This document shows, piece by piece, positions 1-64,000 of a stretch of DNA of 64,000 nt; the first letter of the stretch is position 1, and the number at the start of each line of letters is the position of its first letter. The translations under genes and the position numbers were made by a program. The stretch is from the NCBI GenBank assembly GCA_002269645.1, contig NIVC01000369.1, forward strand, positions 159,413-223,412, written 5' to 3'. Origin of the DNA: Macrostomum lignano (lineage: Eukaryota). The notes beneath the pieces are model-generated. The model was given only the letters and a program-made list of their open reading frames with translations. It did no database searches and was not told where the DNA came from.

Positions 1-509
1 CAGGGTGAATTGTACAGCAGGCCGAATATCCAGATTCCAGCAATGATTCTCTTGGCCCGTTTCACCGTGCAGGCAGTCTGAGCAGTGATGGGGTAGCAGA
101 TGGCTACGAATCGTTCCACGGAGAAGGCCGTAATGGAAAAGGCCGACGTGTTGACTCCGACGTAGGACAGATAGACAGAAATCTTGCACCCGATGATGCC
201 GCACAGAACCCAACGATCTCTTGTAACATTTAGCTCGGAAATCATGGTAGCAACGCCCACAACTAGGGCTATGAGATCGGCTAGCGATAGGGACACGAGG
301 TAGCAGTTAGTTGGCGTCAGCATCCGAACTCGAGCTGTGGCCACAACTACAATTACCAGAATGTTGCCGAATACACCGATGCAGAGTAGCAGCAGGCAGA
401 GGCTGGAGATGGTGGCTCTCAGAGGTACTGGGTAGTACAGTTGATCGTAGGTCAGGTTCCATTCCTGATGGGCCGACAGAAGCTCGTCTATTGACAGCGG
501 AGAGTCCAT
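1..509 (-). CDS. Rhodopsin-family GPCR, thyrotropin-releasing-hormone-receptor-like; N-terminal part (TM1-TM4), runs off the window edge
   Basis: Manual translation from ATG at 509 is open to position 1: MDSPLSIDELL...IGVFGNILVIVVV...RMLTPTNCYLVSLSLADLI...GCKISVYLSYVGVNTSAFSITAFSVERFVAICYPITAQTACTVKRAKRIIAGIWIF. It has GN (TM1), LADL (TM2) and ERF (DRY position), and TPTNCYLVSL, SITAF.VER..AIC.PI.AQ..CT..RAK.II closely recall TRH receptors. Absent from the ORF track because the stop lies outside the window. Confidence 0.9.
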   Translation of the reverse strand, partial: MDSPLSIDELLSAHQEWNLTYDQLYYPVPLRATISSLCLLLLCIGVFGNILVIVVVATARVRMLTPTNCYLVSLSLADLIALVVGVATMISELNVTRDRWVLCGIIGCKISVYLSYVGVNTSAFSITAFSVERFVAICYPITAQTACTVKRAKRIIAGIWIFGLLYNSP

Positions 510-1363
510 GCCTGCTTGGGCCAACGAGTCAGGACCTGTAGAGCATGGGAAGAGAGTGAACTGGAGTGGTTGTATGGGATAAAAAGCAGTGAGGATAAGA
601 CGAAAACGGGGTTTTTATAACCAATTTTCAGCAGCCAATAGGAAAGCGTCATGGAACTGTTTTTTCAGCGAACTGGATCACAAAGATGGGAAAACTATAG
701 ACATCCTATAGCCAATCCGTCTGCATTTTCATGTGTTGGTTAACATGTGGTTGGTAAGCAAAACTCCAGCCAAAATTAGAATATTTATTATCTTTGTTCA
801 ACTTGTACTGTAGATGAATCTCAAACAAAGAACAAAACTGCTTCACTTTTGCCACAATATCTTGCACTAAAACTGCTGAAACTAGTCATGAAGGTAAATT
901 TTTTGACAAAACATGCAGTCAAGTTAGAATGAGCAAAGTGGCTTGGGAAACAGGAAAAACAAATCAATACATGCATACGAGCGTACTGAACTTACTTGCT
1001 GACAGGTGGACTTCAGACTTCGATTCACTTCGCGAAATCGTTGAGAAAAACTTTAGAACCACTTCAAAAAAGGCAAAAAAGCAGAAAATTCCAGACAGAG
1101 AGAGTCCTCCCGAGCACTTAGGAGGGGCACGCATACAATTTCGAAGTGGGCAATACTCCACGCAACAGATTGCCTTAAGCGTTTGCTTAGTTTTAAAACA
1201 GAATGGACAGAGACTTAAAATAGAAAATGGGTTTTACAAAGAGCTTCATTCTTCATTGACTCTCTCGTCAGCTCAAAATCGTATGGATAGATAGATATGA
1301 AATAAAAAGGATGCAAACTGGTGTGAGATCCACTGTTATGAGTACACGTCATATCAATAACTC

Positions 1364-2675
<1,312 letters not shown>

Positions 2676-3354
2676 ACTATAGCTAAACAATATGTTGAGC
2701 ATTAAGGTTCCATTCGCGGTGCAAAATATGTTAACCAGTTAAAACAGTTGTGCCAGACAAATGAATTTCCTTCAAATATTTGTCTTAGATGTGACGCTAT
2801 CAGTGGTAGCCTAAAAGGAATAAATAAGAAATGAACTACAGGTGCTTTTACAGCGCCAGATCAGCTAATCTAATCTGCTCTTGTCACAGAACCTGTCAAT
2901 TCCTCATCGGAGCCTTAGCCAGAAAAAAACTGCAAGATTGATTTTCGACAGTGCAACCCAAGCTCAAAGTGTGCTCTGTCTGCAGATTAAATCGAATTTA
3001 AGTAAATTTTTGGGCCGAACAGCGCAAAACCTATGCAATATGTCGAAAAATTGACTAACTAAGGCTTATGAGAAACTTAAGAATGATTGCCCAACCATGT
3101 GTGTTGAAAGAGAAAGCTCAAGCCTACTGCCTGCCTGTTGAAGGTTTCTATTAAAAGTTCGTCTATTGATTGAAGTCGCTTTATAGCTTGGGCAGACTGG
3201 CAGACCCAAAGAGCTGCCATTAAAAACTGTTTGCATTGAAAGTTTTCTTACCTTAAAGTGGCTGCCTGGCTTGATTGCTCTCTCTGTGTGGCTACTGTGT
3301 CTGACTTAGTAAAGAAAATGGGCAATAAAATTCGTTACTTTCTACTTGTTCAAG

Positions 3355-4600
3355 TAGACTGAAGCTGAATTTTCTGCCTATCTGAAGCTGAATATTCTAC
3401 CGATCTGAAGCTGAATATTCTGTCAATCTAAAGTTGAATATTCTGTCAATCTGAAGCTGAATATTCTGTCAATCTGAAGTTGAATATTCTGTCAATCTGA
3501 AGCTGAATATTCTGTCAATCTGAAGTTGAATATTCTGTCAATCTGAAGCTGAATATTCTGCCAATCTGATGCTGAATATTCTGCCAATCTGAAGTTGAAT
3601 ATCCTGTCAATCTGAAGCTGAATATTCTGTCAATCTGAAGCTGAATATTCTGCCAATCTGATGCTGAATATTCTGCCAATCTGATGCTGAATATTCTGTC
3701 AATCTGAAGTTGAATATTCTGTCAATCTGAAGCTGAATATTCTGCCAATCTGAAGCTGAATATTCTGTCAATCTGAAGCTGAATATTCTGTCAATCTAAA
3801 GTTGAATATTCTGTCAATCTGAAGTTGAATATTCTGTCAATCTAAAGTTGAATATTCTACCTATCTGAAGCTGAATATTCTGTCAATCTGAAGCTGAATA
3901 TTCTGCCAATCTGAAGCTGAATATTCTACCTATCTGAAGCTGAATTTTCTCCCTAACGTTCTCTGGGTTACTGGGTTAAGCTGAATATTCTGCCTATTTG
4001 AAGCTGAATATTCTGAAGCTGAATATTCTGTCAATCTGAAGCTGAATATTCTGTCAATCTGAAGCTGAATATTCTGCCAATCTGAAGCTGAATATTCTGT
4101 CAATCTGAAGCTGAATATTCTGCCAATCTGAAGCTGAATATTCTACCTATCTGAAGCTGAATTTTCTCCCTAACGTTCTCTGGGTTACTGGGTTAAGCTG
4201 AATATTCTGCCTATTTGAAGCTGAATATTCTGAAGCTGAATATTCTGCCGATCTGAAGCTGAATATTCTGTCGATCTGAAGCTGAATATTCTGCCTATCT
4301 GAAGCTGAATATTCAGCCAATCTGAAGCTGAATATTCTGCCTATTTGAAGCTGAATATTCTGAAGCTGAATATTCTGCCGATCTGAAGCTGAATATTCTG
4401 CCTATCTGAAGCTGAATATTCAGCCAATCTGAAGCTGAATATTCAGCCAATCTGAAGCTGAATATTCTGCCTATCTGAAGCTGAATATTCCACTTATCTG
4501 AAGCTGAATATTCTACCTATCTGAAGCTGAGTATTTTACCAATCTGAAGCTGAGTATTTTACCGATCTGAAGCTGAGTATTTTACCAATCTGATGCTGAA
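3355..4600. repeat. 23-bp minisatellite (ctgaagctgaatattctgtcaat)n
   Basis: Unit starts at 3451, 3474 and so on; about 50 variant copies. Confidence 0.97.
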
Positions 4601-4808
4601 TACCTTCGCATAATGGACCCTAAAATAATTAATTCTATCTGAACATTTCCTAAAGAAGTTGATAAACAGAATGACTGGTGTAATTAAATCGCAAAATATT
4701 TATTTGTTGTTCAAGCAATCTGAATAATCTTTTTTTTATTAAAACTGATAGCAAATTCTAACAAAAATTCTGAATATTTATTCAATTTCTAAAATTCAAA
4801 TTAGTATA

Positions 4809-6162
4809 TCACTTGTCAACTGCCAGAAGTTTACTGACATCTGTATGGTTTAGTAGCTGAGGTGTGTCGCAAGTTAGGGCTGATGCAACAGTTTCAGAAA
4901 TTGGGTCGCTCAGCTGGTGCAGCAGACCCACTGCGACCCGAAGACCATGGCATACCAGTCGATATCTCCAGTAAGCATTTGTAGCATGCCAGAAATGATT
5001 TGCGGCCTCCCGTAGACTCACTGCCAATGCTGGGCTGAAATACAGTGTTGGTTGATCGAATGTGTCTACTAGGCGTGTCCGGGAAGTTCAGACATTTCTT
5101 TAATCCAAGGAGCAAAAATGGAAACTGCTACAAATTAAACTTGGATGTGCAACCGACAGCTCAGCCGCAGCTATTGCGCGGCGCATCTGAAGGCTGCGTA
5201 CGGCTGTTCAGTCCAAGGACTGGGGGTCGCCGCACACACCTTCAACTAGCCCAGCTAATGCTGGCACCCATTTTACAGCTGGGTGAACTGAAGCAATGCA
5301 GAGTAGAGTGTCTTGCTCAAGGACACAGATTGTTTCGACTTGGTCGAGAATCGAACCCCCGACCTTTCAGTGTCGTGAGTTCGACGCTCTAACCACTAAA
5401 GGCTACGATATAGAATTATAAAAGCTTTAAAAGCTTCTGGATTACCCCCTCGTACTATAGTACAAGTCTGAACGTCAGTTGAAACAATAGACTGCGATCT
5501 CTCAGGGTTAGTCGTAGCTATTTTAACTGCTAAAATCGATTGATCAGTTCGCTGAGAAAGGCGCCGTGTACTGTGAGTGTGCATGTACATTCCACTATAA
5601 TTGGATAAAACCCCAATTTTAAGCCGGGTCGTGAATTGTATTAATTCTGTCTGTCATCCCCTAAACAAAAACCCAGCGCAAAACCCAAATAGATGCTGCA
5701 GCGTGATCACTGATCTTACCAACTTTTATTTTGTCCTTTGAGAAACAGTTTAGAGGCCAAGAATTCAGCCAATAGAGCTCTGGACGCCAGTTTTACAAAG
5801 ATTTGATCTTTAGTATTCAAGTTGTTAGTAGACCGTGTCGTGGGGGCTGCAGGTTTGCAATAGGTCTGCAGGTTTGTAAACTTTGGCATGACGGTGAAAG
5901 CTTCTCCGAGTTCATATGCAGCATCCTCCAGATATTTTTCAGTCATGCCGATCATATATCTTGCATCGCTCTTTCGGCAGATTGCTCGTGTCGAATAGTT
6001 GTTGAACTTGGAGTTCGATCTGACAAACTCGGTATTAGTCCAGTACCATTTCACAAATTGGACCAGCTGCGGCAGCTGCTGACTGGGTTCCGGCGGTTGC
6101 TGAGACAGCAAAATTGTTGCTAGGGCTGCAAGGAATTGAGAATAAGGAAATGGGATAATCAT
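4809..6162 (-). CDS. Putative two-exon orphan protein (about 222 aa) with signal-peptide-like N-terminus
   Basis: Exons 6162-5720 and 5034-4809. Donor TG|gtaaga (phase 2) and acceptor atttcag|C (phase 2) join ...KGQNKS-C-PALAVSLREAANHFW... in frame; 669 nt total is divisible by 3. N-terminus MIIPFPYSQFLAALATILLS is hydrophobic. No family recognised, and the true 5' end is uncertain. Confidence 0.55.
5181..5407 (-). mobile_element. tRNA-derived SINE, copy 1 (in the intron of the orphan gene)
   Basis: The minus strand reads A-box tagtggttagagcg and B-box ggttcgattc, then gtgtccttgagcaagacact...cttcagttcacccagctgtaaaatgggtgccagc. Near-identical to copies at 10999 and 35240. Confidence 0.9.
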
Positions 6163-7244
6163 ATTGTCACTTTAGGAGTCTTAGTGAACCAAAATATGGT
6201 ATTTTTTCTCTTGATTCTTGATTTTCGTATCATTGTAGTCCAGATAGTTCCCGTATTTATCTTTAAAAAATTGGATATCCTTTGGGAATTCCATTGCAAA
6301 GAAGTGATATCACTATAATGGTTCCTCGATCTTTCGACCAGCCATTGTTAACGGTCAAAGTTTCAATATTCATAGTTTGGTCATGCAGTAGGAAATCCCA
6401 AGTCTATTCCCCCATTGTTTTTCGTGTTGAGTACACTGTGTTCTGCCCCTATAGCTTGCATTAGCTCGTCAATTACGTCAACTGTGTTCGGCTGGCTATT
6501 ATTAATTTTTCTTAGAAATTTTCAGTTTCAAAATGACAATCGAAATTCGGGGCTTAAACCATTTCTTAGTAAAAACTATGATTGATAGTATTTATAACTA
6601 GACACTGAACAATAGCACATGACAATGGTACGGTTGCTAATGGTTGAGGGCAATCGCACGTAGCGGACTCAGAGTTGTGAGTTGTTACGCAGTGTCTGAC
6701 GATGTTGCACTGCATGGGTATATTGAATACATCAATCGTAAACTGTAATAGTTCTGATCCATATATTGACCTTGAAGTGTCAATGCTTAAAGTGTCAAAG
6801 GAAGTTTTGTCAGTCTTAAATTAAAGTCTAAATGTAATTTAAACTTGTTGACTAAAGTATAGCGCAGATATTGTAAACAGCTAGATATTCTTCAAATAGC
6901 TACAACTGGCATCTGTACATGTTTAGGTGCCCTAAGCTGCAGCAATGTTTTAGCAATGATAGCAACATCAATATTCAGCTTATAAATCTGTAAGTACGTA
7001 CAATGATAGTCCTGCCAGATCTACGTAAATAGCTTCATGAATCTCTGCTTGTACACTAACTTTAGATACATGTAGCTGCTTATGTAGATAACATTTCCGG
7101 TTCAAACACTGCATATTTATCGCGCAAATTCGTGTATATAGCTGTGATGTAAAATTTTTAATACCTAGCAAAAGCTAAATTATTATAGCCAAGTTTTGCT
7201 ACGTTTAAGCTAGCCTGTTACAGTCAGCGAAAAGTAAAAAAAAT

Positions 7245-8704
7245 ATGGTTACAATAAGCTTTCATCAGGTAGCTATTGTTACGCTTTCCTCTGCCATTGT
7301 CTGCGGCCTCATTAGCCTATTCACGGCTGACTTCTTTATCAAGTTTGATGTTGTCGGATTCAATTTCATTAAACACAAAATTGGATATTGCAACGCAACT
7401 CCGATGGGTCTTTTCGATTCGAGTGCTACAGGTAAGTGAGTTGTGAGAATATATATGTTTTGAGCAGTTTGAAATGAACTCATTTAGGGGTCAGTATAAT
7501 ATCCTACTGCTGGACACACTGAGTCAGTGCATTAATAATTAAGCTTATATTATAATGACATTTGAATTTCAGCAATTAAAGTACTTCTTATCGGCGGCTT
7601 AAGCTGTGCGGGCTGCTGCCTTCTACTCGAGTTCATCTCCGTGACTGTGCACTCGGCTAGAGAGAATGCCAGCCTGAAAGCTCTGTGCATGATTGTCTGC
7701 TTTGCTGGCAGTGAGTGCATTAAATTACCTTCTGAAATACATGTACGAGAATACCTTATAGACATGGATGGCTAATTATCTTGAGGGGGGGCGGAAGGCT
7801 AATTATCTTGGGGGGGGGCGGAAGGCTAATTATCTTGGGGGGCGTAAGGCTAATTATCTTGGGGGCGTAAGGCTAATTATCTTGGGGGCGGAAGGCTAAT
7901 TATCTTGGGGGGGCGGAAGGCTAATTATCTTGGGGGGGGGCGAAAGGCTAATTATCTTGGGGGGGCGAAAGGCTAATTATCTTGGGGGGGCGAAAGGCTA
8001 ATTATCTTGGGGGGGCGGAAGGCTAATTATCTTGGGGGGGGAAGGCTAATTATCTTGGGGGGGGGGCGGAAGGCTAATTATCTTGGGGGGGAAGGCTACT
8101 AATTATCTTGGGGGGGGAAGGCTAATTATCTTGGGGGGGGGGAAGGCTAATTAATCTTATATTGGGGTGGAAGGCTAATTATCTTGGGAGGGGGGCGGAA
8201 GGCTAATTATCTTGGGGGGGGGGGCGGAAGGCTAATTATCTTGAGGGGCGGAAGGCTAATTATCATGGGGGGGGGAAGGCTACTACTAATTATCTTGAGG
8301 GCGGAAGGCTAATTGTCTTCACGAATCCAGAAGCTGAATATTAGTCGTCATAATTTGGCAGAGTCTTAATATTTCTTTCTCACTATAGAATGCTTTTGAA
8401 GACAACTGTATTGATAGGATCGGGAACAAACGCTCTCATTAAACATTTGAATACAGCTGTAAATAAATTTCAATACATGCAACTAATATTCAGATTATCT
8501 AACTGAATTCATATCTAGTAGACTTGTAGTGTCTGTACTTTAACTTCAGGCGTGACACTGGTGACTGCGCTGGCTCTAGCGAAGCCTTCATCTGTGAGAC
8601 CCGACGGAGTTGCCCGCGGCTACAGTTTTCTAATGGCGGCGGTTAGCTGCGTGTTCACCATTGAATCGCTGGTGTTCTACGTTATTCAATGGCGCTGCCA
8701 GTAG
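7245..8704 (+). CDS. PMP22/EMP/claudin-superfamily tetraspan membrane protein, 159 aa, 3 exons
   Basis: Exons 7245-7431, 7573-7710 and 8550-8704 with GT-AG sites and phases 1/1; 480 nt total. Four hydrophobic segments, GLF in loop 1, and GYSF before TM4 (...VARGYSFLMAAVSCVFTIESLVFYVIQWRCQ*). Confidence 0.8.
7768..8320. repeat. About 22-bp minisatellite (ggaaggctaattatcttgggggg)n in intron 2 of the tetraspan gene
   Basis: Direct tandem copies with variable G-run length. Confidence 0.95.
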
Positions 8705-9228
8705 CAGCAGTAGTATGATGCGAACATTTTGCTGCTAGTTTTTTGATTTCGCGAATTCAATTAATTACAATTAAACAACACAAACAATAAATTAAATTAC
8801 AATATATCGCTATGAATATTCAAGTTTCAACCCTGTGGGTCAAAGCCAGAGTGTATCAACTTTAAAATGATGCTGAGTGTATTATTAACACCAAATTGTT
8901 TTTCAAAAAGTTCTCAACTTTAAAAAAGCATGACTTCATACAGAAGAAGAAATTAACAAAAATATATGATATTCTTGTGTTTGTTTGTTTGAAACAGATT
9001 CACAAAATATTATTAGTTCTCTCATATCTGAATTAAATAAATAAAACATTCTTTTTGATTTCATTTGTACAAACACTGTGAATGCATAATTATTCTTTAA
9101 GCTGAATTTGTTTAAATCGTTTCTAAATAACCGGTATGACGATACAAAAGATGAATTATAAGCAGTTTCGCAAGAAGAATACGACTGGACAGTCAGTCAG
9201 TCTGGTAGCCACAGAGTATTTAACTATT

Positions 9229-12200
9229 TTAATAGCCAAGAGCCGTCAGTTCCTCGCCAATTCGCGTCAGATATGTCGGGTCAGGATAGCCATGCCTGCG
9301 GAGAATATCGAATTCAGGGTGTCAAAATTGAAATAAAAAACTAGCTGGTGCTTGCAAGTAATTTAACAACCAATATAGAAGTATAGGAGCGCCAGCTACA
9401 GAGGGGCAACAGCTACAGAGGGGGCGCCAGCTACAGAGGGGCAACAGCTACAGAGGGGCAACAGCTACAGAGGGGGCACCAGCTACAGAGAGAGGCGCCA
9501 GCTACAGAGAGGGGCACCAGCTACAGAGGGGGCACCAGCTACAGAGGGGCGCCAGCTACAGAGGGAGAGAGAGGGGCACCAGCTACAGAGAGGGGCGCCA
9601 GCTACAGAGGGAGAGAGAGGGGGCGCCAGCTACAGAGAGGGAGAGAGGGGGCGCCAGCTACAGATTAGGGCGCCAGCTACAGAGAGGGAGAGAGGGGCGC
9701 CAGCTACAGAGAGGGGGCGCCAGCTACAGAGGGGGCGCCAGCTACAGAGGGGCAACAGCTACAGAGGGGGCACCAGCTACAGAGAGGGAGAGAGGGGCGC
9801 CAGCTACAGAGAGGGAGAGAGGGGCGCCAGCTACAGAGAGGGAGAGAGGGGGCGCCAGCTACAGAGAGGGAGAGAGGGGCGCCAGCTACAGAGAGGGAGA
9901 GAGGGGCGCCAGCTACAGATTAGGGCGCCAGCTACAGAGAGGGGGCGCCAGCTACAGAGAGGGAGAGAGGGGGCGCCAGCTACAGAGAGGGAGAGAGGGG
10001 GCGCCAGCTACAGAGAGGGAGAGAGGGGGCGCCAGCTACAGAGAGGGAGAGAGGGGGCACCAGCTACAGAGGGGCAACAGCTACAGAGGGGGCGCCAGCT
10101 ACAGAGGGGCAACAGCTACAGAGGGGGCGCCAGCTACAGAGGGGCAACAGCTACAGAGGGGGCACCAGCTACAGAGGGGCGCCAGCTACAGAGAGGGAGA
10201 GAGGGGCGCCAGCTACAGATTAGGGCGCCAGCTACAGAGAGGGGGCGCCAGCTACAGAGAGGGGCGCCAGCTACAGAGAGGGGCACCAGCTACAGAGGGG
10301 GGCGCAAGCTACAGAGAGGGGCGCCAGCTACAGAGGGGGTGCCAGCTACAGAGGGGGCCCAGCTACAGAGGGGGAGAGAGGGGGCGCCAGCTACAGAGGG
10401 GGCGCCAGCTACAGAGGGAGCGCCAGCTACAGAGGGGGGCGCCAGCTTACCCTTCAGGTCCTCCATCGATGCGAGTCTTGTGATGCACAGTGGCCCACGT
10501 GATAGTATTATCCATGCCAGTAGTCGCACTGGTGCCAATAGTAAACACCGCCCGACCACGAAAGGCTGCTTGAAGTCGTTCAACAATCGCCCGACCTTCT
10601 GGCGAGTCGGGAAAATAAGTGACTCGAGACACGCCTCGATATGGCAGGCCGGGATTCGGGTGCTCGCGTCCTTGAACACCCGGCCCGAAAGTGTACGTGA
10701 CTACTTGAGTTGCGTATCCGGGATGACCAGGCAGACTCAAGGCCTCTTTGGTGACTGTCATGGTTCCATTGGCTGGCTGACTGCCAACTGCCGGTCTGTA
10801 TCTGTGTTTAGGTCAAGTGACGTCATCTAATATTCAATAATTGAATTTAGAATATGTATAAATCCAAATCAAATTTAAGTAGGCTTAAAATACCACTAAA
10901 ATGAAGCAAATTTGTACTTTTAGACTCTAGGCTGAACTGCGAGGAAATACTCTGGTAGAAAACAAACTTTACAATCGATAAAGTACAAGATGAGCACCGC
11001 ATCTGAAGGCTGCGTACAGCTGTTCAGGCCAAGGTCTGGAGGGGGGGGGGGTCGCCACACACATTCTCAATTACCCCAGCTAATGCTGGCACCCATTTTA
11101 CAGCTGGGTGAACTGAAGCAATGCAGAGTTAAGTGTCTTGCTTAAGGACACAAATTTTTTCCGACTTGGTCGAGAATCGAACCCCCGACCTTTCAGTGGT
11201 AAGTCCAACGCTCGAACCACTATGGTACAAGCCCCTTGATACTATACTTACAGTAGGACTAGAATATTACACGTCTACAATAAAATAATGCACGTTTATT
11301 TGATACTCTACTGATAGTAGAAATATAGGCAAATTACGATAATAATTCAGAATAACAGTGTATTAGCAATGTAACAATCATGGTACCTGTCCATGCACAG
11401 CGGGCACAGTCCATTGCCAGGCGCAGCCGGGTCGTTCAGTCTGCGCACGCACGTGACGCACAATTGGCCGCGATTGCAATGAAAAGCGGCAGCAGGTTTG
11501 GCCATAGACAGCGGCTCGCAGCACAGTTCGCAGTCTGCGCCAAATTCCTCATCATCCGCGTGTAAAGAAACCGCCGCCGCCGCTGCTGCTGTATTGTTAG
11601 GACGCGACGCGAACTCGCGACCTTCTACCGAAAGATTCCGCGACGGCGGCGGCAGCACTCTGGGCAGTTGAACGCCAAATCTGGCCTCTAAAACTCGACC
11701 GAGAGTGGCCAGAGTCTCCAAGCCTAGATCGCAGATGCACAATCGGCGAAGGTCGCCGGTTCGATTCCTGCTGCCGGCAGAATGAAACGCTTCGGCTAGT
11801 ACGTGAGCAAAATCTTCGGACCGATCTGTCCAATAGGGCAAACTGGCTCCGATCGGTGTCATTCCAACCACTTGAATGCCGAGTTCAGTAGAGAGCTGAG
11901 AAAGAGTTCTCAGCAGAGCATTTATAACATCTTTCATAACTTCTTTGAACGCATTGTGATCAATAGTCTGCTCCAGTCGACTATCGTTTGGTAGCGCTAG
12001 GAACAGGATGTGACGAGCTGGCAGCTGCGAGCCCGGAGGCAAGGTCACAAGCCGAGTATCGCCGAACTTCAAGTTCTGACCTTGAAGCGCCTCCCGACAC
12101 AGGCGCAGCAACTGCTGCTGACCCGACTGCGGGGTGGGGGAGCGGCACTCAACTATGTTTGAGACCCGTAACTCCAATCTCACCTATAGATAATCGAGTG

Positions 12201-14765
12201 TCTGAAAGACCCATAGCTCCAATCTCACCCCTAGATAATCGAGTGTCTATGAGACCCGTAACTCCAATCTCACCCATAGATAATAGAGTGTCTAAGAGAC
12301 CATTCAGAATCTCAAAGATCACAATCGTGATATCTCTGCAATTAAAACTCCATAGTTAAATTCTATTTATTCACCTTGGCAGCCACAATCCTGGCCAGGC
12401 CAAAGTTAAGCGACAGAGCACAGCTAGTGGTCACAATCAGCGCGTCACACTGCAGAGTTGTGATATCGCGCGGCTCAACTCGAAGTGAGCATCGATCGTT
12501 CAATGCCAGCTCAAAATCGTACGGTCCAAGATCGCGAAGGTACTGAGTGTCCACAGGTACAACAGCGCAAGCGCCTTCTACAGCTGGGGCATCTGAAATA
12601 ATTAATATTTTCATTTAGGCCACATATTTGAATTGTTTCAAATGTATGCTTTAAAAAATAACAATTAGTTAGTTACCCTGAGACACTACATCTGGAAATA
12701 GAGGCCTTCTTGAACGACTGGTAGAGCTGATGACAGAAGAGGCTCGGCTCGCTGTGGACGTTGGCTGCTCAGAGGCCCATTTTCTCAAAGCTGACTGAGC
12801 ACAGCTCAGCACTTCTGGATGGCAAGCATGAAGCATTGCCAGCTTTGGTTCTGTTAACTGCATTTCAACTTGATATTGCTCATCTAGATCAACTTTGATT
12901 GGTGCCAGTTCTTGTTCAGTGAATTTTCTAGGCAGTTTAACCTTGCCAGATATGGTTGGAGGCAAGTCAGGCTCCTAAAATAGAAAATAATAGAAAACAC
13001 TTTCAAGACATAAGAACAAAATAAAGATATTTAAAGTCACTGTCTTACCTCTTTTCTTTCTACTATTTTTGCTGGCACAGTATTGTTAATTAGAAATTCA
13101 TCTGATCTTCTTGAAAATGTAACTAAAATGAAAAAAAATTATATAAATTGAGTCTTAAAAACATAAATTACATAAAGCCTTGTTAATATTACTTAGAATT
13201 GTTAGTTTTTAAGATCAAAAGATTAAATTGACCTTATTTAATTTATTTATATATTATACCAATTCTTATGAATCAGTATCTTATCTATAGCTGCTCCCTT
13301 ATCTATAAATATCCTTTTTTATTTGTAGCTAGCCTCCTATTTGTTATTCAAATTGTCAACTAGGGCATATATGTGTAACTGCTGGCTAACCTAGCTAATC
13401 TGGCCACTATAAATTGTGGTAGACTAGGGGTAAGTCTAAAAAATCTCTATCCCAAACAATATATATACTAATTTTGCACTGTTTGTCTGTTTGTCTGTCT
13501 GTCTTTTTGTTGTCTTTGATTTTTTCAAGAACTGTCTGGCCATTTTATCAAATTTGCTTTAAAAATTCCTACTTTTTTGGGGATCATGCATAACATTTTT
13601 TGATGAAAAATTGAATGGGAAGTAGGTCAAATATTCAAAAAATATTTTTTTTGATTTTAATAGGCACTCTGTTTATAAATTTAATTGCTCAGTTTAACCA
13701 TTTAAGCCTCTACTTGGCCAATGTACAGTATAGAATGTATATTTACAATAAAGTTAAGGAGTTTTATGACCCTTTATATAGTAGGCTTAAAATTTGTGGG
13801 GTTGTTTGACTTTCATTATCATTTACCAACCAGTCTAATATAGACAATTGATAAAGAGTGGGTACATAGGGAGGTTAAAAAACTGGCCTAAAATTTATCA
13901 ACCCCCTAAACTGCTTTGATCTTGTTTGTCTAATAATGTGAATGATATGATAATATGATTTGAATGATCATGTGAGTTCCAAATAATCAAATTCAAATTC
14001 AATTGAATTACAACAAAGTAAAAAGGTATTTTAAAAAGAATGAAAAAGAATGATAAACATTTAGCTAGTTAATCATTAAATATTAACCTTTAAAATCACA
14101 AAGTTTTTTATACAAAACTCAAATTCTCTATACACATTATATATCCTATAGTTTAGAAAGCAAAATTTATGCTAGGATTTCCTTTCATCCCTTTAGCCAG
14201 GATTTCCTGGCATACAAGGGTACTTTCTAACATATTTTTTAGTATACATCAATATATATCTCGGCATACATTACACAGCAAAAACATTGTGTTAATGACA
14301 CATTTAATTAGTTCTAGTATACAAATGAGGTCCTGTAATTTTTACCAGCATTAGACCAGCATACACTAATAGTTGTACATAATCCAAACTATGGTGAGCC
14401 AATTGCAAATACAAAATCATTTGACAACCATTTGATAAAATGCTAGTTGACAAAGTGACCAGCACCCATTTGTAGCTGGTATCCCCAATCACCCAATCAG
14501 TAGTAATACTACTACATTCTTACTTAAGGGTTGCAATAATAATGTTGGCAATGCACCGAAGAAAATTCTAATATTGACAGAATTACTCACCTTTGTTCTT
14601 GAAATACAGCTTTGCTAATGTGTGGTCCCCATTGAAAGGTTTGACAACACACAAAAATTCTTGCGAAAAAAGATCTGAGAAGTACGAATGCACAAGTTCC
14701 CAACTGACTTCATTTGGGTTCGAGTGTCGTGAAGATTTAGGAATAGAAATAGTTAAGGTAAACAT
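9229..14765 (-). CDS. Deltex-family E3 ubiquitin ligase (DTX3/DTX3L-like) with an internal macrodomain: N-terminal region - Macro - RING - DTC, about 640 aa, 7 exons
   Basis: Exons 14765-14591, 13122-13049, 12974-12677, 12592-12375, 12126-11387, 10801-10451 and 9295-9229; all GT-AG with matching phases, 1923 nt. DTC motifs GSQPANGTM...PGVQGREHPNPGLPY...VFTIGTSATTG...HHKTRIDGGPEGHGYPDPTYL; RING CELC...C...CVTC...CPLC; macro motifs RDITTLQCDALIV...FGLARIVAAKSG...LPARHILFLALP. The start ATG at 14765 is the least certain part. Confidence 0.88.
9386..10446. repeat. Purine-rich minisatellite (gccagctacagagggg...)n, 17-27-bp variants, in the last intron of the Deltex-like gene
   Basis: Tandem gccagctacagag cores separated by variable G/A spacers. 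Confidence 0.97.
10999..11228 (-). mobile_element. tRNA-derived SINE, copy 2 (in an intron of the Deltex-like gene)
   Basis: Same body as copy 1 (gcatctgaaggctgcgtac...cacccattttacagctgggtgaactgaagcaatgcag...gagaatcgaacccccgacctttcag). Confidence 0.9.
12160..12300. repeat. About 45-bp unit, 3 copies, intronic
   Basis: agaccc(g/a)taactccaatctcacc(t/c)atagataatcgagtgtct repeated. Confidence 0.85.
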
Positions 14766-15544
14766 AGTGCATCAACTATATTCTGGTAACTTGGTATGAA
14801 ATTCAAGACATTGGTGGAATGAGCATGAATCTTAAGCCGAAAACGAAAACTTGTTTCTTAGGAAAAGCAGAATTTAAAATTTGTACAACGCTTTTAAGAC
14901 AGTACGACATAAAATATTATAAGTAACCTAAATATGAACTTATGTGTGTTTCTTAAGATTTATTGAAATGATAGCGTTTAATGAATACTGAAAGTATAAA
15001 CGCATAAAATTTTGTTTTATAGCGTACTTTTTAACGATGCCAGTCTGTCCGGATGATGTTTTCTTTTTTTTCAGCGGAGTTTGTCGAGTGGATTGTGTCG
15101 TGCCATTTCTGCTAACTGTCGTGCTACTAAGAGTGAGACTGGAGTCGGAAATCAGCATAAATTTTTTGGTTAACCGTTGATTTTTCGTGTTTTGACTATT
15201 AGTTCTTCTAATCTTAGCTTTGCCTCAGCACTGACTTAGTACTGTCAAGGCCCTGACACAGGCGACAGAATGGGGCTTGCTATGTCGATACATATAGTAT
15301 AGCTAGGGCCTATACTCCTCCTATAGGCCTATGTAATGTATGATGCGTGCAAAAAGCAAATTTGAATAAAAAAGTAGACTAGGCCCTAGCTTTCTTTCAA
15401 AATGAGCATCCTTGTGTTGCAATTGCAAGGCAAGTTAGGCCTACATTGAATAAAATCAAAATCCTAATTAGGCCCCTAGGCCTAATACATAAGTATAGAG
15501 TATAGTATAGACCCACTACCCCTACCCTACTATACACTATCTAG

Positions 15545-15945
15545 TAGAGGTCGGACGGGATCCCGATCCCGATCCCGAAATCTTGGGATCCCAAGGAAAA
15601 TTGGATTCCCGCGGGACTAGAATCCCAACCCTAAAAAACACGAGAAACGGGAACAGGTCTTTTGATTAAAAATTTATAGAATTAGTGATTACTTGAATGT
15701 ATTTTGTTTTACCTTGTACTCATTACATTATTAATTTGTTGGTTACAAAACTTGTCAATCAATCAATTTTGTTGTATTCTACTTTTTGATCTTGACATTT
15801 TTAGCTCAATTTTGTTTAACTTTATATGGACCTACAAGCTACAATACACTAAAAGACCTGATCCCGAATCCCGATCCCGATCTTGAGAAAAAAAATATTC
15901 CCGATCCCGATCCTGCCCAAAGATTTCAATCCCGTCCGACCTCTT
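15545..15945. mobile_element. About 400-bp non-autonomous hAT-like MITE
   Basis: 16-bp TIRs tagaggtcggacggga / tcccgtccgacctct(t) match 15 of 16. Flanks ctatctag (15537-15544) and ctatctaa (15946-15953) form an 8-bp TSD with one mismatch. Subterminal cccgat repeats occur at both ends. Confidence 0.8.
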
Positions 15946-17013
15946 CTATCTAAGGCCTATCACAAAAAATCCTTGGCTTTATAAATATAATTAAAGAAAC
16001 TTTAATCTTTAGGGCCTATAAAATTAAAATAATTGGCCTACTATAACCCTAAACCATAGGGCCTAGCTAAGATGCATAATAGGCCCAAATTATACCTAAT
16101 CATATAGCATATATAAGCCTATTAACTAGGTCTAGGCCTAGTTAAAATTAAATTCATTCAAGAAAAAAACAATAAAAGAAAATGTCTAAAGCACAATGCC
16201 CTAGCTAGTTTCCTACCTTAAACTATTTTTTGACACTAAATTTGAAACAAATAAACCAAAATAAACCAAATAAGTTTGGTTTATTTTGATAAACTAAAAT
16301 AAGTTTTCTAAAGTATACTTAAGATATATGTAAGTCTTTAAACTACTGATTAAGGTCTTAAAAACAGCATTTATATAGTATGATAATAGGTCACCTTATA
16401 CTATAGAAGAAGTTGCTGAAACACTGCTTAAGATAGGCCCCTAGTAGGTATTAGAAGAACTTGCTGACTGAGATAGAAATCAAAAAGGTCATTACAATCA
16501 GTTTATGACTAGTAGGGCCTAGGCCTATCATTTGTTAAATTTAGATATAAAATTTATGGGAATCGGACATTTTGTCCAAAAACTTTTTGTCTGGGTCTCT
16601 TCATCTGGATGAGAAATTTTATCTAAAGTTCTAAAAGGTATGGCATTTTGTCCAATAGGCACAACATTTTGTCCAAGTCCGATATACAAATAATTTAAAA
16701 TGGTACTAGCATTATAAAATGTACTAGCATTGTAAAATGGCATTAAAACCTCAAGTAGTAAAATGATATATATAGAATGTCATGTTGATGCAAATGTTAA
16801 GTAGGTGATGCATTAGGCCTAGGTTTAACCATTTTTGAAAAATAAATATGGCCCACAGACTTTAGGAAGCTGTTGGGGCTACTTTGTCCTTTTTTGAAAA
16901 GTTGCCACTGATGAGCAATGCATCCCTGGATTGTCTTTGATGCTTTACATTGGTATCGCAGCACAATGCCCTAGTCTAGAAGCTATTTTTGTATCAAAAT
17001 CAACTGAGCCTTA

Positions 17014-19823
17014 GGTAGGGGGTCCAGTGAGAAAATTTTTTTTTTCGAAATCCAAATTTTTAATCATGCCATGTTGTAGTCCTGGATGTTATGAGTGAAA
17101 TGACACCAAACTTTTGAAAATTGATCAAGTAATAAAAAAGTTATGGAGTTTTTCGTTTCAAAAAAATGGTGTTTTTTCCCTATCTGAAATACACTAAAAA
17201 CTGTGCCATTTTTGGGCAAAAAAACATGTTTTGTGCAGTAAAATGTCTGTAACTTTCTTATTTTATAACCAATTTTAGTGCTTTATGTTTTATTTTGTAG
17301 ATTTTTGTTGCTACAACATTATCTGATATTTTTTTCTATATATATACTGTTCTATATATGCAGATATCTGGGGATTAGGACAAAAAGGTGAAGAAAAAAA
17401 ATTTTCTGGAGTACCATTCTTTGGCTTTTTCATGGTATAGTTTCTATTTACCTTATTTTATATTACTTCCATGTCAAAGAAATACTTGTATACTATAATT
17501 AGTAAGATTTTTGACTTTCTACTATAAGTAGTATTTAAATGAGTGACTATTATTTCTATGAAAACGGGTCTTCCAAAGTACCATTCTGGATGTCTATGTT
17601 GTCTAAAAATCTATGTAGCTCGTGTCAATATTAATCTTAACTATCTTCATGCTGGAGTCATTCAAAAGATTTTTGTAGTCCATTTAACAGCTGTAATGAA
17701 TCGATACTGTATTAAGTAATATGTTACTAAATCATGTACTTTCATGTTTGAAGAGACCATGCCCATATTCAGCAATTGATCGAATATAGATTTACAGTTT
17801 ATCTGCATCATTTGATTCATTTACTTGTTCACTGTGTTCACTTTTCAGCGCGATAGCTGTTCGTGGTAATCCAGTCAATTTGTCTGCTATCAAATTCAGC
17901 TGCAGTCAGTGCAGCTCGTCAGCAAATATTTCATCTGCTGTGCTGGCCTTCTCATCGTACTATGAGTCTACTACAGTACTACAACTGTAGCTACTACAAT
18001 CAAGCCAGTCAAGAATGAGACAATATTACAGGGTGGGTTTCAGGTCCTTGACACGAATGTAGGTCGCCATCGTGTCCAGGGTGCTGGAATCAGCCAGCAG
18101 GCAGTCAACAAAACCCGTGTGCGTGCCTTTCCTCTCCAGTATTAAGGTGTCTGCAGCGTCAGTAGCATCTGCACCAGCTGCGGGCGGTACGAACCGGCTT
18201 GGATGACATGGCCTGGCAGCTGGAGACTGGAGTCGCCAACTGCGCAACAACAGTTTGCTGAGATGGGACACCATGTTGGTGATTGGTGAATTGTGACTTG
18301 CTCGTAGCCAATCTAACAATCTTGAGCAATACACAGCGTGATTACATTGTATACTGTAGTATGTACATGCACATGTATGAGAGTATGACAGTCGATTCGT
18401 CTGCTCCTGTTTTCATCCCCAGTCAGTTGTCTCCCAGCAGCCGAATTGGCTGAGAACCCTTTTAGTCAGTTCAGCCTCTACTCAACTGCTTCACTTTAGT
18501 GCTTTAATATTTTTAATTAGCTTGGCAGAATGTCTCAGTCTGCCTGCAGACACTAAACTAGACGCACTTTGTAACCTGTGGAGGCAGTAACAAAAGTGAA
18601 AAAGGTGCGGGACCTGTAGAGGTCAAAGGTGTGCGAGGAAGCTGCTGGCAAGCAGAGTCCCTGGGTCATCTACATGGGCCAGGCACTTGTCTTTCCTGCT
18701 GTGGTCCCAGCTGCAACTGAGCCAGAGTCGACTTCTAGCACGCCAGTTTGCCAACCTTTGCTGCTGCTGTTGCCTGGTCCCCTTCAGAGAAGAGGGCGCC
18801 GACGCAGGCCTTCGAGAAGCTGCGCGCAATCTTCGGGCCCAGCTGGAATGATCAGAGGCGACTGTAGAAAGCTTCACCCATGAGCTTGTCATGCACTCAT
18901 AGTAGATACTGTATAGGCGCAGCATGTCTGGCATCTGGAAGATCTGCAAATAAAAGATGGATTAGTGAGAAATGCATAAGAAATATAGTATATCGTAAGT
19001 CCTGCTATCCCTTTTTAAAGAAAAATTGCATACATGACTTCTTTTCGAATATACAGCCCCTCAATGTACATTTTTCCTATCTCGGTAGTGTATTTTGCAT
19101 GTACACCTGTGCCAATTATGCTTAATAACGTTGGTGCGGCAAAAGTTATCAGTATGTGCCTTTAGGACAAAGATTTTGGCCTGTTTTGCTATCATTTTAT
19201 CGAAGAAACTAACTGGCCATTCTTTTGAGCTTCGAAAATTTCCCGATTTTAATGTCTCTTATGGGGATTTGCATGCATTTTGACGATTTCTGTTAAGCAT
19301 ACTGCGGCAAGAGTTACACTCATCTTGTCTTGCCTAAAAGTTTCATTTTGTCCCTAGAAGTAAGTAGCAAAAAGAATTAGGGTGGCCGCTCTTTCCATTC
19401 AAAAGTTATGGCCATTTTAAATTTTACATGTACATGTACATGTACATATTTTTGAACAAAAAAAGTTCACTTAAAATGACCTCCAGGAAGTTACCTACAC
19501 TCAGTGTGCAAGCATTCTTAGCAGTTATGCACTCATTTACTAAAAAACGAATCCTCCCGATCCCATATTTTCAAGCAAATTCGGCACAGTTTTGAAAATG
19601 TACGAAAATGTACACAATGTTTGACAGGCTGTATCTTTGTAATCGTATGTCCTAAACATGAAAACTATATGTCGTTTAAAACATCTGTTTGCCTTCTTTT
19701 CAATGAATATAAGAACGTGGTCATATCTCAAATATTTAAAAAGTTACATACGTTTAAAGAAGACCACTTTTACCATTTTTCGGTTTTGCACATGCTAAAA
19801 ATAGGCTCGCTGGACACCCTACC
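17014..19823. mobile_element. 2.8-kb non-autonomous TIR DNA transposon with TTA target duplication (PIF/Harbinger-like)
   Basis: Left end ggtagggggtccagtgag versus reverse complement of the right end ggtagggtgtccagcgag: 16 of 18 identical. TTA at 17011-17013 and 19824-19826. AT-rich subterminal regions; no intact transposase ORF found. Superfamily assignment rests on the TSD only. Confidence 0.65.
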
Positions 19824-20675
19824 TTAGGTTACTAAGCACTAGAACCTTGGTTGGTTGGATAGATGATTCAATGGCAGCCAACATTGCCTTGTCTATTAGA
19901 GTCCCTATCGCACTGAACAGTCTGCAACAGCCTTCTAGCATAGCTATATTGCAACTTGCATCTTTATCATTATGCCTGCTATAGGCAAGTGCCCATATTC
20001 ATGGCATTCAACTAAGTGCTTGTCAAATTGACAAACTACTGCAGAGCAAGTTGTGTCTATATTCTGGTGTATACATGCTGGTATGTACATATTATTAACA
20101 TTACTATATACCATATTAACAATATAAATTTGCTTAAAATTTTATGTCAAAATAATTTAAGTAGGAAACTAGGGCATTGCCTAGCTATATAAAATGATAT
20201 ATTAACGATATACATAGGAACATTACAAAGTTTGCATTGCTGATTTACAATAATTTAATAGTTAATACAGCAATAGGCCCATGTTTAGGATTTATAAAAT
20301 ACAATATAAATATAAAATTTCAATTTTTTGTTTTAACTTTTAGCTAATAGTTTACAATATTTTTCATACAAGCAATTTTTTAATAGCAAAAACTTAAGAC
20401 ATTTTTCTTTTTGTCCTTGTCTTATTTCTACTAGTCTAACCTTGATTTTTTGGTAGCTAGTTCCAAAGATACAATAAAGCAAAACCTTTTTTTAATTCTA
20501 ATAGATGCTTCCAAGGTAAAAATTTTATCATCAACAAGTTTTCTTTCATTGTCATAGTATTTATTTGAATTTTGTTATGATATATTGGCTATAATCACAG
20601 TACATCTCTACAAAAAATGAGTAAACTAAGCAAAATATGGTTTTATTTTGAAGCTGTAATTAAATTAAATTCCAG

Positions 20676-23600
20676 GCAGACTTTTCATCCTTGCTGACAG
20701 AAATTGACCACTACCTTGGTTGTAGTGGTAAGCAGTCAGACAGTGGCGCCAACAACAATGAGCTGGTGCTGTCCCATCGAATTGATGTAAGTCTTGTTGT
20801 TCACTAGACTCCATTGTCTCAATCGCATTTGTCAATTATCAGCTGGTATATCTCTTAGATATGAATCCCTAGATCCCATTTCTTTTTGCAAATCTTATTC
20901 CCACATCCTAGTCTATTCCCAGGTCACATTCTCTTTCCAGATCCCATTCTCTTCCCAGATCCCATTCGCTTCCCAGATCCCATTCTCTTCCCAGGTGCCA
21001 TTCTCTTCTCAGATCTCATTCTCTTCCCAGGTTGAATTCCTTTCCCAGATCCCATTCTCTTATCAGGTTGCATTCATTTCCCAGATCCCATTCTCTTATC
21101 AGGTTGCATTCATTTCCCAGATCCCATTCTCTTCCCAGATCCCATTCTCTTCCCAGATCCGATTCTCTTATCAGGTTGCATTCCTTTCCCAGATCCCATT
21201 CTCTTCCCAGATCCCATTCTCTTATCAGGTTGCATTCTTTTCCCAGATCCCATTCTCTTCCCAGATCCCATTCTCTTATCAGGTTGCATTCCTTTCCCAG
21301 ATCCCATTCTCTTCCCAGATCCCATTCTCTTATCAGGTTGCATTCATTTCCCAGATCCCATTCTCTTCCCAGATCCCATTCTCTTATCAGGTTGCATTCT
21401 TTTCCCAGATCCCATTCTCTTCCCAGATCCCATTCTCTTATCAGGTTGCATTCCTTTCCCAGATCCCATTCTCTTATCAGGTTGCATTCTCTTCCCAGAT
21501 CCCATTCTCTTCCCAGATCTTATTCTCTTCCTAGATCCAATCTCTTCCCAACTCCCCAGTCTCCTTCCAGACCCTAGTCTCTCCCCAGATCCCACCCCCT
21601 CACCTGATACATTTCTTTCTCTCCCCAGATCCCATTGTCTTCATATCTTATTGCATCTCATTATCTTCCAGTATCCCAATCTCCTAGGTTCTAGATCCCA
21701 ATGCCTTCTCTACGCGTCACTTGCAATGCTAATAATATTGATATTCATTGAATTGCTCAACAATCCAGCACTTCTTGGGTCTGCACCCGTCACAACTGGA
21801 GCTGGAGTCCGACGTGACTCGGGATTGTCTGGAAGCACTGCTGGAACTGCTTGTCACCGGCCGGAGCGGAGTGTCTCACTCTCTTCGACGCAGATGCGTA
21901 AAGCTATTGACCCACCTGGGTGAGTTCAGTTACGTTAGATAAAACTTACGTGTTTCTATTTAAGACTACTAAGATTATAATTGGGATTTCGGATTCAAAT
22001 AGTTATTTATATATGATATTATTATAGGGATTTATGGGATTCTAATTCAAGAGATTTTTAAGAGATTCTAATTCGGATGTATAAAATTCTAATTCGAATT
22101 TATGAGATTCTAATTCGGAGTTTTATGAAATTCTAATTTGGATTTATGAGATTCTAATTCGGAATTTTATGAAATTCTAATTCGAATTTATGAGATGCTA
22201 ATTCGGAATTTTATGAAATTCTAATTCGAATTTATGAGATGCTAATTGAGATTTATGCGTTTCTAATAGGGATTCATGGAATTCTAATAGGGATTCATGA
22301 GATGCTAATTGAGATTTATGCGTTTCTAATTGGGATTTTATGTGTTTGTATTGGGGTTTATGAGATTCTAATTTAGATATTTGATATTCTAATAGGAATT
22401 TCTGAGAATCTAATAGGATTTATGAAATTTTAATAGGGATTTATGAGATTCGAAAAGAGATTTATGATAACAGACAGTTATTGCCCATTCCTAATAAATT
22501 TTCAGCAAGCAGTCGAGCGTGGCAGGAGACGCTGCTGGAATCGCACAGCTGCTTGGATCGACTGCCAGTGTTCTTTCATCAGCGTCCATCGCATCCGTTG
22601 CTGACTGACGGCCTGTGCTTGCTGCAGGCGCTCTGCTTTGATTATCATTTTGGTGCTTGGACTGACGGTGACAGGGCTGCGGCTGTTGCCTCCGTGGTTT
22701 CCGTGCTGCTGTTCTATCTCAGGTAGGCTTGTAATATAGCTTCAGGGAGGGGTGGGTAGCCTAAAAACTTCAGGGAGGGGTTTGTAGTATGATAAAACAG
22801 CAAGGTGGGGTTTTGTGGCTTGATAAAACTTCAGGTAGGTGTTTGTAGCCTGATAAAACTTCAGAGAATAGTTATTAGTCTGATAAAACTTCAGGGAGGG
22901 GTTAGTAACTTGATAAAACTTCTGGTAGGGGTTTGTAGCCTGATAAAACTTCAGAGAATAGTTATTAGTCTGATAAAACTTCAGAGAATAGTTATTAGCC
23001 TGATAAAACTTCAGGTAGGGGTTAGTAGCCTGATAAAACTTCAGAGAATAGTTATTAGTCTGATAAAACTTCAGGGAGGGGTTAGTAACTTGATAAAACT
23101 TCTGGTAGGGGTTTGTAGCCTGATAAAACTTCAGAGAATAATTATTAGTCTGATAAAACTTCAGGGAGGGGTTATTAACCTGATAAAACTTCAGGGAGGG
23201 GTTTGTAGCTAGATAAAACTTCAGAGAATGGTTATTAGCCTGATAAAACTTCAGGGAGGGGTTATTAGCTTGATAAAACTTCAGAGAATGGTTATTAGCC
23301 TGATAAAACTTCAGGGAGGGGTTAGTAGCTAGATAAAACTTCAGAGAATAGTTATTAGCCTGATAAAACTTCAGGGAGGGGTTAGTAGCTAGATAAAACT
23401 TCAGAGAATAGTTATTAGCCTGATAAAACTTCAGGGAGGGGTTAGTAGCTAGATAAAACTTCAGAGAATAGTTATTAGCCTGATAAAACTTCAGGGAGGG
23501 GTTAGTAACTTGATAAAACTTCTGGTAGGGGTTTGTAGCCTGATAAAACTTTAGAGAATAGTTATTAGTCTGATAAAACTTCAGGGAGGGGTTAGTAACC

Positions 23601-26600
23601 TGATAAAACTTCAGGGAGGGGTTTGTAGCTAGATAAAACTTCAGAGAATAGTTATTAGCCTGATAAAACTTCAGGGAGGGGTTATTAGCTTGATAAAACT
23701 TCAGAGAATGGTTATTAGCCTGATAAAACTTCAGGGAGGGGTTAGTAGCTAGATAAAACTTCAGAGAATAGTTATTAGCCTGATAAAACTTCAGGGAGGG
23801 GTTAGTAGCTAGATAAAACTTCAGAGAATAGTTATTAGCCTGATAAAACTTCAGGTAGGGGTTAGTAGCCTGATAAAACTTCAGGGAGGGGTTATTAGTC
23901 TGATAAAACTTCAGAGAATAGTTATTAGCCTGATAAAACTTCAGGTAGGGGTTAGTAGCCTGATAAAACTTCAGGGAGGGGTTATTAGCCTGATAAAACT
24001 TCAGGGAATGGTTATTAGCCTGATAAAACTTCAGGGAAGGATTAGTAGCCTGATAAAACTTCAGGGAGGGGTTATTAGTCTGATAAAACTTCAGGGAATG
24101 GTTATTAGCCTGATAAAACTTCAGGGAGGGGTTAGTAGCTTGATAAACTTCAGGGAAGGATTAGTAGCCTGATAAAACTTCAGGGAGGGGTTATTAGTCT
24201 GATAAAACTTCAGGGAATGGTTATTAGCCTGATAAAACTTCAGGGAGGGGTTAGTAGCTTGATAAAACTTCAGGGAGGGATTAGTAGCCTGATAAAACTT
24301 CAGGGAGGGATTAGTAGCCTGATAAAAGTTCAGGGAGGGGTTCGTAGTCTAAGAAAGCTTCAGGGAGGGTTCGTAATTTAGTAAAACTTAATGGATGAAA
24401 GTTTAGTAATCCACATGATTCAAGAAGGGCTTGATATCACAAATTATTAAAAACAGTTTTGTAAAATTACCCTAATTAAAGCTATTTTCAGGGTTTAACA
24501 AACATAATATGCTTAAAAATTACACCGACTAATTACTGAATCTATTAATTGAGTAGTGAATTCAGGGCATGTCGTGAACAGCAATCATAAACATTTATTT
24601 TTTATGATTTTAACTTCCCCAGAAACGACTCGGACATGGCAATCTACGAACCATCGCTTGGCATTCTCGCTTCCCTGCTTCGCGGCAATACCGACTGCCA
24701 GAATTTGGTTCGCAATTCTGACAAGTTTCACTGGCTAAAAAAGCAGCTATTGAAAAATTTGGAGAATCCGTCATTAAGCATTACTATTTATTCAATGTCG
24801 CTAATCTACTATCTTGGTGGGTGTGGTGAACAGCTGTTTAACTGTCCAACCAATTCCTATCAGAGCATTCAAGCTGTGTTTCATGTACTACTGACTGGCA
24901 GTTGCAATAGTAGATGGGCGCCATTGTATTCCGCTAATTTGCTTATTGATATTGCCACTTCTGGCTTCAATCAGGACTTGTTGCCTACTTATGAGTATTT
25001 GCCAGTCTGCTTGGGACCGCTGTTGGATCAGCTGACAGCGGAGAAGCTGCTTCAAGGCAAGGTGAGTGAAATTTTGTGCCTATTTTGTAAAATTGTTCTC
25101 AGATCAGTTTTAATATAATCATCTCAAATAATTAGAACACGATACTAAGATCCCTGTGTCTTCTGACATCCAGTTGCCTCATCCTTGTCTCTTCTTAACT
25201 CCCATTCTCCCAGATCCCATTCTCAATTCCCAGAACCCATTACCTTCTCAGATCCCCTTACCTTCTCAGATCCCCTTACCTTCCCAGATCCCATTATCTT
25301 CCTAGATTCCATTCTCTTCCCAAATCCCATTCTATCTCTCTTCCCAAATCCCATAGATAGAGAAGGATCTAGGGTTATAAAAGGGTCTAGGGTAAGAGAA
25401 GGGCTTAGGGTAAGAGAAGGGTTTAGGGTAAGAGAAGGGCTTAGGGTAAGAGAAGGGCTTAGGGTAAGAGAAGGGTTTAGGGTAAGAGAAGGGTTTAGGG
25501 TAAGAGAAGGGTTTAGGGTAAGAGAAGGGTTTAGGGTAAGAGAAGGGTTTAGGGTAAGAGAAGGGCTTAGGGTAAGAGAAGGGATTAGGTAAGAGAAGGG
25601 TTTAGGGTAAGAGAAGGCTTAGGGTAAGAGAAGGGTTTGGGGTAAGAGAAGGGCTTAGGGTAAGAGAAGGGTTTAGGGTAAGAGAAGGGTTTAGGGTAAG
25701 AGAAGGTTTAGGGTAAGAGAAGGGCTTAGGGTAAGAGAAGGGTTTGGGGTAAGAGAGGGCTTAGGGTAAGAGAAAGGTTTAGGGTAAGAGAAGGGTTTAG
25801 GGTAAGAGAAGGGCTTAGGGTAAGAGAAGGGTTTGGGGTAAGAGAAGGGTTTAGGGTAAGAGAAGGGTTTAGGGTAAGAGAAGGGTTTAGGGTAAGAGAA
25901 GGGCTTAGGGTAAGAGAAGGGCTTAGGGTAAGAGAAGGGTTTGGGGTAAGAGAAGGCTTAGGGTAAGAGAAAGGTTTAGGGTAAGAGAAGGGTTTAGGGT
26001 AAGAGAAGGGTTTAGGGTAAGAGAAGGGTCTAGGGTAATAGAAGGGTCTAGGATAAGCGAAGGGTTTAGGGTAAGAGAAGGGTTTAGGGTAAGAGAAGGA
26101 TTCAGAACTAAAGGATCTAGGGAATTGACGAAATAGGAAACAATTATGTGGGTCAAAGATTTGAGAGTCATCTTAAACTATGGCGATATTAAGAAAGGGT
26201 AAACTGGTCTAGGACCTTCATGAAGTACATGATACGTTGTGCTCGCGCGTCAGCGTTCAATCATAAGCTAGTCTAGGATAATTTGAGTCGTGACGTTTCG
26301 CTGTGGTGACTACGATTTAATTTCTTATCGTTAAATCGAAAGCATCGGTAAGACAGACGGCGAGTTCTGAGGACGCTAAGGCGGCAATTTCGACAGGCAG
26401 ACAATTGACTAGATATATTCGTAATACACCTAAGGGTCACGGTCAGATTCGTGTCTGAGCTTGATCACGAGTTGATAGACAACGGTGTCGAATCGCACCT
26501 ATCAGACGTCAAATTAGTCGTGCAATGTCTTCGAAAGCTTGCATTACAACAAGCGACCCGCGAATAACGTTTGACGACCCGACATTCTTACGAAAAAGTT

Positions 26601-29600
26601 CACAGTTAAGAGGGTCTAGGGGTAATCGATGGGGTTAGAGGGTCTAGGGGTAATCGATGTCAAGAGGGTCTAGGGGTAATCGATGTTAAGAGGGTCTAGG
26701 GGTAATCGATGCATGTCAAGAGGGTATAGGGGTAATCGATGTCAAGAGGGTCTAGGGGTAATCGATGACAAGAGGGTCTAGGGGTAATCGATGTCAAGAG
26801 GGTCTAGGGGTAATCGATGTTAAGAGGGTCTAGGGGTGATCGATGTTAAGAAGATCTAGGGTAATTGATGTTCACAGGGTCTAGGGGTACTCAATGTTAA
26901 GAGGGTCTAGGGATACTCAATGTTAAGAGGGTCTAGGGGTACTCAATGTTAAGAGGGTCTAGGGATAATCGATGCTAGAGGGTATAGGGATAATCGATGT
27001 TAAGAGGGTCTAGGGGTACTCAATGTTAAGAGGGTCTAGGGATAATCGATGCTAGAGGGTATAGGGATAATCGATGTTAAGAGGGTCTAAGGGTACTCAA
27101 TGTTAAGAGGGTCTAGGGATACTCAATGTTAAGAGGGTCTAGGGGTACTCAATGTTAAGAGGGTCTAGGGATAATCGATGCTAGAGGGTATAGGGATAAT
27201 CGATGTTAAGAAAGTCTAAGGGTACTCGATGTTAGAGGATCTAGGGATAATCGATGTTAAGAGGGTCTAGGGGTAATCGATGTTAAGAGGGTCTAGGGGT
27301 AATCGATGTTAAGAGGGTCTAGTGGTAATCGATGTTAAGAGGGTCTATGGTAATCGATGTCAAGAGGGTCTAGGGGTAATCGATGTAAGAGGGTCTAGGG
27401 GTAATCGATGTTAAGAGGGTCTAGGGGTGATCGATGTTAAGAAGATCTAGGGGTAATTGATGTTCACAGGGTCTAGGGGTACTCAATGTTAAGAGGGTCT
27501 AGGGATACTCAATGTTAAGAGGGTCTAGGGGTACTCAATGTTAAGAGGGTCTAGGGATAATCGATGCTAGAGGGTATAGGGATAATCGATGTTAAGAAAG
27601 TCTAAGGGTACTCGATGTTAGAGGATCTAGGGATAATCGATGTTAAGAGGGTCTATGGGTAATCGATGTTAAGAGGGTCTAGGGGTAATCGATGTTAAGA
27701 GGGTCTAGGGGTAATCGATGTTAAGAGGGTCTATGGGTAATCGATGTTAAGAGGGTCTAGGGGTAATCGATGTTAAGAGGGTCTAGGGGTAATCGATGTC
27801 AAGAGGGTCTAGGGGTAATCGATGTTAAGAGGGTCTAGGGGTAATCGATGTTAAGAGGGTCTAGGGGTGATCGATGTTAAGAAGATCTAGGGGTAATTGA
27901 TGTTCACAGGGTCTAGGGGTACTCAATGTTAAGAGGGTCTAGGGGTACTCAATGTTAAGAGGGTCTAGGGGTAATCGATGTCAAGAGGGTCTAGGGGTAA
28001 TCGATGTTAAGAGGGTCTAGGGGTAATCGATGTTGAGAGGGTCTAGGAGTGATCGATGTTAAGAGGGTCTAGGGGTAATCGATCGTAAGAGGGTCTTAGG
28101 GGTAATCGATCGTAAGAGGGTCTTAGGGGTAATCGATCGTAAGAGGGTCTAGGGGTAATCGATCGTAAGAGGGTCTAGGGGTAATCGATCGTAAGAGGGT
28201 CTTAGGGTCTAGCGGTAATAGCACGTTAAGGCGTCTGGACACGTTGGTCGGCGTTACCACGCTAGACTAACCAGCGGTTGACCATTGACTTGCGACGGAG
28301 CTGGATGAACTAACCGATCGCTCGTTCACGACGATACACCCTGCTAGCGTTCTAATAGCGTCCGCGAGAACCTAGATGAAACCGGTTCACACGTCGTAGG
28401 CAAACGACACCGATAACACGGCCTAATCGTTAAAACCGCAGTTATCATTGTTCGGAAATCGGTTAGTCTAACTTCGATCTGAAAGATGACTATGATGACT
28501 CTGATCATCATTGCCGCTTGTAGGTTTCGTTAGAAGTTGTAGCACAAGGGACCGAGCAGATGATCGAACGCCAGAGCAGATAGTAACGATAAGACCCCCT
28601 GGTATATCGTTACGGTCGTAACCACCGAGACCGCGTCGGCACAGGCTGATAACGCCCCTAGTCTAACACCTTACACGGGAAGCATATCACACGGACCGAC
28701 CCGTCTTCGAATATGGGTCCACTCATCATACTTGACACAAACATATAGTAAAGTTAAAATCCACAGTAAACCCACAAACCCTAGTTTCACAGCGGCTGAC
28801 TCCCTAATCCCTAACACAAACCCTAGTTTGTAGCTTCACAGCGGCTGACTCCCTAATCCCTAAAACAAACCCTAGTTTCACAGTGGCTGACTCCGTTATC
28901 CCTAAAACAAACCCTAGTTTCACAGTGGCTGACTCCGTTATCCTAAAACAAACCTAGTTTTACAGCGGCTGACTCCGTTATCCCTAAAACAAACCCTAGT
29001 TTCACAGTGGCTGACTCTGTTATCCCTAAAACAAACCCTAGTTTTACAGCGGCTGACTCCGTAATCCCTAAAACAAACCCTAGTTTCACAGCGGCTGACT
29101 CCCTAATCCCTAGTAACACAAACCCTAATTCACAGTGACTAACTCATCCCTAGTTCTCCTTAGCTTATTTTTACATTGAATTAACATAGATTAGAATTTC
29201 AGAAGGTCTGTGGTACAGAATGTTCAGCAGTGTCACCTTTATAGTCTTTGTTTCCACTGTCTTGGTTTTTGCAGCGTTTCCCGCGAACTGGCCTCACTAT
29301 TGTCTCAGCGTCATCGCTTGGCTTTAGCCTCAACCAATAATGGTATCGCTAGAGGCCCTTCAGCGTTGCCTAGTAACGGTTGCTATGCGGGTAGCATCGG
29401 TCTCGGCGTTGAACTGATGAACGGCCACGGTGTCGCGGTTGGTTCGACAACTTCAACGTCTGCATCTGCCGGCAGCAGCGGTGGCGGCGGCGGTGCAGTC
29501 AACGGTGGACACGAGCTGGGCAGCGGTCAGCTGGATCAGCTGATTAACGATGTTAAAAACAGGCTGAATGTGAGTGCTTTATCTAATCTGTTTCTTTTTC

Positions 29601-31133
29601 ATTGCAACTCAGGTATGTGCTCAGGGGTCAGTGAAATGGGACGAATTGCCTCAAGTAGTGACCCTGGGCGACTCTTTTATCTTTTTAACGACTCATTAGA
29701 CTGTAATGCAACGGAAAGGCGACTGTTGAGTCTCGTGAGTTGCAAAACCGTATAATAGTCGTCTCTGAGTGACCACCCTGAGTCTCTGAGTGACCACCCT
29801 GAGTCTCTTCAGTGACCACTCTGAGTCTCTTGAGTGACCACCCTGAGTCTCTTGAGTGACCACCCTGAGTCTCTTCAGTGACCACTCTGAGTCTCTTGAG
29901 TGACCACTCTGAGTCTCTTCAGTGACCACTCTGAGTCTCTTGAGTGACCACCCTGAGTCTCTTGAGTGACCACTCTGAGTCTCTTGAGTGACCACTCTGA
30001 GTCTCTTCAGTGACCACTCTGAGTCTCTTGAGTGACCACCCTGAGTCTCTTGAGTGACCACCCTGAGTCTCTTCAGTGACCACTCTGAGTCTCTTGAGTG
30101 ACCACTCTGAGTCTCTTCAGTGACCACTCTGAGTCTCTTGAGTGACCACCCTGAGTCTCTTGAGTGACCACCCTGAGTCTCTTGAGTGACCACCCTGAGT
30201 CTCTTGAGTGACCACCCTGAGCCTCTTGAGTGACCACCCTGAGTCTTCAGTGACCACTCTGAGTCTCTTCAGTGACCACTCTGAGTCTCTTCAGTGACCA
30301 CTCTGAGTCTCTGAGTGACCACCCTGAGTCTCTGAGTGACCACCCTGAGTCTCTGAGTGACCACCCTGAGTCTCTTGAGTGACTACCCTGAGTCTCTTCA
30401 GTGACCACTCTGAGTCTCTGAGTGACCACCCTGAGTCTCTGAGTGACCACCCTGAGTCTCTGAGTGACCACCCTGAGTCTCTTGAGTGACTACCCTGAGT
30501 CTCTTGAGTGACCACCCTGAGTCTCTGAGTGACCACCCTGAGTCTTGAGTGACCACCCTGAGTCCTCAGTAAGCATCCTGACTGCTTTCATCTGTACCAG
30601 CTAGTTTTGGGACATTGTCGCCGAAGACTCTTGAAATTATTAATGGTACTATAAGGACGCCAGCATTTCATTTGCATTCATAACCACCCCTCCCTCTAAC
30701 AAAAACTTTTGCACAGCTGAAGGACACTCGAGTCTCAGACCTGCTCACACTGTACGAATCCAAGCTGCAAGCCTGTCAACTCAGCGAAGAATCTTTAATT
30801 GCCTACGCCGCCGCTCAATCCGACGCACTGTCCCGTTGTCAAGCGGTTGCTAGGCGCCAAGCTCAGCGCTCGGCCGCTCTGGAGGCGGAATGCGCCAAAC
30901 TACGCGGAGCTACGGCTGACGCCGAAAAAGCGCAAGAGTCGCTGCGCGTGCTTGAACGCGAGAAAGCGGCAAATGAGGCCAGACTGGTGAAAGAGGTGAA
31001 GTCTGCTCAGCGGAATGCTGAGCGGCTGCAGGCCCTGCTGGACCAGACCGAGCGGGAGAAGCTGGAGATGGCCGAGAGGAATAACCAGCTGAAGAATATC
31101 CTCATGTCCGCCTCTGCTGTGTTTAAGTCTTAG
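20676..31133 (+). CDS. CIP2A: CIP2A (KIAA1524) homolog: armadillo-like N-terminus plus C-terminal coiled coil; two internal exons are present only as complemented sequence
   Basis: Normal exons 20676-20786, 21769-21919, 22506-22722, 24623-25061, 29275-29569 and 30717-31133; complemented exons 26210-26582 and 28236-28719. Recognised segments: PSLGILASLLRGNTDCQNLV...LENPSLSITIYSMSLI...GEQLF...SIQAVFHVLLTG...YSANLLIDI and DTRVSDLLTLYESKL, matching my recollection of human CIP2A. Total 2487 nt is divisible by 3. No ATG in the first identified exon. Confidence 0.85.
20935..21620. repeat. 18-bp-based minisatellite (cccagatcccattctctt)n with interspersed atcaggttgcattc variants, CIP2A intron
   Basis: Direct tandem copies. 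The same unit recurs at 25200-25354 and continues as its complement afterwards. Confidence 0.95.
22020..22460. repeat. Degenerate 21-22-bp tandem repeat (gagattctaattcggatttat-like), CIP2A intron
   Basis: Recurring attctaattcg / ttatgaga motifs. Confidence 0.8.
22735..24370. repeat. 30-bp minisatellite (ctgataaaacttcagggaggggttagtagc)n, CIP2A intron
   Basis: More than 50 copies alternating gggagggg and agaatag variants. Confidence 0.97.
26606..28210. repeat. 26-bp minisatellite (aagagggtctaggggtaatcgatgtt)n inside the complemented block
   Basis: Unit starts at 26662, 26688 and so on; the de-complemented unit is ttctcccagatccccattagctacaa. Confidence 0.95.
28770..29140. repeat. About 44-bp tandem repeat (aaaccctagtttcacagcggctgactccctaatccctaaaac)n
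   Basis: About 8 direct copies; probably still within the complemented block. Confidence 0.85.
29765..30570. repeat. 21-22-bp minisatellite (gagtgaccaccctgagtctct)n, last CIP2A intron
   Basis: Direct tandem copies. Confidence 0.97.
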
Positions 31134-31144
31134 GCGCTGACTGA

Positions 31145-31259
31145 CTGTGTCTGTCTGTCTGGGTCTGTCTGTCTGTCTGTCTGTATGTATGTATGTATGT
31201 ATGTATATCTGTCTGTCTGTCTGTCTGTCTGTCTCTGTCTGTATGTCTGTCTGCCTTCC

Positions 31260-31314
<55 letters not shown>

Positions 31315-31321
31315 GTCTGTA

Positions 31322-31372
<51 letters not shown>

Positions 31373-31373
31373 A

Positions 31374-31412
<39 letters not shown>

Positions 31413-31413
31413 A

Positions 31414-31444
<31 letters not shown>

Positions 31445-31540
31445 GTGTCTGTCTGTCTGTTTTAGTCTCTGTGTCTGTCTGTTTGTTTTAGTCTCTGTGT
31501 CTGTCTGTTTGTTTTAGTCTCTGTGTCTGTGTCTGTCTGT
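31145..31540. repeat. (GTCT)n microsatellite directly after the CIP2A stop codon
   Basis: tgtctgtc array with tatg variants. Confidence 0.97.
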
Positions 31541-32379
31541 CTATTAAACTTAAGTCAACTGTACAAACTAACAAGAATTGTTGGACATTAAGAAGTCAAT
31601 TTAATTTATTTATTCTTACAAATATATCTTGTCAGCTTGCGGCTCCGTGCTGCTGTAACTACTAGTATCATGCACATCATTTTTACTCACCAGAAGCCTC
31701 TGCCGCAGCACAAAATCAAAATGCATTCTCAATTGGTTCAGTTTAGCCTGTTTACAGACCTTTTTCGCCTATTTATAATTAATATTTTTTTTGCCAAATA
31801 ACATCGCTACTGCCATTAGTCTGTCTCTATTTTTTCCTATGTGAGCATTTTTCTTATTTAGAATTGTTGAATTTTTCTAATTTTGTTAAATTGCATGAGG
31901 CGTGTAAATATCCTTATTAAATAATTCCCCTATTGCTTTTGTAGGAACGCTAATTTTTACTGCTTATATTAGGCTTATAAATTCAATTACTTTGTCAAAA
32001 TTAAAAAAATTTATAATGTTGCATGCCAATTATTTTATTCAATTTGAACTATTTTTCTATTTATTTTTATATAACTGTTGAATTTATTTACAATTGTGTG
32101 CATGCCAATTAATGAATGGTTAATTTTATTGTCCTCTCTCTAAGTTTTTTTAGCCTTCAGTCATTAGAGAATTGCATACATTATGTATAAAGCATCACTA
32201 ATTTCTATATTACTAATTATTGTTGTGGATGAAGCGAAAATAATATACATATTATAAATACATATTTCCGCTTAAAGCTGCTGTGCCAGAGCAGGTTGAT
32301 AATTAATAAAACTTGATTTGCATTTGTCAAATCATTTTAACTAACTGCTTTTTAGAACCAACCTTACCTCTCAGCGAAC

Positions 32380-33270
32380 CTAAATGTACACTCGCTCTTC
32401 CCTTACCCCTTAATAACAATCTAAATGTACACTTGCTCATCCCTTACCCCTTAGCAATCCTAATGTACACTCGCTCTTCCCTTACCCCTCAGCCACCCCA
32501 ATGTACACTCGCTCTTCCCTTACCCTTCATCCACTCCAATGTACACTCTCTCTTCCCTTAACCCTTAGCCACCCCAATGTACACTCGCTCTTCCCTTAAC
32601 CCTTAGCCACCCCAATGTACACTCGCTCTTCCCTTAACCCTTAGCCACCCCAATGTACACTCGCTCTTCCCTTACCCTTCATCCACTCCAATGTACACTC
32701 TCTCTTCCCTTAACCCTTAGCCACCCCAATGTACACTCGCTCTTCCCTTAACCCTTAGCCACCCCAATGTACACTCGCTCTTCCCTTAACCCTTAGCCAC
32801 CCCAATGTACACTCGCTCTTCCCTTAACCCTTAGCCACCCCAATGTACACTCGCTCTTCCCTTACCCTTCATCCACTCAAATGTACACTCTCTCTTCCCT
32901 TAACCCTTAGCCACCCCAATGTACACTCGCTCTTCCCTTAACCCTTAGCCACCCCAATGTACACTCGCTCTTCCCTTACCCTTCATCCACTCCAATGTAC
33001 ACTCTCTCTTCCCTTAACCCTTAGCCACCCCAATGTACACTCGCTCTTCCCTTAACCCTTAGCCACCCCAATGTACACTCGCTCTTCCCTTAACCCTTAG
33101 CCACCCCAATGTACACTCGCTCTTCCCTTACCGCTTAAGAATCCAAATGTACACTCGCTCTTCCCTTACCCCCAAGCCACCCCAATGTACTCGCTTCTCC
33201 CTTACCCCCAAGCCACCCCAATGTACTCGCTTCTCCCTTACCCCTCAGCCACCCCAATGAACACTCGCTC
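32380..33270. repeat. 38-bp minisatellite (aatgtacactcgctcttcccttaacccttagccacccc)n
   Basis: Unit starts at 32576, 32614 and so on. Confidence 0.96.
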
Positions 33271-33309
33271 TTATCAGCAGTTTTATTATTTCGAAAATAA
33301 CTACACTCA

Positions 33310-35932
33310 ATGCATGCTCTTGCGAATATACATCAGTACCAGCCAGGCGTAATGGCTAACAAAGTGCTCTGTCTATTTAACGATTGCAATGAATCGTTTG
33401 AATTAAATAGCAACTGTGGCAACCTTGATACTTCCGTTTTAGAGCAGCATCTGATGGAGGTACATAGTTTAGTTATTGACGCTATTGATAATATTTCCGA
33501 GCTGCCTGAGTAAGTAGATTTTGTTTTTTATAAAGGAATCAGTAGTTGAAATTCATCTAAGTTATGTAAAAATTAAATTAAATTAAAATTAATAATTATT
33601 TTTTAGATACCTGTCTTACTGGCGCAAGTCAATTAGCAGCGAAACCGCATCACAACATTGCTTTGTGTTTCGAAATGAAACTGATAAAGCTGAAGGTAAG
33701 TCTAATAGTGATTTAGTCATTTTAATAATAATATCACCCTCTATTCGTTAAGAAATCGCCCTTAATTCACGGAGAAAATCACCCTTCATTCACTGAGAAA
33801 ATCGCCCTCTATTCACTGAGAAAATCGCCCTCTATTCACTGAGAAAATTGCCCTCTATTCGCTGAGAAAATCGCCCTCTATTCACTATACACCAGGCAGC
33901 CAAAGTGACCCAACTGCTACGACCAAGCAAGAATATTTATTCCTATCGTATGACAATCCAGACGATGCTAAATTGCGCAATAAACTTCACGAAAATCGAT
34001 TGGTACGCGTTTTATCCGATTTATACTACTATTCAGCTGTATCAGTAGAAATATGCGCATTTTTCTGTATTTTTACTAATTTTTTGTAAAAATTTTAGAC
34101 TCGAGTTCTTGAACTATATCAGAAGGAACGATTATCGCTAGAAAAGTTTCCTTGCATCTTTTGCAATGATGTCAACTTGAGTCGGTTGGTTTTTTTAACA
34201 GTTTTGGCTTTCTCAAAATTGTATTACTTGAATATTGGGTGTTTTAATTTTGTGTATTTCGCTTTCAGAACGAAGATATTTGAGCACCTAGCCGAGGAGC
34301 ACAGCTTCTGGTTGGGCGAGCCGGACAATATGGTCTTTGTTGGCGAATTGTTACAGCGTCTCGGCGATATGATTACCAAGTATGCTTTAATTTATGCTGT
34401 GTACAATTGGCTGTTTTGAAATGTTCTGTGTCAAATTTTTGAAGTAAATGAATTTATGAACGATATGTATCATAAATATGTCTACAAAGAGAGAGTTTAC
34501 TACTTCCAAATGTATCGAAATAGCTTTATATCCTAGAAGAAGTTTTATTTGCCAATGTATCGAAAACAACTCTCACAAAGAAGAATTCCATTAGCCAATA
34601 TGCATCGAAAACAAATTTCTACAAGAAAAATGTCTATTAGCCGATATGTAACGAAAACAAATTTCTACTAGAAAAACGTCTATTAGCCGATATGTATCGA
34701 AAATAACTTTCTACTTCTACTAGAAAATTTCTATTAGCCGATATGTATCGAAAACGAATTTTTGCAAGAAGAATGTCTTAGCCGTTATGTATTTAAAATA
34801 AATTTCTACTTCTACTAGAAAAAGTATATGAGCCGATATGTATCGAAAACAATTGTCTGTTAAAGAAAACGGATATCATACCCACTCGCCATGCCAAAAC
34901 ATCCAGCCAAATCTGTCTCTACTGCGAGAAAGAGTTCCGCACCCGGTTCGTGCTCAAGGAGCACATGCGCAAGCGCAATCATCGTCGCATTAAGCCAGAC
35001 AACAGTAGCAAGTACGCCAAGTACTTTATTAGCGCCTATTTAAAACCGAACGGATTTCAACGGATTCGACTATCGATTGGAGCCGATCCAAATTCTTTGG
35101 CAACGCCGTCCTCGTCTGCCGGCTCCAGGGCCGCGTCTGTGGCGGCTTCATCAGAGGATGAAGACAGCTGCGAGGAAGCTGGCGAGACTGATGATGTCGA
35201 AAATGTCGTCGTGTCAAGGTTTGTTTGTTTCAATTTTGTTACAACCTTGTGGCCTAAGAGCGTCGGACTCACGACGTGAAGGTCTGGGGTTCGATTCCTA
35301 ATCCCACTCGAAACAATTAGTGTCCTCGAGCAAGACACTTAACTCTGCATTGCTTCAGTTCACCCAGCTGTAAAATGGGTGCCAGCATTAGCTGGGGTAA
35401 TCGAGGGTGTGTGTGGCGACCCCCCTTGGACTGAACAGCCGTACGCAGCCTTCAGATGCGCCCATTAGGTATTTGGGCAGGTGTAATTAATAATAATAGT
35501 AGGGTTAACGCTTCCAGCTCTTTGCCTTTGTCCAGGAATGCTCAACCAGATGACGACATCGAACTGTACTGCGATCGGCCTTTGCCAACAGCAACCGAGT
35601 CAGTGACTGCAGATGCCGCCTCTGCTGCCACCGAAGCTGCTGAACATCTGACCTGTCCACTGTGCCAACAGACTGGCACAGACCGGCAGCTGCTGGCTCA
35701 TCTATCCTCCAGTCATTCAGTTGATTTACCAGAATTATCTAAGCGTTACAATTTAGACTTTCACCAGCGTCTTCGTTTGCTGGTCTCTATTCGGCGGCGG
35801 CGTTCGAATCAGTCGCCCGACTGTCTAGCTAAATTAGCGGCTGAGTATAATCCTCAAGTAGTTGATGCAGAACGACCAGTTGCTAATGAAGCTGAAGTTG
35901 CTCTGGCTGATTTGTGCGATGATGCTGATTAA
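33310..35932 (+). CDS. ZNF277: Zinc finger protein 277 homolog (C2H2), about 433 aa, 7 exons
   Basis: Exons 33310-33509, 33607-33695, 33896-34002, 34099-34184, 34269-34379, 34907-35218 and 35536-35932; GT-AG, phases match, 1302 nt. Motifs YLSYWRK, CIFC...FEHLAEEHSFWLGEPDNMV, CLYCEKEFR...LKEHMRKRNHRRI and LDFHQRLRLLVSIRR match ZNF277. Confidence 0.88.
35240..35462 (+). mobile_element. tRNA-derived SINE, copy 3 (in ZNF277 intron 6)
   Basis: tgtggcctaagagcg (A-box-like), ggttcgattcc (B-box), gtgtcctcgagcaagacacttaactctgcattgcttcagttcacccagctgtaaaatgggtgccagc; followed by an aat-rich tail near 35485. Confidence 0.9.
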
Positions 35933-36019
35933 ATTGTTGCTCAAGTCTTCTGCCATTCTTTTTTTGCGTATTTCTGTCTTTAATGCGCACTTTTTCTTGA
36001 GAACCACCCCAACTGTTCC

Positions 36020-36580
36020 TGTGAGAATCCCTACATCCAATGTACAACCACTCCCGTGACAACCCCTACTCCCAATGTACACCCGCTCCCATGAGAACTC
36101 CTATCCCCAATGTACACCCACTCCCATGACAACCCCTACCCCCACTGTACGCCCACTCCCGCGAGAACCCCTACCCCCACTGTACGCCCACTACCGCGAG
36201 AACCCCTACCCTCCAATGTACACCTACTACCGCGGGAACCCCTACCGCCCAATGTACACCCACTCCCGTGACAATTTCTACCCCTCAATGTACACCCACT
36301 CCCGCGAGAACCCCTACCCCAATGTACACCCACTCCCGTGACAATTTCTACCCCTCAATGTACACCCACTCCCGCGAGAACCCCTACCCCCAATGTACAC
36401 CCACTCCCGTGACAATTTCTACCCCTCAATGTACACCCACTCCCGCGAGAACCCTACCCCCAATGTACACCCACTCCCGTGACAATTTCTACCCCTCAAT
36501 GTACACCCACTCCCGCGAGAACCCCTACCCCCAATGTACACTCACTCCCGTGAGAATCTCTACCCTCAATGTACACTAGT
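36020..36580. repeat. About 39-bp minisatellite (caatgtacacccactcccgcgagaacccctacccc-like)
   Basis: Direct copies between ZNF277 and UGP2. Confidence 0.93.
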
Positions 36581-36878
36581 AAAGTTACCCCCCCCCATCA
36601 CGTAACACTTATCAGTCCTCAGCTAAGGAAACCTGTGTTGGTTTGTGTTTGCAAATTGCTACAGAATCGATGCAGATGCACTACTCTCGAAAACTGGAAA
36701 TAGATTTATAAAAAAACAACTTTGTTCTTGCGCTGTTTTTTTTGTAGTTTTTACTTCATTATTTGATTAAATTTGATGTAATTCGCTACCAAACTTATCA
36801 CTCTTCAGAAGCAAGGCTTGAAGTACTTAATTTCAAACTTGATAAATAAATCAAAGAACTGAATTACCAGCATAAGTC

Positions 36879-39724
<2,846 letters not shown>

Positions 39725-40779
39725 ACTTGAAAAAAGGCGGCAACAAGACGTCCTTTTGTGTCATTTCATTATCCAACAACAAGATTAAATCGCATGTAGC
39801 ATCAAGTTAAATAGGAACACTTTTTTCATTAGAATAGTAGTTTTCTATATAATTGTAGATTATAAAGTATATTCAATAATTATAACTGCTAATTAGTGTT
39901 TATGATGATTTTTTGTATTTGATTTTTTTTCCTACAGAAAAATCTAGTTCTCAAGGCTTGAATTATAGCTGAACGCACGCAAATCAAATAAAACTTCAAG
40001 TCTGAATTGCACTACTCGAAGTAGAAAAACTAGGAAAAGCGTTTCTAAATTTTTCTTGCCTATAAAAAATCCATTAGCTTTGATATCGTTAAGTTTTTAC
40101 CTGCGTTGTAGCTGCACATACCATAAAGAATCAGATCTGTTATGGCCTTGAGATTTTTATTGATTACATTTATTGAAGTTCTTAGTGAGTAGACTATATA
40201 GAACTAACTTTAATAGCGCCTAGTATACTATGTTTACTACACTTTAGTTTTTTTAAAACGTTTTTTTCTCTATCATTTTTGACCAAACTAAAATATTTTT
40301 CACTGATCTAGCTACTTTCAGTAGTTTTGAAATAGGTGCCGTGAGAAAATATCTAGATTTTGTATTATGTAGAATTTAGCATAGTAATACTTTGACCTTG
40401 CAGTGTCTCCCTAATTTTGACATTAATATTATATTTATAACCCGTTGATCTTTGGAGAATAATAAGTGACAGCTTCACAGTCTCAGCATAGACTTTGACT
40501 TGATTCTTTTGTCAAATACTAGCGATCGTTGCTACAGGTGTTCTGCGGAATTCCCTGACTGCTTTGTAGTGAACCCCGGCATTTCTTGGTAACGACTTGA
40601 ATTTTATGCGATATTTCAGCAAAATAATGACAGCACTTCCCGAGCTGGTTCCTAGATAAAGCTCGAGAACCAATAAATTGGATTTCCCAGGCATCCCCAA
40701 ATTAAGTACTTGGGATTTCCCAAAGTAAGAAATCAATATTACTCTCCAGACAATCACTAATGAAAATCGGGATTCCCCA

Positions 40780-41125
40780 GCCAATTTCTAATAAAAAGTT
40801 GAGATTCCCCAGCCAAAATCTAATAAAAAGTTGGGATTCCCCAGTCAATTTCCAATTATAAAAATGGGGATTCCCTAGCCAATCCTAAATGAAAAATGGG
40901 GATTCTCCAGCCAATCCTGAATGAAAAATGGGGATTCTCCAGCCAATCCTAAATGAAAAATGGGGATTCCCCAGCCAATCCTAGAAAAATGGGGATTCCC
41001 CAGCCAATCACTAATAAAAATCGGGATTCCCCAGCCAATTTCCAATAAAAATCGGGATTCCCTAGCCAATCCTAAATGAAAAATGGGGATTTCCCAGCCA
41101 ATCCCAAATAAAAATCGGGATTCCC
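40780..41125. repeat. About 31-bp tandem repeat (aaaaatggggattccccagccaatcctaaat)n upstream of the DnaJ gene
   Basis: About 10 copies, most containing agccaat. Confidence 0.9.
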
Positions 41126-41205
41126 ATGCGCCTCTAATAGTTTCGAATTACATAGGCGACACCGAATAGAATCGGCATTGAAGCGCCCCCCCCCCACCCC
41201 CGCAG

Positions 41206-41985
41206 CAGCTGTGTCGCCGCGGTCCCCACTGGCCCCACTGTTGCCAGCTGCAGTCGTGGCTGCAGCTTCGAAGGCAGCGCCGCAGCGCATCGTTATCTTC
41301 GTCCCGTCGGCAGTCCAGCAGCAGCCCCTACGATGTGCTCGGCGTTGATCGCCAAGCAACTCAACGCGAGATCAAATCGGCCTTCTACGCCAAGTCCAAG
41401 CTGGTGCACCCAGACGTGAACAAGTCGCCAGACGCCTCCAGACAGTTCAATGCCCTGTCCAATGCCTACAAAGTGCTGGGGAATGAGAACAGCAGGCGGA
41501 GCTTCGATGACAGTCAGCGGAGAGGGTGAGGGGTATTTATTGCTATAAATTCTGTTCATAATGCAATCAACAATTGATGATGCAATTCTCGCCGCTGCAG
41601 CAGTTCCGCCAGGACCAGCCGGCCTTCTCAATCCTCATCGACGGCCGACTCTACTGTTGCCGACGTGGACATTCGAGTCCGCGACATCCAGGCCAGTTTC
41701 GACGCGTTCTACCGGGTCCGCTATCCAGCCATGGTCGCCGACCAGAGCCGGCTGCGTCGGAAACACGTCGATTCGGTCGTTAGCGACGAGCTCGACGGCG
41801 CCCAGCCAGTTTCCGACGTTGTCGGCGCTACCGACGCGTCTAGTCGGGCGGCGCAGAATTCTCGGCGCCGATTGACGGCGCTAACGGCGGTGGCGCTGTG
41901 CGCGTACGCCCTGTTTGCCGGCTACGACGCGCTGGTCAGGGCGGAGGACGCCGCTTTGCGGACTCGAGCCGATGAAAACCAATGA
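41206..41985 (+). CDS. DNAJC30-like mitochondrial J-domain co-chaperone, 2 exons, no genomic in-frame ATG before the J domain
   Basis: Exons 41206-41525 and 41601-41985 (phase 2, 75-nt intron). J domain SPYDVLGVDRQATQREIKSAFYAKSKLVHPDVNK... with HPD; FDAFYRVRY recalls DNAJC30 FDAFYQAHY; C-terminal TM segment; Arg/Ser-rich, acid-free N-terminus. In-frame TGA at 41179-41181. Confidence 0.8.
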
Positions 41986-42009
41986 CTAAGCGGCCTGGCA
42001 TGGCTAGCT

Positions 42010-42500
42010 AGGGATTGCCTTCTGGATTCCCCTCAGCTATTATCTATTGGGAATCCCCCGTGTAGGACTTAGGATTTTGGATCCCCATTCATTCGGAAAT
42101 TCCCTTAGAATTCTTCGATTTTGTAATTCCCCTAGGACTAGGATTCCCTGATTGGGTAGTTCTCTGATTGATGTTTTCCGCGATTTAGAATTCTATTGGG
42201 ACTTTCTGTTTTAGGAATTCCCGTAGGATTCTCTATTTGGGAATTTCCCCGGGATTCTCCATTTTGGGATTTCCCTTAGGATTCTCCATTTTGGGAATTT
42301 CCTGGGAATTCCCTTAGAATTCTCCAGTTAGGGTTTTCCCTACGATTCTCCTCATTTTGGGAATTCCCTTAGGATTTTCCATGCTTGTAATTCTCAGAAT
42401 TCTACAATTAGGAAATTCCTTGATTTCGATTTTATAATTTAGGAATTTTCTCTGTAAGATTCCCTCTTCGGGAATATTTTGGATTCCCCAATTAGAATTC
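42010..42500. repeat. Degenerate ggaattccc / ggattctc tandem repeat downstream of the DnaJ gene
   Basis: Recurring g(g)aattccc(t)taggattct motifs. Confidence 0.7.
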
Positions 42501-43844
42501 GCCTTTTGACATTGTCCCGTGATTTTCTCGTCTAGGAAAACCCCTGTAGAATCTGTTTTAAAGAAGCGATTTATTAATTATTCTTCCCGTCAATCTTCAC
42601 ATAGCCTACACTTCTGCTTGTCGGACTGTAAAATACGAAAATACAAAGAGCTCATCGTTACAGAGATAGAGAACGCATGTCAATTACTTTTTTCATTTTC
42701 CGTACCAAGTAAATCGTTGAACAGGATATTTTTAATACTTTGTTTATTTTATTTTTTTAAGTTGCGAGACTGAAGCTATGGGAAATTAGATATTAAAATA
42801 GAAAATAAGCCGGAAATTCAAACACAAGCAGTCGTAGGTTCGTGAAACAATAAACTTTTATAAAACATGGGAGGTCGTGTTGTTTAGCACATTTATATAT
42901 TTCCGGCTAAGCTTGTGTGGTGCAGTCAGGCTTTTAAAGATATCCAACAGATCAGAGATAATATGACAATTGACTGATGATAAATCATTTTAATACACAA
43001 AAACGCGTGTGCAAGCCATAGGCTGACATTTCTACTGAAAGTAGGCAATGCGCGAATACATCGTTGCTGTACATTTTAAATAGCTGCTGGGTGGCCTGCA
43101 ATGTTGCGAGCTAGATAAATAAAACAAAATAATCCTAATAGAAAGTCATGCTATTTTCAATTTAGCAATCGTATACTGTAGAAAATCAGCATCTGCTCAT
43201 CCCTGACTGAATAAAATACAAATTTCGTTATATAAAATTGCTGTTAGCAATCACGAGAGGGAAATTTATTTAGTAATTGTTGTGAATAAAACTTACTACT
43301 TAATAAGTAGCGAGAAAGATTATTTTTAGTGCGAATTCCGGCAGAAGTGGCGAGTAAAAACAAATATATTAAGAACAGTAGAAATAGAAGAAAAAAGAAT
43401 ACAGCTTAACCTGGGACAGTGAAGCTTGATTATTAGCAGCTTATTAGCTACTGAAATTAATTTACAAGTAAACGGGAATTCGATACTGCGATTGGCGAAT
43501 TCGATTAACTTCAAGTTACAGATAATGCAATTGACACTAATAGAAGTAGTCTTGGTGGCACAATTGTCCGAATAATTCTAAACTGAAAAGTCAGGTTTTA
43601 ATTAATAATTCAATTAAGCAACAACAACTCAGTAAACTGATGCAAAGTTTTCATTACATTTTTAGCGAACTAAGAACTCTGACGGGAACTTTGCTTGTCT
43701 GGAAGGAGGCCGTCAAAATAATTGACCGGAAATTCAATAACTTTTTTTCGTCTTTGTTGGCGCCAAGTTAAAAATTATACGGAAAAAACAAAATCTTTAA
43801 CTTAAAAAAGCTGGTGTGAACTGGGGTTAGAGGGTTGGATTAGG

Positions 43845-44180
43845 ACGAGTGTACATTGGGGGTTAGAGGTTGAGGGTGTGAGTGTACATTGGGAGTTAGA
43901 GATTTGGATGGGAGTTGAGTGTACATTGGGGGTTAGAGATTTAGATGGGGGTGAGTGTACTTTGGGGGTTAGAGATTTGGATGGGGGTGAGTGTACTTTG
44001 GGGGTTAGAGATTTGGATGGGGGTGAGTGTACTTTGGGGGTTAGAGATTTGGATGGGGGTGAGTGTACTTTGGGGGTTAGAGATTTGGATGGGAGTTGAG
44101 TGTACTTTGGGGGTTAGAGATTTGGATAGGGGTGAGTGTAACATTGGAGGTTAGAGGTTTGGATGAGGGTGGGTGTACTT
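43845..44180. repeat. 35-bp minisatellite (gagtgtactttgggggttagagatttggatggggg)n
   Basis: About 8 direct copies. Confidence 0.93.
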
Positions 44181-44552
44181 TAAGCCAGCAGATTGTACGC
44201 AAACTATACTACTACAAGCTATATAACAAAATAAATCGACAAAAAGCTACACAAAATTGCACAACAAAGAAAACAAAGTATGACAGACTAAAATAAAAAA
44301 TGATAGAAGTTATTTACCGCGATATTTAATAATATTAAAAACTTCAATAACAAAGCTGAATATAAATAGCTAGTTCTTAGAAACAACAACTAGCATGTAT
44401 AGTAATATTTACAAAAATACGACACAGGACACAAAATCAATAAATATCGATCGACACATACGAATTTTATAAGTTGTTGTTGATTTTATGAACAAGTTCT
44501 TACACACGATATCAATAGTGATAAATGATAGTTTGCAGCTAATGTTTTTATT

Positions 44553-56279
<11,727 letters not shown>

Positions 56280-56449
56280 GGCTGATGTTGTTGATGTGGA
56301 CTTTCGTTTTGCCTGATCGGATATTTACGGATAGAATGCGGCAACTAAAGAGCAAATCAATTGAAGAATTATCATAGGCAACATCACGTTATTAAAAGCT
56401 TGCACGTTAGAGCAAACAAAGTCTATAGGCTATCCACTTGGCCTTTACA

Positions 56450-59400
56450 AATAACCCACCTGTTCCAACACAGAGAACCCACCTGTTTGCTTTTTCAATA
56501 CAAGAATCCCACCTGTTCCAACACAAGAAACCCACCTGTTCCAACACAGAGAAACCCAGCTGTTCCAACACAGAAACCCACCTGTTCTAAATCCAACACA
56601 GAAACCCAGCTGTTCTAAATCCAACACAGAAACCCACCTGTTCTAAATCCAACACAGAAACCCAGCTGTTCTAAATCCAACACAGAAACCCACCTGTTCC
56701 AACACAAGAATCCCACCTGTTCCAACACAAGAATCCCACCTGTTCCAAATCCACCACAGAAACCCACCTGTTCCAAATCTAGCACAAGAATCCCACCTGT
56801 TCCAAATCTAGCACAAGAATCCCACCTATTCCAAATCTAGCACAAGAATCCCACCGGTTCCAAATCTAGCACAAGAATCCCACCGGTTCCAAATCTAGCA
56901 CAAGAATCCCACCTATTCCAAATCTAGCACAAGAATCCCACCGGTTCCAAATCTAGCACAAGAATCCCACCTATTCCAACACAAGAATCCCACCTGTTCC
57001 AAATCTAGCACAAGAATCCCACCTGTTCCAAATCTAGCACAAGAATCCCACCTGTTCCAAATCTAGCACAAGAATCCCACCGGTTCCAAATCTAGCACAA
57101 GAATCCCACCTATTCCAACACAAGAATCCCACCTGTTCCAAATCTAGCACAAGAATCCCACCTGTTCCAAATCTAGCACAAGAATCCCACCTGTTCCAAA
57201 TCTAGCACAAGAATCCCACCTGTTCCAAATCTAGCACAAGAATCCCACCGGTTCCAAATCTAGCACAAGAATCCCACCTGTTCCAAATCTAGCACAAGAA
57301 TCCCACCGGTTCCAAATCTAGCACAAGAATCCCACCTGTTCCAAATCTAGCACAAGAATCCCACCTGTTCCAAATCTAGCACAAGAATCCCACCTGTTCC
57401 AAATCTAGCACAAGAATCCCACCTGTTCCAAATCTAGCACAAGAATCCCACCGGTTCCAAATCTAGCACAAGAAACCCACCTGTTCCAAATCTAGCACAA
57501 GAATCCCACCTGTTCCAAATCTAGCACAAGAATCCCACCTGTTCCAAATCTAGCACAAGAATCCCACCTATTCCAAATCTAGCACAAGAATCCCACCTGT
57601 TCCAAATCTAGCACAAGAATCCCACCTATTCCAAATCTAGCACAAGAATCCCACCTGTTCCAACACAACAAACCCACCTGTTCCAAATCTAGCACAAGAA
57701 TCCCACCTGTTCCAAATCTAGCACAAGAATCCCACCTGTTCCAAATCTAGCACAAGAATCCCACCTGTTCCAAATCTAGCACAAGAATCCCACCGGTTCC
57801 AAATCTAGCACAAGAATCCCACCTGTTCCAAATCTAGCACAAGAATCCCACCGGTTCCAAATCTAGCACAAGAATCCCACCTGTTCCAAATCTAGCACAA
57901 GAATCCCACCTGTTCCAAATCTAGCACAAGAATCCCACCTGTTCCAAATCTAGCACAAGAATCCCACCTGTTCCAAATCTAGCACAAGAATCCCACCTAT
58001 TCCAAATCTAGCACAAGAATCCCACCTGTTTTAAATCTAGCACAAGAATCCCACCTGTTTTAAATCTAGCACAAGAATCCCACCTGTTCCAAATCTAGCA
58101 CAAGAATCCCACCTGTTCCAAATCTAGCACAAGAATCCCACCTATTCCAAATCTAGCACAAGAATCCCACCTGTTTTAAATCTAGCACAAGAATCCCACC
58201 TGTTCCAAATCTAGCACAAGAAGCCCACCTGTTCCAAATCTAGCACAAGAATCCCACCTGTTTTAAATCTAGCACAAGAATCCCACCTGTTCCAAATCTA
58301 GCACAAGAATCCCACCTGTTCCAAATCTAGCACAAGAAGCCCACCTGTTCCAAATCTAGCACAAGAATCCCACCTGTTTTAAATCTAGCACAAGAATCCC
58401 ACCTGTTCCAAATCTAGCACAAGAATCCCACCTGTTCCAAATCTAGCACAAGAATCCCACCTGTTCCAAATCTAGCACAAGAATCCCACCTGTTCCAAAT
58501 CTAGCACAAGAATCCCACCTGTTCCAAATCTAGCACAAGAATCCCACCTATTCCAAATCTAGCACAAGAATCCCACCTGTTTTAAATCTAGCACAAGAAT
58601 CCCACCTGTTCCAAATCTAGCACAAGAAGCCCACCTGTTCCAAATCTAGCACAAGAATCCCACCTGTTTTAAATCTAGCACAAGAATCCCACCTGTTCCA
58701 AATCTAGCACAAGAATCCCACCTATTCCAAATCTAGCACAAGAATCCCACCTGTTCCAAATCTAGCACAAGAATCCCACCTGTTCCAAATCCAACACAGA
58801 AACCCACCTGTTCCAAATCTAGCACAAGAATCCCACCTGTTCCAAATCCAACACAGAAACCCACCTGTTCCAAATCTAGCACAAGAATCCCACCTGTTCC
58901 AAATCCAACACAGAAACCCACCTGTTCCAAATCTAGCACAAGAATCCCACCTGTTCCAAATCCAACACAGAAACCCACCTGTTCCAAATCTAGCACAAGA
59001 ATCCCACCTGTTCCAAATCCAACACAGAAACCCACCTGTTCCAAATCTAGCACAAGAATCCCACCTGTTCCAAATCCAACACAGAAACCCACCTGTTCCA
59101 AATCTAGCACAAGAATCCCACCTGTTCCAAATCCAACACAGAAACCCACCTGTTCCAAATCTAGCACAAGAATCCCACCTGTTCCAAATCCAACACAGAA
59201 ACCCACCTGTTCCAAATCTAGCACAAGAATCCCACCGGTTCCAAATCTAGCACAAGAATCCCACCGGTTCCAAATCTAGCACAAGAATCCCACCGGTTCC
59301 AAATCTAGCACAAGAATCCCACCGGTTCCAAATCTAGCACAAGAAACCCACCTATTCCAAATCTAGCACAAGAATCCCACCTGTTCCAAATCTAGCACAA

Positions 59401-60130
59401 GAATCCCACCTGTTCCAAATCTAGCACAAGAATCCCACCTGTTTTAAATCTAGCACAAGAATCCCACCTGTTCCAAATCCAACACAGAAACCCACCTGTT
59501 CCAAATCCAACACAGAAACCCACCTGTTCTAAATCCACCACAGAAACCCACCTGTTCCAAATCCAACACAGAAACCCACCTGTTCCAAATCCAACACAGA
59601 AACCCACCTGTTCCAAATCCACCACAGAAACCCACCTGTTCTAAATCCAATACAGAAACCCACCTGTTCCAAATCCAACACAGAAACCCACCTGTTCCAA
59701 ATCCACCACAGAAACCCACCTGTTCTAAATCCAATACAGAAACCCACCTGTTCCAAATCCAACACAGAAACCCACCTGTTCCAAATCCACCACAGAAACC
59801 CACCTGTTCCAAATCCAACACAGAAACCCACCTGTTCCAAATCCAACACAGAAACCCACCTGTTCCAAATCCACCACAGAAACCCACCTGTTCTAAATCC
59901 AATACAGAAACCCACCTGTTCCAAATCCAACACAGAAACCCACCTGTTCCAAATCCACCACAGAAACCCACCTGTTCTAAATCCAATACAGAAACCCACC
60001 TGTTCCAAATCCAACACAGAAACCCACCTGTTCCAAATCCACCACAGAAACCCACCTGTTCTAAATCCAATACAGAAACCCACCTGTTCCAAATCCAACA
60101 CAGAAACCCACCTGTTCCAACACAAGAAAT
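56450..60130. repeat. 29-bp minisatellite (aatcccacctgttccaaatctagcacaag)n with a ccaacacagaaa variant; 3.7 kb
   Basis: Unit starts at 57001, 57030 and so on; more than 120 copies, with the variant type changing along the array. Confidence 0.98.
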
Positions 60131-61039
60131 CCAGCGGTTAACTTACCTAACAATTTGCTATTCTAGAAAACCTGGCTCCAATTCAGACAGAAAATCATAT
60201 TTATAGTCTAATAATAAAAAACCCAAGCAGATAAAAAGTGCCAAATTAAATTCAATCTAATTATAAAGCAACCGTTTCCCAATCAATACTAAGCAACAAA
60301 TATATAATAATATTTATCGTTATACCCCTAGCTGTAGAGGGACTCACTGCAGCAACCATACAATATTGCATACTTAATTTGGCAAGACGGTGGGGAAAAA
60401 AAGAATAATTAATTATCATTCCCACGCCGCCATTGTCCGGCGGTTCATTTCTAAAGCCTGCAAATCATTCCTAGAAAAAGTGGCTCATTTCCACTTAGAT
60501 TCTTGGAAAATCCTTGGGCAGAACAGTAAAGGCCCAGCATAATTTTGCTATGTTATCGTTTTAAACCACGTTTTGGCACCTTTGCAAAATGCATAACAAT
60601 TACGCAGTCGGCAAAGATGAAAACGATGAAAAAAAGCGATAGAGATGCTATATAAAAACAAGTAATGCAGGACAAGACACTGCGTTTCAACGGTAGACGT
60701 CTAGAGAATAAATTACAGTGAAATATGTGAAATTTGACTACAGCTGGAGTTAGTGGCAATTATCGTTACAATTATCGTTAATGGATGCACAAACATGCGA
60801 GTATGCTGAAATGGATTTTTTAGAAAAGCACATGGGCCACCATAGGGCTGAATAGAAGCTAAAGAATTTGAGACGAATGGTAATGGCCTGGATAGACAGA
60901 CAGGCCCATACCAGTAGACAGGTGCATACAGGAACTAAGAAACTGAGGCAGACAGGCGGGCATAGACAGACACAGACCGAATGCAGACCCAGAGACACTA
61001 AAGAAGCCAAGGCGGACAAACAGACAGACATACACAAAA

Positions 61040-61092
61040 CAGACAGGCACATAGACAGATAGACAGACAGACAGACAGACAGACAGGCAGGC

Positions 61093-61131
<39 letters not shown>

Positions 61132-61186
61132 GACAGACAGACAGACAGACACTAAGACAGACAGACAGACAGACAGACAGACACTA

Positions 61187-61247
<61 letters not shown>

Positions 61248-61262
61248 CACACACACACAGGC

Positions 61263-61307
<45 letters not shown>

Positions 61308-61356
61308 CACACACACACACAGGCAGACAGACAGACAGACACACACACACACAGGC

Positions 61357-61425
<69 letters not shown>

Positions 61426-61430
61426 CAGTG
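61040..61430. repeat. (GACA)n microsatellite with (CA)n inserts
   Basis: Direct inspection. Confidence 0.96.
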
Positions 61431-62339
61431 GGAAGGCAGGCATGACAGCCAGGACCAACCCCAGTAACCCACTTCAGCTCAGAAACCACTAAACGAGCAC
61501 ACCAAGACTACAATGCAATGCAATAAATTCCAAACTCAGCGGAATTTCAAACGGCAGTACAAAAAAAACGAAAACTGTGGCCAGCAACGCAGAAAAATGC
61601 TTTGATAGCTGGAATATAAAATACTCACCAAGCAGAATTTCGTTTATAGCAACGACAAAATTATCAAACGATGGTCCAAATACCGCCAAAAAAGTTTTTA
61701 ACCACTATAATATATAGCTATAAGTTTTGGACCATTAAAATAAAACAAAAAAGCACACCAGAAGACTGAAATTTGTTTGCTATCTGCTCTCAAAAAGTGT
61801 CGCACAGCTCTAACCAGAGCGAGGTGCTTAAACGCCTTAGACAGAGAAAAATCTCTCTCTTCAAAGAGAGACTAACAAGAGATGAAGATAGAAAGAATTA
61901 TAGCTGCTAGTTACGGCAACGCCTGAGCAGTTAAAATATTGCTGCGACTGTTTGAGGAGGCAGACAGACAGGCAGACAGACACGCGGTCCAGTCGCAGAG
62001 TTAGTCGGAAGAAAAAAGCAGAGATGAGGAGAGAGAGGGCCAAGGAGGGCAGAGGCATACAGGCCCCGAAAGAGAATGGGGGGGGGTTGTAGGCCAGGTT
62101 TATTGCTTGGCTTCAATTCGCCTCGAAAAATCCAAGCCAATGAAATAGTTGCCAGTCAAAGCAGCTAAGCACAGAGCGTTTGGATTTGACATTGCGCATA
62201 GGTATTTGAAATTTCAGTTACTTTTAATTTCATGGATTGTCGAATCCATAAAATCTATGCTCATGAATCTCTGAAATTCACGCTCACAAAATACATTCAC
62301 CATTTCCTAAGCTTTCACACTCACCAGTCCTTGAACTTT

Positions 62340-62850
62340 ACATTCACCAATTATTGAAATTGAAATTCACCAATTCTTGAAATTCAAATTCACCACTTCT
62401 TGAAATTCAAATCCACCACTTCTTGAAATTGAAATTCACCAACTCTTGAAATTCAAATCCACCACTTCTTGAAATTGAAATTCACCAACTCTTGAAATTC
62501 AAATCCACCACTTCTTGAAATTGAAATTCACCAACTCTTGAAATTCAAATCCACCACTTCTTGAAATTGAAATTCACCAACTTTGAAATTCCAATTCACC
62601 ACTTCTTAAAATTCAAATTCACAATTCTTGAAATTCAAATTCACCACTTCTTAAAATTCAAATTCACCAATTCTTGAAATTCAAATTCACCACTTCTTGA
62701 AATTCAAATTCACCAATTCTTGAAATTCAAATCCACCAGTTCTTGAAATTCAAATTCACTAATTCTTGAAATTCAAATTCACACTTCTTGCAATTAAAAT
62801 TCACCAATTCTTGAAATTCAAATTCACCAATTCTTCAACTACGTATTCAC
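62340..62850. repeat. About 24-bp AT-rich minisatellite (aaattcaccaattcttgaaattc-like)
   Basis: Recurring ttcttgaaattcaaattcacc. Confidence 0.92.
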
Positions 62851-63734
62851 CTATTCTAAAAATTCACATCCAAAGAACATGATCTTCGCGTTCACTAATT
62901 TTTCAACTTTACATTCATTGATCCTTGAACTTCACATTCACATATCATTGAACTTGGCAGAACACTTTTCATTCACAAATATTTGACCTTTTAATTCTCA
63001 CAAAATCTCTAAATGTGACATTCATAAAGTCTCCAGCTTTGCAAGCCACGCCGTCCAGTTAAAAGTACATTCAAATGGCTCTCACGCCACAATAGTCGGG
63101 CCGTATCAAGTGTATCAATTGGATTGTGGCTATGACTGAGGTCTAAGTTTGCTAACTAAACTATAGGCACAACACTGAAAGGGCTTGAGTCAGCCCCTTG
63201 GAAAACTGTATCAGTTTCAATATTAACACTCTGCACCCTAACAGCAGGGACTATCAACTGAGATTATGAGAAAGCATGCGACTTTTCTGTACACTTTTTA
63301 AAAGTCTGGAACATTTTTGTCGCGACTTGTGGGGCAAACAAAAGCTCACCCAGTCCAACATTAATCGTGGGAAGCAAGGAACCTTCTTCATCTTTAAAGA
63401 ATGTTTTATCTCCATATTTTCTTAACCTAAGATGGAAAGTAAAAGAAAAAACTCTTGCTCGTGCTCACCGATTGCGCAAACAAGACTAAACAGAGCTCAG
63501 TACACATTTGCAGATGCGCCAATTTTTATTTTCCTAAAGCTTTGCCTTAATCATATCGTGATTGCTTAGCATTGCTTTGAGTTGCGTTTGTGTGTCCACG
63601 CAGCTGTGTCCAGCTGATAGCACAAACAATTCTTCAGCGATGGTTTAGCTGCATGATTAGGAATTATTGCACTCAGCCTGCCAGACAGAGAGCTAAAAGA
63701 GGGAAGCAGAGAGAGCAGAAGCCGAAGCAGACAA

Positions 63735-64000
63735 GGGAGTAGAGAGCGAAAAGGGGAGTAGAGAGCGGAAAAGGGGAGTAGAGAGTGGAAAGGGGAGTAG
63801 AGAGCGAAAAAGGGGAGTAGAGAGCGTAAAAGGGGAGTTGAGTAGAGAGCGGAAAAGGGGAGTTAAGTAGAGAGCGGAAAAGGGAGTAGAGAGCGAAAAA
63901 GGGGAGTAGAGAGCGGAAAAGGGGAGTTGAGTATAGAGCGGAAAAGGGGAGTAGAGAGCGAAAAAGGGGAAGTAGAGAGCGTAAAGGGGAGTTGAGTAGA
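63735..64000. repeat. About 20-bp purine-rich tandem repeat (gagtagagagcggaaaagggg)n, runs off the window
   Basis: Direct copies. Confidence 0.92.

Follow-up and report, generated by a model that had tools for sequence, protein, structure and literature searches.

The CIP2A locus of contig NIVC01000369.1

The DNA analysed (the window, 64,000 nt) comes from contig NIVC01000369.1 of the GenBank assembly Mlig_3_7 of Macrostomum lignano, and the locus NIVC01000369.1:169487-194449 (L002) is an exact substring of the window from position 10075. Sequence comparison identifies its gene as one of three homeologous CIP2A genes, the other two being on NIVC01000368.1 (PAA84545.1; locus L001) and NIVC01000031.1 (PAA93250.1; locus L003). 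All three copies have the gene, the exon-intron structure and the intronic tandem arrays in common, and lie between a DTC-domain gene upstream and zf-C2H2 and UDPGP genes downstream. The two homeologous loci are in the normal sense throughout and carry full 828-aa models, whereas the copy in the window, annotated from position 20075, contains a block of complemented sequence, also present in L002, and has only a 300-aa CDS marked 'partial' (PAA84525.1), which ends at 25037 inside exon 4, 318 nt before the block; GenBank has no gene called over its 3' exons. Once repaired, the block contains exons 5 and 6 together with introns 4-6 and the tandem arrays that lie in them (Table 1).

Table 1. Features of the CIP2A locus in the window, with positions counted from the first nucleotide of the window
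Feature	Position	Strand	Details
Upstream normal exons	20676-22723 (20676-20786, 21769-~21920, ~22506-22723)	+	approximate limits, tblastn
Normal exon 4, CIP2A homolog	24623-25061	+	phase 0 end, caaggcaag/gtgagt
Left junction	25354-25355	.	within 18/24-mer tandem array, ...cccat/agatagag...; complement continues array in register
Complement-in-place block	25355-29185 (3,831 nt; NIVC01000369.1:184767-188597)	.	bases swapped for Watson-Crick partners, order kept
18-mer array, as complement AGAGAAGGGTTTAGGGTA	25359-26099	.	41 copies (TRF); true unit TCTCTTCCCAAATCCCAT
Hidden exon A (exon 5 of the gene part seen)	26210-26582 (373 nt)	+	ccag/.../gtaaga; readable only after in-place complementing
26-mer array, as complement	26605-28207	.	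62 copies; true unit CAATTCTCCCAGATCCCCATTAGCTA
Hidden exon B (exon 6)	28236-28719 (484 nt)	+	cag/.../gtgagt; 160 intact codons; readable only after in-place complementing
42-mer array, as complement	28774-29145	.	true form GGGATCAAAGTGTCGCCGACTGAGG...; sense settled by homeologs, undecidable from window alone
Right junction	29185-29186	.	unique intron sequence, ...attaac/atagattag..., 89 nt upstream of exon 7
Normal exon 7 (VSRELASLL...DVKNRLN)	29275-29570	+	no GenBank annotation at this locus
Normal last exon	30717-31133	+	tail LKDTRVSDLLTLYESKL...AVFKS; stop 31131-31133; no GenBank annotation at this locus

By profile and structure comparison, the window gene and its homeologs are assigned to the CIP2A family, whose traits include an armadillo-like domain at the N-terminus (CIP2A_N), a C-terminal coiled coil through which the proteins dimerise, and binding to PP2A-B56 or TOPBP1. 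The translation of the repaired window scores 59.7 bits against Pfam PF21044 (CIP2A_N, gathering cut-off 26.3 bits), compared with 64 bits for a full-length homeolog protein (P0018, residues 53-455 against profile positions 33-431 of 544) and 43.7 bits for the truncated protein P0019. The repaired translation also matches the structure of human CIP2A (PDB 5UFL_A, E = 4.6e-17, query residues 6-297 against 158-451), as does P0018 (E = 2.6e-18), and addition of the hidden exons raises the score against 5UFL from 40.8 to 64.9 bits. Residues 51-451 of human CIP2A (KIAA1524) align collinearly with the repaired gene and its homeologs, whose predicted alpha-helical C-terminal tail may resemble coiled-coil proteins, among which it gives only weak matches to HIP1 (E = 0.06) and SCOC (E = 0.4). 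The M. lignano proteins are very divergent from other animal CIP2A proteins (about 30% identity); they are shorter than the human protein (828 aa or more, 5'-partial, versus 905 aa) and have a low-complexity Gly/Ser insert ahead of the tail that sets them apart from it.

Extent of the complemented block

The left edge of the block can be read from the window itself. An 18-mer intron repeat (TCTTCCCAGATCCCATTC), which is found in its normal form at 20932-21507 and again at 25208-25354, turns into its base-for-base complement between 25354 and 25355, the switch point named by an earlier sequence-only reading of this DNA, and TRF maps the complement array beyond it. Within the window the complement form of the 18-mer is confined to the block (35 matches versus 0.01 expected). 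Comparison of k-mers between the block and the rest of the window was informative for the 18-mer array only, and no other copies of the 26-mer and 42-mer arrays were found elsewhere in the window.

Both edges are fixed to the base by the homeologous loci. The match of the deposited window to L001 and L003 breaks off after 25354 and resumes only at 29186, and a minus-strand alignment of the deposited block to either locus was sought but not found. After the window is complemented in place, it aligns plus/plus to both loci over 25355-29185; a same-strand, same-order match to an independent copy of the locus thus appears only on complementing, and the claim that the segment is the complement and not the reverse complement of the gene is borne out. 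Against L003 the repaired window gives one HSP (25208-31206 versus 13421-19395, ~6 kb, 98.2% identity) that crosses both junctions without gain or loss of a base, and in L003, read directly, both hidden exons and the three arrays have the normal sense. At the left junction L003 reads ...cccattctatctcttcctagatccc..., exactly as predicted, and the closest differences from it are at 25225 and 25588. At the right junction L001 is matched by the complement as far as 17102 and by the deposited strand from 17103 (98% identity over the junction after repair), and the closest differences from L003 are at 29129 and 29205. There are no indels between the repaired window and L003 within 50 nt of either junction. 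Complementing 25355-29185 in place recovers the true sequence exactly. The limits proposed by the sequence-only reading (25355-29150) are correct on the left but fall 35 nt short on the right, as the 42-mer array and 40 more bases are complemented.

No second complemented block was found in the ~30 kb of the window overlapped by the homeologous loci, nor on checking the flagged stretch of L001, so that these regions lend no support to the inference of the sequence-only reading that other genes are corrupted. A strand-symmetric Markov log-likelihood scan, comparing the deposited letters with their complement, gave 25251 to ~29000 as the sole complement-like stretch of the window, but was not relied on because it is unspecific in arrays (a normal-sense tandem array at 17.5-19.2 kb of L001 was a false positive); it could not place the right edge because it is flat over the 42-mer array.

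Exons hidden by the block

Two exons of the CIP2A gene lie within the block, as had been proposed. The homeolog proteins PAA84545.1 and PAA93250.1 (828 aa each) both read ...LLQGK/ILEVLHVLCNHERSRK...KLLGY/LCNQPQWCDL...KLIPS/VSRELASLL..., with the two hidden peptides contiguous between the normal flanking exons. By tblastn, the full-length homeolog protein is covered over 570 of its 828 residues by the deposited window and over 820 of 828 by the repaired one, and P0018 residues 334-591 were not found in the deposited window, in keeping with the earlier claim that six-frame tools would miss these exons. The phases agree as well: the exon ending at 25061 is in phase 0, the exon starting at 29275 lacks one base of its first codon, and the 373 and 484 nt of the hidden exons reconcile the two, as the sequence-only reading had calculated.

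Exon B is intact, with 160 codons free of stops ahead of its donor site, as first read; these are 100% identical to P0018 over 160 residues (tblastn), and 52 of 52 residues are identical to UniProt A0A1I8FH03. Exon A is 98% identical to P0018 over 105 residues (tblastn), and its comparison with human CIP2A residues ~318-411 gives z = 7.4, a score reached by none of 2000 shuffles. The limits and splice sites first given for exon A hold, but it cannot be read in a single frame, as had been supposed, because it differs from both homeologs by three indels (26240 delC, 26244 insGC and 26555 delA; net 0): ILEVLHVLCNTS is in frame 0 and FVAILSAAQ... in frame 1, with a return to frame 0 before the donor, and the true peptide is ILEVLHVLCNHERSRKLVFDQ.... 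A 16-nt 'intron' (GTTAGT...CAG) considered for the first of these frame changes was rejected as too short, and is superfluous given the homeolog sequence.

Two gene models of the ML2 assembly, which was made from the same PacBio data, contain the exon B peptide (A0A1I8FH03 and A0A1I8GSB4), and the latter also contains most of exon A; these exons are therefore readable in the normal sense in ML2. A protein word search with the hidden peptides had a frameshifted ML2 model as its sole match, and one with a normal exon had no match. The hidden exons alone were below detection in PDB and Pfam. ORF length was set aside as evidence: ORFs of 170-260 codons occur in all four transformations of the region, and it is uninformative because the tandem repeats yield long ORFs in all twelve readings. 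It is homology and alignment to the homeologs that lift the hidden exons above chance; the splice sites, open frames and protein identity at the block exist in the complement-only reading alone.

Origin of the complemented block

The block is a software artefact, neither a biological feature nor a property of the DNA, and there is very little doubt that it is a sequence-handling error in Mlig_3_7, in which 3,831 nt of an otherwise correct contig were complemented but left unreversed. Such an interval would have been written with its bases complemented and their order kept, or, equivalently, minus-strand sequence would have been reversed and not complemented. No read or transcript can align to the result, and the transcript-based CDS consequently stops in exon 4. 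Short-read polishing probably missed the block too, and this would account for homopolymer deletions and for the three frame-breaking indels of exon 5. Relative to L003, the block lacks a single base at 13 sites, mostly through homopolymer contraction, versus 4 such deletions in the 3,105 nt compared outside the block (p = 0.06), and its exons hold 3 indel events in 857 nt, whereas tblastn aligns P0018 to the fully coding normal exons without gaps. This surplus of residual errors is marginal, and near-identical homeologs hinder polishing elsewhere too. The fault appears to lie in software and to predate Pilon polishing or be independent of it.

The published Mlig_3_7 pipeline runs from Canu 1.4 through Pilon 1.20 to SSPACE 3.0 without a gap filler, and none of the steps in the published methods is an obvious candidate for altering an interval inside a contig. 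Had contigs assembled separately simply been joined, base-perfect junctions would not be expected. On both counts, the gap-filling step suggested as the cause by the sequence-only reading is unsupported; its preference for an artefact over real DNA is upheld. A literature search for complement-only artefacts found no report of this type.

The deposited sequence stands in the public record, and taken at face value it would mean that the plus strand of the animal's DNA carries, base for base and in the same order, the complement of the ancestral one. This is exceedingly improbable. DNA strands pair antiparallel, and we therefore know of no replication, repair or recombination route that swaps a strand for its parallel complement; two homeologs, one of them 98% identical, are in the normal form; and the exon B peptide is present in the ML2 models from the same reads, one of which has most of exon A too. 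Moreover, splice sites are intact, 160 codons stay open and protein identity is 100% in a reading useless to any cell, a pattern that makes sense only with the complement as the true DNA. Chemistry and the homeologs together argue very strongly that molecules with the deposited sequence do not exist. An ordinary inversion, whether biological or from a mis-oriented contig, would fit the change of sign of the GC skew at the left edge, but is refuted by the alignments: it predicts an order-reversed match to the homeologs in the minus orientation, of which the deposited block gives none, the complement aligns collinearly plus/plus, and the reverse-complement reading is without CIP2A-like frames (best score 40, versus 63 for the complement reading).

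The timing of the error is a separate matter. Corruption later than the submitted assembly, in a copy of the record behind both the window and L002, is very unlikely; the two may come from one download, in which case their identity is not independent confirmation, but the GenBank CDS is partial and ends in exon 4 while the homeologs have full 828-aa models, as would result from transcript mapping onto an already corrupted sequence, and the indels of exon A fit a sequence beyond the reach of polishing reads. Somewhat unlikely, in turn, is that the same error arose after polishing (for example, in SSPACE scaffolding or file handling) and that the indels of exon A are true mutations in a homeolog undergoing decay. 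In a neopolyploid, decay can affect redundant copies of a gene (PMC10733133), and the excess of single-base deletions does not reach significance (p = 0.06). Against this, the main alignment outside the block has only 4 mismatches to L003 in 2,168 nt, every other exon is intact, homopolymer contractions such as the deletions seen here are typical of an unpolished PacBio consensus, and three frame-breaking indels confined to the 857 coding nt of the block are unlikely to be real (about 0.04, from position alone).

Comparison with inversion misassemblies and significance

The complemented block resembles the inversion misassemblies of draft genomes in being an error of strand or orientation, with sharp junctions of the kind often located at repeats and with disruption of the gene models that span it. 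An inverted segment, however, is real DNA from the other strand, and is found by aligners and six-frame translation. The M. lignano block, in contrast, has been through one half of the reverse-complement operation, the complementing, and not the other. It has no match on either strand, and BLAST, read mappers and gene finders cannot see it. An error of this kind is detectable only as an interval of zero coverage or by translation of complement-only and reverse-only frames. Tentatively, the block may be one case of a recurrent, undescribed fault in tools of the Canu 1.4/Pilon 1.20/SSPACE 3.0 generation or in custom glue code, in which case Mlig_3_7, and perhaps other public assemblies as well, could hold further complement-only blocks; exons would then vanish from annotations unnoticed, since such blocks escape every aligner and six-frame search.

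In the animal itself the CIP2A homeolog at this locus is almost certainly normal, so the biological interest of the block is slight, and its value is for assembly quality control. Because of the block, one of the three M. lignano CIP2A copies is annotated as 300 aa instead of about 828 aa, a fragment that could mislead analyses of copy number, homeolog retention and pseudogenisation in this neopolyploid model.

Extent of the complemented block

An intronic repeat of the CIP2A gene copy reads ...tcttcccaaatcccat up to 25354 and agatagagaagg... from 25355 onward, the base-for-base complement in the same register, so that both direct reading and Tandem Repeats Finder confirm a flip at 25355, as the sequence-only reading had proposed. 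The normal form of this 18-mer family also fills a second intron (20932-21507); all 35 occurrences of the complement form lie within the block (0.01 expected by chance).

Three loci share their neighbouring genes, with the same gene order around CIP2A: L001 (NIVC01000368.1), L002 (NIVC01000369.1:169487-194449, an exact substring of the window from position 10075) and L003 (NIVC01000031.1). The neopolyploid genome of M. lignano comprises three subgenomes (PMC10733133); L001 and L003 are homeologous copies of the window locus. Alignment of the deposited window to L001 and L003 stops at 25354 and resumes at 29186 (block at positions 184767-188597 of NIVC01000369.1, the contig from which the window comes), whereas the window complemented in place aligns plus/plus over the entire interval, as expected of a block that was complemented without reversal. 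With 25355-29185 repaired in this way, a single HSP with L003 (25208-31206 versus 13421-19395, 98.2% identity, 6,034 columns) crosses both junctions uninterrupted. The closest differences from L003 lie at 25225 and 25588 (left) and at 29129 and 29205 (right); neither junction therefore involved the gain or loss of a base. The right end is therefore 35 nt beyond the 29150 first proposed; by homeolog alignment the block includes a 42-mer array (28774-29145), the orientation of which is undecidable from the window sequence alone. In L003, read directly, the 18-mer array runs on in normal sense and is followed, likewise in normal sense, by exon A, a 26-mer array with CAATTCTCCCAGATCCCCATTAGCTA as its true unit, exon B and then the 42-mer array.

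Features of the window in and around the CIP2A gene
Feature	Window position	Strand	Details
18-mer array TCCCAGATCCCATTATCT	25208-25331		Tandem Repeats Finder
Array of AGAGAAGGGTTTAGGGTA	25359-26099		41 copies; Tandem Repeats Finder
Exon A	26210-26582		373 nt; ccag/exon/gtaaga; long open frame when complemented in place
Exon B	28236-28719		484 nt; cag/exon/gtgagt; long open frame when complemented in place
Right junction	29185/29186		...attaac/atagattag...; unique intron sequence
DTC-domain gene	about 10075-14765	-	Upstream of CIP2A
zf-C2H2_2 protein and UDP-glucose pyrophosphorylase	33300-39033	+	Downstream of CIP2A; 430 aa in homeologs (zf-C2H2_2); UDPGP, 358.7 bits
Ty3/gypsy-type LTR retrotransposon pol gene	48099-50405	-	769-codon ORF; predicted aspartyl protease, reverse transcriptase, RNase H and integrase zinc-binding domains

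Long tandem arrays (18-mer, ~30-mer 'taaaacttcaggg...', 21-mer 'gagtctctgagtgaccaccct' and GTCT microsatellite) fill nearly all introns and the 3' flank of the CIP2A gene (20790-24400, 29760-30560, 31140-31530), the 18-mer family being present in two different introns. Just past the donor of intron 4 the window is ~45 bases longer than L003 and does not align with it (25082-25207 versus L003 13340-13420), and exon 4 ends in aag in the window and aaa in L003, a synonymous change. Both lie outside the block and look like real differences between homeologs.

Over the ~30 kb of the window overlapped by the homeolog loci, within an assembly of 764 Mb (Mlig_3_7), the block is the sole interval that aligns in complement form, a low-complexity GTCT-type repeat excepted. 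That array (2050-2677) matches L001 20252-20910 at ~70% whether taken as deposited (minus strand) or complemented (plus strand); it has near symmetry under both operations and is not a second corrupted block. A strand-symmetric Markov scan of the 64 kb likewise flagged the block only. In L001, the same statistic flagged 17.5-19.2 kb, but complement-only sequence was rejected there (17500-19650): this is a normal-sense 21-mer tandem array, the complement of which is ~70% similar to its own reverse strand. The Markov statistic is thus unreliable in arrays.

Two hidden exons of a CIP2A homolog

Open-frame length alone is no proof of coding here, since all four transformations of the region contain ORFs of 170-260 codons owing to the tandem arrays. 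The exon ending at 25061 is in phase 0 and the exon from 29275 lacks one base of its first codon; the 857 nt of exons A and B reconcile the two, as had been argued, and both exons have the same lengths in L003. No single frame reads through exon A: ILEVLHVLCNTS lies in frame 0, which runs into stops, the remainder is in frame 1, and frame 0 must be regained before the donor. These changes are due to three indels relative to L003 (26240 delC, 26244 insGC, 26555 delA), which sum to zero. The L001 protein matches L003 at all three sites, making the window the odd one out.

A HMMER search with the normal exon 24624-25061 identified the L001 protein PAA84545.1 (Mlig_3_7, GCA_002269645.1; 100% identity), which clusters with PAA93250.1 (L003, 828 aa), PAA84525.1 (300 aa, partial) and A0A1I8GSB4. 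PAA84545.1 and PAA93250.1 read ...LLQGK/ILEVLHVLCNHERSRKLVFDQ...ERNVVRLGAYCKLLGY/LCNQPQWCDL...GQKLIPS/VSRELASLL..., placing the exon A and B peptides exactly between the normal exons. By tblastn, PAA93250.1 is covered over 570 of its 828 residues by the deposited window and over 820 by the repaired window (exon B, 100% identity over 160 residues; exon A, 98% over 105 residues).

Judged by sequence, the window gene is a member of the CIP2A family. The repaired translation aligns with human CIP2A (PDB 5UFL_A, E=4.6e-17, query 6-297 versus 158-451) in a single collinear match that extends from the normal exon across A and into B, and scores 59.7 bits against Pfam CIP2A_N (cut-off 26.3). Against 5UFL_A the normal exon alone scores 40.8 bits, so the hidden exons contribute ~24 bits; by themselves they fall below detection in PDB and Pfam searches. 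The exon A peptide nevertheless aligns with CIP2A 318-411 at z=7.4, a score equalled by none of 2000 shuffles, and of the 12 ways in which the block could be read, the complement reading alone scores high (63 versus at most 40). Full-length PAA93250.1 gives 64 bits (CIP2A_N) and E=2.6e-18 (5UFL). Because both peptides lie inside homeologous proteins that are CIP2A homologs, the proposal of two hidden CIP2A exons holds.

When the hidden peptides were used in a protein word search, the only hit was A0A1I8FH03 of M. lignano (UniProt), 100% identical over 52 exon B residues; its other segments map in order onto normal window exons, and its exon B segment maps only once the block is complemented. 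A0A1I8FH03 and A0A1I8GSB4, gene models from an earlier annotation, apparently of the ML2 assembly, are chimeric and frameshifted, joining real segments to out-of-frame ones, and bear misleading automatic names ('DDT domain-containing', 'DUF2428 domain-containing') for a CIP2A homolog.

The GenBank CDS of the window locus (BOX15_Mlig019181g1, PAA84525.1), which contains diagnostic residues particular to this copy, is flagged partial and ends ...LGPLLDQLT at 25037, 24 nt short of the exon 4 donor and 318 nt short of the block. Exons 7 and 8 have no called gene in the GenBank record, and both homeologs have 828-aa models. This truncation is the expected output of transcript-to-genome annotation on an already corrupted sequence, and indirectly supports the presence of the block in the assembly as submitted.

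Origin of the block

The deposited block has no minus-strand alignment to the homeologs, which excludes an ordinary inversion. We know of no biological process able to replace a DNA strand by its parallel complement, and splice signals in the block are preserved, as is an unbroken frame of 160 codons, in a reading unusable by any cell. The block is therefore almost certainly a software artefact, as the sequence-only reading had proposed, rather than a real feature of the genome. No account of such an artefact came up in a search of the literature.

The published pipeline assembled PacBio reads with Canu 1.4, polished with Pilon 1.20 (Illumina and RNA-seq) and scaffolded with SSPACE 3.0, and its description names no gap filler (PMC5730564), the kind of step to which the sequence-only reading had attributed the block. 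The 64-kb window contains no Ns. The base-perfect junctions indicate that the fault rewrote part of a layout that was already contiguous; a join of separately built pieces looks unlikely. Single-base deletions relative to L003, for the most part homopolymer contractions in the block, number 13 in the block versus 4 in 3,105 nt outside (p=0.06, marginal); three indel events fall within its 857 coding nt, whereas the tblastn matches of PAA93250.1 over fully coding normal exons are gap-free. The block may have been out of reach of polishing reads, consistent with the excess deletions and exon indels. This would place the artefact before or independent of Pilon, although the statistical support is marginal and polishing is hampered everywhere by the near identity of the homeologs.

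For screens of the whole assembly, alignment is preferable to composition, given the false positive in the L001 array. The interest of the block is confined to quality control of assembly and annotation.
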